Shown here: piece by piece, positions 1 through 59,891 of the stretch
Layout: the number at the start of each line of letters is the position of its first letter
Numbering within the stretch: the stretch's first letter is position 1
DNA from: a virus
Reading direction: 5' to 3' (one strand)
IMG/VR virus record: IMGVR_UViG_3300006111_000001
DNA length: 59,891 nucleotides
The notes under the pieces: model-generated
What the model was told of the DNA's origin: nothing
Database searches by the model: none
Seen by the model: the letters and a program-made list of their open reading frames with translations, nothing else
Program-made: the position numbers and the translations under genes

Positions 1-120
1 TCAGATTGATATAGGTTGACGTGGAAACGGTCGGAGTCGCCGTCAACGTATCGCCGCTTTTCAAAAACAAATATGGATTTCCATAATTGTCCAATGGCAA
101 ACCCTGCCAAGTTGCAGAAT
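1..120. repeat. Terminal direct repeat, left copy (identical to 59772..59891)
   Basis: The first 120 nt of the window (tcagattgatataggttgacgtgg...gttgcagaat) recur exactly at the last 120 nt. The repeat lies inside the 3' end of a minus-strand ORF, so it is more likely circular-assembly overlap or terminal redundancy than an att site. Confidence 0.9.
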
Positions 121-450
121 TGAACATATTGACATTAAGCGCAGTCGAAACCGCACCGGCACCAGCCGGGATAGCAACCGTTGTTTGATAATAATTGACC
201 GCTGATCGGGTCACAAAAACCTGCACATTGTAAGCCGTGGACGTACAAGTATTTGCCGCTGTCAACGAAAAACACGCCGACCCATTGGCCCCAGCCGTGT
301 AAATCGTCACATTGTTAGCCGCATTGGATTGCACAAGGCCCAACGTAGGCGTTTGAACGGTTACAACGCTATTGGGCGTCGTTGCTGCATTGACCCCGCT
401 TGCAATGCCCACAAGTGATAATACAAGGGCCGAACTACAATAAAATTGAC
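1..450 (-). CDS. Fibre-module protein with signal-like N-terminus, T/N/G-rich (149 aa)
   Basis: Hand translation from ATG at 450..448 (MNARQFYCSSALVLSLVGIASGVNAATTPNS...STYINL) to TGA at 3..1. Not in the ORF track. Hydrophobic N-terminus followed by low-complexity T/A/N-rich sequence like the neighbouring fibre-module proteins. Confidence 0.45.
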
Positions 451-456
451 GCGCGT

Positions 457-1947
457 TCATTTTATGCCTCCAAAAGACCCCATAAGCACGGACACAGACG
501 CAGCTTGAATGTAAGCCGCCGTTGTTCCGCTAGATGATGTTCCGCAAGAAAAACCGGTGCCATTTGTGTAATTTAAATGATTGCCACCCGTATCCGTACA
601 TGATGGTAAGGTTGCAGCAGTTGGGCTTGCGGTTGAAGCGGTGACGTTTGCCACCACCGTATTTGCTGATTGTGTAGCGTGCATCGGTAAAGTGACCGTT
701 GCGGTATCCCCAGAAGTGATTACCGTGCCATTCACAGCTGGAATTGTTGTTGTAAAATTGGACGCTCCGGCGTTTGCCATGGTCAATGTATTAGCGCCCG
801 TCGATGACCCCAAAATCTTTATTGTTGAATTGTTATACGTTTGAACCGCCGTCCAAGTTTGCGCCAAATTCAATTCGGCAATGGTTCCGGTATTAGCTGG
901 TAAGGTTGCCGTGGTTGATCCGGCCACCGCTGTGGGAACAATCGTTGTGGCGCCACTTGTGGCACCTTGCATTATCAACGATCCGCCAACCGGCCCCGTT
1001 GATTGACCCAAAGTCAAAGCACCATTGGAAATCGTTGCATTGGCATTACCAGACACGGCATTTGTGGTTGAGGCGTAATAACTCAATTGCCCGGACGTAC
1101 CGGAATTGACCGTACCCGATCCGCCCGAAATAGTATTGCAGCCAAACCCCGTACTTGTGGTCCAAGTCAGCGCACTGGTCGCAGCCGAGCAAGATGGAAT
1201 GGCAAAAGACGCAATGTTAGCCGTTGACCCGGTGTTATTCCCCAAAATCGTGTTAGCCGTAATTTGCGGCAAATTTGCCAAAGTCAGACTATTTGACGGG
1301 AATGTAATCGTGGACGTTGCTTGCAGAGTGGTAAATTTGCCCGTGCTGGCCGTTGTGACGCCCACCGCCATGCTATTCAAACCGGTTGACGTTATGCTGC
1401 CAACGCTTGTTGGCGAAACAGTCCCCCCACCGGAATAAAAATTGATAACGCCCCCGGTTCCAAGCGCACCAATGTCAAATTCACCATCTGTAGTATAAGT
1501 ATAAGCCGCATGAGCAGCTGTAAACGGAGCTGCGGCCCCAGCACTATTATTTATGCCAAAATCCGCATAATGCGTTGAATCATTGCCATCGTCCGCCGTT
1601 ACAACAAAGTCAGATGAGGCACTTGATCCGCTATTGGTATTTTGAAGGCTCAATTGATAGAAATTATTGGCGTTTCCGGTAAATTGAAACGCCGTTGCGC
1701 CAGAACTTGTATATCCCGGCACACCCACATTGGTTCCCAGCGCAATTGATCCGCTTGTGGTGATCGGATTGGCCGTACAGGTTAAGCCGCCATTGGTCGA
1801 ACACGTCACAGACGTAACCGTACCCGATCCGCTGCCACCACTTGACGCCCCCGACGAAATCACAATTCCACTATTTCCCAATTGCTGAGCAATTGCGGGA
1901 ACGCAAACAATCAAGCCAAATAAAACAATAGCAAGCCGCTTCATCAT
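457..1947 (-). CDS. Putative tail fibre / receptor-binding protein, G/S/T-rich
   Basis: 496 aa; hydrophobic signal-like N-terminus (MMKRLAIVLFGLIVCVPAIAQQ); extreme Gly/Ser/Thr/Asn richness; sits in the distal tail module. Confidence 0.5.
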   Translation of the reverse strand: MMKRLAIVLFGLIVCVPAIAQQLGNSGIVISSGASSGGSGSGTVTSVTCSTNGGLTCTANPITTSGSIALGTNVGVPGYTSSGATAFQFTGNANNFYQLSLQNTNSGSSASSDFVVTADDGNDSTHYADFGINNSAGAAAPFTAAHAAYTYTTDGEFDIGALGTGGVINFYSGGGTVSPTSVGSITSTGLNSMAVGVTTASTGKFTTLQATSTITFPSNSLTLANLPQITANTILGNNTGSTANIASFAIPSCSAATSALTWTTSTGFGCNTISGGSGTVNSGTSGQLSYYASTTNAVSGNANATISNGALTLGQSTGPVGGSLIMQGATSGATTIVPTAVAGSTTATLPANTGTIAELNLAQTWTAVQTYNNSTIKILGSSTGANTLTMANAGASNFTTTIPAVNGTVITSGDTATVTLPMHATQSANTVVANVTASTASPTAATLPSCTDTGGNHLNYTNGTGFSCGTSSSGTTAAYIQAASVSVLMGSFGGIK

Positions 1948-2339
1948 TTGTAATAGCTCACGTTGATAGTGGCGCTTGCAGTCGTTTGAATAAACTGCAA
2001 CGAAGCCAGATTGCCCGTGTAAGACAAAGCAGAACCCGCCGCGACCAGCATGCCAACAGATGCAGTTGGTGCCACACCATCATCGCGCCACCGAACAGAT
2101 TGTGTTTCAACCACGATAACAGCCAATGTCGCCCCGGTCGGCACGGTCAAAAACGTTGCCCCAGACAATGAGGTGATTTGCTGATACCCCAATGGCGTTA
2201 CAAATGCCGTGGACACCGTGCAGCTTGGTTGACTGCCAGGGCATCCAACCGTTGAAATCTTACTTGGAACAACGCTTGCCGCAGTTTGGGCAAAAGCCGG
2301 TGATACCAAAAGCCAAAAAACGACAATTAACCATTTCAT
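1944..2339 (-). CDS. Small secreted/structural protein (signal-peptide-like N-terminus)
   Basis: 131 aa; MKWLIVVFWLLVSPAFAQ leader; start overlaps upstream stop (translational coupling). Confidence 0.45.
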   Translation of the reverse strand: MKWLIVVFWLLVSPAFAQTAASVVPSKISTVGCPGSQPSCTVSTAFVTPLGYQQITSLSGATFLTVPTGATLAVIVVETQSVRWRDDGVAPTASVGMLVAAGSALSYTGNLASLQFIQTTASATINVSYYK

Positions 2340-4747
2340 TTTTTGGCCTCCAATTCTTCAAGCCGGGCAGTGAGTTCACGCACCGCTTGCCACAACACCG
2401 GAATTAATTGATCCGGCCTCAAATGATGTGTGCCATCTTCGTCTTGCACATATCCGGCAAAATCTTTGCCCGTGGCGGCAAACGCATCGCGCACTTCGGT
2501 AGCCAAGAAACCCCAATGGGTCCGCTTGCCAGGACGATCCACAAATTTTTTAACTTTGACCTTTTTTGCGATCATGCGCGGGACAGGGTGCATTTTTTGC
2601 TGCAATTGTCCCGGCTCGCCTTTTTTGCCCGGCACAAATTCCATGACCGGATTGCCATCGGCATCAACCACCGGCATCAAGTCATAAACGCCAGTTTCCG
2701 TTTTAACGATCCGGTCAAACGCAACCGGCTTGCCGTCCACAATTTGAATATCGTGAACAACGCCCTCAGACACTTCGCTTTCGTGAACAAGTTGATCTTC
2801 TTCAACTTCAATTTCATCCCGTCCACCGGCAATCCACTTAAACGTCTTTGGTTCAAGGGATTTAATGATGGGCAACACATCCGAAACCGGCTCAATATCG
2901 GTTTTTAAACTTGGATCAGATGTTTGAATGGTGCCATTGACAGCCCACACCGCAGACCACCGGCCCGCCGCCGTGCCGCATGTGTAAGCATTGTCAGATA
3001 ACCCAGCCAAATGACCGCCAAACACAGCCGCATAACCACCGCCCCCGGTAAATGTGGCGCGTCCATTTAACGTCAAACCAGCCAGAACGCCCGTGCCGTC
3101 AATGTTAATATAAGCACTGGACGTTCCGCCGCTCAAAATGCCCACTTGACCAGACACGCATTGAATATAAGCCGTCCCCGGATTCATTGTGGAATCTGGA
3201 AACGCTTTACCCGCCCCATATGATCCGTTTAAATAAATGCGAGCGGAATCGGCCAAAACAATCGATGCACTGGTGCCAGGATTATATCGGTGCGCTTGGG
3301 TCAAGTCGATTGCCGCGCGATACCCGGACAGACCTTTAAACGAAATGCCCGCGTCCACCGGAAATTTTACAGTAGACCCGCCAATAACATTGGTTCCGCT
3401 GGAATCCATCAGCCAGCCAATCCACGTATTGCCGTAACCAACAGTCGTCGTGGTTCCGCTGTAGAAAGTGGATTGCGACGTGCTGGACCCGGCTCGCAGC
3501 ATGCTATGAAACCAACCGATACATGCCACGTCATAAGATGTGGTGCCAGAAAGATTGGTGTAATCAAATTCAAACGGGTTTAGATACGTGCCATCTTTGT
3601 AAGACGTGGCCCCGCCGTTCATGATTGAAACGGCAGGACACGTTGCAAACCCATAAGTCGCATCGCCGGACGTAATTGTGGGCTTGGCCAATGCCGAAAT
3701 GCCAACATTGACATTCAACGCGGCGCAATCGCCCTTATTGTCCTGATAGACATTTAATTGCATGCCAACGGCGCTTGTCCGTTGCGTCAACGGATTGCCA
3801 AAAACGGTATAATCCGTGCTGCTATTCCAGCCCGAATAGTTCCGCATAAACAAAGCAAAGGGAAAGGTTTGCGGCATGTAATAAATACCGGTTGAATACC
3901 CCCCCAGCGTGTTTAGGCCGGTGACATAATGTTCAATGGAAAAATTCTGGCGCGACCAATCCCCGTTAAAATATTTGGTATTATCGGCCAAAGCAAAATT
4001 AGTCAGGTCCGGTTGCATTGTGACCATTGAATAAAATTTGCCGCGCTTGGATTGCGAGCCATCCAACGCCAAAGACGCAACTTGCCCTTGACCATAGAAA
4101 TTTGCCGTTAATTTCGGCCAAGTCTGATATGTCGCACCACCCGTCGAGCTTCCGCCATCCGATGACGCGGTTATGGTTGTGGTATAAAGCCCAACGGGAA
4201 CATAAATGCTGCCATTTGTATTGGCGCCAATCGCCGTTGTGACCGCAACCGTATTGTCATACCCATAAGTCGAAATACCGCCATAATACGCAAGATTGCG
4301 CGGCAAATCCTGATCTTGAATGTTCCGAAATGTCGGAGACGCGGTGACACCCGTGGACGCATTCCCCGGCCCCGCCAAAAATGTTTGGCTGGACACCGAA
4401 ATAAACGACGCGCTTAAAGTGCCAAACGTGGTGACGGGCGATCCGGTAATACCAAATAAAGCCGTGGGCAAAAATAGGCCAACCGAATTGACCCCAGCCC
4501 CAGATACCGCGACCCAGCCCGCGCTTGTCGTGGTTCCCGTGGTGACACATGCATAATAAGCCCGATTGGTCACGTCATAGCAGAAATCGGGCGGTACACC
4601 CCCGGCAACACCTTGCTGCCCGGCAACATGCCCGTTTGGATTCCCGGCATAGACAAAGACATTAGGCGATTGAATATTTGAACTCATAAACCACCTATTG
4701 AACAAACCAATTGCCCGCGCCATCGCATTGCAGCGTTGCACTGGCAA
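2336..4747 (-). CDS. Tail fibre/tailspike with C-terminal intramolecular-chaperone (peptidase S74-like) domain
   Basis: 803 aa. C-terminal ~195 aa carry the hallmark pattern of the endosialidase/T5 L-shaped-fibre chaperone domain: ...TSDPSLKTDIEPV... and terminal ...HLRPDQLIPVLWQAVRELTARLEELE. N-terminal body is G/S/T-rich. Confidence 0.6.
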   Translation of the reverse strand: MPVQRCNAMARAIGLFNRWFMSSNIQSPNVFVYAGNPNGHVAGQQGVAGGVPPDFCYDVTNRAYYACVTTGTTTSAGWVAVSGAGVNSVGLFLPTALFGITGSPVTTFGTLSASFISVSSQTFLAGPGNASTGVTASPTFRNIQDQDLPRNLAYYGGISTYGYDNTVAVTTAIGANTNGSIYVPVGLYTTTITASSDGGSSTGGATYQTWPKLTANFYGQGQVASLALDGSQSKRGKFYSMVTMQPDLTNFALADNTKYFNGDWSRQNFSIEHYVTGLNTLGGYSTGIYYMPQTFPFALFMRNYSGWNSSTDYTVFGNPLTQRTSAVGMQLNVYQDNKGDCAALNVNVGISALAKPTITSGDATYGFATCPAVSIMNGGATSYKDGTYLNPFEFDYTNLSGTTSYDVACIGWFHSMLRAGSSTSQSTFYSGTTTTVGYGNTWIGWLMDSSGTNVIGGSTVKFPVDAGISFKGLSGYRAAIDLTQAHRYNPGTSASIVLADSARIYLNGSYGAGKAFPDSTMNPGTAYIQCVSGQVGILSGGTSSAYINIDGTGVLAGLTLNGRATFTGGGGYAAVFGGHLAGLSDNAYTCGTAAGRWSAVWAVNGTIQTSDPSLKTDIEPVSDVLPIIKSLEPKTFKWIAGGRDEIEVEEDQLVHESEVSEGVVHDIQIVDGKPVAFDRIVKTETGVYDLMPVVDADGNPVMEFVPGKKGEPGQLQQKMHPVPRMIAKKVKVKKFVDRPGKRTHWGFLATEVRDAFAATGKDFAGYVQDEDGTHHLRPDQLIPVLWQAVRELTARLEELEAKK

Positions 4748-5492
4748 AATTGGATCGAAGGTTAAAAGCGGACGTGGACCCTAAAATGGTGTCCCCGGAA
4801 TAAGGCGTCACAGCGATATTGTAGGTTTGAGCCGTGCCAATTTCGTCAGTAACGGTAATTTTGTTCCAGATATAAGTGGACGTGCATTGGTAAAGATTTT
4901 CGGTCTTGTTTGAAGCCGTGGCACTTTTCCAAGCAATCGTGCTTAGAGACGGAATTGCGGTATCCGTTGACCCAGATGTGATTTGGCGCCCCACATTGGC
5001 CGTTGACGTTGTGGTGGACACGGATAGTGAATTAATCTGGCTTTGAAGCTGTTGAGTGATATAGGTTAGGTAATCTAACCCGCCCTCAATCGCCTTAAAT
5101 GTCGGCCCCTGGTTGGAAATCGACACCGTTTGAACCAAAGGAACCACACGCGAAATCGTGATGTAATATCCCGCCGATAATGGCGATCCGGTTAAGGGAT
5201 AAGTGACCGTCCCGCCAATGCTTCCAACCCCTGTCAGGGTGTATTGGCTTGGCGTTAATGTGGTCAAAGTGTTGGGAGTGACATTGGTATTTAATACTGT
5301 GATGACCGCATCCCCAGCCGACACCATGGGGAAATTATAGGTGAACGAGGTTGTAACCCCATTTCCTTGCGCCGTGGTCGAACTTGACGTGGTTGAAACG
5401 GTCGAAAATACCGGGTCCGCAATCAGTCCCAGTACAACAAAGACCAGAATTTTAAACACGGCGGACAAGCGCATTTGCACCTTTTCCGCCAA
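4695..5492 (-). CDS. S/T-rich structural protein (fibre module)
   Basis: 265 aa; hydrophobic N-terminal segment then Ser/Thr-rich sequence; start may be the TTG at 5492 or the internal ATG (MRLSAVFK). Confidence 0.4.
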   Translation of the reverse strand: MAEKVQMRLSAVFKILVFVVLGLIADPVFSTVSTTSSSTTAQGNGVTTSFTYNFPMVSAGDAVITVLNTNVTPNTLTTLTPSQYTLTGVGSIGGTVTYPLTGSPLSAGYYITISRVVPLVQTVSISNQGPTFKAIEGGLDYLTYITQQLQSQINSLSVSTTTSTANVGRQITSGSTDTAIPSLSTIAWKSATASNKTENLYQCTSTYIWNKITVTDEIGTAQTYNIAVTPYSGDTILGSTSAFNLRSNFASATLQCDGAGNWFVQ

Positions 5493-5566
5493 GGGATGTT
5501 ATGGCCGACGCATCTTTGCGCTCTTGCCTAAGACTTCTTTAACCCGACGCAGCGGTTAAGGTCTAG

Positions 5567-8500
5567 CTATTCGCCATTCCTAGCCCGCATTTTATCTTCC
5601 ATTGCACCTTTGATAATGTCGTTTGGCCCCCCGACACTTTGAGCCGCAATCATATTTGCCGCAGCCGTCCGGCTGGATGAAATCGTTTTGGTGATGGTTT
5701 CCGCCCGGATATTCTTGGGGATTTGCTGCCAGCCCGGATTTTGAACCAAAGCGTTTAATCGCATTTTGGCTAACCGGCCCGCCGTCTGGGCATATTGGTC
5801 ATATTGCTCATCGGTCAAATCCTGCCCTCGGATTGACCGGCGCAATTTCCCAACCCCCAGACCCAAGGCGTTCATTTCCTTAACCACCGAATCATTGGCA
5901 TAACGATCCGCCGTGCCACTTTGCGGGATTGGTTCGCCAAACATATCTCGTTTGGGCAATAGGCCAATTGAGACAAACGGCACCTTGGCCTTGGCGGCAT
6001 CCAATAAGGTCCGCGCTTCGCGTTGATACGGATCGACCGCGTGAGCCACTTGACTCATGCCAACGCTAAACGGCATCCAATTGATGACCATCCCTCGAAT
6101 ATAGCTTTCGCCATATTCTTCCGGATGAAACACCGCATTCAGCATGTCAGACAATCCTTTCATAAAGGTTTCATCCAACACCGCTTTATTAAACCCTTCA
6201 AACGCCGCTTTGGCTAAAACCGTGCCATCTTCACCATCCCAGCCATGCGCGGCTTCGGTCATATTGGCCCCAAACCGCATAAGCATGGCAAACGGCCCCA
6301 GACGGTCATAGGCCACCGACACATCGCCAATGGTAATGTGATTGGGTTTATTGGCCATCAGCCACACACGGCGCTCATTGGGATCAGCAGGGCCATCCCC
6401 GGTCATCAACCCATTTAAGGTCATCATGACGGATGTACCGATTAAAGCCGTGCCGGTGGCGATTTTGCCAAATTGCATGTCTTGAGCAGACCCGCCGTTT
6501 TGCCCGGACAAATTGCCGCGCACGTCCCTATCCAATAAGCCAATGGGCGAGCGTTCAATAAATGCTTCGCGGGTTATTTGGGTGCCAATTTTCATAAACG
6601 GCACAATGATTTTTGCCGCTAGGTTTGAATTGGCCGCAGCTGTTAATTTCCCTGAAAACGAATTGTAATCCGCAGGCGCCATGAATAATTCTTTCATGGC
6701 ATCCGCACTTGCAGCAATCATCATTTCCGGTGTCGGCTTTTGAGTTAATTCCGCAACCCGTCCTTTGAACGCATCCCCGGTCAAACCATCATTCATGGCT
6801 TCCCGATAGGCCAAAGATTGAATGTTTTGCTCATATCGCAGGGATTTAAAAAACGAGTGAATGGCCGCAACCGATTTGGACGGCACATTGATAATTTCGC
6901 CAACCTTGCCCGGAATGGCCCGCGTGTTCATATCGGTAAAATGACCAGATACCTTTTCCCCAGGCAATGCAGGGGAAATGCCGGTTTTAAACGCTTGCGT
7001 TGCCGCCATTAAGCCATCGGATGATCCCTTCATCATGCCGTATAATTGCGCGCCCGCCTCACCTAAATAAACTCGATTTTTGACCTCATAGCCCAAAGCC
7101 TCGCGCGCCGCGCCGACCGCAGACGCCACCGGAATTTCGATCAAAGGACGCGCCAAGGCATTTAACGCATTGCCCACCGAATACCGGGCATGGGTTATCG
7201 GCCCCGAAATCAAAGCATTAACGTAATATTCCAATATGGCGTTTTTGATCGACCCACGGGCGGAATCATTAACAAACTTGGCCACTTGTCCCGGCGTTTG
7301 CAGGTTCATCCCAAATTGCGCTTCTTGCCTTAGTTGTTCCGGTGTCCGGCCAATGGTGCTTTGGAAGAATTGCGCCAACGCTTCGGCATCCGCCGACCCT
7401 TCCAGCTTACGGAATGCTCCCAACGCCCGGCCAGCTTCCGCCGTAATCCCCGCCACTTGCTCTTGAATCATCAAGTGACGTTGCCGCGCTTTGGCATAGG
7501 CCATCACATCGGCATCCGATCCATTGGCCGCTTTTGCCATCAAATCACGCACTTCCGTCGCAGATTGAATTAACAGCTTTCGAGCCGCAAGGATTTGTTC
7601 GGCGTTGAACGCTTCCCCGATCCGGCGCCAATTGAGTTTTGCCGCATTCATGCCCAAAGCATCGGCCAGGTCCAATTGTTCCCCGGCAGAAATCACGCCC
7701 CGCCGTGCGGCCATGAAATCTTCATTATCCGCCGCCGTTTGACGCAAAACTTCTTTTACATCTTCCGGTGTATTGAGATTATCTAACCGGATATTCCCGG
7801 CCTTATCTACAAGGTCTGATTCATCGGTTGCGAACCGCTCATTGGGTCCGGCTGGGTATTCTGTCTTGCTCCCATTAGACCTAGTGCTGCGTCCGCGTGA
7901 TCCGCTGCTTTCTTGAACATCGACCGCACCTCCTCCGGCAGGTCCTGATTGCCCGCCATCATCCGCGCTCTTGATCGGCCCTCTAGCAGATTCTTCCGCC
8001 CGGTATTCATTTTCCAAATCCTCCTCGGTGCGCGGATTGTCGTAATCCGGCACGTTATCACCTTCCCAAGCATCGCCTTTGGCTTCTAAATGAGACTTGG
8101 CCCATTCTTCCGCGTGGCGCAATTCGCGCTCAAAATCCGCTTCCTGAGAATGAATTTCCTTTAATTGTTCTTCGGTTGACATGCGGCTGGCAACTTCATT
8201 CCAGAACTCGCTATGCGACATGCCGTCCGCTTTAATGCCCAATTCCCCGGCAATTCGATCCACTTCGGAATTGTGGTTTAAAGCATCCTGATAGGCTTTA
8301 ACCTTGTCATAATCAAAATCGGAGAATTGATGGTCCCCGTTTACGTCACGGGTTAGCTTTTCCAAAAATTGATTAATCGTGGGACGTTCACCGCCCAATT
8401 CAGGGAAAAACCCGGCTTCTTCCGCCGCTTGCGCCACCCGGTCAATATCTTTGCCCGTTTTGCGCAGCACCCCGCCATTACGCTTGCCACCAAACAATGC

Positions 8501-11047
8501 CGCAATATCGCCCCGATCATTGCCAATTCCGCCATAAGATCGAACAAAATCGGTTAGCGTCGAAGGGCGCGCAGGAACCTTGGAATAAAGCTTTTGCTTT
8601 GAACTAGGGCCAAATTTTAGGTTTGACTCTTGTGGTGGTCCAATGCCTTCAACCTTAGCTTGACCTCCGCCCGCGCCGACCGTTCCAGATTTTTGTATAG
8701 CGCCATTTGTTCCGGTGTCAGGTCCGGACGCATTGACGCCACTGTCAGCACCTTCACTTCGTGCCGGGCTTTCGCCAGGTCCGTTTCCAATTCTTCCAGG
8801 CTGTAATTCATCCGAAATCTCCGAAGCATGTTCATCAGCTACCGCGTGACGCTCATCACGCACCCTATCGCCAACGACCTTTGCTTGGTTCCCCGGCGTG
8901 TGTTCCGCATCGCCTTCATGCAGCGTTGCAAAATCAGCCCCCAAAGCACGATCCGGCGCTATTGTAACCTTTTCCGGGTTGGTTGACAAAAGCCTATCGA
9001 ACACGTCCCGAATATCGTCATTGATAGGCGATTTCAGCCGGGTCACGGTTTCATAAATCTTGGTCAGCCATTGTTTAAATTGATCAAACACCCGCGCTAG
9101 GGTTTGGCTTGGCGCGCGGCCTTCCATCAAATAACGTTCAAACCCGCGCGCAAACTTTTCATGCGCCCGCGTCGGTATGGCCTCATCCTCGCTAACCCCA
9201 AGCCATTTACGCACCGTTGCAGCATCCGCCTTAATTTGATCCGGTGCAGCCTCATGAACGGCATCGGCCATCATTTCTTCTAGAAACTTATGGCCGGTTT
9301 CATGGATAAAAGTTGACGCATCGGCGCCCTTGAACAGTTTGATAATTGTCTTATTTTCCCGGAATTGAACAGAACCCCGCTTGGCTTGCTCATATTCCTT
9401 GGCCGTGATTTCCGGCGCTTGATCCTTTTTTTGCGCCATTTCCCGCACACGTTCGCGCGCGGCTTGGATGACGGCCCCATCCCGGTTAAACAATTCCAAC
9501 GGCGATCCCAGCTTGCCGCCCATGCGCGCCGCCCGTGTTTCATACCTTGCCGCGATTAATTGAGCAGCGGCTTCCGCTTCATCCCTTGGCCGTCCGGCAT
9601 CTTCCAATTGACGCGCGACCCTAGAGGCAATTTGCGCCTTTTGTTGTTCAATCGGCAATTCTGTTTTGGCCGGTGTCTCGTCAGGCTTTACACCCTCCGC
9701 CGCAGGTTCACCCGGTTTAGTCTCGACCGGCTTGGCCGTTTCAGTGACCGTTTCATTTTTCGGTTGCGCAGTTTCCGTTTCACCTTGCTCCCGGCCCTGA
9801 ACGCGCGCCTCATCAACGGCTTGCTCGACTTCCGGTGCGGCTTCTTGCGGCATACGCTCTTGCGCTTCCCGATATGCTTTTGTCACATCCGGCGCTAAAT
9901 CGCGCATTTTATAATCATTTTCTTGCAGCACGCGGCGGATGCGCGCCATGTCCGGCGAATCCAGCTTGGCCGTGCTTTCAATTTCGTCCAATTGATCCCG
10001 CAAATCAGATAACCGGCCCGCTTGACGTTTGGTCAAACGATCTTCGACACCATTAACCTTGGCTAAAATATCGTCAATTTCGCTATTGATTGATTTTACA
10101 TCTTCCCGGTTAGCGTGTGCTTCATCGCGCGTTTCCGACAGCTCATTGAGCCATTTGCGATAGGTATCGCGCCGCGCCACCAAAGCATCGTATTTTTCAA
10201 ACGTATCGGGATCAATTTGACGCGCAATAGAATGAATATCCGGCTGTGCTTCTTGCGTTGTGGCTTGAACCGGCGTTGCCTCCGGTGTCGCTTGAGCCTC
10301 CGCCCCAGCCGCCCCTTGTTCGGCAAGCTGATCTTCTAACGGTTTGACACTGGATTTTAAATCATCCGCCAATGCACCATCGGCCAATGGTTCAGGTTCT
10401 TTCAGTCCAAAATAAACCGCGTCATCCCCGCCAATGACTTTGTTCTTAATGGCATCATTCCAAAACTTTGCCGGTGCCGGATGAAACTTTGACCCAAATG
10501 GAAAGCCCATGGCTTCCATGTCCATAATGCCCGTTACGTCCCGTCCCAGCTTATTCAAGCCAAACACGCCACCCGTTGCATTATTGGCTTCTTCACCCGC
10601 CTGAACGATACCCGCTTGGACGCCGCTATACCCCGCCGCACCTACTCTTAAAGCTGCATTTGCCGCCATGACCGCAGGGCGCATGAACGTATCATTAAAC
10701 CCACCCATGAAACTGGGTTTTTTGGGATCGTTAAACCAACCCAGTTTTTTAAAGAAATCTTCGCTTTCCGGAGACAACGCCATTCCTTCCCAGCCGGTTT
10801 TTACGCCGCCCACAAAAGCATCAGTAATCCTGCCTTCCGGTGTCCCCTTGAACCATTGATTAAATTGGTCAGACGTATTGGCTAAAGGCTGAATAGGCGG
10901 CACTTTTGGCAGACGCGCATCAACACCCGGATAAAATGGCCCAGGTTGAGCAGGCGCATGCTGATCCAGCAATGAATCAACGTCCATTGACTGATTCGGC
11001 GCATGCGCATCCAATAAATCATCGACAGATGACGGCTGATCGGTCAT
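5567..11047 (-). CDS. Giant internal virion/ejection protein (T7 gp16-like position), polyvalent, with HExxH zincin-like motif
   Basis: 1826 aa; last gene of a gp11-gp16-like series. Contains a long acidic, probably coiled region (aa ~220-500) and the motif ...ASTFIHETGHKFLEEMM... (HExxH, codons ~9290..9304). Confidence 0.5.
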   Translation of the reverse strand: MTDQPSSVDDLLDAHAPNQSMDVDSLLDQHAPAQPGPFYPGVDARLPKVPPIQPLANTSDQFNQWFKGTPEGRITDAFVGGVKTGWEGMALSPESEDFFKKLGWFNDPKKPSFMGGFNDTFMRPAVMAANAALRVGAAGYSGVQAGIVQAGEEANNATGGVFGLNKLGRDVTGIMDMEAMGFPFGSKFHPAPAKFWNDAIKNKVIGGDDAVYFGLKEPEPLADGALADDLKSSVKPLEDQLAEQGAAGAEAQATPEATPVQATTQEAQPDIHSIARQIDPDTFEKYDALVARRDTYRKWLNELSETRDEAHANREDVKSINSEIDDILAKVNGVEDRLTKRQAGRLSDLRDQLDEIESTAKLDSPDMARIRRVLQENDYKMRDLAPDVTKAYREAQERMPQEAAPEVEQAVDEARVQGREQGETETAQPKNETVTETAKPVETKPGEPAAEGVKPDETPAKTELPIEQQKAQIASRVARQLEDAGRPRDEAEAAAQLIAARYETRAARMGGKLGSPLELFNRDGAVIQAARERVREMAQKKDQAPEITAKEYEQAKRGSVQFRENKTIIKLFKGADASTFIHETGHKFLEEMMADAVHEAAPDQIKADAATVRKWLGVSEDEAIPTRAHEKFARGFERYLMEGRAPSQTLARVFDQFKQWLTKIYETVTRLKSPINDDIRDVFDRLLSTNPEKVTIAPDRALGADFATLHEGDAEHTPGNQAKVVGDRVRDERHAVADEHASEISDELQPGRIGNGPGESPARSEGADSGVNASGPDTGTNGAIQKSGTVGAGGGQAKVEGIGPPQESNLKFGPSSKQKLYSKVPARPSTLTDFVRSYGGIGNDRGDIAALFGGKRNGGVLRKTGKDIDRVAQAAEEAGFFPELGGERPTINQFLEKLTRDVNGDHQFSDFDYDKVKAYQDALNHNSEVDRIAGELGIKADGMSHSEFWNEVASRMSTEEQLKEIHSQEADFERELRHAEEWAKSHLEAKGDAWEGDNVPDYDNPRTEEDLENEYRAEESARGPIKSADDGGQSGPAGGGAVDVQESSGSRGRSTRSNGSKTEYPAGPNERFATDESDLVDKAGNIRLDNLNTPEDVKEVLRQTAADNEDFMAARRGVISAGEQLDLADALGMNAAKLNWRRIGEAFNAEQILAARKLLIQSATEVRDLMAKAANGSDADVMAYAKARQRHLMIQEQVAGITAEAGRALGAFRKLEGSADAEALAQFFQSTIGRTPEQLRQEAQFGMNLQTPGQVAKFVNDSARGSIKNAILEYYVNALISGPITHARYSVGNALNALARPLIEIPVASAVGAAREALGYEVKNRVYLGEAGAQLYGMMKGSSDGLMAATQAFKTGISPALPGEKVSGHFTDMNTRAIPGKVGEIINVPSKSVAAIHSFFKSLRYEQNIQSLAYREAMNDGLTGDAFKGRVAELTQKPTPEMMIAASADAMKELFMAPADYNSFSGKLTAAANSNLAAKIIVPFMKIGTQITREAFIERSPIGLLDRDVRGNLSGQNGGSAQDMQFGKIATGTALIGTSVMMTLNGLMTGDGPADPNERRVWLMANKPNHITIGDVSVAYDRLGPFAMLMRFGANMTEAAHGWDGEDGTVLAKAAFEGFNKAVLDETFMKGLSDMLNAVFHPEEYGESYIRGMVINWMPFSVGMSQVAHAVDPYQREARTLLDAAKAKVPFVSIGLLPKRDMFGEPIPQSGTADRYANDSVVKEMNALGLGVGKLRRSIRGQDLTDEQYDQYAQTAGRLAKMRLNALVQNPGWQQIPKNIRAETITKTISSSRTAAANMIAAQSVGGPNDIIKGAMEDKMRARNGE

Positions 11048-13389
11048 TGCATTGGCACCGTGGGCTTATAGGCTTCGGTTGCCCATTTGTTATCTAGCAA
11101 AGCTTTTCGCGCTTGGTCGCGCGTGATTTTGCCTTGATTGAAAGCCGTTAGCACATTTTCCTTTGTGGACAAATCCACCGCAGCGGCTTTAACGGGCGCC
11201 GTCTGAGTTGGGACAACCGATTGCGGATTGCCCACCAATACGTCAGCTTGCCATTGATTAAACGGGCGCGCATACCCTTTAGTTAATTCGCCCAAAGATT
11301 CCGGGTTTCCAAAACTCAATAATTTGGCCGGTGGAATGCCTTTTGCCCGACCCTCTTTGTAAGCATCGACAAATGACCCCAAGAAATTTTGATAAAGTTG
11401 ATCCCCCTTGGGATCAACAAACCCCATGTGCTCATTCGAGCCTGTAATTTGACCCTTGGCGGCTTTTAAAAACTCTGTTTGCAATTGCTTTTCGGAATCA
11501 TTTTGCGCCATCAGGGTTTGAAGGTGCTTAAGCCCCTCAAAATTCAACCCGCCATCTTTGAAATGCTGCATTAATTGTGATGGATCGGTAATTTGTGGCC
11601 CATTAGGTGACGGCGCCAAAACTTGCGCGACCAAATCGGGAAAATCCTTGCCATACAACGCCGCGTCTTTGTTCACTCCATGCGCCGCTGCCGTCAAAAC
11701 ATGTGTTTGAATGCTCGTGGCAAATTGCGGAGAATGCGCCATTGACCGTTCCCACGCGGCTTTCACGTCAGGACTAATCGAGGTCAGTTGTTCAATAGAC
11801 GTGGGTTTTTGACCCGTCCGGTTTAATTCCCCGCTGACAGCCTGAACGACCAAATCATTGTCCGCCTTATAAGACATTTCCTGTTGGCGGATTTGGTCAC
11901 CCAATCTCTGCTCAACCCGCGACCGGGCCAAATCCCTGAATTGTTGATCCCCAGGCCGTTGCGCTTCCGCTTGATCTTCCGCTTGCTTGACAATCGCCGC
12001 ATAATTCTGCCGCAAATAATCCGTCGAGGTCAGCATGGGCCGGTTATCGTTCCCAGCCGCATTTGCAACTTTGGTCGGTTTTTGACCCGCGAAAGCTTGT
12101 TCGATTCCTTGCGTTACGGACGTATCGTCAAACGCCGCTCGATCCGCTTGACCCTTTTCAGCGGGAACAATTGCCTTGATTAAGGACGATACCGCCGTTT
12201 TGTCATCCATATTTGGCACCGCATTGGGCGCAAGCCCGGATGCCCTGGACACATTATTGACCCAATTATCCACTTCACTTTGTGGCTGATCCTTGCCCAC
12301 CCATTTGCGCCCGATTTCCGCAAGTGTCATTCCCCGGTAATTATTACGAAGATTGGATGCCGTCGCGTTCACCCCATCGGCAGGTGTCGCATAGTTTTCA
12401 AAATCCGGCACATTATTGGCAATGCCATAAGCAGATTTGATATTTCCAGGGTTATTAGACCCTTTATTCAGCCCATTGGTAAATGTCTGGGTCGCTGTTC
12501 CAATGACATTATCGGCAATGGACCGGGTTTGCGCGTCTTTAATCTTGGGCTGCAAAAACGCTTCAATCTGAACTTGAGCCGTGCCGGGAATGCGCGACCG
12601 ATTGTCTTGAAACAATTTTGCCGCCATATCGACATTGGAATTGGACAGCGTGCGCAGTCTTTCTTCCCATGCCTTACCCACGGCGGTATCTCGAACGGAT
12701 TGATAAACGGACGACGCCCGCTTGCCATTTTCGCTGTCGTCAAATGATAACAACCCATCATCTTGTTGGGTCATGCCCGTACCAGCATCCCATCCTTGGG
12801 TTTGCATTTGACGCGCCACGCCAAAATTCACGTCATGCAAAATATCTTCAAACCGCATGTCATTGGCGGCAATGGATGAATCCCCAGCCCTTGAGACAGC
12901 CGTTAAAACCGACGCATGGGCGGAATCCGCGTCCGCCTTTTTAACTTGGGTCGCGGAATAATTATTGGCATCCGAAAGCGCATAACCCTCATGCCTTAAT
13001 GCCAATGTGGTAAACGCTTTTTGAACCGCAGGATTGGGCAGCGTTTCTAACAATTGTTGACGTAAATCTTGAACGTCTTGACTATATTGAGGAAGGGCCG
13101 CAACCGCCGCCAAGCCCTCTTTTGACTTATACGCCGCGCTCAATTTGGACAATTGGTCCATATAAGTTGTTTCGGCATTTGTGGCCATTGTCTCGTTCAG
13201 CATGCCTTGTTGTTTCAGGGCAATATCACCAGCTTCTTGACCGGCATGCTGAACCGATTGACCCAATCCCGAAATAGCAGACGCAACCCCGGCGCCAAAC
13301 GCATCCGGAGACGCATTGACATTCAAAAACCCACCGGATGGTCCGTTAGGTTGAACGCTCGGTATGGCGTCGGGCGTTGCAATGGGCAT
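11044..13389 (-). CDS. Internal core protein (T7 gp15-like by position and size)
   Basis: 781 aa, helix-rich, between the gp14-like and gp16-like ORFs; start/stop overlaps (ATGA) with neighbours. Confidence 0.45.
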   Translation of the reverse strand: MPIATPDAIPSVQPNGPSGGFLNVNASPDAFGAGVASAISGLGQSVQHAGQEAGDIALKQQGMLNETMATNAETTYMDQLSKLSAAYKSKEGLAAVAALPQYSQDVQDLRQQLLETLPNPAVQKAFTTLALRHEGYALSDANNYSATQVKKADADSAHASVLTAVSRAGDSSIAANDMRFEDILHDVNFGVARQMQTQGWDAGTGMTQQDDGLLSFDDSENGKRASSVYQSVRDTAVGKAWEERLRTLSNSNVDMAAKLFQDNRSRIPGTAQVQIEAFLQPKIKDAQTRSIADNVIGTATQTFTNGLNKGSNNPGNIKSAYGIANNVPDFENYATPADGVNATASNLRNNYRGMTLAEIGRKWVGKDQPQSEVDNWVNNVSRASGLAPNAVPNMDDKTAVSSLIKAIVPAEKGQADRAAFDDTSVTQGIEQAFAGQKPTKVANAAGNDNRPMLTSTDYLRQNYAAIVKQAEDQAEAQRPGDQQFRDLARSRVEQRLGDQIRQQEMSYKADNDLVVQAVSGELNRTGQKPTSIEQLTSISPDVKAAWERSMAHSPQFATSIQTHVLTAAAHGVNKDAALYGKDFPDLVAQVLAPSPNGPQITDPSQLMQHFKDGGLNFEGLKHLQTLMAQNDSEKQLQTEFLKAAKGQITGSNEHMGFVDPKGDQLYQNFLGSFVDAYKEGRAKGIPPAKLLSFGNPESLGELTKGYARPFNQWQADVLVGNPQSVVPTQTAPVKAAAVDLSTKENVLTAFNQGKITRDQARKALLDNKWATEAYKPTVPMQ

Positions 13390-13925
13390 TAGATCACACC
13401 GGCCATTTTATACCCAGCCGCTTGACCGGATAGTGAAGATGCCCCGCTTAACAATGAACTAAACGCGCCAATCTGTCCCGCAGCCGCCGCATTCTCGCCT
13501 TTGAGCGTATCCAATTGAGAATCCGCCTGAAACCCAGCACCCTCAAGGTCATAGCCATAGGCTTGCTTGGCGGCATTGGATCGAACGGTTAAAGCGTTTA
13601 ATTGTCCGGTTTCCGCCGCCGATGACCGCACGTCCACAGATGACCCGGAATTAACATCGACTCCAGACGCAGCTTGAGCGGCCTTAATAGCCCCCAATTC
13701 TTGCCGATTTTTTTGCCCTTCATTGGCGGTTTGCTGTTCGCCCGCAACAGACGCCACCCGCGACTTTTCCCCGGCGATAATGGCGTTATTTTGCGCGACT
13801 TGAGCTTGATAATTTGCCGCCGCTCGCTGCGCTTCGCCTTGACGAATATTGCCAAGGATCGAAACGCCAGTCCCCACACCCGCCGTTGCCAATGCTGCAA
13901 TTGCTAATGTAGTTGGTTCACACAT
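13389..13925 (-). CDS. Internal virion protein (T7 gp14-like by position)
   Basis: 178 aa, Ala/Gln-rich with hydrophobic N-terminus; synteny only. Confidence 0.4.
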   Translation of the reverse strand: MCEPTTLAIAALATAGVGTGVSILGNIRQGEAQRAAANYQAQVAQNNAIIAGEKSRVASVAGEQQTANEGQKNRQELGAIKAAQAASGVDVNSGSSVDVRSSAAETGQLNALTVRSNAAKQAYGYDLEGAGFQADSQLDTLKGENAAAAGQIGAFSSLLSGASSLSGQAAGYKMAGVI

Positions 13926-14378
13926 TTACCGCCTCAATTCAAATCGCCGAAACAAGGCCCGCTTTGGTCCAAATTCAACGGGCGGACCAAGATCAAACCC
14001 CAGAATCAAAAGAAACCCACAGGCTTGCACGTAGGATGCCAGCACATAATTTTCCAATAAAGGAAACATTGCTTGCATCTTGGCCACTTCGCGCCGCCCT
14101 TCCCTTACAAAAGAAAATGGCACGCGCTCAATAGCCTCAGACGTTAAAAGCCATGGATAACCCACACCCGATAAGACCGATCCGCCAACCCCAAACATGC
14201 ACGCAATGTCGCCATCAACAAATGCCGTGCGTCGAATAATGCTACCACGAAACGCCTTAAACAGCGCCCGATTGGGCGACATGCCCACGGACGTTAATTC
14301 TAATTTATCACCCCGACGCAGCTTATCTGCCAACATCGAAACGTGATTTAATTGCGCGGGAACAATTTGATACCTCAC
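13926..14378 (-). CDS. Small virion protein (T7 gp13-like by position)
   Basis: 150 aa; directly downstream of the tail-tubular-B-like gene; synteny only. Confidence 0.35.
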   Translation of the reverse strand: MRYQIVPAQLNHVSMLADKLRRGDKLELTSVGMSPNRALFKAFRGSIIRRTAFVDGDIACMFGVGGSVLSGVGYPWLLTSEAIERVPFSFVREGRREVAKMQAMFPLLENYVLASYVQACGFLLILGFDLGPPVEFGPKRALFRRFELRR

Positions 14379-17300
14379 CCGGCACTATCCCCAACATCAA
14401 ACCATGGCACCATTGCCAAAACCGTCAAAGGTAAAGGTTGCGTTTGCTGGACCGCAATTTGCCCCTTAGTCCCACCCAGCCCATCATTGATATTGTTATA
14501 AATATCCCCGGTGAAAAGGGCATAGGGCTGCAAAGGATTATTTGTCCCGACCGGTGCTGCAAATTGCGTCATATTCAACCATGTAACCGTTGCATTCCCA
14601 GGCTGAACGGATTGATCCGGCTGATTGGTTCCCACTTCAAAAACAGACCCGGAATTTTCAACCCGAACCGTTGCATTATACGCGACTTTTCTGCGTCCCT
14701 GAACAGTCACTTGCGCTGGAAAATCCAAATACATGGTTTGCAATTGCGCCGTGAACCCAAGGCCCACCACAATATTTGATGCAGCGACCGATAATGTAAC
14801 CGTACCGCCAGACACCACTTGAGGCGCTTGAACCACGCCATCCGCCAAAATTGAAACGGTCATGCCTTCCAAATGGTTCAGCCCATAAACCGTTGTGATC
14901 GGAGTGGCGATTGACCACGTACCCGGCGATTGCGGAATGGGCAGATTATTGGGGTCATTTGGAAAAGTCTGCGTAATTGGCCGCACGACCTGAACAGATA
15001 AATGACTTGAATCAATATAGGATAAAACCGTCAGCAGACCCCCGCCGATCCGGATAACATCGCCCGCTTGGCCATAGCCCGCCGTATTCGACAGCACCGC
15101 CGCACTTGTGGAAAATGTGGTGACGTTGAGCGAAAAAATATTAACAACCGCGCCGCCGCCCTGATTGGTCGGATCGACTACAACAAATTTAGGGTTTGTG
15201 TATCCCGTCAAGGTCCCGATAACCCCCACGGCGGTAATAGCCCCAGCCGTCACTGTTACCGTGCCGATAGCCCCTGATCCGGTTGGATCGTCAATCCGAG
15301 CATAAGTCGTATCGGAATAATTCTGACCTCCATAAGCCAAAACAGGTTGTTGAAGTGTCGGTGTTCCCGTCGCGCTTAAAACGCTGGCATAGGTTTCCGG
15401 TTGATTTTGGGTATAAGACAGCCCGGCATCAACGCACCACGCATCATCTATGGTTTCCCATAGCCGGTCATTCATGCGTTCCAGATAATACGCATTAACC
15501 CCCGCCCCAGGAATATACCGTTGAACCACAAAATAAGCCGCGTCCACCGGAGGCTCAGAAATCGAACAGACCGATTTAAACAAGCCATTGGTGTCATGCC
15601 GTGACCACGCATAAACGTCTTGCTCTTTCAAATAAGTCAGATTGAGCAAAATGCCGTCATCGCGCACGGCCCATAAGAGCTTATTCGGCTCCTCGCACCA
15701 ATCCCACCGCACGATCGTATGGCCATCAAACAGATGGTTTGAAAGCACCGTCAAATCCGTGCCGGTATAGATATTCGTAAAAAAATTATAGCTCAGATCA
15801 CGGACAATAGAGCCTTTTTCCTGAACATAGAGAATGTCAAAATTGACCGGAATGGGCCGGATTGTCGGAGAGCATCCGGTATAGGCTTGCGGCGCGGCAA
15901 ATTGATTTGACGGCGTGATGGCCGTTCCCGATTGCCCCGATCCGGATAATTGCCACGCTCCGCGCCCGGTCAAAACCACCAAGCCCCCAGGCATGTTAAT
16001 CATCCATTGAATGCCATTGACTTGTTGCGACCATGGAGTCCCAACAATCGCATCATCGGCTTTGGTCGGAATAGACCGATCCATATTAGTGAACGCGCCA
16101 GGTTGAGACGCAAAATAAGTGTCCGGATTGTTATACGTGGACGCATAAAACCGGCGTTGCTGGAAATACGCACAAACTCCCGGATAAGTCCCAGTGGACG
16201 GGCCGACTTGAATTGTACCTTGTGCGCCCGATCCGGTTGAATCAATAAATGACAATGTGTCAGAGGTCGAATACCCATGACCCCCATTGTCAATCGTGAC
16301 CCATTGGATTTGACCATCAATAACAACCACTGTACCGGCAAAGCTAGACCCATTGGTCGATGAAATTGATACCGTCACCCCAGCCGTGGAATAACCAGAC
16401 CCCGGATTTGTCACATTAATAGACGTGACCGAGGACGTAGCAAACGGATTGGTATGGATGGGCGGCGATACGGTATAATCAGGCGTGATATTGGCATCCG
16501 TAAAACAGACACCCCGGCTGGTTCCGATATACCCGTAAATCTGGCCCCCCACGGGAGGGGACGCATAAGACACGGGCGCCCGATAAAAATTATAGGATTC
16601 CGCCGTGGTCACTGGATTGCAGTTAATCCGAATGGTCCCGGCTTGCGCGGAAATATTAACCGATGCCACCGTATAAGGTGGAGACGCTATGCTTTCCTGC
16701 CCCGTGACCGCATCAACCGCCGTGGCCACATATTGATAGTAGAAAGACGTTGTGGACGTGGTGACGCTGGATGCAGACGCAAATAAAGCCGTGGGCGCAG
16801 CAATCGCCACATCAAAGCTGGTTTGCGTCAATGTCCAATTGTTATAATTGATCCGGGTTAAATCATAGGGCGGATAGGACGGATGAGTAAGCGTCATCAC
16901 GTCCGCGCTTTGGGTCCATTTTAACAAAGGAAGATCAGACGCGGCGTAAGGCGTTGACACCTCGTAAATGCGCGCCAGCGTTCCCCCGCCGGTCCATAAC
17001 GGCCAATTGGTCGCATCGACATTTCCACCGGTTAAAGGATCAAGCAAAGTGACCCCAATTGGGGACCGCGTGCCAATCACAAATAACCGGCCATTAACTT
17101 CCGGAATACCCCCAATACCAGACGCATAAACCCAATCGCCCGGCGCCCAAAGGTTATTGACCGAAATTAACGCGGGCGAAACATTGTTAAACCCATAAAT
17201 GGGTATTGGTGTTTCGGTGACATAAGCCCCATCAATGGCAAATCTCAAATAATTATCGCCAAATTCAAGTGCTATGCCTTGAGTGACCGAGTATTGAAAC

Positions 17301-17524
17301 GGGATCAAAACAGGCGGCAATGCAGCATTATTGCCCAGCGACCCTTGTTTGCATTGACCCACAAAAGCCGTTCCCGCGCGCGATGCAGCGCCGCCGCGAT
17401 AGGACGCAAAGAAATTGCGCAGCGTCGAACAACCTTTGCGGTATTTATCAAGGTCTGTCCGGCCAAATAATGACGGCGATAATTCACCAGCATTTAGGGC
17501 ATTTTGTAAAATGGGCGCTGTCAT
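14375..17524 (-). CDS. Tail tubular protein B-like (nozzle)
   Basis: 1049 aa; follows the gp11-like ORF with 1-nt spacing. N-terminus (MTAPILQNALNAGELSPSLFGRTDLDKYRKG...) resembles podovirus tail tubular/nozzle N-termini; beta-rich. Confidence 0.5.
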   Translation of the reverse strand: MTAPILQNALNAGELSPSLFGRTDLDKYRKGCSTLRNFFASYRGGAASRAGTAFVGQCKQGSLGNNAALPPVLIPFQYSVTQGIALEFGDNYLRFAIDGAYVTETPIPIYGFNNVSPALISVNNLWAPGDWVYASGIGGIPEVNGRLFVIGTRSPIGVTLLDPLTGGNVDATNWPLWTGGGTLARIYEVSTPYAASDLPLLKWTQSADVMTLTHPSYPPYDLTRINYNNWTLTQTSFDVAIAAPTALFASASSVTTSTTSFYYQYVATAVDAVTGQESIASPPYTVASVNISAQAGTIRINCNPVTTAESYNFYRAPVSYASPPVGGQIYGYIGTSRGVCFTDANITPDYTVSPPIHTNPFATSSVTSINVTNPGSGYSTAGVTVSISSTNGSSFAGTVVVIDGQIQWVTIDNGGHGYSTSDTLSFIDSTGSGAQGTIQVGPSTGTYPGVCAYFQQRRFYASTYNNPDTYFASQPGAFTNMDRSIPTKADDAIVGTPWSQQVNGIQWMINMPGGLVVLTGRGAWQLSGSGQSGTAITPSNQFAAPQAYTGCSPTIRPIPVNFDILYVQEKGSIVRDLSYNFFTNIYTGTDLTVLSNHLFDGHTIVRWDWCEEPNKLLWAVRDDGILLNLTYLKEQDVYAWSRHDTNGLFKSVCSISEPPVDAAYFVVQRYIPGAGVNAYYLERMNDRLWETIDDAWCVDAGLSYTQNQPETYASVLSATGTPTLQQPVLAYGGQNYSDTTYARIDDPTGSGAIGTVTVTAGAITAVGVIGTLTGYTNPKFVVVDPTNQGGGAVVNIFSLNVTTFSTSAAVLSNTAGYGQAGDVIRIGGGLLTVLSYIDSSHLSVQVVRPITQTFPNDPNNLPIPQSPGTWSIATPITTVYGLNHLEGMTVSILADGVVQAPQVVSGGTVTLSVAASNIVVGLGFTAQLQTMYLDFPAQVTVQGRRKVAYNATVRVENSGSVFEVGTNQPDQSVQPGNATVTWLNMTQFAAPVGTNNPLQPYALFTGDIYNNINDGLGGTKGQIAVQQTQPLPLTVLAMVPWFDVGDSAG

Positions 17525-18292
17525 TTAATAACTCAGCCCATCAGCAAACACCACATTATCCCAATTCATTGGGAAGCCGCCCGCAGACCCAAAAGCCCAA
17601 GGCACAGATGACACCATACGAGCCTTGAACCAATCCGGTATGTGGTCTGTATCGTTAATGCCTTCATTGCCCGATCCAGATCGAGCATCCATAATCGCGT
17701 TCTTGGCAATGGCAATCTGATCTTTTAATTGCTGTTCATTCCGGGCCAGCGCATTAATAAAGTAAGACGCAAGATAAGCCGTTGCCGCCGTCAAAAACAA
17801 TGAATCCCACAAATCGGGCACTTGGGTTAAATCCCGCGTGTAAATCAATTGGGCTTGTTCCAAATTGGTCAGAATGACCTTAATCGGACTGCCATTGGTG
17901 TCGTAATCCGTACCCACCACAAAAGGCGTTGTGGTATCCACCGCTTGCGCGGGTTGCCATACCGTTTGACCCGTGGTCAAAGGCACCGTGCTGCCCGTGG
18001 TATTTGTTTGAGTTGGAATGATAAACCGGGCCTCCAAACAATCGGAGGGCCAAGCATATTCATATAAAAAAGGTTGCGGCGGCGGGTTTGAATCCGTGTA
18101 GGATTTCAATTGCGTTAAAGCAATTTGACCGCGCCAGCCGTTCCAAGGCGCCCCCCGCGCCAATGCTTGCATTTTGGGCGTATAAAACAGCTTGGCAATA
18201 TTGGCTTGCGGCGATCCATCATCAAACGATGAAATAGACGTGCGGTTGCCAATTTCAGCCAAGGCAAGATTGCACACATCAACCGCGTTCAT
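17525..18292 (-). CDS. Tail tubular protein A-like (T7 gp11-like)
   Basis: 255 aa. N-terminus MNAVDVCNLALAEIGNRTSISSF...GAPWNGW and C-terminal ...AATAYLASYFINAL follow the pattern of T7 gp11 (…[21 protein letters not shown]…SRGWTF…). Confidence 0.5.
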   Translation of the reverse strand: MNAVDVCNLALAEIGNRTSISSFDDGSPQANIAKLFYTPKMQALARGAPWNGWRGQIALTQLKSYTDSNPPPQPFLYEYAWPSDCLEARFIIPTQTNTTGSTVPLTTGQTVWQPAQAVDTTTPFVVGTDYDTNGSPIKVILTNLEQAQLIYTRDLTQVPDLWDSLFLTAATAYLASYFINALARNEQQLKDQIAIAKNAIMDARSGSGNEGINDTDHIPDWFKARMVSSVPWAFGSAGGFPMNWDNVVFADGLSY

Positions 18293-18325
18293 GCGACAAC
18301 CTCACCTTAACTTTGAACGTGGGGA

Positions 18326-18625
18326 CTATTCGTCCTCCTCGTCCCCTTCGTCATCTTCATCTTCGACAGTGCCATGAATTGCAGCCAATTCGATCCGGCA
18401 TCCGTTTTCAGTCTTGTGAACCGCCGTCACTTCGCACATCAAACGAAGATGCAGCAAATCACCCATATCAACGTCATCGGAAAGCCCCAGCTTTTCCAAT
18501 TCCGTTTCGGTCAAGCACAAACACAGACCCGGCGGCGTATCAGACGGCTCGTAAGCCATCGGCATCATATCTTCAACCTTTTCGCGCGGCGTGCGCTTAA
18601 GGTTCACCATGCCATAGGCGCTCAT
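18326..18625 (-). CDS. Hypothetical acidic protein
   Basis: 99 aa with poly-acidic C-terminus (EDEDDEGDEEDE). Confidence 0.4.
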   Translation of the reverse strand: MSAYGMVNLKRTPREKVEDMMPMAYEPSDTPPGLCLCLTETELEKLGLSDDVDMGDLLHLRLMCEVTAVHKTENGCRIELAAIHGTVEDEDDEGDEEDE

Positions 18626-19122
18626 TATTCGCGCCCTAATTCAGTGCCGCCCTTACCAATGTCGGTGCGGTCATAACGCTCCATGTGCTTCTTATCCATG
18701 GCCTTTTGTTCTTCTTCGTGGCGCGTATGCATGTCGCGGCGCTCTTTTTCATGCCGCGTGTGCATTTCCTTGCGTTCGGTCGCGTGCAATTCGGAAACAT
18801 GCACCATGTCGTCATTGCCACCCATGGTGCCTTCTTTGCCCACCATTTTCTTATCGCCAGCATGCGGCGTGGCTTCACGATCCGCCGTCTTTTCAGCAGC
18901 CGCAGCGGCCTTTTTCGGCGCCACGGCGCGATCCGTGTCACCCTCAGATTTCACGGTTTCAATATGCGGCGGTGTGCCATAACGCTTCTCGCCTTTGGAT
19001 TTTGCTTTGGGATATTCGCTCATCGTATCAGCCCTTCTTAACAGTGACCCGGCCATAACGACGCGCGGCCTTTGAATTATGCTGCAATCCAATGACCTTT
19101 TCGGCTTTGTTGGCCCGGTCAA
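18625..19122 (-). CDS. Hypothetical charged His/Lys/Glu-rich protein
   Basis: 165 aa track ORF (real start may be the internal MSEYPKAKSKGEK); repeated ERKEMHTRHEKERRDMHTRHEEE segments. Confidence 0.35.
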   Translation of the reverse strand: MTGPTKPKRSLDCSIIQRPRVVMAGSLLRRADTMSEYPKAKSKGEKRYGTPPHIETVKSEGDTDRAVAPKKAAAAAEKTADREATPHAGDKKMVGKEGTMGGNDDMVHVSELHATERKEMHTRHEKERRDMHTRHEEEQKAMDKKHMERYDRTDIGKGGTELGRE

Positions 19123-19231
19123 TGGAACTTACAGTTTCCACAGAATCATCGTCATCGGCAAAAACAGGTTCATCTTTGTAAGACGATCCGTCTTTTTCGA
19201 CTTTCTTGCCCTTTTTGATCCATTTGGCCAT
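19028..19231 (-). CDS. Small basic protein
   Basis: 67 aa, Lys-rich (MAKWIKKGKKVEKDG...). Confidence 0.35.
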   Translation of the reverse strand: MAKWIKKGKKVEKDGSSYKDEPVFADDDDSVETVSSIDRANKAEKVIGLQHNSKAARRYGRVTVKKG

Positions 19232-19521
19232 CAGCGCACCACTCCTTTCGGGGCATACCGTTTTGATACCTTATGGCTCATTCCCATTAAGGTTTCAGCC
19301 AATCGCGCTTCGCGGCCCAGCTTGCCCGGCGCATCGGCTTTTTCGGCGGCATATTCGCGCGTGGTTTTACCAGCCCGTTCCGCCTTTTTGCGAAACGTGC
19401 CTTTGTTGTTCCCAACCGCACCTTTGATCCAATTAGCCACCGTCAGACCCCTTAGACTTATACCGGCGATACGCCTTTGATTTGTGCTCAGGTAACTTTC
19501 CAGGCTTGTCAGCCGCCACAA
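19231..19521 (-). CDS. Small basic protein
   Basis: 96 aa, K/R-rich; partly overlaps the 61-aa ORF 19433..19618, so boundaries are uncertain. Confidence 0.35.
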   Translation of the reverse strand: MWRLTSLESYLSTNQRRIAGISLRGLTVANWIKGAVGNNKGTFRKKAERAGKTTREYAAEKADAPGKLGREARLAETLMGMSHKVSKRYAPKGVVR

Positions 19522-19842
19522 ACTCTTTAGCCACCTTTTGCGACACGCCCGCTAAACCGCCCTTTTTTGATGCAGCGGCATACATAAGAGCGCGTTGACT
19601 TTGCGAGACAGGCGGCATGGATCACCTATTTAAACGACGAAGCCAGCGTGTATTTGTGCCAATCAACATCTTGCCTTGCATCCACATGCGTGACCACCGG
19701 AGCGCCGCCCGCTTTGTTCGGCTGTTTCGGCGCACTCATGCGTAACTCGCAAAATACGTGTAATTCCACCACGTTGAAGCGGTATCCGCATCAATGCGCG
19801 TTTTGGTCAAAGCCGCAGCGCCAACATCACATGGATTAGCCA

Positions 19843-20457
19843 TTAGATTGCCTCACGTCCGATTTGAGCATAAGTTTTCGGCGTAGGCCGTTCATTGGCC
19901 GAGCTTTGCGGCGTGGTCGAAATAACCGGGCTTGCCTTGCGCGGACGCCCGCCACGATTACGTATCGCAGCAGCATCTTCCGTGTGCGGCATGGTCGGCA
20001 CTTCCGAGCGATCCACCGGCATGGCTACAACCACTTCATTGGCCGTCCGGCGCGCATGCTGCAAATTCTGCGCAATCAGCACGCCATTATCGGTCACAAG
20101 ACCTTCGAACGGGCGCCCGTGCAATTGAGCGGTTTGACGCGCCGCATCGGTCAGCATGCCGATAAATTCTTGCATCCGCTTTTCAGCGGCTTTGTTGAGC
20201 GGCACCATTTCCAGATTGGGCGTGCCGATATATTCAACAATGTCCCCTTCCATGCGAAGCGTATCATCTTCGAAATAGCACGGAGAGTTTAGCTTGTATT
20301 TCGGCACCTCACCGTTGAACACGGGACGCGAAATGGTATTGCCTTGCAATTCGGCAAGACGGGCGCGCAGCGCCTCATTCTCAGCCTTAATGCTGGCTAA
20401 ATCTGATCCGCCAAGAGCTTCGGTCGCGGTATTGCCGCCTTCATCATCGTAACGCAT
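19843..20457 (-). CDS. Hypothetical protein
   Basis: 204 aa ORF downstream of the capsid-region terminator-like hairpin. Confidence 0.45.
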   Translation of the reverse strand: MRYDDEGGNTATEALGGSDLASIKAENEALRARLAELQGNTISRPVFNGEVPKYKLNSPCYFEDDTLRMEGDIVEYIGTPNLEMVPLNKAAEKRMQEFIGMLTDAARQTAQLHGRPFEGLVTDNGVLIAQNLQHARRTANEVVVAMPVDRSEVPTMPHTEDAAAIRNRGGRPRKASPVISTTPQSSANERPTPKTYAQIGREAI

Positions 20458-20490
20458 TATAGCGCTCCAAAATTAGTTATAGGGTCAAAA

Positions 20491-20520
20491 CCCTCCCGGT
20501 TTTTAGGCCGGGAGGGCCAG
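20491..20520 (-). terminator. Putative intrinsic terminator after the capsid gene block
   Basis: Perfect 9-bp GC-rich inverted repeat CCCTCCCGG / CCGGGAGGG with an 8-nt loop, followed on the transcribed (minus) strand by UUUU; sits between the 169-aa ORF and the next gene. Confidence 0.4.
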
Positions 20521-20529
20521 AACTAAATG

Positions 20530-21039
20530 CTACGATACAGAATAGCCAGCAGCGTAGAGAGCTTGCGTGTCGTAGCTATCTTCGCGCTGAATAACGATGC
20601 CACCGATGACATTGCCAGACGAAATGGATTCCGTGTTGGCATTGCCAGCCACAACCATGTTAATCCGGTAATAGCGCGGCAAAGCGGCGCCAGCCGGACG
20701 ACGCGGCACGTCAATGGGCAGCACGAAATAACCGGCCTTGTAAGACGCGGTTGAAGCCGTGCCGCTTTCGGCATAGGTGGTCCAGGTGGTGGAATTGGTC
20801 GAACCTTGGAATTGGAAATTCAGGGTCAGCGACGTACAAGCGCAAGTGATGCCGGTGCTTAATTGCAAGGCAACCTTGGGAATGTACAGGCCATCGCCGA
20901 TGCCCAAATCTTCAAACACGCCCATGTCGATGACGGATGATGCCGTGGTTGCAGTCGTGACCAGCGAAACATATTCGCCACCCGTAAATGCAAACGCGGA
21001 ACCGGAGTGATAGAAAAGTGTATTAACGTCGAACAACAT
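20530..21039 (-). CDS. Hypothetical beta-rich protein immediately downstream of capsid gene
   Basis: 169 aa, T/S/G-rich; position suggests a capsid accessory/decoration role. Confidence 0.4.
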   Translation of the reverse strand: MLFDVNTLFYHSGSAFAFTGGEYVSLVTTATTASSVIDMGVFEDLGIGDGLYIPKVALQLSTGITCACTSLTLNFQFQGSTNSTTWTTYAESGTASTASYKAGYFVLPIDVPRRPAGAALPRYYRINMVVAGNANTESISSGNVIGGIVIQREDSYDTQALYAAGYSVS

Positions 21040-21051
21040 TGTTCCGGCTCC

Positions 21052-22092
21052 TCAGACTAGGGTGGCTTCGGTGTTTACGAGCGTGTCGCAAACACGAATG
21101 GGGATGCCACGGAACTCGACAACCGGCTCACCGGCATACTCCGTGGGTTTCAACAACACGTTCTTGTCGCGGATAGCCTGAATGTCCAGGTACTCGCGGA
21201 CGGTACGGTTGACATAGAATGCCGGGCTGATACCGGGCGCCGGTTCATCCGGAGCATCCGTTTCCGTAATGCCAGATGCGCGCTTGGTCAGCGTCGGTAA
21301 ACGCACAACCGCCTTGCTCATGTAATAGAACAGGTCAGGCGGCGTTGAACCTTGCAGACCGACCGTTGTGGTGTCAATATTGGCAATGCGGCAAATATAA
21401 CGCCAATCCTTGGTGACCAAACCCGCATTCCATTGGAAATACGAGGTATAGGCCGGGAAGGGATTGTTGGCGGCGTCATAACCCGGAACCACATCCCCAC
21501 GATCTTCAAACACCAGACCAGCCTTCGACCCTTGCGGGAAAATGCCAAAGCAAGTGTTGTCACCCCAGCCAACAAGCCAGATTGAAGCGTTTGACGACCC
21601 GGTGCCACCGGCGTCAATCACGTTCTGAGCATTGGCGGCAGTGGTGGCCGTCTTGGTATTAAAGCGCGGCGAGAAACCCGTGAACTGGGTCGGAGCCGTG
21701 GACACGTTGCCATAGAACAGCGTGGTTGCCATTTGCTGGCTCAAACCTTCCAAATGGGCGTTATCTTCCGACATGCGAACTTGTGCGACCTTGCCGCCCA
21801 ATTCCGCCACCATCTTGTCAACTTGGCTATAAGCAGCCAATTGGCCAATGGCATCGGTCACTTGCGCCGTGCGCGACTTGGTGTAAGGAACGCCACCATA
21901 AGCCGCGCGCCAGGTGCCTTGCGGCAGACCGGTGCGGATCGTGCTTTTGTGACCAGTCGGCAGGTTGGATTCAACCCACAGCATGTCCTTAAACACTTCG
22001 TTGCACTGAGACAACAATTCAGCAATTTCCGCCACCGACCCATCCGGGTCCATGCGACGGGTCACGTCCAGAAGGGAAAGGTAAGCCATCAA
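21052..22092 (-). CDS. Putative major capsid protein
   Basis: 346 aa (T7 gp10A is 345 aa), directly after a scaffold-like acidic protein and before a terminator-like hairpin; position and size only. Confidence 0.5.
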   Translation of the reverse strand: MMAYLSLLDVTRRMDPDGSVAEIAELLSQCNEVFKDMLWVESNLPTGHKSTIRTGLPQGTWRAAYGGVPYTKSRTAQVTDAIGQLAAYSQVDKMVAELGGKVAQVRMSEDNAHLEGLSQQMATTLFYGNVSTAPTQFTGFSPRFNTKTATTAANAQNVIDAGGTGSSNASIWLVGWGDNTCFGIFPQGSKAGLVFEDRGDVVPGYDAANNPFPAYTSYFQWNAGLVTKDWRYICRIANIDTTTVGLQGSTPPDLFYYMSKAVVRLPTLTKRASGITETDAPDEPAPGISPAFYVNRTVREYLDIQAIRDKNVLLKPTEYAGEPVVEFRGIPIRVCDTLVNTEATLV

Positions 22093-22946
22093 TTTGCTCC
22101 ACTAGAGGCGGAATAACGTCTATCCGCGCGAGATTTAAGAACTGGTGCTTTCGGAGTGTTGGCAGCGACGGGACGTGCAGTCTCGACGGTTTTGCCAGCG
22201 ACCCAATTGACAAAACGGATGACTTCGGGATGATCCCCGGCCCCCGTTACGCGAAGCGCATTGCGTAATGCCGCTTCCTTTTCCGGCCCAACGATGGAGC
22301 CGTAGCGTTCAATAACCGCCCCCGCCTTGCGGATCGTCGTTTCTTGACGATTGCCACCAATGTCAGGGTCTTTGCGGAATTCATCTTTCCAGCTATCGCG
22401 CACTTTGTTCCATGTCTCTAATTGGACATTTTGAACCCGCTCCGCGCTTGCCTTTTGCTCGCTAATGAAGAAATCGACCAACTGTTGACCAAGGGCTTGC
22501 GCCGCATCATGCGGCACATTGGCCTTTACTTCGAACTCACCAAGCAACTTATTAAAATCACCAACTAACTTTTCATCCAGCTTGATGCCTTCCGGCACCG
22601 CGAATGTTTCATAAGACGGCAGAACCACGGCATCGGTCGATTCGGGCGCCTTTGCCTCATCAGACTTTGCCTCAATTTCTTTGGCTTCCGGCTCTTTGGT
22701 CCGAGCCTCGCTTAACAGCGTTTCGCCGGTATCAGCGACCTTTGGGGTTTCAGCAGCCGCGATATCCGGCGTTTGTGCAACGTCTGGCGTTGTTGTGGGT
22801 GTCGCGTTATCGGGTGCTGAAAAAGTCGCCGGTGTCGCGCTCGCATCCGGCACAGACACCGGCGCAGTTACCGCGCCCGCCCCTTGGCTTGCAGGTGCGG
22901 GGATGGTTGCCGCAATGTCTTGAATTGGATCAGGCACGCTGGTCAT
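22089..22946 (-). CDS. Putative scaffolding protein
   Basis: 285 aa; Pro/Thr/Ala-rich acidic N-terminal half and helical C-terminal half; stop overlaps the capsid-candidate start. Confidence 0.45.
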   Translation of the reverse strand: MTSVPDPIQDIAATIPAPASQGAGAVTAPVSVPDASATPATFSAPDNATPTTTPDVAQTPDIAAAETPKVADTGETLLSEARTKEPEAKEIEAKSDEAKAPESTDAVVLPSYETFAVPEGIKLDEKLVGDFNKLLGEFEVKANVPHDAAQALGQQLVDFFISEQKASAERVQNVQLETWNKVRDSWKDEFRKDPDIGGNRQETTIRKAGAVIERYGSIVGPEKEAALRNALRVTGAGDHPEVIRFVNWVAGKTVETARPVAANTPKAPVLKSRADRRYSASSGAN

Positions 22947-23298
22947 TCTCCGAAATCATTAAGGCGGCATTGGCAGGATCGACAGCGCACAAGAAACGCA
23001 ACAGGTTTAGACCAACTTCACGTTGACCCTCGTAAAACCCGTTTTCGTGTTCCCCCGTCATACTTATGCGCTTTTCCCAAATGCCCGTATCTGAAAGGAT
23101 TTGCCACAGCCATTCACGGCCATAAAGCGACCCCAAAATAGTCGCAGCGACCTCCCGCCGTTTAACTTCCCTTACTTGCGACTCTTGCTCCGCCAGCTTT
23201 ATTGCTTTTGGATCAGAGGCATCAAAGGCCGGTTTTTTGGTACGTGGACGACGCGGCAAGTTCATAGCCTTAACCACTAACCCGACGCATAAGCGCAA
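22930..23298 (-). CDS. Hypothetical protein
   Basis: 122 aa; real start may be the internal ATG near 23264 because the recurrent TGCGTCGGGTT motif lies within the annotated N-terminus. Confidence 0.35.
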   Translation of the reverse strand: MRLCVGLVVKAMNLPRRPRTKKPAFDASDPKAIKLAEQESQVREVKRREVAATILGSLYGREWLWQILSDTGIWEKRISMTGEHENGFYEGQREVGLNLLRFLCAVDPANAALMISENDQRA

Positions 23299-23428
23299 AT
23301 GTTCAAATGGGTCACAGATGGGTGCTAAATGATGTAATGATGGGTGCTGATATGGGTAAAAAGCAGTCTTGAAAATTGCTGCGTCGGGTTATCATTAATT
23401 CATAAATCAACCATCATGAGGCCAAGGC

Positions 23429-23614
23429 ATGATGTCCACTAGCGCAGAGACAAACGCCCCCGTTGCGTACCCATTGGTGCGCGTCAATTTATATATGGCT
23501 GAACACGTCATTAGGCTGATCGACAATGAAGCAATCCGCCGTGGTGTCAGCCGGTCAGAAATGATCCGGCGCGGGCTTGATCCGATGTTGGAAAAATTAC
23601 GGGGTGCCAGGTGA
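23429..23614 (+). CDS. Ribbon-helix-helix (CopG/Arc-like) DNA-binding protein
   Basis: 61 aa; ...EHVIRLIDNEAIRRGVSRSEMIRRGLDPMLEK is a typical RHH pattern; the only plus-strand gene inside the minus-strand late operon. Confidence 0.55.
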   Translation: MMSTSAETNAPVAYPLVRVNLYMAEHVIRLIDNEAIRRGVSRSEMIRRGLDPMLEKLRGAR

Positions 23615-23742
23615 CAGACATTCAATTTGCAACACTTGTTGCTCTTATCGTGGCCATTGGTCCATTGTGGCTTTTGGGTATAATCCAATGGTCAATGTCT
23701 ATTTATGACGAATATCATCGCCGCAGGGGATATTGGAAATAA
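23611..23742 (+). CDS. Small hydrophobic peptide translationally coupled to the RHH gene
   Basis: 43 codons from GTG overlapping the RHH stop (GTGA): VTDIQFATLVALIVAIGPLWLLGIIQWSMSIYDEYHRRRGYWK; one predicted transmembrane helix. Not in the ORF track (<60 aa). Confidence 0.3.
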   Translation: MTDIQFATLVALIVAIGPLWLLGIIQWSMSIYDEYHRRRGYWK

Positions 23743-24147
23743 TACCAATTGTGACACGCGCAATCAGCGATGATAATTTAATTTGACCGCTTGAGCATAA
23801 AGCAGATTAAACGCGCGATCAGACAATTCAATGCGCACCGGCTGACCATTTGATCCAACGCCGGTAATCAAATATTGCTGGCCGTCATAACTTAAATTGG
23901 CTGTTTGAGCGGGCTTATAATCATCCATGGGGCGCTTCCAACCATGAATCGGGGAAACCTTCTCTGATTTCCATTGGCACAGGCCCGCTTGACGGTATCC
24001 GCCGCACATAACCGCTTGACGTGCATTTGTATGCCTCAAAGGCACAAGACGCCAACATTTGTTCGCGGCCCGTTGAATTTAGCTTTTTGCCGTTAATCCG
24101 GATAGATCGCACATAGTCAATTAATTCATTGGGCGTCTTAACCTGAA

Positions 24148-24474
24148 TCACTTTAGCGCCTTTCTCATATCCGCAATGACCTCCGGATGGTCATTGATAA
24201 ACTGCAATAGAAACGGGGATATTGCCCGAATAACCCGTTCCTCCTCTTTCATTGGCAATCCAACCATAGACGTGCGGAATATCGTGTGAAGTAATTCATG
24301 CAAGAATGTTTCAGCTCGCACTTGCTGTTCTAAATCTTGGTCAATCCTGATTGTGGATTTGTGATCCAGAAACACGCCTTGGGTGTCATCGTAAAAATCA
24401 TATAGCTCTACTTTGATTTTTCGATACCCAACGCGGATTTCTGTTGGAAGTTTCATGCCGCCCACCGTACCCAA
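24148..24474 (-). CDS. Small protein with HExxH motif (possible mini-zincin)
   Basis: 108 aa; ...ETFLHELLHTIF... motif. Confidence 0.4.
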   Translation of the reverse strand: MGTVGGMKLPTEIRVGYRKIKVELYDFYDDTQGVFLDHKSTIRIDQDLEQQVRAETFLHELLHTIFRTSMVGLPMKEEERVIRAISPFLLQFINDHPEVIADMRKALK

Positions 24475-25820
24475 TCAGATTGATTAACCGTCACTTGATC
24501 TTCGAGATAGACCGGCACTTGGAATGTCACCCCGCGCTTAGGATGGGTCCACCAAAGAGCTTGAATAGGCGACTGATACCGCGCGCGCAGGAATAGCCGC
24601 GCATATTCGTCATAACCTTTCAACGTTCCGTTTACGATCACGCCGGGCAGCGGCAAGTATTGATGCCAATGCCCCATAATGACGGTATCGAAATCCCGGC
24701 CAATTTGAGATTCGGAACCGTGCAGCTTCACGGTCCCGCGCAGGATCGGCCCTAATGCGCCAATGATTCCATCGCCGCCCTTAACCCCCAGCGCATCACC
24801 ATGGGTTAAAAGATACCGATGCCCCGCCACGCAATAATGGGCATCCGTTTCCCCAGGAATATAAAACCGTACCCGGTCATCGCCCGCAAACCGCTGTTCA
24901 AGCCACGTATAAAGCAGCCATTCATAAGACGTGTGAACCCGTTGCTTTGACCTTGGCTTTTTGCCCATACGCCCATGATTGCCCACGACGCAAGGCACAA
25001 ACACTTTGCCAAACCGCTCTGCCATGGTTTCAATGGCGCGAATCAATTGACCCATTAGCCAAACTAAAGTTGGCGCCGTCCGCATTTCATTGGTCTGGGT
25101 CAATTCATCGTGCAGGTCATCCCCGGAAATCATATCCCCGCCCAAATTGACTACAATACCGGGATATTCAGGGGATGATAAGTGATGGATGCACAAATCA
25201 ACAATGCGCTCGACCAGCGATTTTATGCGCCGTTCGGCAATTTCAAGATTGAATTCATTGACCCCCGCCACTTCAATCCGGTCAACCCGCTCGCCCACAT
25301 GCCAATCTGACCACATCGTACTAGGTACGCCAGGCGCCCCCGCCACACTGGTTGAATTAACAACCCAATCAGGAATAATGATCGGCAACCGGGACAGGTT
25401 GAATATTTCTTCCCTGATCCGTTCAGCGGATAGGCTTTCCCGGTGCGCCTCGGTCAATTGCTTTGTTAAAACATCAATCCGGTCTTTGAACTTGATCCGC
25501 TCGCGTTCGGCAAGTGGCGTTTGATCAAGCGCAATGCTAACCGGCTCTCCCGATATTTGTTCAAATGTGCCATCCGATTTTAACCGGAATCGCGGCTTTT
25601 CATTGGCAGCTTTCGGTATCTCTGACGCAACCAGACCTCGTTTAAACCCGGCATTACACCGCGTTTCGAATGTCCCGCGCGGGATTCCCTTGTCTCCCGT
25701 GGGCTGCATTTGCTTATCAAGAACCGACGCAAATTGCGACGCCATCAAATGCGTTTTATGCCGGGCATATAAATCCACAGCTTCTTGCAATGCCCATTGT
25801 GGAATTTTATGCCCGGCCAT
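24453..25820 (-). CDS. Calcineurin-like metallophosphoesterase
   Basis: 455 aa; ordered motifs GGDMISGDD, GNHG, THGD, GHWH typical of the metallophosphatase fold; N-terminal ~200 aa extension. Confidence 0.7.
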   Translation of the reverse strand: MAGHKIPQWALQEAVDLYARHKTHLMASQFASVLDKQMQPTGDKGIPRGTFETRCNAGFKRGLVASEIPKAANEKPRFRLKSDGTFEQISGEPVSIALDQTPLAERERIKFKDRIDVLTKQLTEAHRESLSAERIREEIFNLSRLPIIIPDWVVNSTSVAGAPGVPSTMWSDWHVGERVDRIEVAGVNEFNLEIAERRIKSLVERIVDLCIHHLSSPEYPGIVVNLGGDMISGDDLHDELTQTNEMRTAPTLVWLMGQLIRAIETMAERFGKVFVPCVVGNHGRMGKKPRSKQRVHTSYEWLLYTWLEQRFAGDDRVRFYIPGETDAHYCVAGHRYLLTHGDALGVKGGDGIIGALGPILRGTVKLHGSESQIGRDFDTVIMGHWHQYLPLPGVIVNGTLKGYDEYARLFLRARYQSPIQALWWTHPKRGVTFQVPVYLEDQVTVNQSDWVRWAA

Positions 25821-25827
25821 GGTTCAC

Positions 25828-27513
25828 CTATGCCGCAACTTGAACTTTAACCGTCTCAGGCGGCAAATACCTTGCTCGCTCCTCATCGGTTAAGGTTGCA
25901 GGGTTTTTGCACGTGACTTCCAACGTCCCCAAATGAACCACTTGGAATGTCAAATCAACATCGCACCAGATTTGATACCCAGCTTTGCGAACCTTGCGAC
26001 AGAAATTCAAATCTTCCGAAAAATACAAAAATTCTTTGCCGTCATGGCCCAAAGTGTAATTCTCGTTGATCCACTCCGCTAATGGCGTGCCATCCAAACT
26101 GTCCAAAACCTCTTGCGGCGGCACGTCCGTAAAATAATCTTTCAGCAAAGATTTGAACCCATCCAGCCGGGTTTCACCTTGCCAATGATAGGTTTCAAAA
26201 TATGACGGCCATTGCGTCTTGCGGTACACATCACATTTGACCAGCAACAACCCGCCAGGCAGCAACAAAGCTTCCTGTAACCCGCCTTCCATAACCGATT
26301 GCGGGTTTTTAAAGGTCCCCAATGTTTCATAGGGCGGCACGCGCTTATTATAAGTCGCGCCCACAATGTCTTTCTTGTGGTTCAACAACCGAATAAGCGT
26401 ATCCGGTGGAAACTTCATATCTGAATCCACCCACAGGATAAAATCGCATCCTGTATCCAAAGCTTTTTGAACCGTGGAGTTGCGGGAATGCGTAATCATC
26501 GAAGATTGAACATTGATAATGGCGGTATCAATCCCGGCCCGTGCCGAATAAGTCAGCAGCCCCGCCACATCAACCGCCGTTCCCGCTTCCCATGTCCGGC
26601 CAGATGGAATAGCAATACCCACCCGCAACGGACGCGGGATGGATTTTTTAATCTCAGCAATGTGCTTTTCAGCCGCCGCTTTGATTTGCAAATACTTGTC
26701 AGATGGCGCGTGATCCATCTTGGCCGACACTTGCTTGATCAATTCCGGATTGCGCAGGTGCTTAATCTTTTCATAGCAAAAGGCTTGGGCTTGCGGCAAA
26801 CGTTCAAGCATGGCCCGGAACGCAGCCGTTTCTTTGCCGCCAAACGCCACTTCACCCAGAATAAACGCGTCTCGGCACCGAACAGGATGCGTTGCCTCAA
26901 AATAGCCAAGCCAAAATTCAAACTCAACCAAACCGTGAGTAAGCCCCTTGCCTTCGGGCATTAACACATCAAGATCAACCTCGATCAATTGGCCAAACAC
27001 CGTGGCGATTTCATCCCACCACGTATCGCCAAACCAATTTGGAAACCCATTGGGCATGAAATACCCAAGTGTCTCATAGACCTTGCGAGGAATGACCGGC
27101 AGAGACGGAAACCCCTGATGCCCCGCATCCCGCAGGTGCATGACCCCAATCCCATTGACCAGTCCCTTGGCCGCATTAAAAATGCGATTGGGCCATTTGG
27201 CATCATCATCCAAAGTATAGTCATCGGCAAAAGCCATCAGATACTTACCTTGAGATTTTTCAGCCAAAGCATTGTAAACCGCTGCCAATGTCCCATGTCG
27301 CTCACCCAGCACGACGGACAATTGCCGACCGGGGATTTCAAGCGTGCCAAGCAATTCAACCGCTTCGGTATAAGTTGAATCGTCGTCGTCTAGTGCAATA
27401 AGCACTTCGACATTTGGCGGGATTTTGCGGTTAATCATCAAAGATGATACGGCGCGCAAAAGATTGCCGGGACGACCCCGCGACGGGATCAGGACAGAAA
27501 TTTCAATGGTCAT
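25828..27513 (-). CDS. Two-domain glycosyltransferase (GT-A fold, GT2-like N-domain plus second DxD domain)
   Basis: 561 aa; N-terminus ISVLIPSRGRP...ALDDDDS (GT2-like); second domain with WVDSDMKF (DxD) and C-terminal FSEDLNFCRKVRKAGYQIWCD. Confidence 0.65.
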   Translation of the reverse strand: MTIEISVLIPSRGRPGNLLRAVSSLMINRKIPPNVEVLIALDDDDSTYTEAVELLGTLEIPGRQLSVVLGERHGTLAAVYNALAEKSQGKYLMAFADDYTLDDDAKWPNRIFNAAKGLVNGIGVMHLRDAGHQGFPSLPVIPRKVYETLGYFMPNGFPNWFGDTWWDEIATVFGQLIEVDLDVLMPEGKGLTHGLVEFEFWLGYFEATHPVRCRDAFILGEVAFGGKETAAFRAMLERLPQAQAFCYEKIKHLRNPELIKQVSAKMDHAPSDKYLQIKAAAEKHIAEIKKSIPRPLRVGIAIPSGRTWEAGTAVDVAGLLTYSARAGIDTAIINVQSSMITHSRNSTVQKALDTGCDFILWVDSDMKFPPDTLIRLLNHKKDIVGATYNKRVPPYETLGTFKNPQSVMEGGLQEALLLPGGLLLVKCDVYRKTQWPSYFETYHWQGETRLDGFKSLLKDYFTDVPPQEVLDSLDGTPLAEWINENYTLGHDGKEFLYFSEDLNFCRKVRKAGYQIWCDVDLTFQVVHLGTLEVTCKNPATLTDEERARYLPPETVKVQVAA

Positions 27514-27526
27514 GCCAAAGCCCTTT

Positions 27527-27766
27527 TTAATTGCGATACGGAATAATCAAACCCGTCCCTTTGCGCATTAAGCGTTCTGTTTTTTCGCTCATTTCTTCAT
27601 AGATGCCCGCCATAGCAAGCCAGTGCATTGACTTGCGCGAATGAGCCATGCCGCGCGCCAATGTGTGCAATTGCGCCAAATGATCCTTCATGCGCAGGAA
27701 CAATTCGCGCTCGTTAATTTCAGAACCAATATGGTTCTGATATGCTTTCATCGTTGTTTCAGCCAT
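27527..27766 (-). CDS. Hypothetical protein
   Basis: 79 aa ORF. Confidence 0.35.
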   Translation of the reverse strand: MAETTMKAYQNHIGSEINERELFLRMKDHLAQLHTLARGMAHSRKSMHWLAMAGIYEEMSEKTERLMRKGTGLIIPYRN

Positions 27767-27904
27767 GATTCAATTCCCCTGTTAAATGTCGGCTTGCCAT
27801 CCTTATCCGTTTCAAAGCCCCTAAAGCCGGGCGCCCGGACACGCAGGACAGCTTGGTATGCTCGGACAGCCGACTTACCCGCCGGAAATGGCGCCCCACG
27901 AAAC

Positions 27905-28462
27905 TCAAGCAGACAACTCACGCAGCTTGGCCAGCCGCGCATTCAAATCACTCAGCTTGGCCGCAGCTTCGGCCTCGCGCGCCTCAATTTCAGCCTCGCG
28001 CTCATCCAATGCTTTATGCGCCGCCAATATCTGATCCCTGGCGGTTTCAATGTTTTCTTCGTGGTCCTCGACCGCCATTTGATGATCCGCCGCGACCTTG
28101 GCTGCTTGCGCATTGAAGGCTTCTTGCGCTGCATTCAAATCAGCCTCGCGCTGATTCAAATCATTCTCGCGCGCGTCTAGCGCCGTTTTGCGCTGATCCA
28201 AATGCGCCCGGATGCCTTCTTGAACATCCGACAATTGGTCAATTTCCACCTTGCGCTGATCCAAGGCTTTTTCCTTGGCCACCACGTCCGTTTGAGCCTC
28301 ATTGACTTCGGCCAGTAAAGCCGTGTTTTGCTCAATGGCATCTTTCAACGTGGCAATGACCTGCCCCGTGGTCGCGGAATCAGACAAAAGCACAATCAGA
28401 CCTTCAAGTGTGCCAAGCCCCTTTAAGGTGCTTTCCATTGGCATGTTTAATCCACCAAACAT
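27905..28462 (-). CDS. Coiled-coil protein
   Basis: 185 aa, strongly helical/charged (…AEIEAREAEAAAKLSDLNARLAKLRELSA). Confidence 0.4.
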   Translation of the reverse strand: MFGGLNMPMESTLKGLGTLEGLIVLLSDSATTGQVIATLKDAIEQNTALLAEVNEAQTDVVAKEKALDQRKVEIDQLSDVQEGIRAHLDQRKTALDARENDLNQREADLNAAQEAFNAQAAKVAADHQMAVEDHEENIETARDQILAAHKALDEREAEIEAREAEAAAKLSDLNARLAKLRELSA

Positions 28463-28473
28463 TGTCCCGATCC

Positions 28474-28773
28474 TTATGTGTTAGAAATCACAGATACGGA
28501 CGTTCCGCCGCCCGCTGGCACCGCAAAATATTCCGTTGAGTTTTGATACATCCGTGGAGACGTTGCCGCCGCAGCCACGTTGAAATCTACCGAGCAAGTG
28601 GCATCCGGATGCAGCCGCACCATGACCGTTTTGGGATTAAAGAACGCCGCGTAGGTCACGCCCGCCGTGATGGCCACCTTCTGCGTTGCCAAATACGGTT
28701 GATGACCAATCTGGCCAATCTGGTTTCCCACCATGCCCAATGACGAAAATTCAGTTACATAAAGATTGGCCAT
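28474..28773 (-). CDS. Hypothetical protein
   Basis: 99 aa ORF downstream of portal. Confidence 0.4.
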   Translation of the reverse strand: MANLYVTEFSSLGMVGNQIGQIGHQPYLATQKVAITAGVTYAAFFNPKTVMVRLHPDATCSVDFNVAAAATSPRMYQNSTEYFAVPAGGGTSVSVISNT

Positions 28774-28776
28774 GGC

Positions 28777-28938
28777 CTAACCCCCGCTCAATTTGGCAAA
28801 AATAACGCGCCAATGATTGGGCATCGGATCAGAACCAACCACCGCCCATCCGGCAGCACCATGCGCGTTTAATCGTTGAGCCAATTCTTCCGGTGTCATC
28901 CGTGGGAAATCGACCACGTTATACTCGTATGTGTTCAT
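28777..28938 (-). CDS. Small protein translationally coupled to portal
   Basis: 53 aa (MNTYEYNVVDFPRMTPEELAQRLNAHGAAGWAVVGSDPMPNHWRVIFAKLSGG); its ATG overlaps the portal TGA (ATGA). Not in ORF track. Confidence 0.3.
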   Translation of the reverse strand: MNTYEYNVVDFPRMTPEELAQRLNAHGAAGWAVVGSDPMPNHWRVIFAKLSGG

Positions 28939-30800
28939 TGACTGCCCCCGTTCCCAATGCCGTGCAGCATGGCTTGAACCGCGTTTTGCCCCCCGCCCAC
29001 GTCAATATCCGATAGTGTTTTGGCCCCTTGAACCGCCGCCAGGCTGGCTTGCCCTTGTTGCTGCGCTTGCATCTGCGCCGCGCGTTGCTGACGCAATGCC
29101 GCAACCTTCTCAGGCGAATTAAGGATATGTTTGGGAATAAATAAATCATCCGCGTATTCGCGCATCCAGGCATCCCGATCCCAAATATCAGCGATGGACG
29201 GATCACCCGCTTGCATGTTCCCAGCCGTACCAGCAAACCGCTCAAGCGCGGACGTGGACGAGGCTTTTTGCGCCAAGGCCAACATGCCCACAAACTCAAT
29301 TCCGATATTCACGCCCTGTAACGATTTGGGCAGCGGCGGCAGCAAACCCTTGCGTTGCATAATCGCAAACACCCGCTTAACCGCAGGTGCTAGGGCTTCA
29401 TTCTGTAACCGCTCAATCACCGGACCCAGCACTTGCAGCTTTTCTTGTTGCCGTTGTGCAACTTCATAAGCGGTCATGTTCTTGTTCGATGCCGTTTCCA
29501 GCATCATGAACAGGTCATTAAAGAACCCCTCTTTGATCCGCTGTTGAATTGCGGCCAAGTCTTGCATCATGTGATCAATGTTGGGCTGAACCGTATAAAT
29601 CGGTCGCATGCCCTTGCCATTGTCCAATTGATTCACATAAGTCACTTTGCCGGGCAGGATCGAGGAAGGCTCATTCTTCAAATCCATCGAAGCAAGCATT
29701 GGCGGACGCACCATTTTTTCAATGGCTTCCGCTTTGCGCATTGTCTCGACTTGCAACTGCATAATGTCCGGGAGCACGTCCATGCCCACCGAACGCCCAT
29801 AAGCATCATTGGACGTTGTGGCCCAGCGTGGAGCGTAATGCGGTTGGTCTAAGAAGCCCCGCATGGATAGGGGATAAGCCCCACCGGCACCCCAGACCCA
29901 ATAGACCTCGCGCCAGACAAAATCCCCATCCACGACGCCGACATTGCCGGAGCCATTAGGCGTCTTAATGGGAAAATTTGGCTCAATCGCATGCGCCACG
30001 GTCCGTTCGACTTCAAGCGAACCGCCCTTTTCCATCCACAGCTTTTGAATGTCAGACGGGCAATTCTCAATCCCAAACATTTCCACAATCGCGGAAACGG
30101 TCATAACAAATTGGCGATAAAGAGATTCAACCCGATTGGCCGATGACGAAGCCAAGAAATACTCACCGCAGCATGGCGTATAAGCACGGATCACATCTTC
30201 ATCATCCTCGTAAAGAATGACCGGACCCGTCCCAAAGGTCACCAAATCTTCAAACATTTGGGCGCCAGCGTCATAGAAGTTCGACCGGCCCATGACCTCG
30301 TAAACGCGGTTCTCGCATTCTTCAAACCAATCAACTGCGTCATCATCCATATCTGAACGATCAAGCAGCCCAGGCTTTAATTTGAACCACGGGCGAGATG
30401 GAGACATTAAACCGCTCATCATACCAGCCGCACACTTACGCATGGCCAGCGTGCCCGTAGGATCGACAATCGCGTCATTAATAGGCGAGCCGCGCACCAT
30501 GCTATTGGGTGTCGGCATTGCATTGTTAATAAAAATGCCCCGGCGCGGCAGGATATAGGTTTCAAGGATCGACCAATGCGACGCCCAGCTTTGCCGCCAG
30601 GATCGAAGCATGGCCAGCCGTGTCTCTAAATGCCCGCGCAGGATCAGCCAGTCATTGCCTTGCGTTACTTCGCGCACCGAAGCTTTGGCCGGTGTCATGG
30701 CTAATGCTTTTGGCCCGGCGCTTTCATACGCGACCTCGCGCGCCTTACGGCCCGGCTTGGAGCGTGTATCCGGACGGTCTGTAACCGCAGCGTCACTCAT
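28935..30800 (-). CDS. Portal protein
   Basis: 621 aa; position immediately after terminase; size and composition consistent with podovirus portal/connector proteins. Confidence 0.55.
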   Translation of the reverse strand: MSDAAVTDRPDTRSKPGRKAREVAYESAGPKALAMTPAKASVREVTQGNDWLILRGHLETRLAMLRSWRQSWASHWSILETYILPRRGIFINNAMPTPNSMVRGSPINDAIVDPTGTLAMRKCAAGMMSGLMSPSRPWFKLKPGLLDRSDMDDDAVDWFEECENRVYEVMGRSNFYDAGAQMFEDLVTFGTGPVILYEDDEDVIRAYTPCCGEYFLASSSANRVESLYRQFVMTVSAIVEMFGIENCPSDIQKLWMEKGGSLEVERTVAHAIEPNFPIKTPNGSGNVGVVDGDFVWREVYWVWGAGGAYPLSMRGFLDQPHYAPRWATTSNDAYGRSVGMDVLPDIMQLQVETMRKAEAIEKMVRPPMLASMDLKNEPSSILPGKVTYVNQLDNGKGMRPIYTVQPNIDHMMQDLAAIQQRIKEGFFNDLFMMLETASNKNMTAYEVAQRQQEKLQVLGPVIERLQNEALAPAVKRVFAIMQRKGLLPPLPKSLQGVNIGIEFVGMLALAQKASSTSALERFAGTAGNMQAGDPSIADIWDRDAWMREYADDLFIPKHILNSPEKVAALRQQRAAQMQAQQQGQASLAAVQGAKTLSDIDVGGGQNAVQAMLHGIGNGGSQ

Positions 30801-31157
30801 CCGAGCAGCGATGCCTTGGCCGTTGTCGCCGGTGTCGTTAAGCCACCAGCCCCGCCATCATTCTTGACAGTCCCGCTAAATCCCGCACCCGCCGCAGCAG
30901 CAGCTTTGCCCTTTTGTGAATTGCCAGCCTGATCGACATTTGCATTGGCCATAATTGGCGGCGCCGCAGCCGGTGGCACAGCAGGAATAACAGGAGCTTG
31001 AGGTGTCGGAGGTGACGAAAATAACGCGCCCAAAGGTCAATCCTCACGGTTAAGTGAGGCAAAATCTAAACCCGACGCATGGTCATTTGTGTTCTATGGG
31101 TGCGAATTGCACCCTATATGCCCCACGATTGGGGGCGGCAAAGCGGATATTTGGGTG

Positions 31158-31952
31158 CTATCGCTTGCCCCATGCAGAGGCGAGAGGATTGTAATCAACT
31201 TCATGTTTGTTTGGTCGCAACCCAGCGCGCACGCGGTAATCGTCAACCGGACGAAATGCGGCAATGTCAATCCCGCTCATAATCCCATACCGCATGCAGT
31301 CCATTAAATGGTCATTTTCTTTGACCACTTGCCCCTTATCGTCCCGGCGATAAATGCGATACTCGCTTAACGTATTTTGCAGCGTTTTAAATATTTTAAG
31401 CCGCCCCGTCGATAATCGCATCCAGGTCCGATATATGCCCGCTTCCCTCGCATTATTGGCCGTAATCAGCGTTAATCCTAATTGTTGATATTCCCATAAC
31501 AATTGCTCGCCATCCTTTTGTGCTCGACCGCGTGACGCCGGATCAATAACCCCCGGTATCCACTCTCCGCGCGCCTTAATGGCTTGAGCGTGAGTCGATG
31601 GTTCAGCCTGCCCGCGATAATGTTCAGAATAAGCGTAAACCACGTCCGATTCGGTATCATGCGCAAACCACAATCCCGCCGTTCTATTCCATCCCACGTC
31701 CATGGCGTAAAAATGTTTCCAATGAGCGGGTATTTCGAACGGATCACAGGTCACGTCATCTTCCGGCACCGGATAAATGGCGCCCGATCCAAGGGCCGGA
31801 ATGCCTTTGGTGCGCGCGTCCCGTTCATGCGGAGCATAAGACTTAATCATTTCCGCTTGCGCTTCCGCTGATATGTGCGGAACGTCTGCCCAGGAAACGA
31901 ATGTAATGTATTTCGCCATTTCCGTTAGCCGTTTTGCAAAGCAACGGCCCAA
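31158..31952 (-). CDS. terL: Terminase large subunit, C-terminal nuclease portion
   Basis: 264 aa; RNase-H-like terminase nuclease pattern (…HFYAMDVGWNRTAG…, …ENDHLMDCMRYG…). Probable true start is MAKYITF at ~31919, 5 nt after the HNH stop. Confidence 0.7.
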   Translation of the reverse strand: MGRCFAKRLTEMAKYITFVSWADVPHISAEAQAEMIKSYAPHERDARTKGIPALGSGAIYPVPEDDVTCDPFEIPAHWKHFYAMDVGWNRTAGLWFAHDTESDVVYAYSEHYRGQAEPSTHAQAIKARGEWIPGVIDPASRGRAQKDGEQLLWEYQQLGLTLITANNAREAGIYRTWMRLSTGRLKIFKTLQNTLSEYRIYRRDDKGQVVKENDHLMDCMRYGIMSGIDIAAFRPVDDYRVRAGLRPNKHEVDYNPLASAWGKR

Positions 31953-32449
31953 CGCTTGCCGCGAACAATGCGCCCAATTTGCGTTTGTTTTACCCCAAAC
32001 ATTTCACCTAATTGTCGTTGATAAAATTTGCCGCTTTTCCAAAGGCTTAATATCTTACGCACATCATCGACAGACAAGACGGCGTTATGATGCCGCTCAC
32101 CCATCAAACTTGTCCCATGCTTTCGCTTGTCCAAATGATTTGACGACCGAGTATCCCATCTTAGATTTGAATAATGGTTATTCGATGGATCGCCGTCGAT
32201 ATGGCAAATTTCCGCCCCGTCAAACGGCTTTAACCCTATAAAAGCATACGCAACCAATTGATGAGCTTTTTTGTGGATCGACTTACCATCCTTACGCAAA
32301 ATCACCATTGGATAGCCGTCAGATCGAATCCACATCTTCAATATTTTGCCAATGCGCGCGCCGGGAGCAGCCGTAACGCGACGAACAGCGCCCCATTCAC
32401 TAACTTCATAATCCTCAAAACCAGGCACAATCCGCCATTCAGCAATCAT
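31925..32449 (-). CDS. HNH homing endonuclease inserted within terL
   Basis: 174 aa; N-terminal NUMOD4-like (YEVSEWGAVRR) and HNH core (HQLVAYAFIG…ICHIDGDPSNNHYSNLRWDTRSSNH). Start overlaps the TerL-ATPase stop (ATGA). Confidence 0.8.
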   Translation of the reverse strand: MIAEWRIVPGFEDYEVSEWGAVRRVTAAPGARIGKILKMWIRSDGYPMVILRKDGKSIHKKAHQLVAYAFIGLKPFDGAEICHIDGDPSNNHYSNLRWDTRSSNHLDKRKHGTSLMGERHHNAVLSVDDVRKILSLWKSGKFYQRQLGEMFGVKQTQIGRIVRGKRWAVALQNG

Positions 32450-33219
32450 GACTTAACCTCCCCTTCCAAACGCGCACCACCCGGCATGAATGAAAGAACC
32501 ACAGCCGAAAGGCCGCGCAGCGGCGTGAACCCGCATATCACCAACCCGGACGGTTGACCGGGCACGGTCGAAAGCGTTCGAGTTAAGCCTTCCGAGTAAA
32601 TGTCCAATGGCGGTTCTTCATCAAATTGCATAATGTCGATTTTGGCCGCTTGGAACGATTCACGCCCCTGATCATAGGATTTAAACAGCATCCGCGACAC
32701 GCCGCCCGATAAATGCTTGACCGTCACGCTATCCACAGCATCCGGCACGCCCGGCCTTGGTGTCGCCTTGATGATATTGTCAGCCGGTATTAAACCCGTG
32801 CCATGGTCCCCGGTTGGCCCCAAATACGTCACTTGCAAGGATTCGCGGACGGCCTTGGTATCTTCGCCCGCCGCCCACATGGTCACAGGGCGATCAAACT
32901 TGCGCCCAACCCACCAATGGGGATACCAACCAGTTAAATGAAGGGCGCACTCATACGAACACCCAAACGTCTTTCCCGATCGGTTGCCGCCGACCAAAGC
33001 CCGCTCTTGATACGTGGCCCCAGCCGCAAAATGGGCCAAATGCTTAGGGTATAATTCGCGCCGCAATGGCCCGGTATCAGGATAAGCCCGGTAAAGCAGC
33101 GTCTTGCGGTAAATGTCATGCTCTAATTCGATAATGGCCTTAAGGCGCGCATAATCATCCACCGGCAGCGCTGCCAATTGTTCTGGCGTCAGCGCCGCAA
33201 CTTCATCGAACAAAGCCAC
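32446..33219 (-). CDS. terL: Terminase large subunit, N-terminal ATPase portion
   Basis: 257 aa; Walker A (GGNRSGKT), Walker B-like (IDIMQFDEEPP); ends where the HNH ORF begins. Confidence 0.75.
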   Translation of the reverse strand: MALFDEVAALTPEQLAALPVDDYARLKAIIELEHDIYRKTLLYRAYPDTGPLRRELYPKHLAHFAAGATYQERALVGGNRSGKTFGCSYECALHLTGWYPHWWVGRKFDRPVTMWAAGEDTKAVRESLQVTYLGPTGDHGTGLIPADNIIKATPRPGVPDAVDSVTVKHLSGGVSRMLFKSYDQGRESFQAAKIDIMQFDEEPPLDIYSEGLTRTLSTVPGQPSGLVICGFTPLRGLSAVVLSFMPGGARLEGEVKS

Positions 33220-33421
33220 ATTCGCCGCCTAACCGATGGTACAATGCTTTTACAGCCAGAAACGCCATAACCGGGCAATAGCCCGTTTCCCAATTCTGAA
33301 CCGTGCGCGCGGTCACGTCTAATACCAAAGCCAATTCAGCACGCGATAGGCCCAATAATTCCCGATATTCAGCCAATCGAGCGGCAAAATTGACCTGTTT
33401 GGAAATATTTTCAGTAACCAC
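33203..33421 (-). CDS. Small HTH (XRE-like) protein
   Basis: 72 aa; …LGLSRAELALVLDVTARTVQNWETG… helix-turn-helix pattern. Confidence 0.45.
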   Translation of the reverse strand: MVTENISKQVNFAARLAEYRELLGLSRAELALVLDVTARTVQNWETGYCPVMAFLAVKALYHRLGGECGFVR

Positions 33422-33456
33422 CGCGCAAACTCCTCATTTTTAAGAAATAATTTCCA

Positions 33457-33903
33457 TCAATGAACTTTTGACGGGGCAATCTCGCGCGCTTTCTTCATAA
33501 TCATCATAGCATCGGCAACGCGCTCGTTTGGCGCCATTTCCTTAACGGTATGCTCAATCGACCCTTTGTGCTCATGCTCGTGCTTTTGAACGAACAATTT
33601 GAGATACTCGCCCAGCTTTGCCCAAGCGGTCACACGCGCCCCGTGTGACGAACCTTCACCTGTACGCCGAGCCTCGGTCAAAAGCCCGTCCAGCACCAAA
33701 TCTGCCGTGATTTCAGCCGTTTTTATTTGCTTTGACACCAATTGAGCCACAGCCGCCTTCACCTGAGCATTCCCTAGCAAGCGCGGACCATTAACCTCTG
33801 CGCTTTTAGCCGAGTACCCAGCCCGGATAGCCGCTTGTGTCGCGTTTAAATCCTTAACGTATTCAAGAACAAAGCGTTGTTGCTTGGGGTTCAGGTCGCT
33901 CAT
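33457..33903 (-). CDS. terS: Terminase small subunit (Terminase_2/P27 family)
   Basis: 148 aa; N-terminal signature LNPKQQRFVLEYVKDLNATQAAIRAGYSAKSAEVNGPRLLGNAQVKAAV. Confidence 0.75.
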   Translation of the reverse strand: MSDLNPKQQRFVLEYVKDLNATQAAIRAGYSAKSAEVNGPRLLGNAQVKAAVAQLVSKQIKTAEITADLVLDGLLTEARRTGEGSSHGARVTAWAKLGEYLKLFVQKHEHEHKGSIEHTVKEMAPNERVADAMMIMKKAREIAPSKVH

Positions 33904-34027
33904 GCGTTTATCTTGCCAAACAATGACTTAGCCAAACACTCGACAAAGATTGCAATGCTGATCCTATTAAAAAAATCCAACATGACAGGCGGCATGAAAA
34001 CTTGGCCTTGGTGTTCAAAAGCGCGAT

Positions 34028-34261
34028 TCATGGCGTTTGGCCTTTCAACAATGATTTGGCCAGTCTCTCCACCATTTCCGCCGCAGCCACGCCGTGGAAA
34101 TACGCTTTGTTCCGACTATAGCCCGGCATAAACCGCGAATTGTAACGCCGGGATTCGTATTCAAATTGAGCGCGCAGGGCTTTTGAATACATTTCAACAA
34201 TGTGCGGAGGCAATAAAACGCCCGATTGGTCGGTTATGTCGCCAATTGCAATCATCGCCAC
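34028..34261 (-). CDS. Hypothetical protein
   Basis: 77 aa ORF. Confidence 0.3.
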   Translation of the reverse strand: MAMIAIGDITDQSGVLLPPHIVEMYSKALRAQFEYESRRYNSRFMPGYSRNKAYFHGVAAAEMVERLAKSLLKGQTP

Positions 34262-34488
34262 ATTCCAAAAAACTCGCGGGATACAAACGCATCCATACCG
34301 TTTGGCCCCAGAATGTCGCTGCCCGTAACGGGTTCAACAGGCTTTGACGCCAATCCCGCCATTTCCAATATCGCATCCACAAATTCTTCCGCCAGTATAT
34401 CAGACGGAGCAGCGGGTAATTCAACCACTCGTCCGTTATACGAGATGGTCACCGGCCCAATTTGCGGCATGTATTCCGGTTTGCTCAT
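34252..34488 (-). CDS. Hypothetical protein
   Basis: 78 aa ORF. Confidence 0.3.
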   Translation of the reverse strand: MSKPEYMPQIGPVTISYNGRVVELPAAPSDILAEEFVDAILEMAGLASKPVEPVTGSDILGPNGMDAFVSREFFGMWR

Positions 34489-34802
34489 TGGCCATCCATC
34501 AAATTAATGGCGGAAATAATCGTGCCAGTTAAAAAGCACAACCATCCAACGGCATAGAACATCAACGCTATCATGGTCCGCCTCGCGCTTTTAATTTCCA
34601 TCAATGACCGCAATTTCCAAGCCCAAACGCTCTCTTGAAAATTGATTTCAAAAAACAATCCAAGCATGCCCCCAAAAACAAATGGCACCCAAATCCGCCA
34701 GCCAGGCACATAACCGTTGACCACAGCCAGTATCGCGGGCGCAAAAAGCAAAAATTGCGCAAATCCAAATACTTTTAAAGCCGTTTGCCGTTTCATGGTC
34801 AT
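34485..34802 (-). CDS. Small membrane protein
   Basis: 105 aa with 3 hydrophobic helices. Confidence 0.4.
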   Translation of the reverse strand: MTMKRQTALKVFGFAQFLLFAPAILAVVNGYVPGWRIWVPFVFGGMLGLFFEINFQESVWAWKLRSLMEIKSARRTMIALMFYAVGWLCFLTGTIISAINLMDGQ

Positions 34803-34845
34803 GTATTTTCACCCGACGCAGCCAGCACCGACAAGCAAAAAACCA

Positions 34846-35406
34846 TTACCCAAACCTCCGCCCGACAAATTCCGCATGCCGCTTAAATGACCGCTCCCGC
34901 TTCTTATCCAAAGGAAAATAAGCAATGGCAGCGTGATCCGCGCAATATGGCTTATTCGATAACTTTGCGTCTTGGCAGTAACGCCAAACATTATCTTGCG
35001 GCCCCGGATTGCCATAGACCCAGCAGCACCCGCACGGTTCTTTAACACCCTCACCGGCCACAACATCACCCCACGCCGGATCAATCGGCAGTGATTTAGA
35101 TACCAAGCGCGGCTTCATTGGTTCAGTGACCAGCCTGGGCATCCGCAGCCCTTTAAACCCCATCACGCGCTTTGCATGTGCCTTGGCCTTTGGCTTTTGT
35201 TCGACCGGCTCCTGATCCGCCCCCTTGGCATTTGACAGCTTAAGCCCCAACCGCCGCAATTGCCCCATAACTGCATTGCGCGTGATATGCCATCCAGCCG
35301 CCTCCGAAGCAATTAAAGCAATCTGGCTGGACGATGCCCCAGGAGTTTTTTCCCAAGCCTCTCGAATGTATTTGCGCGAGTCCGAAATCTGAATGGCGTT
35401 TCTCAT
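34846..35406 (-). CDS. GcrA-like cell-cycle regulator homolog
   Basis: 186 aa; N-terminal …SSSQIALIASEAAGWHITRNAVMGQLRRLGLKL matches the GcrA N-terminal DNA-binding pattern; C-terminal …CGCCWVYGNPGPQDNVWRYCQDAKLSNKPYCADHAAIAY matches the GcrA C-terminal Cys/His pattern. Confidence 0.7.
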   Translation of the reverse strand: MRNAIQISDSRKYIREAWEKTPGASSSQIALIASEAAGWHITRNAVMGQLRRLGLKLSNAKGADQEPVEQKPKAKAHAKRVMGFKGLRMPRLVTEPMKPRLVSKSLPIDPAWGDVVAGEGVKEPCGCCWVYGNPGPQDNVWRYCQDAKLSNKPYCADHAAIAYFPLDKKRERSFKRHAEFVGRRFG

Positions 35407-35575
35407 TTTGTTTCCCCAAAAAATCCCGGTCGCGCCGGTTTTTCACCGCGATAATCCCGCAGAATGTCCAACCAATCCAAAACCGTAATCCATGCCGACG
35501 CGCCGATGATAAGCACCCCCATCAGCCAAAGCGGGCTTGTGACAAACACCCACCACCAAAATGATAGGGTTTCCA

Positions 35576-36130
35576 TCACGCCTCCGCCCTAAACATGGTC
35601 GCAACCTTGGCCCTGATGCGCTCGACCGATACCATGCGCTCGTCCCTACTCATTTCAACCGGCGCTGGATCACGCGGTGCCAAAAGCTTTTGAACCGCGC
35701 GCAATTCCGCTTGCTTGTCCTTCATTAGCTTCTCGCACCGGCTCCAAATGACCCCAACAACCGGAATAAACGTATCCGCCGACCGTATTTGCTCCCCGAT
35801 CACTTGACGCAAAATCCGCTCAGGAACAGGCGCCAAAATCTTGACGTACAATTCCCCGTCAAAATTGGTCAGTGCCTTTGATCGAACCAGCCAAGTCATC
35901 ATTTCGCCCGCAAAAGCCTTTCCGCAAGGTTGCAACGCATCAAACAAATCCCGGCTGTACCGGCTCAAGATCAAGTGTTGGTCCGCTGAAATGCCCACCG
36001 CTTGCCCCCGGCGCTCCACCATCCCCACCAACGGCGCTAGCGATGCTGGCAAGCGCGGCATCAAGGCTGGATTGCCGTTTTCCCTTTGATCCGCGCGCTC
36101 TAAAGCACCCTTCGATGAATGAGATTGCAT
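35576..36130 (-). CDS. Hypothetical protein
   Basis: 184 aa track ORF overlapping the upstream gene by ~190 nt; real start is probably an internal Met. Confidence 0.3.
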   Translation of the reverse strand: MQSHSSKGALERADQRENGNPALMPRLPASLAPLVGMVERRGQAVGISADQHLILSRYSRDLFDALQPCGKAFAGEMMTWLVRSKALTNFDGELYVKILAPVPERILRQVIGEQIRSADTFIPVVGVIWSRCEKLMKDKQAELRAVQKLLAPRDPAPVEMSRDERMVSVERIRAKVATMFRAEA

Positions 36131-36770
36131 CTATCGCCCCTTCCCGTTTTGCCGAACCCAAAACCTCAATCAAAGCCGCATCCCCATGAATGCCTCGCCA
36201 TCGGCCAAGCACTGACCGGGCTTGAGGCTCTTTGACGCCCTTGGAAATTAAAAATTTTAGACCATCAGTAAAAACCAAAGTGGCCAAATCGGGCGGCTTG
36301 CCGCCAGTTACGCTAGTAACTGAATCCTCTATATTGGATATAGGATTAGGATAGCTTTCGTGGGGGTTAGCCACTTGGTTATCTTTGGGTTTGCTTTGGG
36401 TTTCATCTAGCAAACCCACTGGGTTATTTTTGGGTTTAGCTTTAGGCCTGCCACCGCCCGCCCCATTGGTTCGCGCCCGCTCTTGCCGTAGGATAGCAGC
36501 GGCCCATTCTTTCTCTAATCTCTTTTGACGCCACTTGCCGTCAGTCAAATCAAAAAACCTGACCAACACAGGACGTAGCTTTGTAAATCGCGCCAATGGC
36601 ATCCGGCATATCCGCGCCATGGTTTCCGCGTCATCATCTAACGGCTCGCCATTGTTGCGCCATGTCGCATAAAGAATAAAATGATACGCTCCAAACAACT
36701 CAGCATCGCAATGCAGAGTATCGCCCAAAAGCGCATCCACAAACATTGGCATAACCGGCGCCTGGCTCAT
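35940..36770 (-). CDS. DUF1376 (YdaU-like) replication-associated protein
   Basis: 276 aa; N-terminus MPMFVDALLGDTLHCDAELFGAYHFILYATWRNNGEPLDDD… follows the DUF1376 pattern; Gly/Lys-rich linker and C-terminal domain. Confidence 0.55.
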   Translation of the reverse strand: MSQAPVMPMFVDALLGDTLHCDAELFGAYHFILYATWRNNGEPLDDDAETMARICRMPLARFTKLRPVLVRFFDLTDGKWRQKRLEKEWAAAILRQERARTNGAGGGRPKAKPKNNPVGLLDETQSKPKDNQVANPHESYPNPISNIEDSVTSVTGGKPPDLATLVFTDGLKFLISKGVKEPQARSVLGRWRGIHGDAALIEVLGSAKREGAIDAISFIEGCFRARGSKGKRQSSLDAALASIASAVGGDGGAPGASGGHFSGPTLDLEPVQPGFV

Positions 36771-36771
36771 A

Positions 36772-37032
36772 TCAACCCGCCTTCCGGTTACGCTTGCGCG
36801 TGCCGCGCAGGTGCATAATTGACGTGTGATCCCGATTTAATAATCGCCCCATTTGTGCGCACGACAACCCCAGCGGGGCCATCGCCATTACAGCAGCCCG
36901 ACGAGCCGCAACCAATTCACGAAACCGAGCCTCGCCTTTAATTTCATCAATGGTAAACCCATGGGATTTAGCCACTTCTGCAATGACATACCGGCCACGC
37001 TCAAAACTGTTAATGTGCTCAGGAATAATCAT
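36772..37032 (-). CDS. DnaA domain IV-like HTH protein
   Basis: 86 aa; …AARRAAVMAMAPLGLSCAQMGRLLNRDHTSIMHLRG… resembles the DnaA C-terminal DNA-binding signature (…RDHTTV…). Confidence 0.55.
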   Translation of the reverse strand: MIIPEHINSFERGRYVIAEVAKSHGFTIDEIKGEARFRELVAARRAAVMAMAPLGLSCAQMGRLLNRDHTSIMHLRGTRKRNRKAG

Positions 37033-37907
37033 GCGGCATCCCCAAATAAATTTGATTGCCGATCAACGGAATCCAAATACCGGCACGCCTGGCGCCAATA
37101 AGCCTCTTTCAGTTCCGTGCCAATAAACTTTCGGCCTAGCTTGAGAGACATATACCCCTCAGATCCAATCCCCATAAATGGGCTCAAAACCACATCCCCG
37201 GCATTGCTCCACATAATCAAGGCCCGCTCAATCACATCAAGCTGCAATGGACACAAATGGCGCTCATCATTATGTTCCCGCGCCATGTGGACGTTCAAAA
37301 CATTGGATTGGTTGACAGTCATCCATACCGGGCTGGCCCATTCCTGCCATTGTTCAACGGGGAAATCTTCCGGCGTATGAGTGATAGGATCAGCATTCTC
37401 GCCCGGTTTCACAAACGTCAAAAGGTAATCGGGCATCCCGCCGCGACTTTTGGCGCTGTCTTTTTTTAGCTGCTTATAAAGCAAGCCGACATGCTTTGTA
37501 CGGGTCATTTCCGTGACAGGGCATTTCCAGATCGTGCGCCGTGAATGCAAAATCCATCCTTCCGCCTCATGAGCACGAATAATTTGCCCGCTGAAATCCT
37601 TGATCCCAACCGCGCCATCTTTCCATTTAGTCATCGGGAGATCGGAGCAATGAACGGCAGTCAGCCGCCCAGGTTTGGTTACACGGAATTTTTCGCGCAC
37701 CAAAAATTGATAATGGGCTGCAAATTCTTCATCAGTAGAATTGCCCATATCGGCGGCACTGGTCGAATAAACAAACAGCGATCCGAAAGGCGGCGAATAG
37801 ACCGAAAAATCAATGCTTTCGCTCGGTAACTGGCTTATGACGCTAACGCAGTCTCCGTTGAACGCCGCAAACCGCTCGCCGTGGTATTCGTTGTCGCAGT
37901 CAACCAT
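37029..37907 (-). CDS. DNA methyltransferase, N4/N6 class (beta permutation; SPPF motif)
   Basis: 292 aa; catalytic motif IV as …DFSVYSPPFG… precedes an AdoMet motif I-like …DVVLSPFMGIGSEG…; SPPF/SPPY is commonest in N4-cytosine enzymes but does not fix specificity. Confidence 0.7.
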   Translation of the reverse strand: MVDCDNEYHGERFAAFNGDCVSVISQLPSESIDFSVYSPPFGSLFVYSTSAADMGNSTDEEFAAHYQFLVREKFRVTKPGRLTAVHCSDLPMTKWKDGAVGIKDFSGQIIRAHEAEGWILHSRRTIWKCPVTEMTRTKHVGLLYKQLKKDSAKSRGGMPDYLLTFVKPGENADPITHTPEDFPVEQWQEWASPVWMTVNQSNVLNVHMAREHNDERHLCPLQLDVIERALIMWSNAGDVVLSPFMGIGSEGYMSLKLGRKFIGTELKEAYWRQACRYLDSVDRQSNLFGDAA

Positions 37908-39313
37908 GATGGTAGTCTCCCTTTGTGTTTAGGTTCGTAAGCAATCTTTGTTTGTTGAGTAGTGGTAGCAGACCGAAGCATGGCGGCGCGCATGGCGGAT
38001 TTCATCTTGCTGTGATCCATCGCCTTGCGGTCAATCACGCGTCCGATCTCGGATTCACCCTCTGCAACGATCAAGTGAACATTGACAGGTTTAGTCTGTC
38101 CAAACCGCCAGCAACGGCGGACGGCCTGATACCATGTCTCATAGGAATAGCCGCGACCGACAAACGCCATATCAGCGCAATGCGACCAATCTAAGCCATA
38201 TCCAAGCATCGACGGCTTGCCGATCAGCACCTTGATATCGCCCGAAGCAAAAGCCTCTAGTCGGCTTTCCTTTTCATCAATGGATTGTGCCCCCCGAACC
38301 TCAACCGCAAAAGGCAAAGCCTTTTTAACGCTGTCGGCTTCATAATCGGTATCAACCCAAATGATCCACGGTTTATCTTGAGTGACGAAGCCGCCCAAAA
38401 CATCCGTTCTAGCGGCAGCGGTTTGACGTTTCACGTCATGCAGATTGGTCGCTGATAGGGCCAGATGGGCAAATAGATCATTGCCATCGGTTTTAATTTC
38501 GGTTTGGGCCGCCTGATGCCGGATAATTTCCATCGGCGGCAGATCAAACCGCGAGTCAGTTTCCATGTCCCCCAGATCAGCCGGACGTTCAGCCATCCGG
38601 CACCAAGATGCCATCCAATCCCAAAATGAAATCTCAGCATGACCCTTAAGCCGCCACTCTTGGGAAGCGGTTGAAGTGTCATTGATAAAGAACCGGGATA
38701 GCATTTCATTTGCGGCCATGATTTCAAGAAATTCAGCATAATTGCCAATTTCCATGTGATCATTCGGGGCCGGTGTCGCGGTCGCTGTCAGCTTAAACCG
38801 ATGACCCTTGAACGCATCAATCAACGCCCGCGTGGTTTTATTTGTAAATGATTTAAGAATTGACGCCTCATCAAGTGACACGGCACCAAAAGCATCAGGA
38901 TCAATCTTATCCAAGCGGTCATAATTGCAAATGTTAATTCCTGGTCCAACATCTGACATTTCGCGGATTACGCGGGCCTCATAACCATACTTATCCGCCC
39001 GGCGCTTGGTTTGTTGCGCGACAGCTAACGGCGTCAGCAATAAACCGCGCCCGTTAGTCGCCTTCATGGCGTGGTACAAATACTCAAGCTGGATCTCGGT
39101 TTTGCCCATGCCAGTGTCTAAAAACAACCCAGCCGCGCCGACGCGCAAATTATGGTCAACGCATTCGCGCTGAAACGGAAACAAATGATCCGCTAACAAC
39201 GCATCGCCCTTTAAGCCGCGCATAACCGCACGAGGCTGCTTGGACGCAAGAAAAGATTGATAATCACCGTTCATTTGGTGTCCCAGCATAAAATTTTGTG
39301 TCAACCGGCTCAC
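37835..39313 (-). CDS. SNF2-like superfamily-2 helicase/ATPase
   Basis: 492 aa; Walker A (LDTGMGKT), DEAH-like motif II (VSLDEAS), motif III (LTATATP), and C-terminal …QAVRRCWRFGQTKPVNVHLIVAEGESE typical of SNF2 motif VI. Confidence 0.7.
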   Translation of the reverse strand: MSRLTQNFMLGHQMNGDYQSFLASKQPRAVMRGLKGDALLADHLFPFQRECVDHNLRVGAAGLFLDTGMGKTEIQLEYLYHAMKATNGRGLLLTPLAVAQQTKRRADKYGYEARVIREMSDVGPGINICNYDRLDKIDPDAFGAVSLDEASILKSFTNKTTRALIDAFKGHRFKLTATATPAPNDHMEIGNYAEFLEIMAANEMLSRFFINDTSTASQEWRLKGHAEISFWDWMASWCRMAERPADLGDMETDSRFDLPPMEIIRHQAAQTEIKTDGNDLFAHLALSATNLHDVKRQTAAARTDVLGGFVTQDKPWIIWVDTDYEADSVKKALPFAVEVRGAQSIDEKESRLEAFASGDIKVLIGKPSMLGYGLDWSHCADMAFVGRGYSYETWYQAVRRCWRFGQTKPVNVHLIVAEGESEIGRVIDRKAMDHSKMKSAMRAAMLRSATTTQQTKIAYEPKHKGRLPSWLTATTNTTASGLRRSTETALAS

Positions 39314-39466
39314 CCTCGCCTATCCATTCCAGGCACTCGCTCCAATATTCATGGTGCGAAAGCCCATTGTTTCGACCCGTGCGCGCCCATTTGCCGGTGC
39401 CTATGGCCCAATCCACTTGAGACTTGGGAAAGTGGCGAAAATACCGGATTGCGGGCGCCGCACTCA

Positions 39467-40654
39467 TCATGCCGCCGCCCTCACATCCATATATGCACCT
39501 ATGAACTCTGCCGCTGCTTGCGGGACAATCGCGTTACCGAAGCCGCGCAACATACCCACTCGGTTGGGTAGCCCATCAACCAAGAGACAAATTCCGGGTT
39601 TAACTGGCCTGGCTTTTCCGTCGATCCCGACAATCCGTTCTGCATCGGCCCAATAATTGCCGCTTGAACGTTCAACGCTTGGCTGTTGCGTTCGAATTGT
39701 GACGGCCCCGCGTTGTTTTTGGCGTCGTTCGTTGTCGGCGTCGACCAATAAACCATAGACGGAAGCGTCATGCTCCCCGATCCGTATTTCTGGTTCGGTC
39801 CGCCCTTGTCGCCGTCTGTCGCTTTGGGCGTCGACCAAAGCGCCGGCACATGATCCTGCAAATTGACCTGGTGCCCCGATTGTATCCGGGCTGCCGCTTT
39901 GTCCGGGTCCGTATAGTCCCCGCCGCCCTTCTCGCGCACTTGCGGCGTCGCCCAAAGCGCCGTCGTCTGGCGCAACAACAAGCCCCCTTGTAAATTCGGT
40001 TGAAGCTGCGCGCCCGTCCCGTCGTTCGCCCGAGGCGTCGGCCAAAGTGCTTGGATCGTATTCTGTAGCGTCACTGTTGCTTTTGAGCCGTCCGGCCGGA
40101 CCCCTGTCGGCGTCGTACCGGGAGGATTGCTTTGCCCGCCGCTCGGAGTTGTGGGCGTGGGCCACAAAGAACAATCGGTCGCGGCGGTGCGGCGCGCCGA
40201 CGGCACAAGCCGGAATAATCGCCGCCCCAACGGCGTAATCAAGTCCTTCAAGATCATTGGCGACATTGTCGAGCCATGATTGACCAACCGCTGCCGCAAC
40301 CTGTTCGCCAAACAGGTTTGAAGGTCGACACTCGCCGACGAGCCGAAACAATTCCGGCCAGAGGTGACGCTTGTCGTCGACCCCTTGCCGCTTTCCCGCG
40401 ACACTGAAGGGCTGGCATGGTGGCGAGCCGGTCCAGACGGGACGGTCGACCGGCCATCCGGCAAGTCTAAGAGCCTCGGCCCATCCCCCGATTCCGGCGA
40501 AGAAATGGACTTGGTCGAATCCGACAAGGTCGGCGCCGGTGACGTCGCAAATAGATCGAATGTCGACGAATCCATCTGGAATCAATCCTTGTTTGATTAG
40601 CTCGCGCAACCAAGCAGCGGCAAACGGATCGTTTTCGTTGTAATAAGCCGTCAT
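39467..40654 (-). CDS. DNA (cytosine-5) methyltransferase; conserved motifs split between two reading frames
   Basis: 395-aa frame carries motif I (FFAGIGG), motif IV (GSPPCQPFSVAG), motif VI (FGEQV), motif VIII-like (RRDRLFFV) and C-terminal motif X-like (GNAIVPQAAAEFI). The overlapping frame 39499..40575 carries five LW(P/A/S)TP repeats and a motif IX-like LMGYPTEW. Confidence 0.65.
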   Translation of the reverse strand: MTAYYNENDPFAAAWLRELIKQGLIPDGFVDIRSICDVTGADLVGFDQVHFFAGIGGWAEALRLAGWPVDRPVWTGSPPCQPFSVAGKRQGVDDKRHLWPELFRLVGECRPSNLFGEQVAAAVGQSWLDNVANDLEGLDYAVGAAIIPACAVGAPHRRDRLFFVAHAHNSERRAKQSSRYDADRGPAGRLKSNSDATEYDPSTLADASGERRDGRAASTEFTRGLVVAPDDGALGDAASAREGRRGLYGPGQSGSPDTIGAPGQFAGSCAGALVDAQSDRRRQGRTEPEIRIGEHDASVYGLLVDADNERRQKQRGAVTIRTQQPSVERSSGNYWADAERIVGIDGKARPVKPGICLLVDGLPNRVGMLRGFGNAIVPQAAAEFIGAYMDVRAAA

Positions 40655-41082
40655 GCCGCCACCGCATCCAATTCAAATGCTTCGATGGTTACTTTGACCT
40701 TGGGCTTATCCGCCCAATGCCGCCGCACGGTCAGCCAAATGATTTGCTTGTCATCTTGGTACACAACGCCGTTAAGAGCATCGCAAACCGCCTTGGCGAC
40801 ATTATCCAGATCGACCCGATGAATCGGTGCAAACGTCCCTTTTAAAGCCGCATTGCGTTGACGTGCTGGCCAAGATTTAGGAGGCACGACAAACACATTG
40901 ATGGTCGCCGCTATGGCATTGCCAACCGGATCATCTTTGAACACGGCGCGCGCCGCCCATTGAACGGCTTGCTCATATTCAACCGTCTTGGCGGGAGTAT
41001 AAACATGACCCTGTTTGGTCATGCGCGGACGCTGTTTGCCGACCGGCTCCCCGCCAATTTCAAATGTCGCCAAGTGACGCAT
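40651..41082 (-). CDS. rusA: RusA-family Holliday junction resolvase
   Basis: 143 aa; …EIGGEPVGKQRPRMTKQGHVYTP… and overall RusA pattern. Confidence 0.8.
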   Translation of the reverse strand: MRHLATFEIGGEPVGKQRPRMTKQGHVYTPAKTVEYEQAVQWAARAVFKDDPVGNAIAATINVFVVPPKSWPARQRNAALKGTFAPIHRVDLDNVAKAVCDALNGVVYQDDKQIIWLTVRRHWADKPKVKVTIEAFELDAVAA

Positions 41083-41450
41083 CAGGCCGCAACACGCTTT
41101 AATGCGGCTTCACCCAACGGAGTGGTGGCAAGCATGCCCAAAGCGTTCAAATACAATTCCAGCTTTGCTTCTTCTTCATCGCGCTGCGCTTTGTCTTTTT
41201 TGCGAAGCGCAATGACCTTGCGGATGATTTTGGTTTCAAACCCGTGAGCAGCCGCCTCCGCGTACACATCCTTAATGTCCCCAGCCAGCTCTGCCTTCTC
41301 GGTTTCAAGGCGCTCAATCCGCTCCACTATTGACTGCAATTGTCCGTTTGAAATTGTCATTCTCAATCTCCAAAAAGGCCAGGGCCAAAGCCCCGGCAAG
41401 TTGAGGGAGGTACGCCCGTGTGGGCCTGTTGAGCAGGTAAAAACCCGCAA
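41082..41450 (-). CDS. gapR: GapR-like (DUF2312) nucleoid-associated protein
   Basis: 122 aa; …QLQSIVERIERLETEKAELAGDIKDVYAEAAAHGFETKIIRKVIALRKKDKAQRDEEEAKLELYLNALGM closely follows the Caulobacter GapR/DUF2312 sequence. Confidence 0.8.
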   Translation of the reverse strand: MRVFTCSTGPHGRTSLNLPGLWPWPFWRLRMTISNGQLQSIVERIERLETEKAELAGDIKDVYAEAAAHGFETKIIRKVIALRKKDKAQRDEEEAKLELYLNALGMLATTPLGEAALKRVAA

Positions 41451-41460
41451 TTCTTAAAAC

Positions 41461-42063
41461 TCAATCGCCAGTTAAATCGGAAAATACAGGTCCATCACTT
41501 TGTGACCCGTTCGAATGCACCAATGGCCGATCCGATTCAGCGCGGATGCCGTCAAAATCAGCCCGCGCTTGTAAAATGCGATCCGCCAATTGCGCATGTT
41601 CTTTCTGTAAATCATCCAATTCCCCTCGGATTCGTAGCATTGCCGTGTCGCCACAAGCTGGTTCAAACACAAACGCCACAAACCGATACCCAAATAAGCC
41701 GCTTAACCGCGAAATATGCTTTCCGCTTGGGTACTTGCCCTCAAGCCATTCCCGAACGGTGCGCTCATCACTATCAACCGCTCTCGCCACCTCTTTCACG
41801 GTATTGCGCGGATAGGCTTGGCGCAGCCAGAACGCCACGCGCGATCCCATTTCAGGAACGGCATCAACGCACGGCATTTTTTTGGTAACTTTCACTGTGT
41901 ATTTGCTCATCGTTCCCTCGCATTTTAATGATGCAAGGACGGGAGCCAGATTGATGATTGAACGGGAATTGGAGCGTGACGACCTTGGCCGGAATGACAC
42001 GCTCGACAATTGGGTAAAACTTGATATGGCGACAGGACTGGCCTTGATCGTCATTGGCTGCAA
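41461..42063 (-). CDS. Hypothetical early protein (possible regulator)
   Basis: 200-aa track ORF; likely starts at the internal MSKYTVKVTKKMPCVD…; contains a …DERTVREWLEG… HTH-like stretch. Confidence 0.35.
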   Translation of the reverse strand: MQPMTIKASPVAISSFTQLSSVSFRPRSSRSNSRSIINLAPVLASLKCEGTMSKYTVKVTKKMPCVDAVPEMGSRVAFWLRQAYPRNTVKEVARAVDSDERTVREWLEGKYPSGKHISRLSGLFGYRFVAFVFEPACGDTAMLRIRGELDDLQKEHAQLADRILQARADFDGIRAESDRPLVHSNGSQSDGPVFSDLTGD

Positions 42064-42125
42064 ACTTATTAACCGGTCGGATCATCCCCAACCGATTGGC
42101 GAACAAGTTGCGGCCAATGACTGAT

Positions 42126-42374
42126 CTAGCCAGCATTACGCACCTCATCATTTTGAGATTGCGGCAATGGCACCAAAAAAATGTCTGGCCTTAATTCGCA
42201 CCGGGAAATACCGGTTGCCCTTTCAATGGCCAACGCATTTTCGGCTGAAATCTTGGTTGAACGATTAACCCATGCCCAAATGGACGGCTGTTTGACCCCA
42301 ATGGCGCGGGCCAAGGCGTTTTGTCCACCGGCAATCTCTAATGCGCGTTGCAGCGCGGTTATAGGCGTGTTCAT
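42126..42374 (-). CDS. Cro-like HTH regulator
   Basis: Divergent from the CI-like gene. Track ORF begins at TTG 42410; the ATG at 42374 (MNTPITALQRALEIAGGQNALARAIGVKQPSIWAWVNRS…) is the more likely start. Confidence 0.55.
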   Translation of the reverse strand: MNTPITALQRALEIAGGQNALARAIGVKQPSIWAWVNRSTKISAENALAIERATGISRCELRPDIFLVPLPQSQNDEVRNAG

Positions 42375-42457
42375 AGGTTTGTCTATATAGGCAAACCAAA
42401 GCCGCGTCAATAGTGGATGCTATTGGAAAAATGAGTTTTTTTAATTAATGTGCGGAC
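42375..42457. promoter_or_regulatory. Divergent cI/cro-like switch region with operator-like palindromes
   Basis: Near-perfect palindrome GGTTTGtcTATATAggCAAACC (42375..42398) abutting the cro-like ATG; inverted repeat CAATAG-N6-CTATTG (42408..42425); candidate -35/-10 hexamers on both strands. Confidence 0.45.
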
Positions 42458-43120
42458 ATGGAAACTTTAGGTAAACGAGTGCGCGCCCGTCGCGCTGATT
42501 TAAAATTGTCTCAAGCGGAACTTGCCAGCCGCGTGGGCATATCTCAGCCGTCTTTATCAGCCATTGAAAATGACGAGACTCAAGGCACCACCAAAATATT
42601 AAAGCTGGCAGAAGTATTGGAATGTGACCCCAATTGGCTTTTGATGGGCAATAAACTAAAGTTTAGCGTCCCCAACAAACTTACAACTTATAAAAATAAT
42701 CCTGTTGCAAACGAATCAGTTTTTACTACCATCAATATGGGCAAAAGAGACTTACCTATTAGAGGTCTGGCTCAAGGGGGTGATGGGGTGCTAACATTTG
42801 ACCAAGACGCAATAGATTATACTTTTCGTCCATCTAATTTAGTCGGCATAGATGAAGCGTTTGCGCTTTATGTTACCGGCGACTCCATGGGCGAAGTCTT
42901 GATCCCAGGCACTTTGTTATTGGTTCACCCCAAACAAGAACCAAAAATTATGGATTTTGTCGTTATTGAAAAAATTGACCGATCCGTAATCGTTAAACGA
43001 TTGGTTCGCAGATCGGCCAATAGCGTCACCTTGCGCGAATACGACCCGCCCAATGATTTTGTGCTTTCTCGCAGCGAAATTCGAATGATGTTGCGGGTTT
43101 GCGGGACGGCCATGGAATGA
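42458..43120 (+). CDS. CI-like repressor (HTH_XRE plus S24 LexA-like peptidase domain)
   Basis: 220 aa; N-terminal …LKLSQAELASRVGISQPSLSAIENDET… HTH; C-terminal …FALYVTGDSMGEVLIPGTLLLVHP…VIVKRL… with Ser and Lys catalytic-dyad context. Confidence 0.8.
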   Translation: METLGKRVRARRADLKLSQAELASRVGISQPSLSAIENDETQGTTKILKLAEVLECDPNWLLMGNKLKFSVPNKLTTYKNNPVANESVFTTINMGKRDLPIRGLAQGGDGVLTFDQDAIDYTFRPSNLVGIDEAFALYVTGDSMGEVLIPGTLLLVHPKQEPKIMDFVVIEKIDRSVIVKRLVRRSANSVTLREYDPPNDFVLSRSEIRMMLRVCGTAME

Positions 43121-43443
43121 AACGGCTTGCCGCACTCTTTATACTAGGAGCATGCGCCAGCCCTCAGCTGGCCACACCCCAACAAAAAAACGAGGCAATC
43201 AAAACCTGGTTTGATTGCATGACTATAAAAGCCGTGCAATTCGACGACCACCAATCCGATGCCGGATCAATCGCTTTGGGCATTATGGGGCTTTGCCACA
43301 CGGATTTTATGGAAAGCGTGCGTTTACAATTAACCGGCACATCCCCAGCCCTTCAAACCAATCTTAAGGCCAAGCTTTTAAACGATGAACTGCCAATGGC
43401 AACCAGCGTCGTTTTAACGGTGCGATCCCCTCAAAAACGCTAA
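43117..43443 (+). CDS. Lipoprotein (possible superinfection-exclusion protein)
   Basis: MKRLAALFILGACASPQ lipobox-like signal (…LGAC); immediately downstream of the CI-like gene with ATGA overlap. The track ORF starts 18 nt upstream at 43099. Confidence 0.5.
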   Translation: MKRLAALFILGACASPQLATPQQKNEAIKTWFDCMTIKAVQFDDHQSDAGSIALGIMGLCHTDFMESVRLQLTGTSPALQTNLKAKLLNDELPMATSVVLTVRSPQKR

Positions 43444-43522
43444 TTTGACGCCGGGCAAATTTTTGCAAATTTTCTCCATGCCCAAAATTATCGGTATTTC
43501 TATATTGCAATAAATTTGCCTA

Positions 43523-43551
43523 TTGACCGTAAATATAGTTTGTCCTATAAA
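43523..43551 (+). promoter_or_regulatory. Candidate sigma70-type promoter of the rightward early operon
   Basis: TTGACC (43523..43528), 17-nt spacer, TATAAA (43546..43551); preceded by palindromic GCAAA..TTTGC sites and followed by paired GC-rich hairpins. Confidence 0.4.
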
Positions 43552-43650
43552 TATTTCCGTCACCGGATGCACCCCCGGTGAAGCAGCGGCCCCGGTACAA
43601 ACCCTCCTGCATCGAGCCGGGGCCGCTGACCACCACAAGGGAGATTTGAT

Positions 43651-43848
43651 ATGGCCCGCCTAACGTCAGAAATTGAGGTTAAATCTTGGGAAGTGTTCCA
43701 AACTAACTCCACCATTATGCTTACTGGTTACGACAACGCGGGCAGCGATGTTGTTACCGTCTACGCCACTGACAAAGAATTGGTTGCCTTGCGCGATGTG
43801 TTAATCGCTCGCTATCCGGTAATCACCGAAATTCGGGTTGCCGCATAA
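43651..43848 (+). CDS. Hypothetical protein
   Basis: 65 aa; strong RBS (AAGGGAG) upstream. Confidence 0.4.
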   Translation: MARLTSEIEVKSWEVFQTNSTIMLTGYDNAGSDVVTVYATDKELVALRDVLIARYPVITEIRVAA

Positions 43849-44174
43849 TGCGCTACGAAACCCTATTCACGCTTAAAAGCGATGACATTGAAATCGAATA
43901 CGAAATCAATGTTGATTACGAGCATAATGAAGCATACGGCGGCGGTTGGTCAGAACCCCGCGTGCCGGAGCATTGCGACATTATCAGAGTTACCGGCAGA
44001 GCATATCTGCAAGGCGGCAGAAACCCGATCATGGGCCAACCGTTTGATTTTATGCCCCTACTGTCAGCAAGCGCACTTCAAAGCCTAGCGGACGCTTGTT
44101 TAAACGATCACAACGGCATGATTGCGGACGCCATGGAAATGCGCGCTCTGGAACGCCGTGATGCAGCGGAGTAA
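43848..44174 (+). CDS. Hypothetical protein
   Basis: 108 aa; ATG overlaps upstream stop. Confidence 0.4.
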
Positions 44175-44179
44175 TTACT

Positions 44180-44740
44180 ATGCTATTCACAATCCCTTTC
44201 CGTTCATGGACTGGCAAAGCCGCATTTGAGGTCGAGATCGCCGACGATGTTGAACCGCGCTTTCAAATGCGCGCTGCCTTGTCGGTTGTGATCGGCAAAG
44301 CCAAAGAAAAGGGCGAACGTGCCAATCTCAGCCGTGCCGATCTCAGCGGTGCCGATCTCAGCGGTGCCTATCTCAGCGGTGCCGATCTCAGCGGTGCCTA
44401 TCTCAGCGGTGCCAATCTCAGCGGTGCCGATCTCAGCGGTGCCGATCTCAGCGGTGCCTATCTCAGCGGTGCCGATCTCAGCGGTGCCTATCTCAGCCGT
44501 GCTAAAGGTGCATTTTCGCTTGGAACGCCGGATGGTTGGTCGGCTGTTGCTTGGCTGCGCGACGGTTTCTTATCGATCCGCGTCGGTTGCCGAGATAAGC
44601 GGTTAGATGAAGCCCGCGCATATTGGGCCAATAAAAATGACCGGTGCGAAGTTATGGCGGCGCTGGATTACGCTGAAATAATTGCGCGCCTTCGTGGTTG
44701 GGCCATTGAAGCACCGGCTGAACAAGTGGCAGCGGAGTAA
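44180..44740 (+). CDS. Pentapeptide-repeat protein
   Basis: 186 aa; central run of ~12 consecutive pentapeptides A(D/N/Y)LSG ([25 protein letters not shown]…) flanked by unique N- and C-terminal segments. Confidence 0.75.
44327..44503 (+). repeat. Tandem 15-bp repeat (~11.8 copies) encoding the pentapeptide repeats
   Basis: Near-identical units ctcagcggtgccgat / ctcagcggtgcctat / ctcagcggtgccaat in head-to-tail array. Confidence 0.9.
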
Positions 44741-44746
44741 TTTACC

Positions 44747-44896
44747 ATGGAAATCGAACACCTTTGCGAAATATGCGACGAGCGGATTGGAAAACAAGAC
44801 ACCGAGTCAGGCTTTTGGCTTGGCGACCGCGCGCCGTTTATTTGCGACGTGTGCAATATTGATTTGGCCGAACGCCAAATGGCAGGTGAACAATGA
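44747..44896 (+). CDS. Small CxxC…CxxC zinc-ribbon-like protein
   Basis: 49 aa (MEIEHLCEICDERIGKQDTESGFWLGDRAPFICDVCNIDLAERQMAGEQ); stop overlaps next start (ATGA). Not in ORF track. Confidence 0.35.
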   Translation: MEIEHLCEICDERIGKQDTESGFWLGDRAPFICDVCNIDLAERQMAGEQ

Positions 44897-45174
44897 TTGC
44901 CACACCCGATCAGCCGCGCGTTATTGTGCGCCCACATACACGCCGCAAATCAATAAATTTTATAAACGCCGAACTCGAACGCCGCGCGCAACGGGATTTA
45001 ACCGTTCAATTGTTGCGCGAATATGTCGATGAAAAAAAGACGTTCGATATTCCCTTTAAAAGCCGTGTGGTTGTCAAAGACGTGACCAACGATTTTTTAC
45101 TGGCATTTTCGGTTTTAACTTTTTTTGTTGGTTTTATCGCATGCGCCGCAACCATCGTCTTGGTGACGCTATGA
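44893..45174 (+). CDS. Hypothetical membrane-anchored protein
   Basis: 93 aa with C-terminal hydrophobic helix. Confidence 0.4.
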   Translation: MIATPDQPRVIVRPHTRRKSINFINAELERRAQRDLTVQLLREYVDEKKTFDIPFKSRVVVKDVTNDFLLAFSVLTFFVGFIACAATIVLVTL

Positions 45175-45238
45175 AACTGATTTTTAATTGGTTCAAGCGT
45201 CCAACGCTTGCTGACTTACCCCTAGAAACCCGGCTGAT

Positions 45239-46375
45239 TTGCGCAGCCATTATGGGAGCAAAGAAATGAACGCGCCCACCAAACTTCACGCTTTGCCCAA
45301 AGCGGGATTCGCGCCAGGTATTTATTTTAACCTGCCCGAAAATGAATACCGTGCGGACCCCAGCCTATCCGCGTCAGGCATTAAAAGCTTGATCCGATCA
45401 CCTTTTGATTATTGGTGCGATTGTCTGGACCCCACGCGGGAAGATGACCAAACCGAAGCCAAAGACAAAGGCAAAGCATATCACAAAATGCTTTTGGAAG
45501 GCATTGCGGCTTTCGATGCGACCTACGTGGTAGCGCCAACCATTGAAAATTATCCGGACGCATTGCCGGATGGATCAGCGTTAAAAGCTTGGTTGAAAGA
45601 TCAGGGCGCAAAACAGACGGGCACTAATGCCGAACTGTATCAGCTCGCCCTTGAAATCAACCCTGCCCTAGAATTTTGGCCAGATATTCGCGCCAAATGG
45701 AAAGCCGATCACATGGATTGTGAAGCGGTATCCCGCGAGACTTGGACAGAGCTGCAACGCGCCCGCATGGTTTTATCCCGCATGGACAGCGCCAAACGTG
45801 CATTTACGGGCGGCATGTCGGAGGTTTCAATTTTTTGGGTGCATGAATCCGGCGTCCCGATGAAGGCCCGGATCGACTATTTAAAACCCAGCGCCATAGT
45901 GGACCTAAAGACCTTTGCCAACAAAATGGGCAAAGACTTGCGGTCAGCCGTGGTTAGCGAGATTTCAAACAACCGCTATGAAATCCAAGCCGCTGTCTAT
46001 CTGGACGGCATTAAAACCATCAAGGCTCTATTCAAAGCCGGGAAGCTGGCAATTGTTGGGGATCATGACCCCGAATGGCTTGAAAAGGTCATGGCGACCG
46101 ACCGGCATAGGTTCTTTTTTGCTTTTCTGCAAACTGGTCGCTGTCCCAATTTTATTATTCGTGAATTTGCCGAATTTGACACCTTTGCTGGATTGGGTGC
46201 CCAGGCTAACGAATATTTTTCAATCGGTCGCATGGCCTACAAGCACGGCATCGAGCAATGGGCGCGATATATGCGGACTTTTGGCCCCGATGAACCATGG
46301 GTGACTGACTACGAAATCCAACCTTTCCGCGATGACGAGTTTCCAGTGTGGGTGCTCCAAAGAGGTGTCCAATGA
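45239..46375 (+). CDS. PD-(D/E)XK-family nuclease (recombination exonuclease candidate)
   Basis: 378 aa; …MKARIDYLKPSAIVDLKTFANK… fits the D…(D/E)xK catalytic arrangement; sits upstream of the ATPase and SSB. Confidence 0.55.
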   Translation: MRSHYGSKEMNAPTKLHALPKAGFAPGIYFNLPENEYRADPSLSASGIKSLIRSPFDYWCDCLDPTREDDQTEAKDKGKAYHKMLLEGIAAFDATYVVAPTIENYPDALPDGSALKAWLKDQGAKQTGTNAELYQLALEINPALEFWPDIRAKWKADHMDCEAVSRETWTELQRARMVLSRMDSAKRAFTGGMSEVSIFWVHESGVPMKARIDYLKPSAIVDLKTFANKMGKDLRSAVVSEISNNRYEIQAAVYLDGIKTIKALFKAGKLAIVGDHDPEWLEKVMATDRHRFFFAFLQTGRCPNFIIREFAEFDTFAGLGAQANEYFSIGRMAYKHGIEQWARYMRTFGPDEPWVTDYEIQPFRDDEFPVWVLQRGVQ

Positions 46376-47316
46376 CCGTGATGAAATTTACCCAAGCGAT
46401 CCGCAAAGCCACCCGCCCGCTCATTGCCATTGGTGGACCATCAGGCAGCGGAAAAACTTATGGTGCTCTTTTAATGGCGCGAGGCATTGCCGGACCCAAA
46501 GGCAAGATTATTGTCTTGGACACCGAGAACGGTCGAAGCCAAATGTATGCCGATGATCCGACAATTGGCGGGTTTATCGTGGGAGATATGTATCCGCCGT
46601 TTACCAGTGCATCATTTATTGACGCCATCGACGCCGCTGAAAATGCCGGAGCTGACTGCATTGTGATCGACAGTATGACCATGGAGTGGTCCGGCACAGG
46701 CGGATGTATCGAGCAAGCCGAGGAAATGGCAAAGCCCGGCCCCCAAGCATGGATTAAACCAAAGCGCAACCACGCTCGAATGATGAATCGCATTCTCCGT
46801 TGTCAAGTGCCGGTCATTTTTACCCTTCGCGCAAAGCCAGAATTGCTAACGGTCAAAAACGCCCAAGGCAAAGACACGTTCATTAAGGGCGAAATGATTT
46901 GCGAACAGGAATCCCGTTTCATTTATGAAATGACCCTTGCTTGCCTTTGTGATTACCAGACCAACAAAGCATATTATTCCAAGCTGAAAAACCTACCAAA
47001 GCCCTTAACCGGCGTTTTAAAAGACGGCGATCTAATCACCGTTGATACAGGACGGATCATTAAAGAATGGGTATCCACTGGACAGGCAGTCGATACCGCC
47101 CTTGAACGGTCCAAGGCTTTAATGATTGAAGCCGCCCAGCAAGGTTTAATTGCCTTTGCGGATTGCTGGAAACATACCCCCAAAGAACACCAGCGGCTTT
47201 TGGCCGATGAAAAAGACCGGCTCAAAATTGTGGCGCAAACCGTTGACGCGCTACACGCTGAAAATGAACCAGAGCCAACCGAACCGAAAGATGACGGTTT
47301 AGGGGAGGCCGCATAA
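46348..47316 (+). CDS. RecA-like/AAA ATPase (AAA_24 / Sak4-like recombination ATPase candidate)
   Basis: 322 aa; Walker A (GGPSGSGKT), Walker B-like (DCIVIDSMT); real start may be the ATG near 46373. Confidence 0.6.
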   Translation: MGAPKRCPMTVMKFTQAIRKATRPLIAIGGPSGSGKTYGALLMARGIAGPKGKIIVLDTENGRSQMYADDPTIGGFIVGDMYPPFTSASFIDAIDAAENAGADCIVIDSMTMEWSGTGGCIEQAEEMAKPGPQAWIKPKRNHARMMNRILRCQVPVIFTLRAKPELLTVKNAQGKDTFIKGEMICEQESRFIYEMTLACLCDYQTNKAYYSKLKNLPKPLTGVLKDGDLITVDTGRIIKEWVSTGQAVDTALERSKALMIEAAQQGLIAFADCWKHTPKEHQRLLADEKDRLKIVAQTVDALHAENEPEPTEPKDDGLGEAA

Positions 47317-47777
47317 TGGCCGGATCAGTCAATAAATGCATCATCCTTGGTCATTTGGGCGCAGACCCCGAATGCCGCCACACGCAATCAGGTGACTTGA
47401 TTGTAAACTTGCGGGTTGCCACATCGGAATCATGGCGGGATAAAAATTCAGGTGAACGCCGCGAGAAAACCGAGTGGCATCGTGTTGTAATTTTTAACGA
47501 TGCCTTGGGCAAGGTCGCGCAGCAATACCTCAAGAAAGGCGCGAAAGTCTATCTTGAAGGCCAATTGCAGACCCGCAAATGGGTCGATCAAGGCGGCACT
47601 GAACGATATTCAACCGAGATCGTTTTGGCACGGTTTAAAGGCGAATTGACCATGCTGGATGGTGCTAGAGCATCAAATCGAGAACCAGGCGAGGATGATT
47701 ACAATCAGGACGAACGCCCAGCCTCATCATATCGTGCGCCACAAAACAGCGATATGGATGATGAAATCCCATTTTGA
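47316..47777 (+). CDS. ssb: Single-stranded DNA-binding protein
   Basis: 153 aa; OB-fold SSB pattern (…NKCIILGHLGADPECRHTQSGDLIVNLRVATSESWRDK…EWHRVVIF…) and acidic C-terminal tail …DMDDEIPF. Confidence 0.85.
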   Translation: MAGSVNKCIILGHLGADPECRHTQSGDLIVNLRVATSESWRDKNSGERREKTEWHRVVIFNDALGKVAQQYLKKGAKVYLEGQLQTRKWVDQGGTERYSTEIVLARFKGELTMLDGARASNREPGEDDYNQDERPASSYRAPQNSDMDDEIPF

Positions 47778-48145
47778 GGTCTGCCATGCTCCAACGCCGC
47801 AAACACACCCGCTCAGGTATTCGAGACAATGACGGGCCGATCCGTAACGCATCACACCGTCAATGGGTGCGCGGTCACGTCTGTGCTGCACCAGGATGCG
47901 TCAATACACCGATAGAATGTGCTCACGTTGACTATGACGTGCCATTGGCTGATCGGGGCGGTATGGGGCTTAAAAATGGCGACAACTGGACGTGGCCGCT
48001 ATGTGGTGGACCTAACGGGCATCACGCGGAAAGCCATCGGATCGGGGCAAAGACATTCGCGGCTAAGTATCGGTTAGACCCCCACACCATTGCCGCCGAT
48101 CTATGGCGCAGATCACCACATAAGATGAAACAGGAGAGACAGTGA
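47774..48145 (+). CDS. Cys/His-rich zinc-binding protein (possible HNH-like)
   Basis: 123 aa; …CAAPGCVNTPIECAHVDYD…WPLCGGPNGHHAESH… pattern. Confidence 0.35.
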   Translation: MRSAMLQRRKHTRSGIRDNDGPIRNASHRQWVRGHVCAAPGCVNTPIECAHVDYDVPLADRGGMGLKNGDNWTWPLCGGPNGHHAESHRIGAKTFAAKYRLDPHTIAADLWRRSPHKMKQERQ

Positions 48146-48510
48146 TAACCCTAGACACAACACAAATCCGCGCATTGCTGCATGGTATAAAGCCAAATGA
48201 TTGGTTTCCAGGTAATATATTTCTTGCTGCTGAAATTGCCTACGAGCACATACCCGCCCTCTGCGATGAAATAGATGCACTACGTAAGAAGGTGGCGGAG
48301 TTGGAAGCTGAGCGGAAATGGCGACCGATTGAAAATGCGCCAAAATATCAATCTGTAATTTTGGCAACAAAGAACAACAAAGTCGGAGAAGCAATTTTTG
48401 CAAGATCAAATGATGGTCAAATGGAATGGTGGTGGATCAATACTCACGACCCGGTTGAATTTATGCCCACCCACTGGATGCCCCTACCAACCCCACCAAT
48501 TGAGGACTGA
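48142..48510 (+). CDS. Hypothetical protein (DUF551-like C-terminus)
   Basis: 122 aa; C-terminal …EWWWINTHDPVEFMPTHWMPLPTPP… resembles DUF551 phage proteins. Confidence 0.4.
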   Translation: MITLDTTQIRALLHGIKPNDWFPGNIFLAAEIAYEHIPALCDEIDALRKKVAELEAERKWRPIENAPKYQSVILATKNNKVGEAIFARSNDGQMEWWWINTHDPVEFMPTHWMPLPTPPIED

Positions 48511-48513
48511 CCG

Positions 48514-48882
48514 ATGGATGACAAAAACCCAATGCGTCAAATATTGACTGACAACATAAGGCAATCTGCCCGCATTAGGGAGCTTGAGGCGGCTTTGCGT
48601 TTGATTATTGACGCCGCCAAAAGTGGTTCAGATACCAGTGTTCTTCAAAACTTTGCAGCCGACGCGCTGCACTCAAAAAAGGCCCGCCCAATGATCGCTG
48701 GACACCCGGAAGTCACCAAGAAAACCTATGCCCAAGAACGCGATAAGGTTGAGCGGGCCGTAAGGTTCGCCATTGGTGCAGTCCATAACGGCTTGGGGGC
48801 CGATCATCAGGTTCCCGCCGAAACGGTTGCAAAACTGACCGCGCAAATTGAGCGCGATTTCCTTGTCGAAATTATGGAATAG
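48514..48882 (+). CDS. Hypothetical protein
   Basis: 122 aa ORF. Confidence 0.4.
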   Translation: MDDKNPMRQILTDNIRQSARIRELEAALRLIIDAAKSGSDTSVLQNFAADALHSKKARPMIAGHPEVTKKTYAQERDKVERAVRFAIGAVHNGLGADHQVPAETVAKLTAQIERDFLVEIME

Positions 48883-49216
48883 AGGCCCCAACCATGAATG
48901 CCTTGGACACTCACACGATCACAATTAACGTGACGCCACTCGACCTAGCCGCGCTGCATCAATTGTTGGTCGTAAATCACGCTTTGGCCGGTAGCATGGG
49001 TCACGCGGCCCAAAAAGACCTTAAAGCGTTAATTGGCGTCCTTGATGGGCTGATTGTTCAAATCTCAATTGGAATTAATCGATAAGAAAGGCCACTCGCG
49101 TCGATGCCGCCCTTAACCCCGAAACCACCAACGCATAGGGCGGCGAACCGTCGGCGCTTCCAGCACCGAGCCGGGGCGGTGGCCCTATGCACCCCGGCGA
49201 TTAACAAAAGGAGACA

Positions 49217-49579
49217 ATGATGGACTTTCAAGATTTCAGTGTTTTCAACCGCCGCCGTTGCGAAGCGGCCAATGGTTTCAACCACGCCCTTTCGAGATGG
49301 ACCCTTTCGGACTGGTTTACTGCGGTTGTTGGTGAACTTGGCGAAGCTGCCAATGTCGCAAAAAAGCTGAATCGTGTGCGCGATGGAATTCCCGGCAACA
49401 GCGAAACGCCGGAACAATTGCAAGCAGCTTTGGCGGATGAAATTGCAGATACGTTTATTTATCTCGATTTGCTCGCTCAAAGCGCCGGGATCAATTTGGA
49501 AGTGGCTGTGATTGATAAATTCAATCGCACATCGGCCAAGATCGGCTACAACGACAAGCTATTTCGCAGAAGCTTATAG
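49217..49579 (+). CDS. MazG-like nucleotide pyrophosphohydrolase
   Basis: 120 aa; …VVGELGEAANVAKKL… and …ADEIADTFIYLDLLAQSAGINLEVAVIDKFNR… follow the MazG/NTP-PPase helix pattern. Confidence 0.7.
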   Translation: MMDFQDFSVFNRRRCEAANGFNHALSRWTLSDWFTAVVGELGEAANVAKKLNRVRDGIPGNSETPEQLQAALADEIADTFIYLDLLAQSAGINLEVAVIDKFNRTSAKIGYNDKLFRRSL

Positions 49580-49595
49580 GCATCCAGGCGATTGA

Positions 49596-49796
49596 ATGGA
49601 GGGAATGATGGAAAAAGCAGATGCAAAAACGGCAATTATTGTCGGATGTTTTTTAATTTGGTTTGGAATTTTCTTTTGCACAATGATGATATTTGGCGCT
49701 GAAAGTTTTGTGCCTAAAGCATTTTTTGTTTTATCGGTTATAGGCGGGGGTTGGCGACTGGTTCAATGGGGTTTGTCGCATGATGGGAGGGAATGA
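49596..49796 (+). CDS. Small membrane protein
   Basis: 66 aa, two hydrophobic helices. Confidence 0.35.
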   Translation: MEGMMEKADAKTAIIVGCFLIWFGIFFCTMMIFGAESFVPKAFFVLSVIGGGWRLVQWGLSHDGRE

Positions 49797-49981
49797 TGCC
49801 AATATCAACATGGATTTTTGTTTTGGCGATTTTTTATTGCACTGTCGAAACAGCTTACTTTGGATGGAATTTTACACCTGCATCTGAGGCCGAACTTATT
49901 GCAGACGGGATTTCAACAATTATTGCCTCAATTGGATTTTTGGCTCGCATCATCGAGCGCCAAACGCTGGCAATTAAATAA
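49793..49981 (+). CDS. Small membrane protein
   Basis: 62 aa, two hydrophobic helices; ATGA coupling to upstream ORF. Confidence 0.35.
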   Translation: MMPISTWIFVLAIFYCTVETAYFGWNFTPASEAELIADGISTIIASIGFLARIIERQTLAIK

Positions 49982-50023
49982 CCCATGACCCCCCGCTTCC
50001 TATCCCGTCAGGCCGGATAACCC

Positions 50024-50341
50024 ATGAACTTCCCGCGCCCAATCCCAGCCAACAGGCAAGATGAAATTGAAATTCATCGGCCTTGGGCACGGCTGCCAAA
50101 TTGGCCGCGATTGCTACCAGAACTTTTGGCGGCTGCCTATGTCGGCGGTGTCTCGATCGGTACTTTCCGAACGGAGGTCGAACAAGGCATTTGGCCCCCG
50201 CCAATCCGGCGCGGACGGCGCATATTTTGGGATTTGGGCGACCTTGATAGGGCAGTTGACCGGCTAAAGGGCATTGTATCTGATACTCTTCCTGATCAAC
50301 CTTCGGGCCTCGGGGACATAAATTGGGACAAATCCGCTTGA
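50024..50341 (+). CDS. Excisionase / AlpA-like HTH protein
   Basis: 105 aa; …LLAAAYVGGVSIGTFRTEVEQGIWPPPIRRGRRIFWDLGDLDRAVD… resembles Xis/AlpA DNA-binding domains; immediately upstream of integrase. Confidence 0.5.
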   Translation: MNFPRPIPANRQDEIEIHRPWARLPNWPRLLPELLAAAYVGGVSIGTFRTEVEQGIWPPPIRRGRRIFWDLGDLDRAVDRLKGIVSDTLPDQPSGLGDINWDKSA

Positions 50342-51375
50342 GCCTCAGCGTGCCACGGCTCCATATCGTCGGGGACCGCTTTTATTGGCGCCCCACGGCC
50401 CCTATCCGTGCTTTGGGGTTTTCTTACGAGGCTTTGGGCAAAGACCCCATGAAAGCCGCTGCAAGGGCCAGGGAGCTTAATGAACAGGTCGAGCGGGCCA
50501 AACTAGGGTTGGATGCCAGGACCAAGCGCGGCGACACGGTGGCAGCCCTGATCGACGCCTATCAGTCCTGCCCCCGGTATAAGAGCCGGGCGGAAACCAC
50601 CCGAAAGGGCTATGACCATTTCCTAAAACACATCCGCGCGCTTGCCGGGCATGTCATTGTGGCGACCATTGACCGGCCCGGCATGTTGCAGACCTATGAG
50701 AAGCTAATCGCCGCCAGGGGCCTTTATACCGCCAATGCGTATATGAAGGTCTGGCAGATATTGCTTAAGCACGCCTATGACCTCGGATGGCGCAAAGATA
50801 ACCCCGCCGCCGGGCTTGGGCTTCAAACGCCGCCGCCGCGAGAGCAAGTCTGGACGGTCGATCAAATCCTTGCATTTTGTGATGCCGCCGTGGAAATGGG
50901 CAGGCCGTCCATGCGTCTGGCGATGCTATTGGCCTATGACCTTGGGCAACGCCCTGGCGACTATATCAAGCTGACTTGGACCACTTACACCGGGTCCGGG
51001 TTTATGATTAAGCAGTCCAAGACCAAAACCCGCGTCAATGCGCCGTTCGAAAACCCGTTTCTTTGGGCTGAAATCGACGCCATGCCGCGCAAACACTCGC
51101 ATGTCTTGATTTGTGAGGGGACCAAAGCCCCCTATAAGGCTGATTATTTCCGGCACCTATGCACCAAGATCAGGCGCGCGGCCAAACTGCCGGAACAGCT
51201 TCAATTCCGCGATCTGCGCCGGACAGCCGCCACGGAAATTGGCAATGCCGGGGCAACAGATGATCAGTTACGGGCGCTCCAAGGCTGGAAAACCCGGAAT
51301 CAGGCGGCGACTTATGTGGTGGTATCGTCAGCCGGTGCCGAAGGCGCTCAAGCGAAACGGAGGGCGAACAGGTAA
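50323..51375 (+). CDS. int: Tyrosine integrase
   Basis: 350 aa; N-terminal SAM-like and C-terminal catalytic patterns (…GQRPGDYIKLTW…, …FRDLRRTAATEIGNAG…LQGWKTRNQAATYV…). Confidence 0.8.
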   Translation: MGQIRLSLSVPRLHIVGDRFYWRPTAPIRALGFSYEALGKDPMKAAARARELNEQVERAKLGLDARTKRGDTVAALIDAYQSCPRYKSRAETTRKGYDHFLKHIRALAGHVIVATIDRPGMLQTYEKLIAARGLYTANAYMKVWQILLKHAYDLGWRKDNPAAGLGLQTPPPREQVWTVDQILAFCDAAVEMGRPSMRLAMLLAYDLGQRPGDYIKLTWTTYTGSGFMIKQSKTKTRVNAPFENPFLWAEIDAMPRKHSHVLICEGTKAPYKADYFRHLCTKIRRAAKLPEQLQFRDLRRTAATEIGNAGATDDQLRALQGWKTRNQAATYVVVSSAGAEGAQAKRRANR

Positions 51376-51453
51376 AGGATCAGGTGTAATTTTCGTTACA
51401 CTTTGGGGGTTTTTCAGGGGCTAAGGATTTTCCCTAACCCCTTGAAAAATCTT

Positions 51454-51500
51454 GGTGAGCGCGATGGGATTCGAACCCATGACCCTTTGATTAAAAGTAT
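51454..51500 (-). other. tRNA 3'-end fragment (T-arm, acceptor 3' strand and CCA): probable attP core
   Basis: Minus-strand reading …ATGGG-TTCGAAT-CCCAT-CGCGCTC-A-CCA gives a canonical T stem-loop, a 7-nt acceptor 3' strand, discriminator and CCA; no matching 5' acceptor strand (GAGCGCG) upstream, so not a complete tRNA gene. Confidence 0.55.
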
Positions 51501-51614
51501 CATGCACCCCTAGCAAATCCGCCATTTTTTACACTTGTTCTGCGTCTGTTCATGTATGATATATCAATGACTTACGGGCTAAGTGTAACGGCAGTTTGAT
51601 GGAAAAGTGATAAA

Positions 51615-51983
51615 ATGGCAGGAGATGTTTCAGTCAATTTGGCGCCACAAACATCAAAACTGGAAAATTCAACCAAAACCAGTTTTGTTTATTTGGTCCG
51701 CAGCGGGCAACATTTAAAAATTGGCAGAACGAAAAATGTTCAAGCCAGATTTTTGGCTTTGCAAAATGCCACACCCGCCAAATTACGTTTAATCCGGTAT
51801 TTTGAAGTGCCCGCCGAAGAAGTGATCGGGATAGAATATGAAGCCATGGTAACTTTAAAATCCCAGGGCTATCACGTTCGAGGCGAGTGGTTTTCGGCGC
51901 CCACCGATTTAGCTTTAAGGGCTATCTATCAAGCAATTGAAGCCGCAAAGCCTAATGGCAAGCCAATTGTGACTCCGGCCTAG
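51615..51983 (+). CDS. T5orf172 (GIY-YIG-like) domain protein
   Basis: 122 aa; …SFVYLVRSGQHLKIGRTKNVQARFLALQNATPAKLRLI…GEWFSAP… follows the T5orf172 pattern. Confidence 0.6.
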   Translation: MAGDVSVNLAPQTSKLENSTKTSFVYLVRSGQHLKIGRTKNVQARFLALQNATPAKLRLIRYFEVPAEEVIGIEYEAMVTLKSQGYHVRGEWFSAPTDLALRAIYQAIEAAKPNGKPIVTPA

Positions 51984-52107
51984 CGCGAACAATATCGGTT
52001 TAGGCTGACACAGAATCGGACACATCATTTGTCAGGGGTGTTCTGGTTTTGCCCCATATATTATTCATTATTGGGTTTATTGAACATTATATGGGTCATC
52101 CCGGCTC

Positions 52108-52362
52108 CTATTTTGCTTCTCGCGCTAATTTGCGCGCTGGAATGGTTTTACAAAAATCAATTATTTGGATACAAGATTTACAAGTGACTTTGCCGCGCTC
52201 AGATTTGACAAAGAAATCATTACCTTCTTCGCCATCAAGCGAAAACCCACAAAGCGTATAATCTTCACCAGTCACAGAACCAGAATGAGCGATACCATTA
52301 TTTTCTATCCAAATCGCAATCATCGGTCGCTCCTTAATAATAAATGGACAAATCGCCTGCAC
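52108..52362 (-). CDS. Hypothetical small Cys-containing protein
   Basis: 84 aa; AT-richer accessory region. Confidence 0.3.
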   Translation of the reverse strand: MQAICPFIIKERPMIAIWIENNGIAHSGSVTGEDYTLCGFSLDGEEGNDFFVKSERGKVTCKSCIQIIDFCKTIPARKLAREAK

Positions 52363-52612
52363 ACGCTTGTCCCATGTCTTTCGTGGTGCAGTACGGATGG
52401 GTCATAGCAGCTCCTTATTTCATGTAACTGGTCACGCCGGATATTTTTTCCATATCGGCTTTAATAACTTCATTGACCACATGATAATGCCATCGCCAAA
52501 GCAATGAAATGACTTCATCTCTAGCGCGTCCGCGAGGCATAACCCACAAACCAAAATGGATTATATGTCGCGTCAAAGAATATCGAAAATTTTTCACGGC
52601 GACTCGCTCCTT

Positions 52613-52825
52613 TTATGCCGCTTTGATCATTGCCGTATAGCAAATGGCAGTTGTTTGTTTAGGCGGCGGGTAATCTTCGAACGGCGACAATGCGTCTATT
52701 TTGTTTTGATCCATGAGTTCTAACGCAGCTTGTAACCCAGCCGATATTTGTTTGTCAGTTGGTTCTTTGGGAACAATGACAAACCCTTGGGGGCATAGAT
52801 AAGTTAAAAGTTTAATCCACATCAT
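52613..52825 (-). CDS. Hypothetical small protein
   Basis: 70 aa. Confidence 0.3.
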   Translation of the reverse strand: MMWIKLLTYLCPQGFVIVPKEPTDKQISAGLQAALELMDQNKIDALSPFEDYPPPKQTTAICYTAMIKAA

Positions 52826-53010
52826 CGGCTCCTTAATAATTGGCGCGGGCTATCGCAGTCCACCATCCGGTAGCTGGATTATCTCTTACCGTACCCCCGC
52901 GCAGCACAGTCGTATTCTGTCGGAAATGTCCCCTATGGGCGTCATCAGCGGTCATCCGGCTCTGAATGACTTGAGATTGACCAAGACAGAAATCAGTCAA
53001 TTCGATGCTC

Positions 53011-53235
53011 CTATTGTGCAGTTTGTTTAAACCCAAAATATTCTGGATCGTCTGAAATTAAGTCAAATACTTTTCCATATTTCAAATCTAGCTTTTCATG
53101 GACAAGTGCCCAATGTGCTCCATCTGACAGGTCAAGCGTTTCGACCTCATCCATTATTTCTTTGATGCGCTTTTTAGACGGGTTCATGGTCGCTCCTTTA
53201 TTCCCAATTTTCATTATTAGCGCGGTCAACCGCAT
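53011..53235 (-). CDS. Hypothetical small protein
   Basis: 74 aa. Confidence 0.3.
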   Translation of the reverse strand: MRLTALIMKIGNKGATMNPSKKRIKEIMDEVETLDLSDGAHWALVHEKLDLKYGKVFDLISDDPEYFGFKQTAQ

Positions 53236-53395
53236 CTACGCCAATCGCCAATTTCTGCGCCTCGGTGAAAGTGTCCCATATTTCTCTTGTTTTGTAACCA
53301 ACGTGATTGCGCCAATTATGCACTCGACCGCCTTTCCCCCAAGATTGGGGAACTTCGAGGATTTCTTTGATAAGATATTCATCAAGCTCGTCCAT
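53198..53395 (-). CDS. Hypothetical small protein
   Basis: 65 aa. Confidence 0.3.
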   Translation of the reverse strand: MDELDEYLIKEILEVPQSWGKGGRVHNWRNHVGYKTREIWDTFTEAQKLAIGVDAVDRANNENWE

Positions 53396-53404
53396 TACCG
53401 GCTC

Positions 53405-54031
53405 CTAATTTGCTTTGCGCTTTTTGCAATCGCGCAATCGTGTGTAAATAATGCTTTCGCTGACTTTCAGCTTGGCCGCGATTTGCTTGATCGTCAGCCC
53501 TTCCTTGCGGAGGGCTTTAATCTGTTTCAGCTTTTCAGCGGTTAGTTTCTTGGGCGCACCTTGCCAGCCGCCCTCACGTTCTTTAAACGCCTGAATACCG
53601 GCTTTAGTCCGTTCAATGGTTAGCTGGCGTTCAAATTCCGCGACAATGGCGAATAGGCCAAGGATTAGCTTGCCGGTTGCTGTGCTGAAATCGAATTGCT
53701 CTGTCAGGGATTTAAAAGACGCGCCCGCATCGGAAATCTGGTCTAGCCGTGCGTATAGTTCACGCATATTGCGGGCCAGCCGATCTAGACGCCAGACCAC
53801 AAGGGTATCGCCCTCGCGCAAATCTTTCATGGCGTGTTCAAGTGCCGGTCTGGACTTAGACGCCGCCGATTTTTTTTCGATGTGGAGATTGTCGGGCAAC
53901 ACCCCGGCACGCTTAAGCGCGTCCACTTGAAGGTCAAGTTTCTGATCTTCTGTGAACACGCGGGCATACCCGATTAATCGGGTCGCGGGCAGGTCTGGCA
54001 ATTTTGTGCGTCGTTTCAAAACCATGACCAC
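53405..54031 (-). CDS. Serine recombinase (Hin/Gin invertase-resolvase family) with Phe in place of the catalytic Ser
   Basis: 208 aa; strong family match (…DTLVVWRLDRLARNMRELYARLDQISDAGASFKSLTEQFDFSTATGKLILGLFAIVAEFERQLTIERTKAG… plus C-terminal HTH), but the nucleophile motif reads GYARVFTEDQ (codon ttc) instead of GYARVSTxxQ. Confidence 0.75.
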   Translation of the reverse strand: MVMVLKRRTKLPDLPATRLIGYARVFTEDQKLDLQVDALKRAGVLPDNLHIEKKSAASKSRPALEHAMKDLREGDTLVVWRLDRLARNMRELYARLDQISDAGASFKSLTEQFDFSTATGKLILGLFAIVAEFERQLTIERTKAGIQAFKEREGGWQGAPKKLTAEKLKQIKALRKEGLTIKQIAAKLKVSESIIYTRLRDCKKRKAN

Positions 54032-54119
54032 ATTTTACATGAAACGGCCAGATAGTCAACAAATAGCGTATGATTTTTACACTGGAATTAGCGAATGGCT
54101 ATTGCAGTCTAATTTGATC

Positions 54120-54140
54120 CGTGTATAATGGGGACACCAA
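54120..54140 (+). promoter_or_regulatory. Candidate extended -10 promoter for the plus-strand accessory operon
   Basis: …tgTATAATggggaca… (TGnTATAAT) ~25 nt upstream of the 54156 ATG, followed by GGAG RBS. Confidence 0.35.
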
Positions 54141-54155
54141 CACGGAGACACGACA

Positions 54156-54374
54156 ATGACCATCGAAAAGAATATTTCAATTTTTGACGGAAACGACCAG
54201 GAACACGCCGAATTTATTCGCGGCTGCGTCAAAAGCCTTGGCGGTGAAATCCCCGCTCATTGGTCAGACGAAGCGGTAATCGAGTTTTTTAATACCCTGT
54301 CTAACGATGCCCCGCGCATTTATACGGACATGGAAAAAGCAGATATGAAATATCAAGCCCAAATGGCTGAATAA
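54156..54374 (+). CDS. Hypothetical protein
   Basis: 72 aa; first gene of the plus-strand accessory operon. Confidence 0.4.
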   Translation: MTIEKNISIFDGNDQEHAEFIRGCVKSLGGEIPAHWSDEAVIEFFNTLSNDAPRIYTDMEKADMKYQAQMAE

Positions 54375-54388
54375 GAAAGGCCCGACTA

Positions 54389-54652
54389 ATGCGTTATGTT
54401 CTTGAGGGTGAATGGAGCGGATACGTAAGCGCCCAACAAAAGGTGCATCATCGGGAAATTGTGCCCGCATCTTTGGTTAAGGATATGCGACTGCACACAA
54501 TCCAATTTACCGATGGAACTTATTTGAGGATTAAGTGTTGGGAAGCCAAGCCGCGTGAACGCATTGAAACCAAAGACCAGTATGGCCGGTTGATACGTGA
54601 CGCAATTCGGATTGGCAAACCTTTTGTCACCGTCAGCGAACTCAAGCAATAA
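54389..54652 (+). CDS. Hypothetical protein
   Basis: 87 aa; preceded by the conserved TAA-AAAGGCCC-N5-ATG junction. Confidence 0.4.
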   Translation: MRYVLEGEWSGYVSAQQKVHHREIVPASLVKDMRLHTIQFTDGTYLRIKCWEAKPRERIETKDQYGRLIRDAIRIGKPFVTVSELKQ

Positions 54653-54663
54653 AGGCCCGCTCC

Positions 54664-55182
54664 ATGCGCGACATTCACAAAGACATTGGCGAAAAGCTAA
54701 AAGCAACGCTTGATGCTGCAATAGGCGAGACTGCGCTTAAAGCCGTCAAAGAAAAGACAAAAGAAATTATCCAAGAAATTGAAGATGATCTTGAATACCG
54801 CGTCAAAGATGATCTGGCTTACAATTTGGTCGAATATGTGGCCGATATGGCAAACAAAACAATTGACGCTTTATTGCGCGGCAATGAAAACGAAATGCGC
54901 CGGTATCTTGGTTGCGAACGTGGCGCTTGGACAGGTCGAAGCGATGCCGATGTATGTGGTGCCAAGCGTCCAGACGATCAATGGCACCAAGTCATAAACG
55001 GCACCTTGTCCGAATATGGCGGCTTAGATTTACGGCGCAAAATCGCAGATGCTTACGCCGATCTTATCAAAAATGAGCGCATTCTTGATTTGGAAAATCA
55101 GGTGAAATGCCTTGTTGCCCAGGTTAATAAATTGGAAGCCCAAAAACGTGACATTTGGGAACGCCGTGGCGAATACGCTTAA
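54664..55182 (+). CDS. Hypothetical coiled-coil protein
   Basis: 172 aa; preceded by the conserved AAAGGCCC junction. Confidence 0.4.
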   Translation: MRDIHKDIGEKLKATLDAAIGETALKAVKEKTKEIIQEIEDDLEYRVKDDLAYNLVEYVADMANKTIDALLRGNENEMRRYLGCERGAWTGRSDADVCGAKRPDDQWHQVINGTLSEYGGLDLRRKIADAYADLIKNERILDLENQVKCLVAQVNKLEAQKRDIWERRGEYA

Positions 55183-55204
55183 CCCTAGAATAAAGGCCCC
55201 GACT

Positions 55205-55456
55205 ATGACCTTATCAGATTTAGTTGACCAAGCATCCGATCTTGCCGCAGACCTGCACAACAAGGCCGCATTGATTGAGCGCGGTAAAGCCAATCTTAAC
55301 CTAAGCGGCGATGCGGATCATTCCGTGATCCAAGCGTTTACATCACTGGCAACGGCGGCGGCTGCAATGGCAAACGCTTTGATAATGCAAAGCGCATTGA
55401 CCAAGCAAAAAGCCGACAATGACGCAATCCGCGCCACCCTCAAAGCTAAACAATAA
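55205..55456 (+). CDS. Hypothetical protein
   Basis: 84 aa from ATG at 55205 (in frame within track ORF 55112..55456); preceded by AAAGGCCCCGACT. Confidence 0.35.
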   Translation: MTLSDLVDQASDLAADLHNKAALIERGKANLNLSGDADHSVIQAFTSLATAAAAMANALIMQSALTKQKADNDAIRATLKAKQ

Positions 55457-55467
55457 AGGCCCAGACC

Positions 55468-55650
55468 ATGATCCGCAGACGCGCCAAAATCACCATTACG
55501 GTATCCGTTGATTTGGATGATGTGCCGGGTGCTTACTACCAGCCCGAAGATTGGGTGCAAATGATGACAGGTGAAATTTTGTCTCGCGCCAATCACTATA
55601 ACCCAAAACTTGAAGCCACTGACATTGAAGTCAGTCGCATCACTCAATAA
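55468..55650 (+). CDS. Hypothetical protein
   Basis: 60 aa; preceded by AAAGGCCCAGACC. Confidence 0.35.
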   Translation: MIRRRAKITITVSVDLDDVPGAYYQPEDWVQMMTGEILSRANHYNPKLEATDIEVSRITQ

Positions 55651-55661
55651 GGCCCCGCGCT

Positions 55662-56834
55662 TTGATTCGCTCATTCAACTACATCCCAGCGCGTGCAGCC
55701 GGTCAAATTTTGTTTGACGGATTCCCATATCAATCCGCGATTGAGTGGCCCAATTTCATTCATGGCCAATGTCAAAACATTCAAGCCAATGGTCAGCCCG
55801 ATCAATTTGGATGGCGATACAAAACCATTGACGGCACCCCTTACCTTTTGGCCGATGACCCATTTGTGGTCAAATTAAAAAACGCAATGGTTCAGCGCGT
55901 CAATTTTGGTCAAGACCGCTGGCACGTTGCCGTCAGCCCAGGGGTTTGTATTGAAGAAACCTATTATTCGGGCGAATGGTTTAACCGTTTTTGCGGTCAA
56001 ACCATGAGAATCCCCACCAATGCCGGATCGTTTGACGTGCATGTCATGGAAGATATTGCGCCAGAGTCGGTGTCATCCGTCCCCAGCGTATTATTGGCTC
56101 ATCAATGGGACACGAATTATGCGCATTGCCTAATGGAAACCGTGGGAAAATTGTTTTTAGCAGAACATTGGGACGATCATTTGCCGCAGCTAATCTGGAA
56201 CCCGACAACCCCATATCAGCGCGAGATTGCGGATTTGCTATCAATCAAATACGTTCCGCAAACCCAAAAAGCCGTTCAATACGATGAATTATATGTCATT
56301 TCCCAATTTGCCCATAACGGGATTTGCGCGGAACAGTTCAAACAAATCCGCGCGCTGTTTCAACAAAGGCTTTGCGACAAAATCCCTTATTTCTCAAATC
56401 CCCCAGTTACATCAGGCAACAAGCGCATTCTGATTTCCAGAAACGACGCCACCAGCCGCCGTATTGCTAATGAATCAAACATAATGACCGCCCTGGCTCC
56501 CATGGGCTTTGAGCGTGTCACGTTGAGCAATTTAAGCGTGCTCGACCAGGCCAAGCTATTTCATTCAGCATCAATCATTGTGGCGCCACACGGCGCCGGA
56601 TTAATGAATATGCTGTTTGCCAGCCCCAGCACCGCCTTGATTGAAATTGCCCCCGAATCCTACCAGCACCCTTTGTTCTGGTACGTCGCCAAGTGGTTGG
56701 GCCATTGGTACGGGCGAATCATCACCCCGGATCACGGTTCCGAAAAAGACATGATTGTTGACATTGCGGCGGTTAAAAACGCCATTGACGCCGCCATATC
56801 GTCTAAAAGTGTACGGTCATCACTTGTTGCATAG
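55662..56834 (+). CDS. Glycosyltransferase, GT61/DUF563-like
   Basis: 390 aa; C-terminal …RILISRNDATSRRIANESNIMTALAPMGFERVTL…LFHSASIIVAPHGAGLMNMLFASP… resembles the DUF563/GT61 core. Confidence 0.55.
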   Translation: MIRSFNYIPARAAGQILFDGFPYQSAIEWPNFIHGQCQNIQANGQPDQFGWRYKTIDGTPYLLADDPFVVKLKNAMVQRVNFGQDRWHVAVSPGVCIEETYYSGEWFNRFCGQTMRIPTNAGSFDVHVMEDIAPESVSSVPSVLLAHQWDTNYAHCLMETVGKLFLAEHWDDHLPQLIWNPTTPYQREIADLLSIKYVPQTQKAVQYDELYVISQFAHNGICAEQFKQIRALFQQRLCDKIPYFSNPPVTSGNKRILISRNDATSRRIANESNIMTALAPMGFERVTLSNLSVLDQAKLFHSASIIVAPHGAGLMNMLFASPSTALIEIAPESYQHPLFWYVAKWLGHWYGRIITPDHGSEKDMIVDIAAVKNAIDAAISSKSVRSSLVA

Positions 56835-56889
56835 CTAAAAAGGCATCAAGGTAAATAAAAACGCCTTTTAACCCCTTGGAGTAACGACA

Positions 56890-57378
56890 ATGAAAAACGC
56901 CCTATTAGCTTTATTGGCCCTAATGTTTATTGCACCCCCAGCCATGGCCGGAGGAACGCCGTGTCAAATGTTCGCCGGGTATTTTCGCTGTAACGGCGGC
57001 AATCAGGCTTTATGGGTGCCAAATTCCGGCCTGTATTGGAACCCCAGCGAAGGCGGTACAAGCTGGACCATCCAACAATCCACCAATGGCCACACAATCC
57101 TGATTTCTGGCCTTGGATGGAGCGATACCGGCAACGGCAATGCAGATTGGTATTTGGCCAGACTAGAGCCGGTTGACACCGAAACGGCGCCTAACGTTTA
57201 TACGTCAACGTCAACAATTCAGTGCATCGGCGGTCAAGGTCTGTCATCGCCCAATTATCTTGCGCCCAATTGCGTTTTGACCGGCAAATCCATTTCGCTA
57301 ACGCTGGAAAGCACAACGGCTGGCACTTTGGTTTACGGCACCAGAACCAGCCACGTTGAAAATTACGTCAATTTTTAG
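56890..57378 (+). CDS. Secreted protein (signal peptide)
   Basis: 162 aa; MKNALLALLALMFIAPPAMAGG leader; last gene of the plus-strand accessory operon. Confidence 0.45.
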   Translation: MKNALLALLALMFIAPPAMAGGTPCQMFAGYFRCNGGNQALWVPNSGLYWNPSEGGTSWTIQQSTNGHTILISGLGWSDTGNGNADWYLARLEPVDTETAPNVYTSTSTIQCIGGQGLSSPNYLAPNCVLTGKSISLTLESTTAGTLVYGTRTSHVENYVNF

Positions 57379-57640
57379 TCCGGCAATTGGCTTCGACATT
57401 ACGATTGTGAATAACCGCCCATTGCTTTTCCGAACGCGTCCATCTTGATTCAAAATCTGAATCAGGATGGACTTCGGAAAGCCACCCGCACGCAGTTGGA
57501 TTAGGCGCCGGATTTTCCGCGCAACTCGCTGTCAAGATCAGCGTCAGACATGCGCCGCACATCATCATGAATGATTTGAGCATTTCGATCCTCCGCAACA
57601 GCGGATTGCAAATCAACCGCTTGTTGTTCAATTCGGCCAT
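57368..57640 (-). CDS. Lipoprotein, o-spanin-like (overlapping the i-spanin-like gene)
   Basis: Lipobox-like …LILTASC…, Pro-rich; overlaps 57501..57734 in another frame as in Rz/Rz1 pairs; likely starts at an internal Met. Confidence 0.4.
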   Translation of the reverse strand: MAELNNKRLICNPLLRRIEMLKSFMMMCGACLTLILTASCAENPAPNPTACGWLSEVHPDSDFESRWTRSEKQWAVIHNRNVEANCRTKN

Positions 57641-57734
57641 GATCCCTTAATCCCTTGTCTCGAACCATATCAACAATCTTCGCCCCTATGGACGACACGA
57701 TGGTCGAGACAAGGGATAAAAGGGCTTCAATCAT
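57501..57734 (-). CDS. i-spanin-like protein (N-terminal TM plus charged helical segment)
   Basis: 77 aa; MIEALLSLVSTIVSSIGAKIV hydrophobic N-terminus then charged helix. Confidence 0.4.
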   Translation of the reverse strand: MIEALLSLVSTIVSSIGAKIVDMVRDKGLRDHGRIEQQAVDLQSAVAEDRNAQIIHDDVRRMSDADLDSELRGKSGA

Positions 57735-58084
57735 TGACCAGCCGTTTGTTGCGCGCCATGGGCTTGAGCAATGGCCGTTGACAGAGCAACCGCCAGTGAC
57801 GCCGCCCCAGCCTTTACACCCGCCGCAACCGCCGCTTTAGCCGTGCTGGACGCCGCATCGCCAATGGCTTGAGCCGCAGCATGCAAATCAGTCGGATTGC
57901 TGGCAACCGCTTGAATGGCCGAAGTGGCAAATTGTTCCGCAAACGGAATCAATGTGGCCACTTCGGCGTGTTCAATTTGAGAAACAGCATCGGTCACAAA
58001 CGGCTCGACAGCCTTGTGAAACCATTGTGAAAACCAAGACATATTAAACCCCGTTTGTTTGAAGGGATTGAGGATCAATTTCAC
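57731..58084 (-). CDS. Hypothetical Ala-rich protein in lysis cassette
   Basis: 117 aa. Confidence 0.35.
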   Translation of the reverse strand: MKLILNPFKQTGFNMSWFSQWFHKAVEPFVTDAVSQIEHAEVATLIPFAEQFATSAIQAVASNPTDLHAAAQAIGDAASSTAKAAVAAGVKAGAASLAVALSTAIAQAHGAQQTAGQ

Positions 58085-58355
58085 GGATTAACTTGCGCCG
58101 GATGGCATCCACCAACGGCACCAAAGACGCCCCCACAATCAGCGCCACTTCATCGCCAGGCACAACCAATTGACCGGCGCTCAGGCAATGAATGACCCAT
58201 TGCAACACAAGCCCAGCGCCAGCCGTGGACATGGCAACAGCGGACGTGGAAGTATTTTGACTGGTGTTCATAACATTACCCTGATAAAGCCGACGCAGCC
58301 GCTTGAGCAAGCTGATTATCGGTATATGGATCAGACCCGTTTTCGTGATGGACAA
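58044..58355 (-). CDS. Hypothetical membrane protein
   Basis: 103-aa track ORF with hydrophobic helices; overlaps neighbours, start uncertain. Confidence 0.3.
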   Translation of the reverse strand: MSITKTGLIHIPIISLLKRLRRLYQGNVMNTSQNTSTSAVAMSTAGAGLVLQWVIHCLSAGQLVVPGDEVALIVGASLVPLVDAIRRKLIREIDPQSLQTNGV

Positions 58356-58710
58356 TGGCGCGCGTCAACGGGATCAAAACCAATTGAGACGACAAATTCA
58401 CATATTCATCCGGTCCGCATCCGGTCAAATTGCACACATCGCTTTTATATGCCTCAGTGTCATTTTCCGATGGGGGCGCCCATCGATCAATTGCGCCAGA
58501 AATCGTATTAATGCCGTGCAGCACTTGATAATTTTTCAACGTAATCATCAGCGCCCGCAAACCATCTTCCGGCGTATCAAATTCGCAAAATTGATCGTCG
58601 GAACCCGGCACCACTTGCCCTTTCCAAATGGTTTTGGAAAGTTTGATATTGCCAGGATTGTTTAATCGAATGCCGCGCGCGGTCATTTTTTGATCCATCG
58701 TTTTTCGCAA
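58276..58710 (-). CDS. Lysis-cassette protein, candidate endolysin/cell-wall hydrolase
   Basis: 144 aa; conserved-looking N-terminal …RGIRLNNPGNIK… motif; flanked by holin-like and spanin-like genes. Enzymatic class not recognised with confidence. Confidence 0.35.
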   Translation of the reverse strand: MRKTMDQKMTARGIRLNNPGNIKLSKTIWKGQVVPGSDDQFCEFDTPEDGLRALMITLKNYQVLHGINTISGAIDRWAPPSENDTEAYKSDVCNLTGCGPDEYVNLSSQLVLIPLTRAIVHHENGSDPYTDNQLAQAAASALSG

Positions 58711-58901
58711 ATACGATAAACCCCGTGAACCGCAATAATCGCGCCACCAATGGCGCCAATTCCGTGCGCAACCCCCAACGTGCTTTCGACAAAATCATGC
58801 CATGTCGGCAACGTCATTAGAATGAATCCTAACGCGGCCTCAAGCGCACCGTGCAGCTCAGTCTTATGGTCCATTTCCCCATTACTCCAATACCGTGACA
58901 T
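58683..58901 (-). CDS. Holin-like small membrane protein
   Basis: 72 aa with two hydrophobic helices (…ALGFILMTLPTW… and …GIGAIGGAIIAVHGV…) and basic C-terminus. Confidence 0.4.
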   Translation of the reverse strand: MSRYWSNGEMDHKTELHGALEAALGFILMTLPTWHDFVESTLGVAHGIGAIGGAIIAVHGVYRICEKRWIKK

Positions 58902-58907
58902 GATTTT

Positions 58908-59759
58908 TTACCAAAAGATTGCCGCGTAACCCGCTGTTGCGTTACCACCTGATTGCGCGCTTGTACCAGCAGCGGCACCACCGCCACCACCACCATATCC
59001 AGAAGCATTACCGCCCGCTGCACCAGCGGCAGTAGCGTTGGCTCCATCGCCACCTTTGCCTAAGTACCCACCACCACCACCACCACCAGCCGTGCCGGAA
59101 GCTGCGCCCGATCCCCCCAAAGATGAACTTGAAAATAATGAGGCTGCACCATAGCCGCCTTGATAGACTGTACCTGAGTTGCGTTGACCAGCACCACCAC
59201 CACCTGGATAACCGCCGTCAGTAGAAGTGGTTGATCCAGAATAAATACCGCCCGGACCGCCACCACCAGACATGCCCCCTGGATAAACAAGCGCTTTATT
59301 AAGGCCACCACCGGCTGAGTAAGTAACACCACCAACAACTAACGTGGTAGCTGTGCCATTACCGCCAATTGCACCACTTGCAGCAGCGCCAGCAGCGCCA
59401 ATTGTTATGGTTGCACTAGACCCAATGTAGACGGGGAAAAATTCAACGCCACCAGCACCACCGCCGCCGCCGCCCTCTGTTCCACTTGCAGGGGTGCCAT
59501 TGCCAGCAGCACCCCCGCCAACAAGTAAAACGTAATAAACGCCATACCCTTTGCCTTGCGTGACCGGATTAAATGTCCCGCTTGCCGTGTAGGCAACTTG
59601 ATAATTAAGACCGCTTAGGCCAATAAATGCTTTGCCAGCAGCGGGACCCGCCCCAGGCGCAACATTCAACGGCGTTGCAACCGCAAAGCCTAACTGACCA
59701 ATTGCGAATAAAAGCGCAATTAATCCAAAGCGAAGATTCTTAAGCATTTTAGAAATCAC
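58908..59759 (-). CDS. Glycine-rich fibre-module protein with signal-peptide-like N-terminus
   Basis: 283 aa; MISKMLKNLRFGLIALLFAIGQLGFAVA leader; long poly-Gly/Ala/Ser tracts; precedes the lysis cassette. Confidence 0.5.
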   Translation of the reverse strand: MISKMLKNLRFGLIALLFAIGQLGFAVATPLNVAPGAGPAAGKAFIGLSGLNYQVAYTASGTFNPVTQGKGYGVYYVLLVGGGAAGNGTPASGTEGGGGGGAGGVEFFPVYIGSSATITIGAAGAAASGAIGGNGTATTLVVGGVTYSAGGGLNKALVYPGGMSGGGGPGGIYSGSTTSTDGGYPGGGGAGQRNSGTVYQGGYGAASLFSSSSLGGSGAASGTAGGGGGGGYLGKGGDGANATAAGAAGGNASGYGGGGGGAAAGTSAQSGGNATAGYAAIFW

Positions 59760-59771
59760 CGCAAACAGAGG

Positions 59772-59891
59772 TCAGATTGATATAGGTTGACGTGGAAACG
59801 GTCGGAGTCGCCGTCAACGTATCGCCGCTTTTCAAAAACAAATATGGATTTCCATAATTGTCCAATGGCAAACCCTGCCAAGTTGCAGAAT
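59772..59891. repeat. Terminal direct repeat, right copy (identical to 1..120)
   Basis: Exact 120-nt match to window start; implies a unit genome of ~59771 bp. Confidence 0.9.

Follow-up and report, generated by a model that had tools for sequence, protein, structure and literature searches.

[quoted passage not shown] The window, meaning the whole stretch of 59,891 nucleotides that was analyzed, holds a complete, circularly assembled phage genome of about 59.8 kb whose termini overlap by 120 nt. The phage encodes both an integrase and a repressor/Cro switch, has a T7-type portal, and is probably temperate. Its host is most likely an alphaproteobacterium, because GapR/DUF2312 homologues, found in 155 cultured-phage records, are almost all from phages with alphaproteobacterial hosts, and because GANTC is the most avoided pentamer class of its genome. 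The remaining contigs with this phage are 99.99-100% identical, and no sequence-diverged relative for comparing motif conservation was found among them; comparative signal is therefore absent. With moderate confidence, we conclude that the three genes encode long-diverged phage-lineage paralogues, most likely employed by the phage to replicate and transcribe its own genome.

Layout of the early operon

The region 34846-41450 lies within the early operon, as the original prediction stated: the GapR-, GcrA- and DnaA-domain-IV-like genes, all present on the minus strand where they had been placed, share one tightly packed operon whose co-directional genes run from a Cro/YdaS-like HTH gene (42126-42410) down to the small terminase gene (33457-33903), with ATGA start/stop overlaps at several junctions. 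Opposite the Cro/YdaS-like gene, the operon's first (Pfam YdaS_toxin 74 bits, HTH_3, P22_Cro), lies a divergent plus-strand HTH repressor gene (42458-43120), whose translation reads as S24 (LexA/CI) type, with DicA/LexA/UmuD-type matches that are all weak and below cut-off. Next in the operon is an ORF of at most 200 aa (41461-42063) with weak HTH signals only, for which profile searches gave no family above cut-off. The GapR-like gene follows, and here the predicted 122-aa ORF (41082-41450) proved to be an upstream over-extension: the gene is 41082-41360 and encodes 92 aa, because homology begins only at residue 32 of the longer ORF, and because a GGAG ribosome-binding site and a terminator-like GC-rich hairpin with a T run (41378-41397, minus strand, a consensus match only) precede the corrected ATG.

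Downstream, on the same strand, are genes for a RusA Holliday-junction resolvase (40651-41082; PF05866, 115 bits), a C5-cytosine DNA methyltransferase interrupted by a long low-complexity insertion (39467-40654; PF00145, 78 bits; phrog_363, E 2e-77), an SF2 (DEAD/SNF2-like) helicase (37835-39313; phrog_62, E 7e-54; weak Helicase_C and DEAD matches), and a beta-class N4/N6 DNA methyltransferase (37029-37907; PF01555, 63.9 bits; best PDB match 2zie) whose ORF overlaps the 3' end of the helicase gene by 73 nt. The stand-alone DnaA-domain-IV-like gene (36772-37032; 86 aa) has an ATGA overlap with this methyltransferase gene upstream and a 1-nt gap to the gene downstream, which encodes a DUF1376 protein that may initiate or organise replication (35940-36770; PF07120, 48 bits; phrog_9327 'primosomal protein') and carries KPK-rich linker repeats (36371-36437). 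A hydrophobic 58-aa ORF (35403-35579), matching no family, has an ATGA overlap with the GcrA-like gene (34846-35406; 186 aa), beyond which lie a multi-pass membrane ORF of 105 aa (34485-34802), three small ORFs and the small terminase gene.

Family membership and divergence

Profile searches placed all three ORFs above their Pfam gathering scores, so that the predicted kinship with GcrA, GapR and DnaA domain IV withstood formal search. The GcrA-like protein aligns with almost the whole PF07750 profile (positions 11-153 of 155; 44.9 bits, cut-off 26.9, E 2e-11), and its best solved-structure sequence match is Caulobacter GcrA (7ye1, E 8e-9). The AlphaFold model has a pLDDT of 95-97 over residues 11-50, and GcrA entries are its top three Foldseek matches in the PDB. 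The architecture is that of Caulobacter GcrA (5yix, 7ye1; PMC5887438, PMC4647560): three helices form the N-terminal DNA-binding domain, a disordered linker follows, and the C-terminal part is a CCCH zinc domain that interacts with sigma-70 and has a basic tail. All four zinc ligands are conserved (C127, C144, C155 and H158), with a spacing of C-X16-C-X10-C-X2-H in the phage protein versus C-X14-C-X9-C-X2-H in Caulobacter GcrA, and so are most hydrophobic sigma contacts, W129, W141, Y143, Y154 and Y163 aligning to W120, F130, F132, Y142 and Y151 of GcrA. The DNA-binding residues T42, R43, N44, G48 and R52 are retained, with R33, N34, G38 and R42 of Caulobacter GcrA conserved. In contrast, M47, Q49 and R51 replace I37, K39 and H41 (I37M, K39Q, H41R), I37 being a methyl-pocket residue, and a 5-residue insertion precedes the recognition helix; the roles of the contact residues are those established for GcrA (PMC5887438). 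Because three DNA- or methyl-contact positions are altered, the site of the GcrA-like protein is probably not methylated GANTC. Two further features count against the explanation that we favor: the near-invariant N-terminal Trp (W3 equivalent) is absent, and Val occupies the position of G129, where the substitution G129D in Caulobacter GcrA disrupts sigma binding (PMC5887438).

The GapR-like protein likewise exceeds its cut-off (PF10073, 103.9 bits, cut-off 22.6, E 3.3e-30; best solved-structure sequence match Caulobacter GapR 6jyk, E 1e-23). It is the same size as Caulobacter GapR (6jyk, 6ozx; PMC12185513) and matches the whole 76-residue DNA-binding region, differing by substitutions at the basic positions K20Q, K47A and R60L (Caulobacter numbering). 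The predicted DnaA C-terminal signature of the 86-aa protein is also borne out (PF08299, 40.3 bits, cut-off 31.5, E 3.2e-10; phrog_27829), the best solved-structure sequence match being DnaA domain IV of M. tuberculosis (3pvp, E 1.4e-4). Residues R36, D68, H69, T70 and H74 correspond to R399, D433, H434, T435 and H439 of E. coli DnaA, and nine further stand-alone homologues from viruses share this base-contact signature. The protein lacks the final domain IV helix and the P423 equivalent, which counts against our explanation, and its single-sequence structure model was of too low quality for use.

None of the three reaches NCBI orthologue-level cut-offs, hence our description of them as diverged phage-lineage paralogues. 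The GcrA-like protein scores 49.6 bits against an NCBIfam equivalog cut-off of 280; the GapR-like protein exceeds the cut-off of the PRK13694 subfamily (108.4 versus 94) but falls under that of the Caulobacter equivalog (103 versus 140). Since both miss the equivalog cut-offs, conservation of function is an extrapolation.

Each of the three gene types is already recorded in phages. A canonical GcrA query recovered 31 cultured-phage records, of which 26 belong to Caulobacter phages, and GcrA-like genes were known from phiCbK-type phages (PMC3556154), whose gp222 likewise belongs to PF07750, keeps the zinc-finger C-terminal domain and has a putative role in host or transcription manipulation. 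Those are 200-kb-class lytic siphophages (205-229 kb records), whereas the present phage is of 60 kb, probably temperate, with a T7-type portal; by tblastn, its GcrA-like protein matched no cultured phage, and among 1.8 billion representatives the closest relative shares 41% identity with it. DnaA-domain-only genes were known from HTVC010P-type pelagiphages (PMC8477408), podophages infecting an alphaproteobacterium, where a replication role was proposed. Like the present gene, these genes (phrog_27829) are PF08299-only and lie in the early region; in the present phage the neighboring genes encode a methyltransferase and the DUF1376 protein, and tblastn at E 1e-3 found no similarity of its product to cultured phages.

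Among uncultured viruses, GcrA-like proteins are encoded by at least 118 IMG/VR stretches. The 293 ORFs scanned beside 78 of these genes (up to two per side) include DnaB (9), DUF1376 (7), MT-A70 (6), Bac_DnaA_C (5), RusA (5), C5 methylase (3) and Cro-like genes; the list of matched families contains no terminase. All three gene types occur together in at least three further viral contigs (L264, L327 and L329), always among replication genes.

Methylation, repeated motifs and the host cell cycle

This leaves a question of target: do the three proteins act on the host or on the phage? The original prediction favored the host, and these putative effectors may reprogram its cell cycle; the same hypothesis was published for phiCbK gp222 in 2012 (PMC3556154) and has since been put forward again for more recent Caulobacter phages (PMC13459779). 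The phage methyltransferases would supply marks read by the GcrA-like protein, which would re-activate S-phase host genes, while the DnaA-IV-like and GapR-like proteins would act on host replication initiation. The intact sigma-70-binding domain is consistent with such a role, as is the over-initiation caused in Caulobacter by ectopic HdaB, a stand-alone domain IV protein (PMC7049699); that phenotype, however, is now ascribed to the switching on of a gene transfer agent (PMC9632790).

The homologies, the early operon and the methyltransferases of this interpretation stand; the coupling to methylation and the binding-site signals do not. The two methyltransferases are real, but neither is CcrM-like or confined to alphaproteobacterial phages. 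One is a cytosine enzyme. The other shares with CcrM, the GANTC N6-adenine methyltransferase (6pbd), the beta-class N6_N4 family and an AdoMet-binding motif that aligns over about 50 residues, but it lacks the CcrM C-terminal domain, scores 46 bits against an equivalog cut-off of 830, and has SPPF rather than DPPY as motif IV. Its relatives occur in 308 phage records from many phyla (including Actinobacteria, Bacteroidota and Cyanobacteria) and adjoin helicases in Mycobacterium, Flavobacterium, Pseudomonas and cyanobacterial phages. We therefore include the methyltransferases in our explanation as a separate, broadly distributed protective module.

Nor are the expected motifs enriched. GANTC, the site of GcrA and CcrM, occurs about half as often as expected (97 versus 187 +/- 12.5) and is not concentrated at promoters, only 7 of the 97 sites being intergenic; the 10 copies of the extended site YGAKTCG lie almost all in coding DNA, and CtrA boxes show no enrichment in the phage genome. 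When up to one mismatch is allowed, the genome has 9 DnaA boxes versus 12.4 expected, with no perfect box and no cluster near the replication genes; this lack of clusters favors host takeover in one respect, since it leaves host boxes as the most obvious target of the DnaA-IV-like protein. Given the altered DNA- and methyl-contact positions and the GcrA-like genes of viral contigs that travel with phage replication genes, we consider host takeover unlikely. Equally, no binding sites for the three proteins were identified, which counts against our own explanation, as do the depletion of GANTC and the lack of DnaA-box enrichment.

A repeated motif raises another candidate function. The 10-mer TGCGTCGGGT occurs in five exact copies plus one ending in GGGG, against about 0.1 expected; all six lie in intergenic gaps, and the five minus-strand copies precede late-gene starts. 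The first copy, within the motif GCTGCGTCGGGT at 34811-34822 (minus strand), lies in the 43-nt gap directly 3' of the GcrA-like gene, and its link to the three proteins is hypothetical. The GcrA-like protein might be a late-gene activator that docks on sigma-70 and recognizes TGCGTCGGGT, possibly cytosine-methylated by a phage methyltransferase. In five late intergenic gaps the motif is closely followed by -10-like hexamers, its core TGCGTCG equals the GcrA site YGAKTCG (PMC5887438) save for C in place of the methylated A, and the GcrA-like gene holds the last early position before the membrane ORF and terminase genes. However, a random 10-mer would nearly match YGAKTCG with a chance of about 0.035, so that the resemblance is suggestive only; -35 elements are inconsistent, one copy is inverted, the first is merely 12 nt from the next start codon, and in other viral contigs the ORFs scanned on either side of GcrA-like genes yielded no terminase family. 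We regard this activator role as improbable.

A probable role in phage replication and transcription

From the observed homologies, residue conservation, operon layout and recurrence in viral contigs we infer every protein activity that follows. A replication role for the 86-aa protein cannot be assumed, because HdaB/GafY, the known alphaproteobacterial protein made of DnaA domain IV alone, has been reinterpreted as an activator of transcription (PMC9632790, PMC11150451). Both proteins are short, consist only of a DnaA domain-IV-like HTH, and are associated with this bacterial class and with phage-derived elements (PMC7049699, PMC9632790, PMC11150451). The phage protein could contact sigma-70 domains 3-4 and turn on phage genes instead of being a replication factor: GafY, the sole experimentally studied protein of this kind in the literature searched, controls a domesticated phage and switches on gene transfer agents (PMC9632790, PMC11150451, PMC9638019), and a DnaA-IV gene directly adjoins the GcrA-like gene in several viral contigs (L260, L281 and L327). 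We judge this very improbable: the protein is nearer by sequence to true DnaA than to GafY, BLASTP matching DnaA domain IV at 36.6 and 33.5 bits and a GafY-like protein recovered in L221 not at all at E<10; it keeps RDHTS where GafY has RDRTT, has the Arg equivalent to R399 that HdaB lacks, and is encoded in an operon with no ORF like the partner GafZ/DUF6456.

Its role most likely lies in starting or controlling replication, because it is co-translated with the DUF1376 replication protein. As a bare DnaA DNA-binding domain, it would bind DnaA-box-like DNA but not open an origin, since the base-contact residues are kept and the AAA+ and helicase-loading domains are absent; it would act as a phage adaptor or as a competitor at host DnaA sites. 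The three paralogues, scattered among ordinary replication, recombination and DNA-modification genes, would serve the phage itself. The GcrA-family protein is expected to ride the host RNA polymerase holoenzyme through its sigma-70 region-2-binding domain and would steer it to promoters with its own site, probably other than methylated GANTC. The 92-aa GapR-like protein is expected to form a GapR clamp on overtwisted, AT-rich DNA, where, as the phage genome replicates rapidly, it would assist the host's gyrase and topoisomerase IV in front of replication forks and RNA polymerase.

Family assignment of the three early proteins

We compared the three minus-strand proteins of the early operon with profile models and with solved structures. 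The GapR-like protein scores 103.9 bits against the GapR_DNA-bd profile (PF10073, cut-off 22.6), passes the PRK13694 GapR subfamily model (108.4 bits, cut-off 94) and matches Caulobacter GapR (6jyk) with an E-value of 1e-23; the NF052541 GapR equivalog is not reached (103.2 bits, cut-off 140). The predicted family thus holds, and the predicted extent of the gene (41082–41450) does not. The 122-aa ORF starting at the TTG at 41450 reads through a terminator-like hairpin with a T run (41378–41397, minus strand, between a 200-aa ORF and the GapR-like gene), GapR homology begins at residue 32, and a GGAG ribosome-binding site lies ahead of the ATG at 41360. Together these place the GapR-like gene at 41082–41360, encoding 92 aa, a normal GapR size. 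The hairpin, lying inside the early operon, could be an antitermination control point.

The GcrA assignment (34846–35406, 186 aa) was borne out: the protein gives 44.9 bits with the GcrA profile (PF07750, gathering cut-off 26.9), aligning residues 14–171 with profile positions 11–153 of 155, and a sequence search of solved structures returned Caulobacter GcrA (7ye1, E = 8e-9). The NF050816 GcrA equivalog is not reached (49.6 bits, cut-off 280). Falling below their equivalog cut-offs, the GcrA-like and GapR-like proteins are, as judged by sequence, not orthologues of the cellular proteins. When 1.84 billion representatives were scanned exhaustively with HMMER, 753 GcrA-family relatives passed E≤1e-3, the closest 41% identical, and tblastn of the phage protein against cultured phages gave no match.

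To read the residues of the GcrA-like protein we used the roles established for Caulobacter GcrA (PMC5887438). The CCCH zinc ligands of the phage protein (C127, C144, C155 and H158) are invariant across a 30-sequence alignment, five of the six sigma-70 region-2 hot-spot contacts are kept in conservative form, and W129, W141, Y143, Y154 and Y163 align with GcrA W120, F130, F132, Y142 and Y151, while the position equivalent to GcrA G129 is occupied by Val. The C-terminal tail is basic, and a 5-residue insertion is common to other diverged members. The DNA-binding domain keeps T42, R43, N44, G48 and R52 but differs from that of Caulobacter GcrA by I37M (methyl pocket), K39Q and H41R, and the N-terminal Trp equivalent to W3 is missing. 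An AlphaFold model computed on the alignment has a three-helix N-domain (pLDDT 95–97), a disordered linker and a C-domain of moderate confidence. The best three PDB fold matches of this model are all GcrA entries, with the weak E-values expected for two tiny domains on a flexible linker. The best-supported reading is that this protein would act as a sigma-70 region-2 cofactor with changed DNA specificity; its altered methyl-pocket residues could show how DNA-methylation readers change specificity.

The DnaA C-terminal-domain assignment (36772–37032, 86 aa) was likewise upheld, by 40.3 bits with Bac_DnaA_C (PF08299, cut-off 31.5) and a match to M. tuberculosis DnaA domain IV (3pvp, E = 1.4e-4). 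The DnaA models TIGR00362 and NF001154 give 26–28 bits against cut-offs of 344–410, with only their last ~60 positions matched, and DnaA domains I–III (the helicase-interaction domain and the AAA+ ATPase) are absent. The protein aligns to E. coli DnaA residues 385–443 and ends directly after the recognition helix, with the DnaA-box contacts R399, D433, H434, T435 and H439 of E. coli present as R36, D68, H69, T70 and H74; it differs from E. coli domain IV in having Ala at the P423 equivalent and in lacking the last helix. On sequence grounds, it is a bare DnaA domain IV. An AlphaFold single-sequence model was set aside for its low pLDDT of 59, and tblastn against cultured phages gave no match. 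The gene start overlaps the stop of the preceding methyltransferase gene (ATGA), and its own stop lies one nucleotide ahead of the start of a DUF1376 gene (35940–36770), whose product is annotated in PHROGs as primosomal or replication protein; this spacing points to co-expression with the replication module.

HdaB is the stand-alone domain-IV protein known from alphaproteobacteria. First described as a replication regulator (PMC7049699), it was later renamed GafY and shown to activate gene transfer agents by contacting sigma-70 in partnership with GafZ (PMC9632790, PMC11150451, PMC9638019). We sought GafY in genome and metagenome contigs with the published gafY qPCR primers (17- and 19-mers). 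The primer matches were mostly in unrelated DNA and never included both primers at one locus; GafY-like genes at two metagenome loci, L195 and L221, were recovered by chance. The L221 locus, reached through the RKIEDL-encoding primer sequence, holds a gafY-gafZ-like operon (L221:2861–3960, minus strand), in which a 122-aa DnaA-IV-like gene is followed by a 257-aa ORF with an overlapping start. In BLASTP, the 86-aa phage protein matched DnaA domain IV at 36.6 and 33.5 bits, but the L221 GafY-like protein gave no match at E<10. It reads RDHTS where GafY reads RDRTT, and neither a GafZ-like ORF nor a DUF6456 Pfam match is present in the early operon. We therefore reject membership of a GafYZ pair and regard the phage protein as a DnaA-type rather than a GafY-type head, although a role in transcription is possible despite that head.

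Methyltransferases and binding-site signals

The two DNA methyltransferases of the original prediction were confirmed as a C5-cytosine enzyme (PF00145; 39467–40654, minus strand) and a beta-class N6_N4 enzyme (PF01555; 37029–37907, minus strand). The N6_N4 enzyme is ruled out as a CcrM by its score with the CcrM equivalog (46.3 bits, cut-off 830) and by its motif IV, which is SPPF, compared with DPPY in CcrM. An SPPF motif IV is typical of N4-cytosine enzymes such as M.PvuII. The closest solved relative is TTHA0409 (2zie). In 308 phage records, relatives of this enzyme either adjoin helicases or form fusions with them. Mycobacterium, Flavobacterium, Arthrobacter, Pseudomonas and cyanobacterial phages dominate this set, and the enzyme is therefore a general phage module rather than part of an alphaproteobacterial cell-cycle circuit. 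In the window, its ORF and the 3′ end of the helicase gene share 73 nt read in different frames (37835–37907), and the PHROG profiles phrog_16 and phrog_62 record methyltransferase-helicase fusions in other phages. Metagenome gene callers pick a shorter methyltransferase start that would remove motif IV. The C5 methyltransferase gene carries three diverged 33-nt direct repeats (39716–40045) within a long low-complexity insertion (~residues 180–330), and is overlapped by a 358-aa ORF in another frame (39499–40575).

The original prediction had the phage possibly coupling the action of the trio to its own methylation, and named methylation-motif enrichment in phage promoters as a check. Over the whole window GANTC occurs 97 times, compared with 186.7±12.5 in dinucleotide shuffles, an approximately two-fold depletion. 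No other of the 16 XYNY'X' palindromes is as depleted, and among all pentamers GAGTC/GACTC has the lowest observed/expected ratio (0.48). Intergenic sites account for 7 of the 97, and the extended GcrA site YGAKTCG (n = 10) lies nearly always in coding DNA. This avoidance is the opposite of promoter enrichment; it is consistent with GANTC-specific methylation or restriction in the host. Because neither methyltransferase is CcrM-like, and because GANTC and YGAKTCG are depleted and situated in coding DNA, we reject the coupling to CcrM-type methylation.

DnaA boxes, the other signal named, are not enriched: 9 occur at ≤1 mismatch against 12.4 expected, none is perfect, and none cluster near the replication genes. 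The sole weak cluster of two-mismatch boxes is inside an HNH endonuclease gene, and nine other viral DnaA-IV loci have no box clusters. DnaA-box clusters are thus rejected as the phage origin or target. CtrA boxes are absent from the window (1.3 expected). Within the DUF1376 gene, three 22-nt direct repeats (36371–36437, with the 11-nt sub-repeat CTTTGGGTTTG) encode a KPK-rich linker. Their position recalls the origin iterons inside lambda O, and the protein repeat alone may be their source.

A repeated intergenic motif and the late genes

The 10-mer TGCGTCGGGT occurs as five exact copies plus one ending in GGGG, against ~0.1 expected, always in intergenic gaps. Minus-strand copies stand at the heads of late-gene clusters (34811–34822, 31070–31081, 23280–23291, 14311–14322 and 5542–5553), an inverted copy lies on the plus strand at 23378–23389, and each is immediately followed by an A/T-rich -10-like hexamer. 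The copies could be late promoters or regulatory elements of another kind. A 43-nt gap immediately follows the GcrA-like gene and contains the first of them. The motif core, TGCGTCG, departs from the GcrA site YGAKTCG solely in having C for the methylated A, a near-match whose chance is ~0.035. These observations are a weak hint that the GcrA-like protein might be a late-gene activator reading a phage-private, possibly cytosine-methylated site, with the mark perhaps added by a cytosine methyltransferase of the phage itself. The proposal as a whole, in which a GcrA-like switch acts at five late TGCGTCGGGT promoters, a phage cytosine methyltransferase is the writer and the trio is a conserved early toolkit, we consider improbable.

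For GcrA-like genes generally, a 'Q-like late activator' role is unsupported by synteny, since in 78 further viral loci with GcrA-like genes, each taken with at most 8 kb of flanking DNA per side, the neighbors are replication genes. The Pfam families that flank them are DUF1376, DnaB, Bac_DnaA_C, RusA, MT-A70, C5 methylase, primases and Cro-like proteins; no terminase is among the families listed. Stand-alone DnaA-IV ORFs occur in nine of the 78 loci (91–247 aa, all with the DH(T/S/A)T signature core) and GapR genes in five. The whole trio is found together in L264, L327 and L329, and L306 has a methyltransferase followed by DnaA-IV, the same arrangement as in the window. This recurrence, together with the flanking families, indicates that the window holds a typical early-module gene set for such phages.

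Phage setting and biological meaning

Each class of gene has a wider record. Among cultured phages, 155 records carry GapR/DUF2312 homologues, nearly all of them from alphaproteobacterial hosts; a 2025 paper calls its own phage GapR example the first (PMC12185513). A canonical GcrA query returned 31 cultured-phage records, 26 of them Caulobacter phages, and the phiCbK GcrA homologue has been under discussion since 2012 (PMC3556154, PMC9437464). One degenerate pattern retrieved at least 118 GcrA-like genes from IMG/VR. Genes for the DnaA DNA-binding domain only reportedly occur in most HTVC010P-type pelagiphages (PMC8477408) and form their own PHROG family. GapR- or GcrA-family genes are also carried by Microcystis- or Synechococcus-labelled phages (GapR query H4, H5, H28 and H29; GcrA query H67 and H68), which raises the question of whether the true hosts are co-cultured alphaproteobacteria; apart from these records, the two families are confined to phages of Alphaproteobacteria. 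In the literature we found no description of the trio as such. The gene set of the window is not very unusual, each class having already been catalogued in phages of Alphaproteobacteria.

The window corresponds to metagenome contig Ga0208618_1000037 (JGI 3300025435), and JGI, ENA and Logan assemblies together contain the same phage on at least 21 contigs; the five compared are 99.99–100% identical, and the collections searched contain no diverged relative. A 120-nt direct terminal repeat (1–120 = 59772–59891) indicates a circularly assembled, complete genome of ~59.8 kb. Megablast of the early operon against cultured phages found no match, and a word-indexed protein search with the phage proteins returned only those proteins themselves. 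The phage is probably temperate, as judged from an HTH repressor gene (42458–43120, plus strand; S24 (LexA/CI)-type by reading of its translation), a divergent Cro/YdaS-like gene (42126–42410, minus strand), a tyrosine integrase (50323–51375), a recombination module and a T7-type portal. A single co-directional minus-strand array runs from the Cro-like gene through the trio region to the terminase and structural genes. The large terminase is in two minus-strand ORFs, Terminase_6N (32446–33219) and Terminase_6C (31158–31952). Between them, overlapping each, is an HNH/NUMOD4 homing-endonuclease gene (31925–32449), a layout that an inserted free-standing endonuclease or an intron-like element could explain. 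The accessory region encodes a pentapeptide-repeat protein (44180–44740), a serine resolvase/invertase (53405–54031) and a family-61 glycosyltransferase (55662–56834), candidate lysogenic-conversion or moron genes.

The original prediction thus stands as an observation, and in part as an interpretation: methylation coupling and the DnaA-box and GANTC signals fall away. Most likely, the trio are phage-lineage accessory early proteins that would serve mainly the DNA transactions of the phage itself. Easing topological stress would fall to the GapR-like protein, and the GcrA-like protein would ride host sigma-70 and favor a particular group of promoters. The DnaA head would either bind box-like DNA in partnership with the DUF1376 initiator or act as a competitor of host DnaA. 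Reprogramming of the host cell cycle by the trio, as first proposed, is a live alternative to a role in phage DNA transactions; the literature searched contains no experiments on the phage versions of the three proteins.

The present finding is mainly one further diverged instance of gene classes catalogued in phages of Alphaproteobacteria, with the motif TGCGTCGGGT as one testable lead. If the improbable switch were true, the phage would have a private epigenetic reader/writer pair on a GcrA scaffold, and the GcrA-like, DnaA-domain-only and GapR-like trio would be a conserved early toolkit of alphaproteobacterial phages. If the proposed activities hold, a compact, probably temperate phage would carry an RNA-polymerase cofactor, a topology sensor and a DnaA-box binder of its own, in a genome far easier to dissect than those of the phiCbK phages of the 200-kb class, in which the GcrA homologue first drew notice.

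Follow-up and report, generated by a model that had tools for sequence, protein, structure and literature searches.

The window analysed here is a 59,891-nucleotide stretch of viral DNA (IMG/VR record IMGVR_UViG_3300006111_000001), and the region of interest within it belongs to the early operon of a temperate phage from a metagenome, the host of which is probably an alphaproteobacterium. A preliminary description had placed an SNF2-like ATPase, an SPPF methyltransferase, a C5 methyltransferase and RusA at 37029-41082, and an ORF and Pfam scan found all four genes at these coordinates, on the minus strand. These genes, with a small ORF, a nested ORF and two further genes of the same phage, are as follows:

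34846-35406, GcrA-like gene
37029-37907, minus strand, beta-class amino-methyltransferase, 292 aa (PF01555, E 2.7e-17)
37835-39274, minus strand, SWI2/SNF2-like SF2 ATPase, 479 aa from Met14 (phrog_62, E 7e-54)
39264-39470, minus strand, 68-aa ORF separating the ATPase from the C5 methyltransferase and present among the JGI gene calls
39467-40654, minus strand, C5 methyltransferase alpha ORF, 395 aa (PF00145, E 8.7e-22; phrog_363, E 2e-77)
39499-40575, minus strand, nested beta ORF, 358 aa, in the +1 frame and wholly inside alpha (phrog_1008, E 1.1e-35)
40651-41082, minus strand, RusA Holliday-junction resolvase, 143 aa (PF05866, E 3.7e-33; phrog_140, E 1.5e-39)
41082-41450, GapR-like gene

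In the direction of transcription, the order is RusA, C5 methyltransferase, 68-aa ORF, SNF2-like ATPase and SPPF methyltransferase. RusA had been described as following the C5 gene; on the minus strand it instead precedes it, its stop overlapping the start of the alpha ORF in an ATGA sequence at the junction. The gap of about 150 nt described for the C5 methyltransferase and the ATPase is not empty, as it holds the 68-aa ORF, which overlaps the stop of the gene upstream and the start of the gene downstream and has zero matches in Pfam, PHROG, PADLOC and NCBIfam. RusA is matched by its Pfam model at 115.2 bits, above the gathering cut-off of 22.8, and would resolve recombination and replication junctions. 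The context of the operon includes cI-like, Cro-like, GapR, DnaA_C-like and DUF1376 genes, with successive genes joined by ATGA-type overlaps, and the block from RusA to the SPPF methyltransferase would be a tightly packed, translationally coupled stretch downstream of the Cro side of the cI/Cro switch. A scan of 35400-43200 for promoters and terminators gave counts not above those of shuffles, and megablast of the region found no near relative among phage genomes.

The four genes had been read as one module. However, the only two that stay together in phage records are the ATPase and the PF01555 methyltransferase, whereas RusA and the C5 methyltransferase vary, and close relatives have the ATPase-methyltransferase pair with neither of these two adjoining it. 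The pair is the sole conserved unit of the region, and we suggest that the block comprises three independent modules, i.e., RusA, the nested C5 methyltransferase, and the ATPase with the SPPF methyltransferase.

The ATPase and its partner methyltransferase

The ATPase ORF is open from a GTG at 39313 (full ORF 37835-39313), and its start is probably Met14 (39274), matching both the JGI gene call and the consensus of the homologues. The protein carries the motifs GMGKT (Walker A), DEASxxK, TATPAPND and QAVRRCWRFGQ, and the SNF2-type signatures DEAxxxK, TxTPxxN and QAxxRxxRxGQ, all present here, are invariant in 32 homologues. Against PDB sequences, 16 of the 17 matches at E<=1 are SNF2-family proteins and the other is RecQ4, the best match being Mot1 (E 3e-3). 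A Foldseek search of the PDB with the predicted fold returned only SWI2/SNF2 remodellers as matches 1-44 (E 7e-16 to 1e-12). The Pfam SNF2 model itself gave no match at E<=0.01, the only Pfam matches being sub-threshold ones to Helicase_C and DEAD. Thus, by its motifs, PDB sequence matches and predicted fold, the ATPase is SWI2/SNF2-like, as first proposed. It is built from two RecA-like lobes and one helical insertion between them (aa 180-290, of low model confidence), with no nuclease or other extra domain, and has more than 8000 homologues of about 460 aa at 65-70% identity.

The methyltransferase matches PF01555 at 63.9 bits, above the gathering cut-off of 26.7. Its motif IV (SPPF, aa 38-41) is N-terminal and is followed by DERHLCPLQL and then by a C-terminal motif I (FMGIGSEG); this order, motif IV before motif I (FxGxG), is that of the beta class. 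The nearest solved chain is 2zie, an uncharacterised Thermus SPPY methylase (E 9e-24). The JGI call puts the start of the gene at Met54, which is probably wrong because the SPPF motif would be removed. SPPF is typical of N4-cytosine enzymes, SPPF versus DPPY for N4-cytosine versus N6-adenine being a rule of thumb and no proof. From the SPPF motif, which is invariant across six diverse homologues, the enzyme is probably of the N4-cytosine rather than the adenine type, and the earlier comparison of an SNF2 ATPase and an adenine methyltransferase with the DrmD-DrmMI pair of DISARM is weakened for this reason.

As previously described, the ATPase gene directly precedes the methyltransferase gene, an order kept in relatives. 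The ORFs share 73 nt, with the final 24 ATPase codons reading through into the start of the methyltransferase gene, which has its own ribosome-binding site (AAAGGGAG, 9 nt upstream of the ATG). A -1 frameshift joining the two proteins was judged unlikely, because the methyltransferase frame is closed by a TAA 7 codons before the ATG and the ribosome-binding site is good.

An artificial fusion of the two proteins was covered to at least 80% in one place in 306 of the 433 matching phage records. A full-length ATPase homologue is present in 323 phage records, versus the 306 with a colinear or fused pair, i.e., in about 95% of the former a PF01555 methyltransferase is colinear, adjoining or fused. 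The pair is found in phages of Mycobacterium, Arthrobacter, Gordonia, Flavobacterium, Pseudomonas and cyanobacteria, and was matched in only 11 of 72,556 plasmid records. In PHROG 16, the ATPase matches profile positions 273-601 and the methyltransferase positions 809-916. The ‘DNA helicase/methylase’ pairs and fusions of actinophages, cyanophages and Flavobacterium phages (Whouxphf gp63/gp64, S-LBS1 A50/A49 and S-CBS3 gp40, the last an in-frame fusion) are homologous, with 36-49% identity over the artificial fusion, the same order of ATPase then PF01555 methyltransferase, and an invariant SPPF. They differ from the window pair in the overlap of the two ORFs, which is 4-19 nt, as it is in close relatives, or is replaced by fusion. 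To our knowledge, none of these relatives has been tested experimentally, and a literature search found no experimental study of the phage helicase-methylase family.

Given the pairing in about 95% of records, the ATPase is a strong candidate for a cofactor in methylation, as opposed to a helicase in replication. We propose that it is a SWI2/SNF2-like dsDNA translocase acting together with the beta-class SPPF methyltransferase, as separate proteins here and as one chain in many other phages, possibly with contact between the two. ATP-driven translocation, or the clearing of DNA-bound proteins, would then allow fast and complete methylation of replicating phage DNA. SWI2/SNF2 ATPases coupled to phage methylases have been discussed before, and translocation-coupled counter-restriction has been proposed for them (PMC5512222). 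The methylase-helicase dyad of the polyvalent proteins in that study, for which DarB of phage P1 is the archetype, likewise couples a SWI2/SNF2-type ATPase and an amino-methyltransferase in a mobile element. However, the DarB-type methylase is N-terminal to the ATPase in a very large protein delivered with the DNA (Iyer et al. 2017, PMC5512222), whereas the window encodes two small early-operon proteins, the ATPase first and the methyltransferase, an SPPF enzyme of the beta class, second.

Alternatively, the ATPase could be mainly a replication or recombination motor, acting, e.g., in fork remodelling or in branch migration that feeds RusA, with the methyltransferase as an unrelated passenger. 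A role in DNA transactions is possible because the ATPase gene sits in a replication and recombination block, beside RusA and among the DnaA_C-like and DUF1376 genes. Its homologues are mostly annotated ‘DNA helicase’, the name used in many phage genomes, and several related phages have the pair near VRR-NUC, primase-polymerase or annealing-protein genes. Some eukaryotic SNF2 proteins, e.g., Rad54, migrate junctions. However, the linkage to a PF01555 methyltransferase in about 95% of the records with a full-length homologue and the existence of in-frame fusions argue against a passenger, the adjacency of RusA is not kept in close relatives, and some of these have a separate DnaB of their own. 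We consider such a motor unlikely as the main role of the ATPase.

Less probable again is that the methyltransferases serve gene regulation or timing, through phage promoters, packaging or an interplay with the GcrA-like and GapR-like proteins, rather than protection from restriction. The phage does carry genes for both of these proteins, and in Caulobacter GcrA acts with CcrM methylation; the C-terminus of the SPPF methyltransferase also shows weak similarity to CcrM. However, this match is confined to the cofactor-binding end, the motif is SPPF as opposed to the DPPY of CcrM, and the pair is also found in phages of Actinobacteria, Bacteroidota and cyanobacteria, hosts with no GcrA/CcrM circuit.

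Double coding of the C5 methyltransferase gene

The C5 methyltransferase gene is double-coded, which the preliminary description had missed. The motifs that define a C5 methyltransferase, i.e., I, IV (PCQ), VI, VIII and X, are all located in the alpha ORF, and the beta ORF holds a conserved block, a repeat array and a motif IX-like stretch:

40481-40504, minus strand, alpha motif I, FFAGIGGW
40403-40423, minus strand, alpha motif IV, PPCQPFS
40298-40312, minus strand, alpha motif VI, FGEQV
40175-40195, minus strand, alpha motif VIII, APHRRDR
39518-39544, minus strand, alpha motif X, GFGNAIVPQ
40153-40275, minus strand, beta conserved block, GST..ITPLGRR..SARRTAAT..LWPTP
40164, 40044, 39954, 39837 and 39747, minus strand, cores of five beta W(P/A/S)TP repeats
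39556-39603, minus strand, beta motif IX-like stretch, read by eye, LNPEFVSWLMGYPTEW

The PF00145 match of alpha (78.4 bits, above the gathering cut-off of 22) is limited to aa 75-177, the phrog_363 match spans aa 1-392, and alpha aligns to M.HhaI over motifs IV-VIII. The linker at aa 167-334 is low-complexity and non-conserved, with 74% G/R/D/E/S/A/P/Q. An alpha-type gene that lacks the nested ORF is present in a Rhodoplanes element, and alpha may therefore work alone in some lineages.

The beta ORF runs from an ATG at 40575, with AAGGA 10 nt upstream, to a TAG stop at 39499, and has an S/T/P-rich N-tail. Its most conserved block is LNPEFVSWLMGYPTEW. By eye, this block agrees with the consensus of motif IX, and a weaker string of that kind is also readable in the alpha frame over the same site. 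The number of W-P-T-P units varies from about 3 to 12 among relatives. Homologues of beta number 306 in a 90%-clustered set, with a Pfam domain on none of the 120 listed, and 32,345 cluster representatives are beta-like at E<=1e-3. Beta itself has no match among the Pfam, NCBIfam and PDB profiles. A profile of 33 beta sequences found no methyltransferase among all PDB sequences, the single beta sequence gave only chance matches in the PDB, and artificial alpha-beta-alpha chimeras did not extend the match range in Pfam and raised the score by only about 1-2 bits. The AlphaFold model is too poor for a fold search (mean pLDDT 52). Given the lack of a profile match and this poor model, the assignment of motif IX and of target recognition to beta comes from reading the sequence. 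Both frames are annotated in the PhiXhv-18 record, and a literature search for nested ORFs in C5 methylases of phages found none described. A ‘Mte8-like’ label that one Salmonella phage carries for the beta frame gave no further lead.

Two-frame statistics were computed for 43 non-identical full-length viral relatives, retrieved by similarity to the full-length window protein; the per-locus tests are not independent, because these loci are phylogenetically related. All 43 relatives have an open +1 frame of 230-418 codons, against only 37-151 codons for the +2 frame. When synonymous codons were shuffled (1000 shuffles per locus), the observed +1 ORF length was reached in at most 5% of shuffles at 42 of the 43 loci, and the +2 frame behaved like the shuffles. 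The third-position entropy of alpha is 1.36-1.46 bits where only alpha is conserved, 1.05 where the conserved block of beta overlaps alpha motifs VII-VIII, and 0.70 under the motif IX-like stretch of beta, in which beta is more conserved than alpha (0.97 vs. 1.22 bits). A beta-frame ATG lies near the 5′ end of the open stretch at all 43 loci, often behind GAAAGGAG, and in the 37 loci where alpha motif I was located this ATG lies 9-44 codons upstream of the motif.

Programmed ribosomal frameshifting could in principle join alpha and beta into a single-chain C5 methyltransferase, as beta placed between alpha motifs VIII and X would give the canonical order of motifs I-VIII, recognition domain, IX and X, and both frames are open throughout the overlap. 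However, two shifts would be needed, and the beta block GST..TWK..TPxGR..RRT shares its nucleotides with alpha motifs VII-VIII; a single chain cannot hold both, because the same nucleotides encode both. The beta-frame ATG found at every locus, often behind GAAAGGAG, also argues against a joined chain, as does M.EcoHK31I, which works from two separately expressed chains (PMC2836561), and we regard frameshifting as improbable.

More improbable still, beta could be an untranslated shadow of the alpha gene, open through codon or composition bias. In its favour, shuffled +1 ORFs are already long (means 97-220 codons) and a few loci are only marginally significant, the N-terminal third of beta is explained as an out-of-frame image of alpha motifs I-VI, and beta lacks a profile or structure match. 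However, alpha is unconserved where beta is conserved (alpha amino-acid entropy of about 2.7 bits in the linker), and the alpha third positions hardly vary under the W-P-T-P units and the motif IX-like block of beta. In addition, the repeats and this block are kept across phages of several bacterial phyla, and the +2 frame shows no such effect.

We favour instead an orphan C5-cytosine methyltransferase encoded as a nested pair, in which beta would be started independently in the +1 frame within alpha. Beta would supply motif IX and a repeat-built, probably DNA-recognising part, and alpha and beta may assemble into one enzyme, for which M.EcoHK31I is the precedent. By description, the window gene matches the nested alpha/beta design of this E. 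coli two-polypeptide C5 methyltransferase (PMC2836561), for which assembly of an active enzyme from two separately expressed chains was shown experimentally (Lee, Kam and Shaw 1995, per PMC2836561). The N-terminal part of the M.EcoHK31I beta chain is dispensable (PMC2836561), and its counterpart in the window is the unconserved out-of-frame image of alpha.

We note two differences between the window gene and M.EcoHK31I. First, the recognition domain of M.EcoHK31I is assigned to alpha (PMC2836561), whereas the family of the window gene has its probable recognition part, the conserved repeat array, in beta, with nothing but a non-conserved linker at that place in alpha. Second, M.EcoHK31I belongs to a restriction-modification pair, whereas the window C5 gene is a phage orphan. 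More tentatively, beta might be a separately translated specificity subunit, its W-P-T-P units acting like the tandem target-recognition modules of a multi-specific C5 methyltransferase, and the two-frame design might be standard in a very large family of phage methylase genes that is essentially unannotated.

Relation to defence systems and the role of methylation

Like DISARM, the window has a SNF2-like ATPase near an amino-methyltransferase and a C5 methyltransferase. The DISARM core consists of the helicase DrmA, the DUF1998 protein DrmB and the PLD protein DrmC. The preliminary description had nevertheless judged a self-protection or anti-restriction module more likely than a defence system, and the profile search for DISARM and BREX components that it called for, run with PADLOC, upholds this judgement: no DrmA, DrmB, DrmC, PglZ, BrxC-like or other BREX protein was found among the 20 window ORFs scanned (ten early-region ORFs and ten others of 283-1826 aa). 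The ATPase matches DrmD at only 13 bits (E 0.005), with no significant stretch. Generic Type II or orphan models are the best matches of both methyltransferases, and for the PF01555 methyltransferase these are MTase_II models (E 3e-24), DrmMI being absent among its 25 best of 43 matched models. That the cluster is a DISARM-like or other prophage-borne defence system is hardly credible: the ATPase beside methyltransferases recalls DrmD with DrmMI or DrmMII, and there are weak matches of the ATPase to DrmD, DpdE and ZorD and of the C5 enzyme to DrmMII and DruM, but the DrmD and DrmMII matches are negligible or generic, the core proteins are missing among the ORFs scanned, and the genes, judged from their place relative to cI/Cro, lie in a lytic early operon rather than in a lysogeny-expressed island. 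A PF01555-type methyltransferase beside an SF2 ATPase also resembles Type III restriction-modification (Mod and Res). Unlike Res, however, the ATPase has no nuclease domain, its 479 aa forming only two lobes and an insertion, and no Type III PADLOC model is among its 9 matches or among the methyltransferase's 25 best of 43.

Neither methyltransferase was found to have a restriction endonuclease as partner; both are therefore orphans, which fits self-protection. Their most likely role would be to shield the genome of the phage against restriction by the host in the lytic cycle. Taken as a whole, we consider it rather probable that the region comprises three independent modules, with a nested C5 pair and an ATPase-SPPF pair that carry out anti-restriction methylation.

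Both methylation modules belong to known kinds. Phage early regions commonly hold orphan methylases and the ATPase-methylase pair, and the resemblance to DISARM fails. The double coding of the C5 gene holds in all viral relatives examined, and gene callers report one frame only, with beta left as hypothetical or loosely named a methyltransferase. Recognising the alpha/beta pair would correct thousands of annotations, and the nested C5 gene offers a natural, testable system for the evolution of overlapping genes and for the assembly of split methylases. If the two-frame design is standard throughout this family, with its more than 30,000 beta-like protein clusters, alpha and beta would rank among the conserved overprinted pairs of phage genes with the widest distribution.

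The phage and its early genes

The window is a temperate tailed phage, with a portal of podovirus type (PF12236), both the small and the large terminase subunit, a divergent cI-like/Cro-like pair, a tyrosine integrase and recombination genes (PD-(D/E)XK nuclease, AAA_24 and SSB). It matches a metagenomic contig (JGI 3300025435, Ga0208618_1000037; 59,867 bp), and no near relative by DNA was found among the GenBank phages. The genes downstream of Cro are listed in order of transcription.

Early genes of the phage (coordinates; strand; feature)
42126–43120; divergent; cI-like/Cro-like pair
downstream of Cro; possible 200-aa ORF
41082–41450; (−); GapR
40651–41082; (−); RusA (PF05866, E 3.7e-33)
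39467–40654; (−); C5 methyltransferase, 395-codon frame α (PF00145, E 8.7e-22)
39264–39470; (−); 68-aa ORF without a family match
37835–39313; (−); SF2 ATPase, start probably Met14 at 39274
37029–37907; (−); PF01555 methyltransferase with SPPF (E 2.7e-17)
after the methyltransferase; DnaA_C-like helix-turn-helix protein and DUF1376 replication protein

Neighbouring early genes overlap by ATGA or by a few codons, and a consensus scan gave a count of promoters and terminators not above that in shuffled sequence, both of which fit a single early operon. The preliminary description had treated 37029–41082 as one anti-restriction module with partial resemblance to DISARM. Its four genes are indeed present, all on the minus strand and with Pfam/PHROG matches. 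The single module did not hold up, since only the ATPase–methyltransferase pair is conserved, whereas RusA and the C5 gene are its variable neighbours. The region thus comprises three modules: first, RusA; second, a nested α/β orphan C5 methyltransferase; and third, a conserved pair of an SNF2-like ATPase and an SPPF methyltransferase.

Several other genes bear on the phage itself. Homologues of GcrA (34846–35406 (−), PF07750, E 2e-11) and GapR (41082–41450 (−), PF10073, E 3e-30), which are alphaproteobacterial chromosome and cell-cycle proteins, indicate an alphaproteobacterial host; both, together with a DnaN clamp, also occur in related phage contigs. Two recombinase types lie on the contig, at 50323–51375 (+) and 53405–54031 (−): the tyrosine integrase and a serine resolvase/invertase-type protein (PF00239, E 6e-38). 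The large terminase subunit is in two pieces (31158–33219 (−); Terminase_6N at 32446–33219, Terminase_6C at 31158–31952), between which an HNH_3 plus NUMOD4 homing-endonuclease ORF (31925–32449) overlaps both; the arrangement may reflect a homing endonuclease, intron-borne or free-standing, or a truly split terminase. The cI side also encodes, immediately before the PD-(D/E)XK nuclease, AAA_24 and SSB genes, a pentapeptide-repeat protein (44180–44740 (+), PF00805, E 3e-29). Some proteins of that fold mimic DNA, so this protein may be another anti-defence candidate.

The ATPase–methyltransferase pair

By sequence and predicted fold, the ATPase is SNF2-like, as the preliminary description had called it. 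Pfam gave only sub-threshold Helicase_C and DEAD matches, and its SNF2 model did not match. In a PDB sequence search (E ≤ 1), 16 of the 17 matches were SNF2-family proteins, including Mot1, HELLS, ATRX, DDM1, INO80 and SsoRad54, and one was RecQ4; the alignment spans the block QAVRRCWRFGQTKPVNVHLIV. This block is invariant in 32 homologues, as are the Walker A GMGKT, DEASxxK and TATPAPND. The AlphaFold model (mean pLDDT 64) has two RecA-like lobes at 80–96 and a poorly predicted insertion at 180–290. Compared with the PDB, its ranks 1–44 are all SWI2/SNF2 remodellers (E 7e-16 to 1e-12), among them ISW1, Rad26, Sth1, Mot1, Chd1, Snf2 and SsoRad54; the first non-SNF2 helicase, XPB, appears at rank 45. 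No nuclease or other added domain was found in the ATPase.

A 73-nt stretch (37835–37907 (−); locus L010, 5907–6626) is shared by the ORFs of ATPase and methyltransferase, and AAAGGGAG stands 9 nt before the methyltransferase ATG. Homologues of the ATPase are typically ~460 aa, cover 93% of the query and end ~30 residues earlier; the last 24 ATPase codons are thus read-through across the beginning of the methyltransferase gene. In the public annotation (JGI), the overlap is avoided by a Met54 start for the methyltransferase, which would delete the catalytic SPPF.

Six homologues of the PF01555 METHYLTRANSFERASE, from four host groups, share SPPF, DERH(L/I)CPLQL and a C-terminal cofactor motif, F/A-G-I-G-S, without variation, and the position of motif IV before motif I places the enzyme in the beta class. 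Among solved structures, the nearest chain is 2zie, an uncharacterised Thermus SPPY methylase (E 9e-24); MboIIA, CcrM, PvuII and RsrI match only at the cofactor end. By an established rule, S-P-P-F/Y accompanies N4-cytosine methylation and D-P-P-Y N6-adenine methylation, so N4-cytosine is the more likely product judging from the SPPF motif.

The linkage of the two genes was measured across phage records. A tblastn search with the ATPase found 415 records, 323 of them with ≥80% coverage; an artificial ATPase–methyltransferase fusion found 433, of which 306 covered ≥80% of the query at one place, i.e., with both parts colinear on the same strand. The ratio of 306 colinear or fused to 323 full-length cases indicates that in ~95% of phages with a full-length homologue the ATPase is fused to a PF01555 methyltransferase or directly followed by one. 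Hosts include Mycobacterium (cluster F), Arthrobacter, Gordonia, Flavobacterium, Pseudomonas and cyanobacteria. The genes are separate in Whouxphf (gp63/gp64), overlap by 4 nt in S-LBS1 (A50/A49) and form one in-frame protein of 754 aa in S-CBS3 (gp40); positions 273–601 of the PHROG 16 profile match the ATPase and 809–916 the methyltransferase. Only 11 of 72,556 plasmid records had a match. Thus, what is conserved is the ATPase–methyltransferase pair, a trait of phages.

Close relatives on other alphaproteobacterial phage contigs (ATPase 65–77% identical) keep the pair with 4–19 nt overlaps, and neither RusA nor a C5 methyltransferase lies beside it there. A phage-like element, the 53.8-kb 'plasmid' of Rhodoplanes serenus (NZ_LR026982.1; locus L080, 3983–7171), carries a short α-type C5 methyltransferase gene between an SNF2-like ATPase gene and a PF01555 gene. 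This insertion suggests that methylase genes tend to gather near the ATPase in no fixed arrangement.

A DISARM identity was ruled out, in agreement with the earlier dismissal of that system. The ATPase reached the PADLOC DrmD model with only 13 bits (E 0.005), and its best PADLOC matches (DpdE, Cas3 and ZorD) were weak ones to the helicase core that such proteins share. Generic Type II models were the best match of the PF01555 protein (E 3e-24), and the C5 protein matched DruM and Type II models over its catalytic core. Additional DISARM genes, whose detection had been named beforehand as speaking against the dismissal, were not found by profile search: PADLOC detected no core protein of DISARM, BREX or other defence systems among ten other window ORFs of 283–1826 aa.

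Two reading frames in the C5 gene

The C5 METHYLTRANSFERASE gene contains a 358-codon ORF, β (39499–40575 (−)), which is read on the same strand in the +1 frame and lies wholly inside α. α matches PHROG 363 along its full length (E 2e-77), whereas its match to PF00145 and M.HhaI is limited to aa 73–177. Residues 1–166 of α hold motifs I, IV, VI and VIII, and its end holds motif X (GFGNAIVPQ); the linker between comprises 168 residues, 74% of them G/R/D/E/S/A/P/Q. β matches a different 'DNA methyltransferase' family, PHROG 1008 (E 1.1e-35), and contains five W(P/A/S)TP repeats and LNPEFVSWLMGYPTEW, which comes closer to the C5 motif IX consensus (R.LT.RE.ARLQGFPD.F) than does the α-frame reading of the same DNA. 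Six GenBank phages whose hosts differ widely (Cy-LDV1, RcPescado, BcepC6B, Tunturi_1, PhiXhv-18 and E. coli ST20) also have both frames open, and the PhiXhv-18 record annotates each as a methyltransferase. Other database records for this gene annotate differing frames: Salmonella phage W5_chr3 (L079, 383–1312) names the β frame 'putative Mte8-like protein', and E. coli phage ST20 (L009) annotates part of it as a hypothetical protein and leaves α unannotated.

Double coding was tested on 43 non-identical full-length loci (from 57 viral contigs found in a search with α, the six phages and the window), which were retrieved by likeness to the window protein and are mutually related. The +1 frame is open for 230–418 codons in 43/43 loci; in the +2 frame, open stretches reach at most 37–151 codons. 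When α's synonymous codons were permuted within each gene (1000 shuffles), the observed +1 length was reached by ≤5% of shuffles in 42 of the 43 loci and by none in 11, and the +2 frame equalled the shuffle mean. A codon alignment resolves which frame is constrained.

Conservation along α (region; α third-position entropy; what is conserved)
α motifs I–VI; 1.36–1.46 bits; α only
α codons ~127–167, motifs VII–VIII; 1.05 bits; both frames
α linker; 1.53 bits; β W-P-T-P columns only (α amino-acid entropy ~2.7)
putative β motif IX; 0.70 bits; β more than α (0.97 vs. 1.22 bits)
α motif X; 1.23 bits; α again, third positions relaxed

Under α motifs I–VI, the β reading is merely an out-of-frame image (e.g., FFAGIGGW gives TSSPESG.G). 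At codons ~127–167, α reads W.D.V..DLE...YA.G...GAPH.R.R and β reads GST.Y.LTWK...TP.GR....L.AS.RRTS...WPTP. β-frame stops are common before α codon 24 (TGA at the α start codon in 38/43 loci, then at two deeper sites 35/43 and 17/43), and another lies ~10 codons ahead of the α stop in 23/43. All 43 loci have a β-frame ATG close to where the open stretch begins, 9–44 codons upstream of α motif I in the 37 loci where that motif could be located. It is often preceded by GAAAGGAG, within the α motif DERSI.DV, so that a conserved α peptide motif appears to double as ribosome-binding site and start codon of β. In IMG/VR loci L006, L021, L047, L050, L051, L063 and others, the D-E-R-S-I codons spell GAAAGGAG and the D-V codons (GAT GT.) give the β ATG ~8 nt later. 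In the window, AAGGA stands 10 nt ahead of the β ATG at 40575.

A single frameshifted α–β chain is very unlikely. The conserved N-terminal block of β and α motifs VII–VIII share nucleotides, so one chain cannot hold both, and two separate polypeptides are the simpler reading. At E ≤ 1e-3, a profile of 33 β sequences matched 32,345 cluster representatives in a library of 1.84 billion proteins, 8,654 of them at E ≤ 1e-30; the number of repeats varies from ~3 to 12 across relatives. No Pfam domain occurred on β homologues among the 120 matches listed, α–β Pfam chimeras brought no gain, a PDB search with the β profile found no match, and the AlphaFold model of β has a mean pLDDT of 52. At least one α-type gene, that of the Rhodoplanes element, lacks a long nested +1 ORF.

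The window gene has the same architecture as M.EcoHK31I, a two-chain C5 methyltransferase (PMC2836561), when compared by design and not by sequence. Activity of M.EcoHK31I was reconstituted with the chains on separate plasmids, and at least 42 N-terminal residues of its β are dispensable (PMC2836561). The recognition domain of M.EcoHK31I was placed in α (PMC2836561), whereas in the window family the conserved repeats lie in β.

Possible roles of the two methylation modules

SNF2 ATPases travel along double-stranded DNA without separating its strands and strip off proteins bound to it. A role of the window ATPase, which has replication and recombination genes as operon neighbours, in those processes is unlikely; a separate DnaB is encoded in two of the close-relative contigs. 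Methylation coupled to translocation has been proposed to protect incoming DNA, with DarB of phage P1 as the archetype (PMC5512222). Compared with DarB-type proteins, the window pair has reversed order and small proteins, and it is made from an early operon, whereas DarB-type proteins are delivered with the DNA. By the same logic, the ATPase would act as a motor with which the methyltransferase searches replicating phage DNA and modifies it quickly. Literature searches found no experimental study of this ATPase–methyltransferase family.

No restriction endonuclease candidate was found nearby. Since both enzymes are orphans, the operon is early, the pair is phage-specific and the published proposal fits, both modules most likely protect the phage's own DNA during lytic growth; a regulatory role of the methylation seems improbable, more so than the replicative role of the ATPase. 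Both modules are of known kinds, and what makes the region interesting is mainly the double coding of the C5 gene, which extends across the family and is largely missing from annotations.

Follow-up and report, generated by a model that had tools for sequence, protein, structure and literature searches.

Why does a phage gene that reads as a DNA (cytosine-5) methyltransferase carry its conserved motifs in two overlapping open reading frames rather than one? The question is raised by a locus in the virus record IMGVR_UViG_3300006111_000001, of which a stretch of 59,891 nucleotides was analysed (the whole of this stretch is referred to here as the window). The initial annotation had offered four explanations, compensating frameshift errors, a pseudogene, programmed frameshifting or a genuine dual-coding region, and the last of these is the sole survivor. 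The locus very probably comprises a nested, overlapping gene pair for a two-subunit DNA (cytosine-5) methyltransferase of the M.EcoHK31I kind.

Organization of the locus

The open reading frame (ORF) list bore out the coordinates and features of both frames, and supports the central statement that two overlapping open frames share the methyltransferase motifs between them. The locus is laid out as follows:

40654..39467, minus strand: frame A ORF, encoding alpha, 395 aa plus stop (ORF list)
40575..39499, minus strand: frame B ORF, encoding beta, 358 aa plus stop, nested wholly in frame A (ORF list)
40651..41082, minus strand: RusA resolvase gene, the upstream neighbour (Pfam RusA, 3.7e-33)

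The starts of A and B are 79 nt apart and frame B is therefore the +1 frame of A; the length of beta is 91% of the alpha span. In the sequence, the stop codon of the resolvase gene overlaps the alpha start as ATGA. The G+C content of the window is only 51%, and DNA identical to the locus is present in two further metagenome assemblies (L005 and L006).

Alpha carries the catalytic domain and motif X

The alpha polypeptide consists of a catalytic large domain, a tether and a motif X helix, with the following features:

40109..40654, minus strand: alpha residues 1-182, folded large domain (pLDDT 80-96)
40484-40504, minus strand: motif I, FFAGIGG
40403-40423, minus strand: motif IV, PPCQPFS
40298-40312, minus strand: motif VI, FGEQV
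40175-40192, minus strand: motif VIII, PHRRDR
39650..40108, minus strand: alpha residues 183-335, low-complexity tether (pLDDT 31-47)
39470..39649, minus strand: alpha residues 336-395, conserved hairpin (W..DGK.R.V) and motif X helix
39518-39538, minus strand: motif X, GNAIVPQ

Alpha displays the hallmarks of C5-methyltransferases (PF00145/Dcm), namely motifs I, IV (with the catalytic PCQ), VI and VIII, together with motif X. The Pfam DNA_methylase match, which is confined to residues 75-177 (8.7e-22), stops short of motif X; the alpha profile aligned to residues 72-175 of M.HhaI, and BLASTP against the same enzyme returned 2e-16. The fold, as modelled, is that of the large catalytic domain of a C5-methyltransferase, containing motifs I-VIII. 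The motif X helix (residues 378-394) is predicted with pLDDT >90, and D345, L358, G361, R365, L369, G373, N374 and A375 are invariant in alpha across 80 homologues. A TRD and motif IX lying between motifs VIII and X of the same polypeptide are absent from alpha, in which residues 183-335 are disordered and unconstrained. The low complexity that the initial annotation had noticed in the middle of frame A is evident in residues 171-335, where R, A, G, S, D and E make up 64% of the sequence.

The two-frame layout is conserved

More than 130 diverse loci of phages, prophages and bacteria displayed the two-frame layout. Among ~50 viral loci, whose alpha sequences are 35-65% identical, the +1 ORF spans 85-100% of frame A, while the overlap of the longest +2 ORF is mostly ~40-110 aa. 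Bacterial genomes scanned with the alpha alignment displayed the layout in 65 of 65 parsed loci, from many phyla, and it is present also in Salmonella phage SEN5, KlebP_265, Seifer, Tunturi_1, Cy-LDV1, Burkholderia vB_E354 and an E. coli O103:H2 prophage. In 107 of 109 loci a single stop-free frame contains both motif IV and motif X, and alpha and beta co-occur in every locus examined. The relatives thus present the opposite of a single frame A that lacks WPTP repeats and overlies an unconserved frame B.

These data bear on the view that sequencing or assembly indels, or the decay of a pseudogene, introduced two compensating frameshifts into a single-frame gene. The motif order does resemble that of a gene with two indels, and PGAP labels one E. 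coli copy as two 'incomplete' pseudogene pieces. That E. coli 'pseudogene', however, is one intact ORF; the window locus is identical in three independent assemblies, and both frames are under purifying selection (see below). Sequencing error and pseudogene were excluded by the recurrence of the layout, at 35-65% identity, in over 130 independent loci, finished phage and E. coli genomes included, which leaves this explanation a negligible probability. Compensating frameshifts may instead represent the evolutionary origin of the arrangement, as distinct from an error in the window sequence.

Selection acts on both frames

For the window alone, chance was excluded by 5000 synonymous reshuffles of frame A, of which 21 left the +1 frame open over the full 358 codons, with W[PAS]TP never occurring in it more than three times. 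The initial claim that five Trp-containing repeats in frame B are unlikely by chance is therefore upheld. Across the relatives, the +1 frame contained no stops in the N-domain, where 66.6 were expected, compared with 141 against 136 expected in the +2 control. Similarly, frame A contained no stops in the tether of 50 loci, against 188.8 expected, while the third frame contained 332 (274 expected). The ~150-residue tether is thus kept stop-free by selection, its sequence itself being unconstrained.

Selection was measured as the synonymous fraction of single-nucleotide changes, given here in the order A/B/third frame. The fractions were 0.73/0.19/0.14 in zone N1, 0.62/0.44/0.12 in zone N2, 0.24/0.50/0.20 in the middle zone and 0.64/0.42/0.07 in the C zone. 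Zone N1 covers beta residues 1-78, zone N2 the helix-hairpin at beta residues 79-137, and the middle zone the alpha tether. The gene therefore falls into four zones: A-only, dual, B-only and dual. These data show that both frames are held open by selection, with purifying selection acting on each frame in its own zone and on both frames in the two dual zones.

Beta has its own start signals, a conserved helix-hairpin and repeat modules

The features of frame B are as follows:

40586..40590, minus strand: Shine-Dalgarno-like AAGGA, 10 nt upstream of the frame B ATG (from the sequence)
40573-40575, minus strand: frame B ATG
40342..40575, minus strand: beta residues 1-78, N-terminal extension overlapping alpha motifs I-IV (pLDDT ~50)
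40165..40341, minus strand: beta residues 79-137, conserved helix and beta-hairpin, ..LANRLRQRL..GST....W...TP.G....L..S.RRT (pLDDT 77-90)
39646..40164, minus strand: beta residues 138-310, five W(P/A/S)TP..D..G modules, the proposed target-recognition part
39556..39603, minus strand: beta residues 325-340, LNPEFVSWLMGYPTEW, motif IX-like, dual-coding with the alpha hairpin

The duplex energy of the AAGGA Shine-Dalgarno (SD) sequence at the beta start of the window is -5.2 kcal. An ATG occupies the beta start in 98% of loci, compared with 55% in the null, and is accompanied by an SD of -5 kcal or stronger in 79% of loci, compared with 22% in synonymous shuffles. In one relative (L057) an intein severs the upstream part of frame B; downstream of the intein there is a new ATG, with an SD of -12 kcal. 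These data show that beta has its own initiation signals.

The N-terminal extension of beta (residues 1-78) displays no more identity in frame B than the +2 control, and the N-terminal part is missing in two relatives (L148 and L057). Comparison of the sequences suggests that the extension is kept open and translated without a constraint of its own, and that ~75 residues are likely dispensable. Residues 79-137, by contrast, are truly dual-coding with alpha motifs VI-VIII; within this helix-hairpin zone, at alpha residues 140-150, frame B identity is 0.41 compared with a null of 0.16.

The five Trp-containing repeats and the motif IX-like LNPEFVSWLMGYPTEW were found in the frame to which the initial annotation had assigned them. 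The W[PAS]TP motifs begin at beta residues 138, 178, 208, 247 and 277 (spacings 40, 30, 39 and 30), with codon starts at 40164, 40044, 39954, 39837 and 39747. The further statement that the repeats are visible in the DNA holds for part of the array: the unit GGCGTCGVCCAAAGYGC occurs exactly three times (39827, 39944 and 40034; 0.11 expected), but the remaining two repeats are detectable at the protein level only. In the repeat zone substitutions are most frequent at the third codon position of frame B. The five modules of the window comprise 30-40 aa each, and among relatives the number of W(P/A/S)TP modules varies from 0 to 5.

The segment LNPEFVSWLMGYPTEW matches the pattern L.P.E...LMG[FY]P..[YW] and is nearly invariant (L325, P327, W332, L333, P337 and W340). 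In all 96 loci in which the pattern was found, the segment occupies the +1 frame. It is under strong selection, with a frame B identity of 0.65 (null 0.26), compared with 0.42 for the overlapped alpha residues. When the beta profile was compared with M.HhaI using hhalign, the only match was to motif IX (residues 269-291), a weak one with an E value of 0.13.

A word-indexed search returned 310 beta homologues and HMMER 11,868 cluster representatives; beta matched phrog_1008 at 1e-35, and tblastn led to phage genes annotated as 'DNA methyltransferase'. The PDB sequence-profile search with the beta alignment gave chance matches only, the beta fold had no recognizable match and NCBIfam holds no family for beta. 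Among the ten longest of the top 150 beta relatives there were no Pfam domains and no in-frame fusion of beta to a catalytic domain. The parts of beta are those expected of a small DNA-recognition domain.

Frame B might be viewed as an untranslated by-product, open and conserved merely through the conservation of A and a codon usage that avoids +1 stops. Over the first ~75 residues A does fully account for the apparent conservation of B. This view is, however, highly improbable, as the middle zone is constrained in B and not in A (synonymous fraction 0.50 vs 0.24), the motif IX-like segment is more conserved than the alpha residues that it overlaps (0.65 vs 0.42), 67 stops would be expected in B from synonymous shuffles of A, and B is homologous to a separately annotated ORF of Arthrobacter phages.

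A two-subunit enzyme is proposed

In the proposed enzyme frame A would supply alpha, whose N-terminal part contains motifs I-VIII and whose C-terminal part contains the motif X helix; between them, a disordered tether of ~150 residues would sit where ordinary enzymes carry the small domain. Frame B would be translated from its own ATG and SD, 79 nt into alpha and one base out of register, to yield beta, which would comprise a dispensable N-terminal extension, the helix-hairpin, the five W(P/A/S)TP modules and the motif IX-like segment. By analogy with M.EcoHK31I, where it was shown biochemically, we infer that alpha and beta associate to generate the active enzyme. Sequence specificity would be set by beta, and the enzyme would methylate the phage DNA in the role of a protective orphan methyltransferase within the replication/recombination module.

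Programmed frameshifting would account for the same motifs through a single chain: a +1 shift after motif VIII and a -1 shift before motif X would join I-VIII, TRD, IX and X, the remainder of each frame being irrelevant. The resulting A-B-A order is that of ordinary C5-methyltransferases, and two relatives (L007 and L028) retain the conserved in-frame motif X segment although their frame A tether contains stops. The mechanism leaves unexplained, however, both the open tether in A (0 stops vs 189 expected) and the openness of B for ~100 codons upstream of the junction (0 vs 67), while the ATG and SD of frame B occur well above chance. The expected signals are also missing: a canonical -1 slippery heptamer lies near the end of B in just 2 of 53 loci, and the window has no frame A stop after motif VIII to prime a prfB-type +1 shift. 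Furthermore, M.EcoHK31I functions as two separate polypeptides. Programmed frameshifting is thus unneeded, and we consider it unlikely. The stitched A-B-A model that the initial annotation had suggested as a check was not validated by Pfam because the DNA_methylase model reached neither motif IX nor motif X, as was also the case in scans of the Arthrobacter phage protein gp41 (see below) and of the beta C-terminus.

Both proteins might be made and yet act apart, alpha methylating alone and beta being a separate DNA-binding or regulatory protein. In favour of this view, the beta fold matches no recognized fold, and the link between beta and methylation is suggested by analogy. Against this, alpha has no folded or constrained region in the place of the TRD and motif IX, the C-terminus of beta fits motif IX in both pattern and position, Arthrobacter phages fuse a beta-type module in frame to motif X, and alpha and beta occur together in all loci examined. 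Independent action is therefore improbable.

The family contains at least 8000 alpha clusters and ~12,000 beta clusters; its carriers include hundreds of cultured phages, together with prophages from no fewer than 530 bacterial species. A broader proposal, which is tentative and somewhat doubtful, is that the whole family consists of obligate domain-split two-subunit enzymes in which alpha is the large domain closed by a disordered tether and beta is the small domain. One to five W(P/A/S)TP modules would then act as tandem recognition units whose number and type set one or several targets, and a pair of compensating frameshifts, fixed in a formerly single-chain enzyme, would have left the arrangement as its relic.

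Annotation and significance

In bacteria and phages, conserved out-of-frame overlaps as long as ~1 kb are very rarely seen, and such cases are often disputed. The present overlap pairs clear two-frame selection signatures with a structural rationale and a biochemical precedent. A nested layout with a single description, from 1995, turns out to be common to thousands of phage and prophage genes annotated as one gene, and a literature search for an earlier account of a nested gene in phage methyltransferases found none. The second gene is missed by annotation pipelines almost everywhere: the annotated gene is A only in SEN5, Klebsiella phages and E. coli and B only in Tunturi_1, while Cy-LDV1 and E. 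coli Ec1117 have it annotated as fragments. Should activity depend on both subunits, as in M.EcoHK31I, beta would be missing from a codon-optimized or truncated copy of the annotated gene, whose product would probably lack activity or specificity. For such common phage methyltransferases, specificity should be predicted from frame B, not from the annotated protein.

Comparison with known systems

We rate the locus as another case of the M.EcoHK31I kind of layout, which is known yet rarely recognized. M.EaeI, a relative of M.EcoHK31I, is similar. According to PMC2836561 and PMC3404938, M.EcoHK31I (YGGCCR) of E. coli HK31 is a heterodimeric C5-methyltransferase (Lee, Kam & Shaw 1995) in which alpha contains motifs I-VIII and X, beta contains motif IX and both are required for activity; the first 42 residues of beta are dispensable in vitro, and the TRD is assigned, by prediction only, to alpha. 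Compared by published description, the two systems share a beta gene that lies wholly inside the alpha gene in a different frame, the same division of motifs (with motif IX-like in place of IX here) and a dispensable beta N-terminus, 42 residues there in vitro and probably ~75 here by comparison. They differ in that beta of the window spans 91% of alpha and carries selected repeat modules, and that constraint between motifs VIII and IX is here confined to frame B, whereas the TRD was predicted in alpha of M.EcoHK31I. The window gene is also an orphan phage gene, while M.EcoHK31I belongs to a restriction-modification pair; no restriction enzyme or nuclease partner was found beside those E. coli and plasmid relatives whose genomic context was inspected, which were themselves prophage or phage-plasmid genes.

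M.AquI (CYCGRG) is a two-subunit C5-methyltransferase whose second subunit carries motifs IX and X (PMC3404938). It resembles the window enzyme in its natural split in the variable region, giving two polypeptides that must associate. In the window, however, motif X stays on alpha through the tether and beta is nested, not a separate gene. An M.AquI-type split was rejected, given that motifs IX and X fall in different frames (B and A, respectively) and that B is nested in A.

In Arthrobacter phage TaylorSipht and its relatives, gp40 and gp41 are annotated as two 'DNA methyltransferase' genes. Like beta, gp41 combines (L/W)PTP..D..GG repeats with a motif IX-like segment (BLASTP 8e-16). Relative to gp40 it occupies the +1 frame, which is open for ~70 codons inside gp40, across motifs VI-VIII. 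In contrast to the window, gp40 ends past motif VIII, and the gp41 frame contains motif IX and, after it, motif X. The pair thus displays an AquI-like split with partial overlap, as opposed to the nested arrangement described here.

Fragments of split M.HhaI, M.SssI and M.BspRI reassemble after a cut in the variable region (PMC3404938, PMC3439449). Those splits are engineered and co-linear, whereas here the division is between large and small domains encoded in overlapping frames. The 'ShiLan domain' is a hidden out-of-frame HNH endonuclease in a mycobacteriophage methylase (PMC11855218), and such an out-of-frame HNH ORF is carried by two of the relatives (L039 and L041). It too is an out-of-frame second protein in a phage methylase gene whose host frame is open; it is, however, a selfish insertion, not an enzyme subunit, and the nested beta gene is undescribed in PMC11855218. 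The beta gene suggests a route by which out-of-frame HNH insertions in methylase genes could be translated, namely coupling to the beta stop codon.

The C5-methyltransferases of Bacillus phages SPR, phi3T and rho11s are multispecific single polypeptides with tandem TRDs. They share with the window enzyme a phage-borne gene and several short modules in a row between motifs VIII and IX, which here would be putative TRDs.

Two nested frames share the methyltransferase motifs

The C5-cytosine methyltransferase motifs in the window are divided between two overlapping open frames, as the initial annotation had noticed.

40654..39467, minus strand: frame A (alpha), ORF of 395 aa
40575..39499, minus strand: frame B (beta), ORF of 358 aa
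40575, minus strand: ATG of frame B, preceded by AAGGA at 40586-40590

Frame B reads in +1 relative to A and is contained entirely within it; 79 nt separate the two starts. Frame A contains FFAGIGG, PPCQPFS, FGEQV and PHRRDR, with GNAIVPQ close to its C-terminal end. Its Pfam DNA_methylase match is restricted to residues 75-177, and the middle, described earlier as low-complexity R/G/D/S, proved to be 64% R/A/G/S/D/E at residues 171-335. Frame B, which matched nothing in Pfam or NCBIfam, displays the five reported repeats as W[PAS]TP (residues 138, 178, 208, 247 and 277) and the motif IX-like segment as LNPEFVSWLMGYPTEW (residues 325-340). The recurring DNA unit pointed out with these repeats is present in exactly three copies, against 0.11 expected, in a window of 51% G+C. 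When frame A was reshuffled synonymously 5,000 times, an open +1 frame resulted in 21 cases and W[PAS]TP numbered three at most, consistent with the view that five tryptophan-containing repeats are unlikely by chance. The observation in the initial annotation is confirmed in full. A recorded 159-aa protein, P0241 (window 39499-39978), matches the C-terminal portion of frame B exactly, showing that a truncated version of the frame B ORF was called on the window sequence by at least one gene caller.

The layout is conserved in phages and bacteria

Identical DNA is present in two further metagenome assemblies, and tblastn with the frame B repeat region matched genes annotated as phage DNA methyltransferases. 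Three-frame translation revealed the same two open frames and motif distribution in Tunturiibacter phage Tunturi_1, cyanophage Cy-LDV1 and Burkholderia phage vB_E354; the layout also occurs in Salmonella phage SEN5, Klebsiella phages KlebP_265 and Seifer, and an E. coli O103:H2 prophage. Across ∼50 diverse IMG/VR loci, 85-100% of A is overlapped by a +1 ORF; in the +2 frame the longest overlapping ORF mostly shares ∼40-110 aa with A. Matches were found in at least 530 species genomes, and in bacterial genomes from many phyla the +1 ORF extends over 82-100% of A in all 65 parsed loci. Alpha has at least 8,000 homologs, beta 11,868 cluster representatives at E ≤0.001. In a survey of 135 loci, motifs IV and X occupied one frame with no intervening stop in 107 of 109 cases, and a motif IX-like W(L/M)MG.P was in the +1 frame at every locus with the pattern (96/96).

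The gene pair is nested, real and strongly conserved. Sequencing error, a pseudogene and chance openness are ruled out by the comparative data; the first two had been raised initially, and are incompatible with identical DNA in other assemblies and one layout across diverse loci. Nor were homologs found to have frame A only with frame B unconserved, the situation envisaged as contrary evidence; diverse homologs keep the +1 frame and the motif IX-like segment.

Selection on each frame

Selection holds both frames open. Stops were counted after synonymous shuffling of A codons (A nt 135 to motif VIII, 38 loci) or B codons (middle region, 50 loci). The loci are mutually related and not independent trials, but they share only 35-65% identity, and the control frames differ completely: 0 +1 stops against 66.6 expected in the first test (+2 control, 141 against 136), and 0 frame-A stops against 188.8 in the second (third frame, 332 against 274).

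Synonymous fraction of single-nucleotide codon differences between close locus pairs, scored per frame
A nt 135-300: A 0.73, B 0.19, third 0.14; A only
A nt 300 to just past motif VIII: A 0.62, B 0.44, third 0.12; both frames
Middle zone: A 0.24, B 0.50, third 0.20; B only
Last 90 nt of B: A 0.64, B 0.42, third 0.07; both frames

Codon-position rates are consistent with this four-zone pattern. B identity is 0.41 at A residues 140-150 (0.16 in the synonymous-shuffle null) and 0.65 at the motif IX-like segment (null 0.26), where the overlapped A residues reach 0.42. Together these data show that B residues 1 to ∼75 and the tether, the disordered stretch of alpha between motif VIII and the motif X segment, are translated yet free to vary, so that the truly dual-coding zones are two. 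Among the explanations first offered, a genuine dual-coding region is therefore the one borne out by per-frame comparison of orthologs, with A-only, dual, B-only and dual zones in succession.

Beta has its own start signals

Upstream of A offset 140, the open +1 frame contains an ATG in 98% of loci (55% of shuffles); in 79% (22% of shuffles) there is an ATG whose Shine-Dalgarno match is at least as strong as -5 kcal. The A codons E-R(AGG)-S(AGC) provide a recurrent AGGAG 7-8 nt 5' of a recurrent ATG. In locus L057 an intein (∼265-1520; CFPADT...VVHN/C) abuts the motif IV catalytic Cys on its N-terminal side; the 5' portion of B closes at a stop within the intein, and B restarts at an ATG at the intein 3' end with a GAGGAGG Shine-Dalgarno (-12 kcal). 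The B start of L148, the closest relative, lies immediately 5' of the conserved helix. The B start position is therefore labile, always upstream of B's conserved part.

These signals are left out of account by programmed frameshifting from A to B and back, an initial suggestion that would yield a canonical chain. It gives no reason for the openness of each frame far past the junctions, and slippery sites occur in only 2 of 53 loci. Its single support comes from two related IMG/VR contigs, L007 and L028, the only exceptions (2/109) to the stop-free frame from motif IV to X, in which frame A has one and two tether stops, respectively, differently placed, while the motif X segment is conserved and in frame. 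We consider frameshifting very improbable.

A probable two-subunit enzyme

The frame B model (89 homologs) is disordered at residues 1-78, confident at 80-180 (helix 80-100, hairpin 107-125) and 320-345, with most of the repeat region modelled at low confidence; a structure search with it returned no significant match. Against M.HhaI, hhalign aligned the B profile solely at motif IX (residues 269-291), a weak match (E 0.13). In Arthrobacter phage gp41, whose frame is homologous to B (8e-16), the counterpart of the B segment, LSPRFTEWMMGQPAGW, precedes an in-frame motif X (GNGVV), a position that fixes the identity of the B segment as motif IX.

Alpha residues 1-35 (window 40550-40654) carry apparent motifs II and III ('YYNE.D..AA.WL', 'G.VD.RSI') ahead of motif I (40484-40504), an apparent order of II-III-I-IV. 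AF2 places alpha strands at residues 3-6, 28-31, 48-51 and 73-76, and BLASTP against M.HhaI leaves a 35-residue gap at HhaI motifs II-III. The order may reflect a locally permuted Rossmann fold.

The nested pair most likely encodes a two-subunit cytosine methyltransferase. Alpha would constitute the entire large domain, with a flexible tether joining its two parts where the small domain would otherwise lie; beta would provide that small domain as helix-hairpin, recognition modules and motif IX; alpha-beta assembly, activity and specificity are what we infer for the window locus. The subunit sizes of M.EcoHK31I, a two-subunit C5-methyltransferase of E. coli, would presumably fit the conserved part of beta, a lead to a possible sequence relationship. 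That beta is a protein with no role in methylation is unlikely, as alpha lacks constrained sequence at the place of the TRD and motif IX, and Arthrobacter phages have a fusion of a beta-type module with motif X.

Genomic context and annotation

The pair's neighbours encode RusA, a GapR-like protein and a weakly DEAD/helicase-like ORF, with overlapping coding junctions.

41082-41450, minus strand: GapR-like gene, upstream
40651-40654, minus strand: RusA stop/alpha start overlap (ATGA)
39264-39470, minus strand: 68-aa ORF, its ATG abutting the alpha stop (junction at 39467-39470)
37835-39313, minus strand: weakly DEAD/helicase-like ORF, downstream

The RusA/alpha overlap and the abutting 68-aa ORF suggest a translationally coupled minus-strand operon. 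No nuclease partner was seen among relatives whose genomic context was inspected, which points to an orphan protective phage methyltransferase.

In two IMG/VR relatives, L039 (∼2310-2790) and L041 (∼2370-2880), the B frame holds an HNH endonuclease ORF that begins 1-2 codons past the B stop. This ORF is inserted between the alpha 'DGK.RPVEP' hairpin and 'GNAIVP', frame A remaining open across the ∼200-codon insert. Such an out-of-frame insert is what has been described as the hidden HNH 'ShiLan domain' (PMC11855218). Its position suggests that translation of the HNH is coupled to the termination of beta.

Annotation of the nested pair varies among public records. PHROGs places frames A and B in two distinct 'DNA methyltransferase' families (phrog_363 and phrog_1008); Tunturi_1 gp50 corresponds to frame B alone; the Cy-LDV1 record has part of B as 'methyltransferase' and an opposite-strand gene over A; the alpha ORF of E. 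coli Ec1117 is intact, yet PGAP splits it into two pseudogene pieces labelled 'incomplete'. For a single 3139-nt contig, the gene called was A (P0122) at JGI and B (P0001) at ENA/NCBI.

Relation to known systems

A search of the accessible literature for a nested gene in phage methyltransferases found no description. In Arthrobacter phage TaylorSipht (L003, 936-2292) gp40 contains motifs I-VIII and gp41 the LPTP repeats and motifs IX and X, in ORFs one base out of register, which suggests an AquI-like split with partial overlap. The gp41 frame is open ∼70 codons into gp40, 5' of the annotated ATG, so the gp41 start is perhaps mis-set. The window pair matches M.EcoHK31I, the sole known precedent, of a kind known since 1995. 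In the published accounts of that enzyme, beta is nested in the alpha gene in a different frame, motifs I-VIII and X are in alpha and motif IX in beta, and activity requires both (PMC2836561; PMC3404938). In contrast to published M.EcoHK31I, the pair described here is in a phage context without a restriction enzyme, beta covers 91% of alpha, the alpha variable region is a disordered tether, and the selected sequence between motifs VIII and IX is in beta rather than alpha.

Follow-up and report, generated by a model that had tools for sequence, protein, structure and literature searches.

The divergent gene pair and its genome

The window, by which we mean the whole 59,891-nucleotide stretch of viral DNA analysed here, carries a small cro-like gene and a cI-like repressor gene that diverge from a short interval, with a further open reading frame directly behind the repressor:

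42126–42374, minus strand: cro-like gene, 82 aa, Cro/YdaS-family helix-turn-helix protein with recognition helix KQPSIWAW
42375–42457, no strand assigned: OR-like intergenic control region, 83 bp, 37% G+C against 51% in the window
42458–43120, plus strand: cI-like repressor gene, 220 aa, N-terminal helix-turn-helix and C-terminal S24 autopeptidase
43117–43443, plus strand: lipoprotein-like open reading frame from the gene calls, 108 aa, starting MKRLAALFILGAC and overlapping the cI stop codon (ATGA)

The first-pass annotation had placed about 83 bp between a Cro-like ATG at 42374 and a CI-like ATG at 42458; these coordinates are right, and Pfam, PHROG and PDB matches agree on the identity of both genes. 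The cro start codon is the reverse complement of CAT at 42372–42374, and the N-termini of homologues favour the ATG at 42374 rather than an upstream TTG at 42410. The Cro-like protein matches the Pfam family YdaS_toxin (PF15943) with E=5.5e-21 and 74.6 bits, against a curated cut-off of 30, matches P22_Cro more weakly and falls in phrog_35. Its best solved relative is Xfaso1 Cro, from a Xylella prophage (PDB 3bd1, E=3e-6). The YdaS 'toxin' that gave the family its Pfam name is re-read as a Cro in one report (PMC5917428).

The CI-like protein combines Pfam HTH_3 and Peptidase_S24 domains (E=1.1e-10) and falls in phrog_4. Among its PDB matches, which also include LexA, the N-terminal domain is nearest to 434 Cro (E=2.4e-10) and P22 c2 (E=7e-10), and its recognition helix reads SQPSLSAI. 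Ser143 (in GDSM) and Lys180 (in VKRL) align with the LexA catalytic dyad, S119 and K156, and Gly107-Gly108, which is not a canonical Ala-Gly, aligns with the LexA cleavage site at Ala84-Gly85. Self-cleavage is predicted from this alignment, probably at Gly107-Gly108. Relatives of the repressor amount to 4 matches in 5.8 billion proteins, matches among deposited phages reach at most 36% identity, and a search of genome contigs with CI as a single protein returned no relative. The layout of a divergent helix-turn-helix repressor and a small Cro-type gene recurs in the loci L005, L016, L020 and L021. In two of these, the repressor start is wrong in the public gene calls, 58 nt too early in L005 (L005:4001-4059) and 30 nt too late in L016 (L016:1885-1915), probably because it has no Shine-Dalgarno sequence; homology-guided starts bring the intergenic length back to 85 bp in both.

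The 108-residue open reading frame that overlaps the end of cI encodes a lipoprotein-type signal with a lipobox and is probably co-transcribed with the repressor. Family searches (Pfam, PHROG) gave no match for it, and at its position L016 encodes a DUF3251 protein. It is a candidate for a moron expressed in the lysogen or for an exclusion protein.

An exact direct repeat of 120 bp joins the two ends of the window (positions 1–120 equal 59772–59891), which indicates a complete circular assembly of about 59,771 bp. The window is thus not a prophage with host DNA on its flanks but a complete circular temperate-phage genome, with genes for a major head protein, helicase, methylases, GapR, RusA, integrase, exonuclease and SSB. 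Genes for a GapR-like protein, RusA, a methyltransferase, a helicase and head proteins follow cro on the minus strand. On the plus strand, cI is followed by the lipoprotein-like open reading frame, a 207-bp gap and then, from 43651 onward, an early operon encoding a PD-(D/E)XK nuclease (exonuclease), AAA_24, SSB and a tyrosine integrase. The layout is lambda-like, with cro and late genes in one direction and cI, moron and a PL-type operon in the opposite one. As the genome is circular, the glycosyltransferase-like genes past the integrase (for example 55662–56834) would be phage-borne. No tRNA genes and no Rfam families were found in the window, and a DNA similarity search against 50,697 deposited phages gave no match. 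Twelve contigs carry the same phage (L001, L002 and L006–L015); they are 100% identical over 1.2–2.3 kb, and the comparisons below were therefore made across the Cro family.

Three minus-strand observations concern the genes beyond cro. Public gene calls include a 90-residue open reading frame (41864–42151) with an 11-nt overlap with the end of cro, and a 149-residue protein (41461–41910) with a weak helix-turn-helix match and no family, which occupies the place expected for a cII-like regulator. Further along, at 39467–40654, open reading frames of 395 residues (a C5 DNA methyltransferase) and 358 residues overlap almost completely in different frames, the latter being probably a by-product of locally high G+C.

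A spaced, putative operator motif in two control regions

The interval between the two genes had been described as holding operator-like palindromes, a reading that holds once the repeated unit is redrawn. A 22-bp near-palindrome does lie beside the cro start, GGTTTGTCTATATAGGCAAACC, with 20/22 positions self-complementary; it is unique at such quality in the 59.9 kb, where shuffled sequences hold about 0.47 per window, and about 6e-4 would be expected in an 83-bp stretch. The other element that had been noted, the inverted repeat CAATAG-N6-CTATTG at 42408–42425, is perfect. Taken alone it is insignificant, being one of 28 perfect 6-N6-6 inverted repeats in the window; it is significant as one member of a repeated motif, ATAG-N6-CTAT, a core recognized by comparison with L016, the closest syntenic relative. 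The 22-bp palindrome is itself a composite of one exact copy of this core and one degenerate, mirrored copy, and the exact copy crosses the cro ATG and so lies partly outside 42375–42457. The sites, none with an assigned strand, are as follows:

42376–42397: 22-bp near-palindrome GGTTTGTCTATATAGGCAAACC, consisting of the spacer and right arm of OR1, then the mirrored left arm and spacer of OR1′
42371–42388: OR1, TCATAG-GTTTGT-CTATAT, exact core at 42373–42386, over the cro -10, +1 and start codon
42385–42402: OR1′, degenerate copy adjoining OR1, core at 42387–42400, 6/8
42408–42425: OR2, CAATAG-TGGATG-CTATTG, exact core at 42410–42423, arms overlapping both -35 hexamers
43488–43505: OL3 candidate, TTATCG-GTATTT-CTATAT, core 7/8
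43508–43525: OL2, CAATAA-ATTTGC-CTATTG, core 7/8, arms matching those of OR2 at 11/12
43533–43550: OL1, ATATAG-TTTGTC-CTATAA, exact core at 43535–43548, overlapping the -10 of a PL-like promoter

The exact core occurs three times in the 59.9-kb window, and all three copies lie in the two regulatory regions, which together span 316 bp. In 1000 shuffles preserving local composition, these regions held a mean of 0.009 copies and never more than one. At a threshold of at least 7/8, the window has 15 copies, of which five lie in the OR and OL control regions. A generic local alignment of OR against OL was not significant (score 18, against 16.5 +/- 2.3 for shuffles), and the signal common to both emerged solely as a spaced motif. 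OL2 lies in the 207-bp gap, and its right arm overlaps the -35 hexamer TTGACC in the same register as OR2 overlaps the -35 hexamer TTGACG of cro. Two further 7/8 copies lie inside the cI coding sequence (42746–42759 and 42812–42825) and may be chance matches or weak auxiliary sites. Close to OL there is also a separate short repeat: GCAAATTTT occurs twice in tandem, 10 bp apart (43454–43473), just past the stop of the lipoprotein-like open reading frame, and a third, inverted copy lies in the OL2 spacer (43512–43520), so that three of the ten copies in the window fall within 66 bp.

The positions of these sites bear comparison with lambda, in which the centres of OR3, OR2 and OR1 lie 19, 42 and 66 nt away from the leaderless cI ATG. 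Across the family, palindromes cluster 16–20 and 64–68 nt from the cro ATG, which reproduces the lambda geometry if both ATGs are start sites; the operator centres are at 18 and 66 nt in L016 and at 17 and 65 nt in L025, the locus of a Stakelama MAG. In the window, OR1 is centred 5.5 nt from the cro ATG, OR1′ at 19.5 nt, a position like that of lambda OR1, and OR2 at 42416.5, between the ATGs and 42.5 and 41.5 nt from those of cro and cI, respectively. Sites over the ATG that are analogous to OR1 and match at 7/8 are found in L025, L059 and L062. The spacing of OR1 and OR2 is 37 bp, against 23–25 bp in relatives and in lambda. At its OL equivalent, L016 has AAATAG-GAAAGC-CTATTG(ACA) and ATATAG-GCCAAC-CTATAG, a two-operator arrangement as in the window, 23 bp apart.

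An OR3 equivalent was not found in the window: no copy of at least 6/8 is centred beyond 42416.5 toward cI, whereas L016 and L025 do have an OR3-type site, 65–66 nt from the cro ATG. We considered an 8-bp palindrome, TTAATTAA (42441–42448), with an A5-N4-T5 tract, as an OR3-like site near cI, and rejected it as holding no copy of the motif. A third CTATTGAC word, in a two-mismatch inverted repeat at 41315–41334, was likewise set aside as a coding coincidence; it falls within the GapR-like gene, at the conserved N-terminus, and no usable -10 goes with it. The interval 42375–42457 also holds no alphaproteobacterial LexA or CtrA box, which we take to be GTTC-N7-GTTC and TTAA-N7-TTAA, respectively.

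The Cro recognition helix predicts the presence of this operator. Among 75 non-redundant Cro-family loci, exact copies upstream of cro are found only in the window, L016 and L025, and the helix sequence QPS[IV]W is likewise confined to these three. Additional metagenomic loci were retrieved by the QPS[IV]W helix peptide; their Cro-like proteins are otherwise about 40–50% identical to that of the window, and the loci carry one to three exact copies, typically as three sites 24–25 bp apart, as in lambda. Over the resulting 83 loci, the exact site is present in 10/11 with QPS[IV]W and in 0/72 others (Fisher p=4.5e-12, a value that ignores kinship, four of the QPS[IV]W-positive loci being related to each other). 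On this correlation, a Cro helix reading QPS[IV]W predicts an ATAG-N6-CTAT operator.

For CI, the corresponding prediction is less well supported. Only the first three residues of the CI helix in the window (QPSLS) agree with the QPS[IV]W class, and the CI helices of L016 and L025 diverge further. In L124–L130, Cro and the divergent S24 repressor both carry QPSVW, with one operator type. Since both helices in the window begin with QPS, CI and Cro probably use the same sites, as in lambda; the assignment of sites to the two proteins, and the order of binding, we infer.

Promoter signals at the two start codons

Reading the interval for sigma-70-type promoters gives one candidate for each gene, and a third candidate lies in the OL region:

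42405–42410, minus strand: Pcro -35, TTGACG, 30 nt before the cro ATG, read from the sequence
42382–42389, minus strand: Pcro -10 candidates, TATATA (42389–42384, spacer 15) or TATAGA (42387–42382, spacer 17)
42423–42428, plus strand: PcI -35, TTGGAA, weak (4/6), 29 nt before the cI ATG, followed by an N17 spacer
42446–42451, plus strand: PcI -10, TAATGT, at -12 to -7 relative to the A of the cI ATG
43523–43551, plus strand: PL-like promoter, TTGACC-N17-TATAAA, read from the sequence, candidate driver of the early operon from 43651 onward

The -10-like hexamers that the first-pass annotation had reported near the start codons are in place, TAATGT 6 nt from the cI ATG and TATATA and TATAGA 9 and 7 nt from the cro ATG. 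The Pcro candidates imply a start 0–4 nt before the cro ATG; in neither is the sixth base T, and the better of the two hexamers has the 15-nt spacer. A strict sigma-70 consensus scan, run alongside a terminator scan, flagged no promoter in the OR or OL region, the PL-like promoter going unflagged because its sixth -10 base is A.

Both cro and cI start with ATG and have no Shine-Dalgarno sequence. Upstream of cI there is a GGA only, too near the ATG to serve as one, and the anti-Shine-Dalgarno pairing energies are +0.5 kcal/mol for cro and -3.2 kcal/mol for cI, against -6.4 to -9.3 kcal/mol for uncoupled neighbours.

We compared these features across the 75 non-redundant loci, with start codons set by homology and therefore independent of promoter signals. 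An exact TTGAC lies 29–31 nt before the cro ATG in 25/75 loci and hardly ever elsewhere; at this distance 48/75 loci have TTG, where other distance windows average 5.5. On the cro side, T at -13, A at -12 and -11 and T at -7 are enriched, and position -1 is C in 45/75 loci, a pyrimidine before a purine start being the usual context for transcription initiation. None of the 28 loci with this geometry has a Shine-Dalgarno-like motif, and exceptions with leaders of 20–25 nt do carry Shine-Dalgarno-like words; leaders bearing a Shine-Dalgarno sequence are clear in a Cupriavidus/Pseudomonas type and in L124–L130.

The repressor side shows a matching pattern. A divergent open reading frame of at least 80 residues starts 81–88 nt from the cro ATG in 38/75 loci, with a mode of 83 nt. 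Before its ATG, 23/38 loci have A at -11 and 20/38 have T at -7; a Shine-Dalgarno-like word was seen in 2/38, and the loci generally have a weak -35 or none. The window agrees with the family at all of these positions, in its -35 and -10 hexamers and in its spacing. The placement of Pcro and PcI suggests that both mRNAs are probably leaderless, starting at the start codon or no more than about 4 nt from it, as had been proposed for this interval; the proposal gains from the missing Shine-Dalgarno sequences and from the family -35, -10 and pyrimidine at -1, which would put +1 on the ATGs. We infer the start sites from these signals in the DNA.

A probable lambda-like switch and its alternatives

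The locus has divergent genes, an S24 repressor, repeated OR operators and a second OL cluster, as lambdoid switches do; an OR3 is absent, and the OR operators comprise two exact copies and one 6/8 copy rather than three strong sites. We think it likely that a lambda-like lysis/lysogeny switch has its OR-type control region in this interval; two back-to-back sigma-70-type promoters would yield leaderless mRNAs, and 18-mer ATAG-N6-CTAT operators would be common to CI and Cro. In a lysogen, CI dimers at OR1 and OR2 would shut Pcro, and at OL1 and OL2 they would shut the PL-like promoter, 1.1 kb away, whose -10, -35 and upstream flank would be covered by OL1, OL2 and possibly OL3. CI at OR2, 41.5 bp upstream of the cI start, would be placed like lambda CI at its own OR2 and may stimulate the weak PcI. 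With no OR3-type copy present, this central site would be the only one through which PcI is controlled. DNA damage would lead to S24 self-cleavage through Ser143 and Lys180, presumably dependent on RecA, and repression would be lifted; Cro made from its leaderless transcript could then take over the same sites and lower transcription from PcI and the early promoters.

A broader proposal, which we advance tentatively, is that the dual-leaderless design, with ATGs 81–88 bp apart and back-to-back promoters, is conserved in a large, mostly alphaproteobacterial group of temperate phages, and that the phage in the window has a reduced form of the switch, with two strong operators, no OR3 and a maintenance promoter that would be controlled solely through the central site.

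The palindromes could also be divided between proteins, with CI using CAATAG-N6-CTATTG at OR and OL, and GGTTTGYC-N6-GRCAAACC serving Cro autoregulation or a third regulator, such as the 149-residue helix-turn-helix protein at 41461–41910. The 22-bp palindrome is statistically unusual by itself as the sole one in the window, its outer arms GGTTTG and CAAACC are unexplained by the ATAG-N6-CTAT core, and TTTGYC recurs next to CTAT in OR1, OR1′, OL1 and OL2; a precedent exists in PY54, whose Cro binds one operator only (PMC4488713), and the CI helices differ among the three phages with a common operator. However, no regulatory region has a second 22-bp palindrome or TTTGYC-N6-GRCAAA, further copies of the arms in the window (GGTTTG-N10-CAAACC and TTTGYC-N6-GRCAAA) being at chance level and inside genes. 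The left half of the palindrome is fully covered by an exact copy of the core, the Cro and CI helices both begin with QPS, and the L124–L130 loci pair two QPSVW helices with one operator type. We regard split specificity as unlikely. It is quite unlikely, too, that the transcripts are conventional, with promoters farther upstream, in the opposite gene or elsewhere in the interval, leaders translated without a Shine-Dalgarno sequence (for example as A/U-rich, S1-dependent leaders) and the hexamers near the ATGs incidental. The consensus scan found no promoter and the hexamers are off consensus, -10-like words are easily found in an interval of 37% G+C, and the Cupriavidus/Pseudomonas type and L124–L130 do have leaders bearing Shine-Dalgarno sequences. 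Yet the fixed -35 (29–31 nt), the -10 at -12 to -7, the pyrimidine at -1 and the ATG spacing of about 83 nt recur in dozens of unrelated sequences, a pattern that is difficult to account for if transcription starts anywhere but at the ATG, and the window agrees with each of these positions.

A third reading would make the pair a RacR/YdaS-type module of a defective prophage, a repressor with a toxic regulator, and not a lysis/lysogeny switch. [quoted passage not shown] The Pfam name 'YdaS toxin' points in this direction, as does the E. coli Rac prophage itself, in which ydaS is repressed by RacR acting at a short divergent interval (PMC5700373). We consider this reading very improbable: the window is a complete circular genome with head, replication, recombination and integrase genes, the S24 catalytic dyad of its repressor is intact by alignment, an OL-like second operator set stands at the early operon and YdaS has been reinterpreted as a Cro (PMC5917428). 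The racR–ydaS pair resembles the locus in its Pfam YdaS Cro family and in its divergence from a repressor over a short interval (PMC5700373, PMC5917428), and differs from it in having no operator similarity with the window.

The lambda-like switch that we favour shares with lambda the divergent cI and cro genes, the self-cleaving S24 repressor, the second set of operators, at a promoter that follows cI on its own strand, and the repeated 17–18 bp palindromic operators over the lytic -10 and -35. The OR2 centre lies 42 nt from the cI ATG in lambda and 41.5 nt here, and the predicted start sites are about 84 bp apart, against about 83 in lambda, a spacing based on lambda PR +1 being position 38023, which we assume. 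The differences are also clear. Here there are two good OR operators, 37 bp apart, with one over the cro start codon; the window phage lacks an OR3-type site beside cI; the operator sequence is ATAG-N6-CTAT and, like the proteins, is unrelated in detail to its lambda counterpart. The CI N-terminus is nearer to 434 Cro and P22 c2, and the Cro is of the all-alpha YdaS/Xfaso1 type. With P22 c2 and 434 the locus shares the similarity of the CI N-terminal domain and the operator length of 18 bp, which is that of the P22 operators; identity is low, the half-site sequence is another one and the Cro here is of another family.

In lambda, the cI mRNA is leaderless (ref. 39 cited in PMC4488713), whereas here cro is probably leaderless too. 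A closer parallel in this respect is the immB region of the telomere phage PY54, in which both the cI and cro mRNAs start at AUG by RACE (Hammerl et al. 2015, PMC4488713). The two have in common divergent genes and promoters directly upstream of the start codons; the promoters are strong in PY54, and leaderlessness in the window is predicted. PY54 Cro binds a single 16-bp site beside cI, and its proteins and operators differ (PMC4488713), whereas the predicted operator copies here are located toward cro and in the middle of the interval.

The locus is a known, lambdoid kind of switch, and a well-formed but ordinary example of it. The analysis provides a testable map of the immunity region of an uncultured phage, with its operators, promoters, predicted starts and predicted cleavage site, and the rule that links the QPS[IV]W helix to ATAG-N6-CTAT could help to predict immunity groups from sequence. 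In about half of the Cro family the two ATGs stay about 83 bp apart, and the promoter signals would place +1 on both starts; should this be confirmed, leaderless mRNAs for both switch genes would be a common trait and not one special to lambda cI or PY54. We consider the dual-leaderless spacing and the operator rule useful rather than surprising, and the understanding of such switches is unchanged.

The early plus-strand operon has two further features. Its predicted leader from the PL-like promoter, of 92 nt (43556–43650), folds into two hairpins with a minimum free energy of -44.1 kcal/mol (z=-3.4 against shuffles); one has a perfect 12-bp G+C-rich stem (43584–43595 with 43617–43628), with no T-run after it and no Rfam match, and the hairpins could possibly be a nut-like, processing or pause site. 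Within the operon, 44180–44740 encodes a pentapeptide-repeat protein with repeats of a ten-residue sequence, which in the related contig L007 is shorter, at 156 residues.
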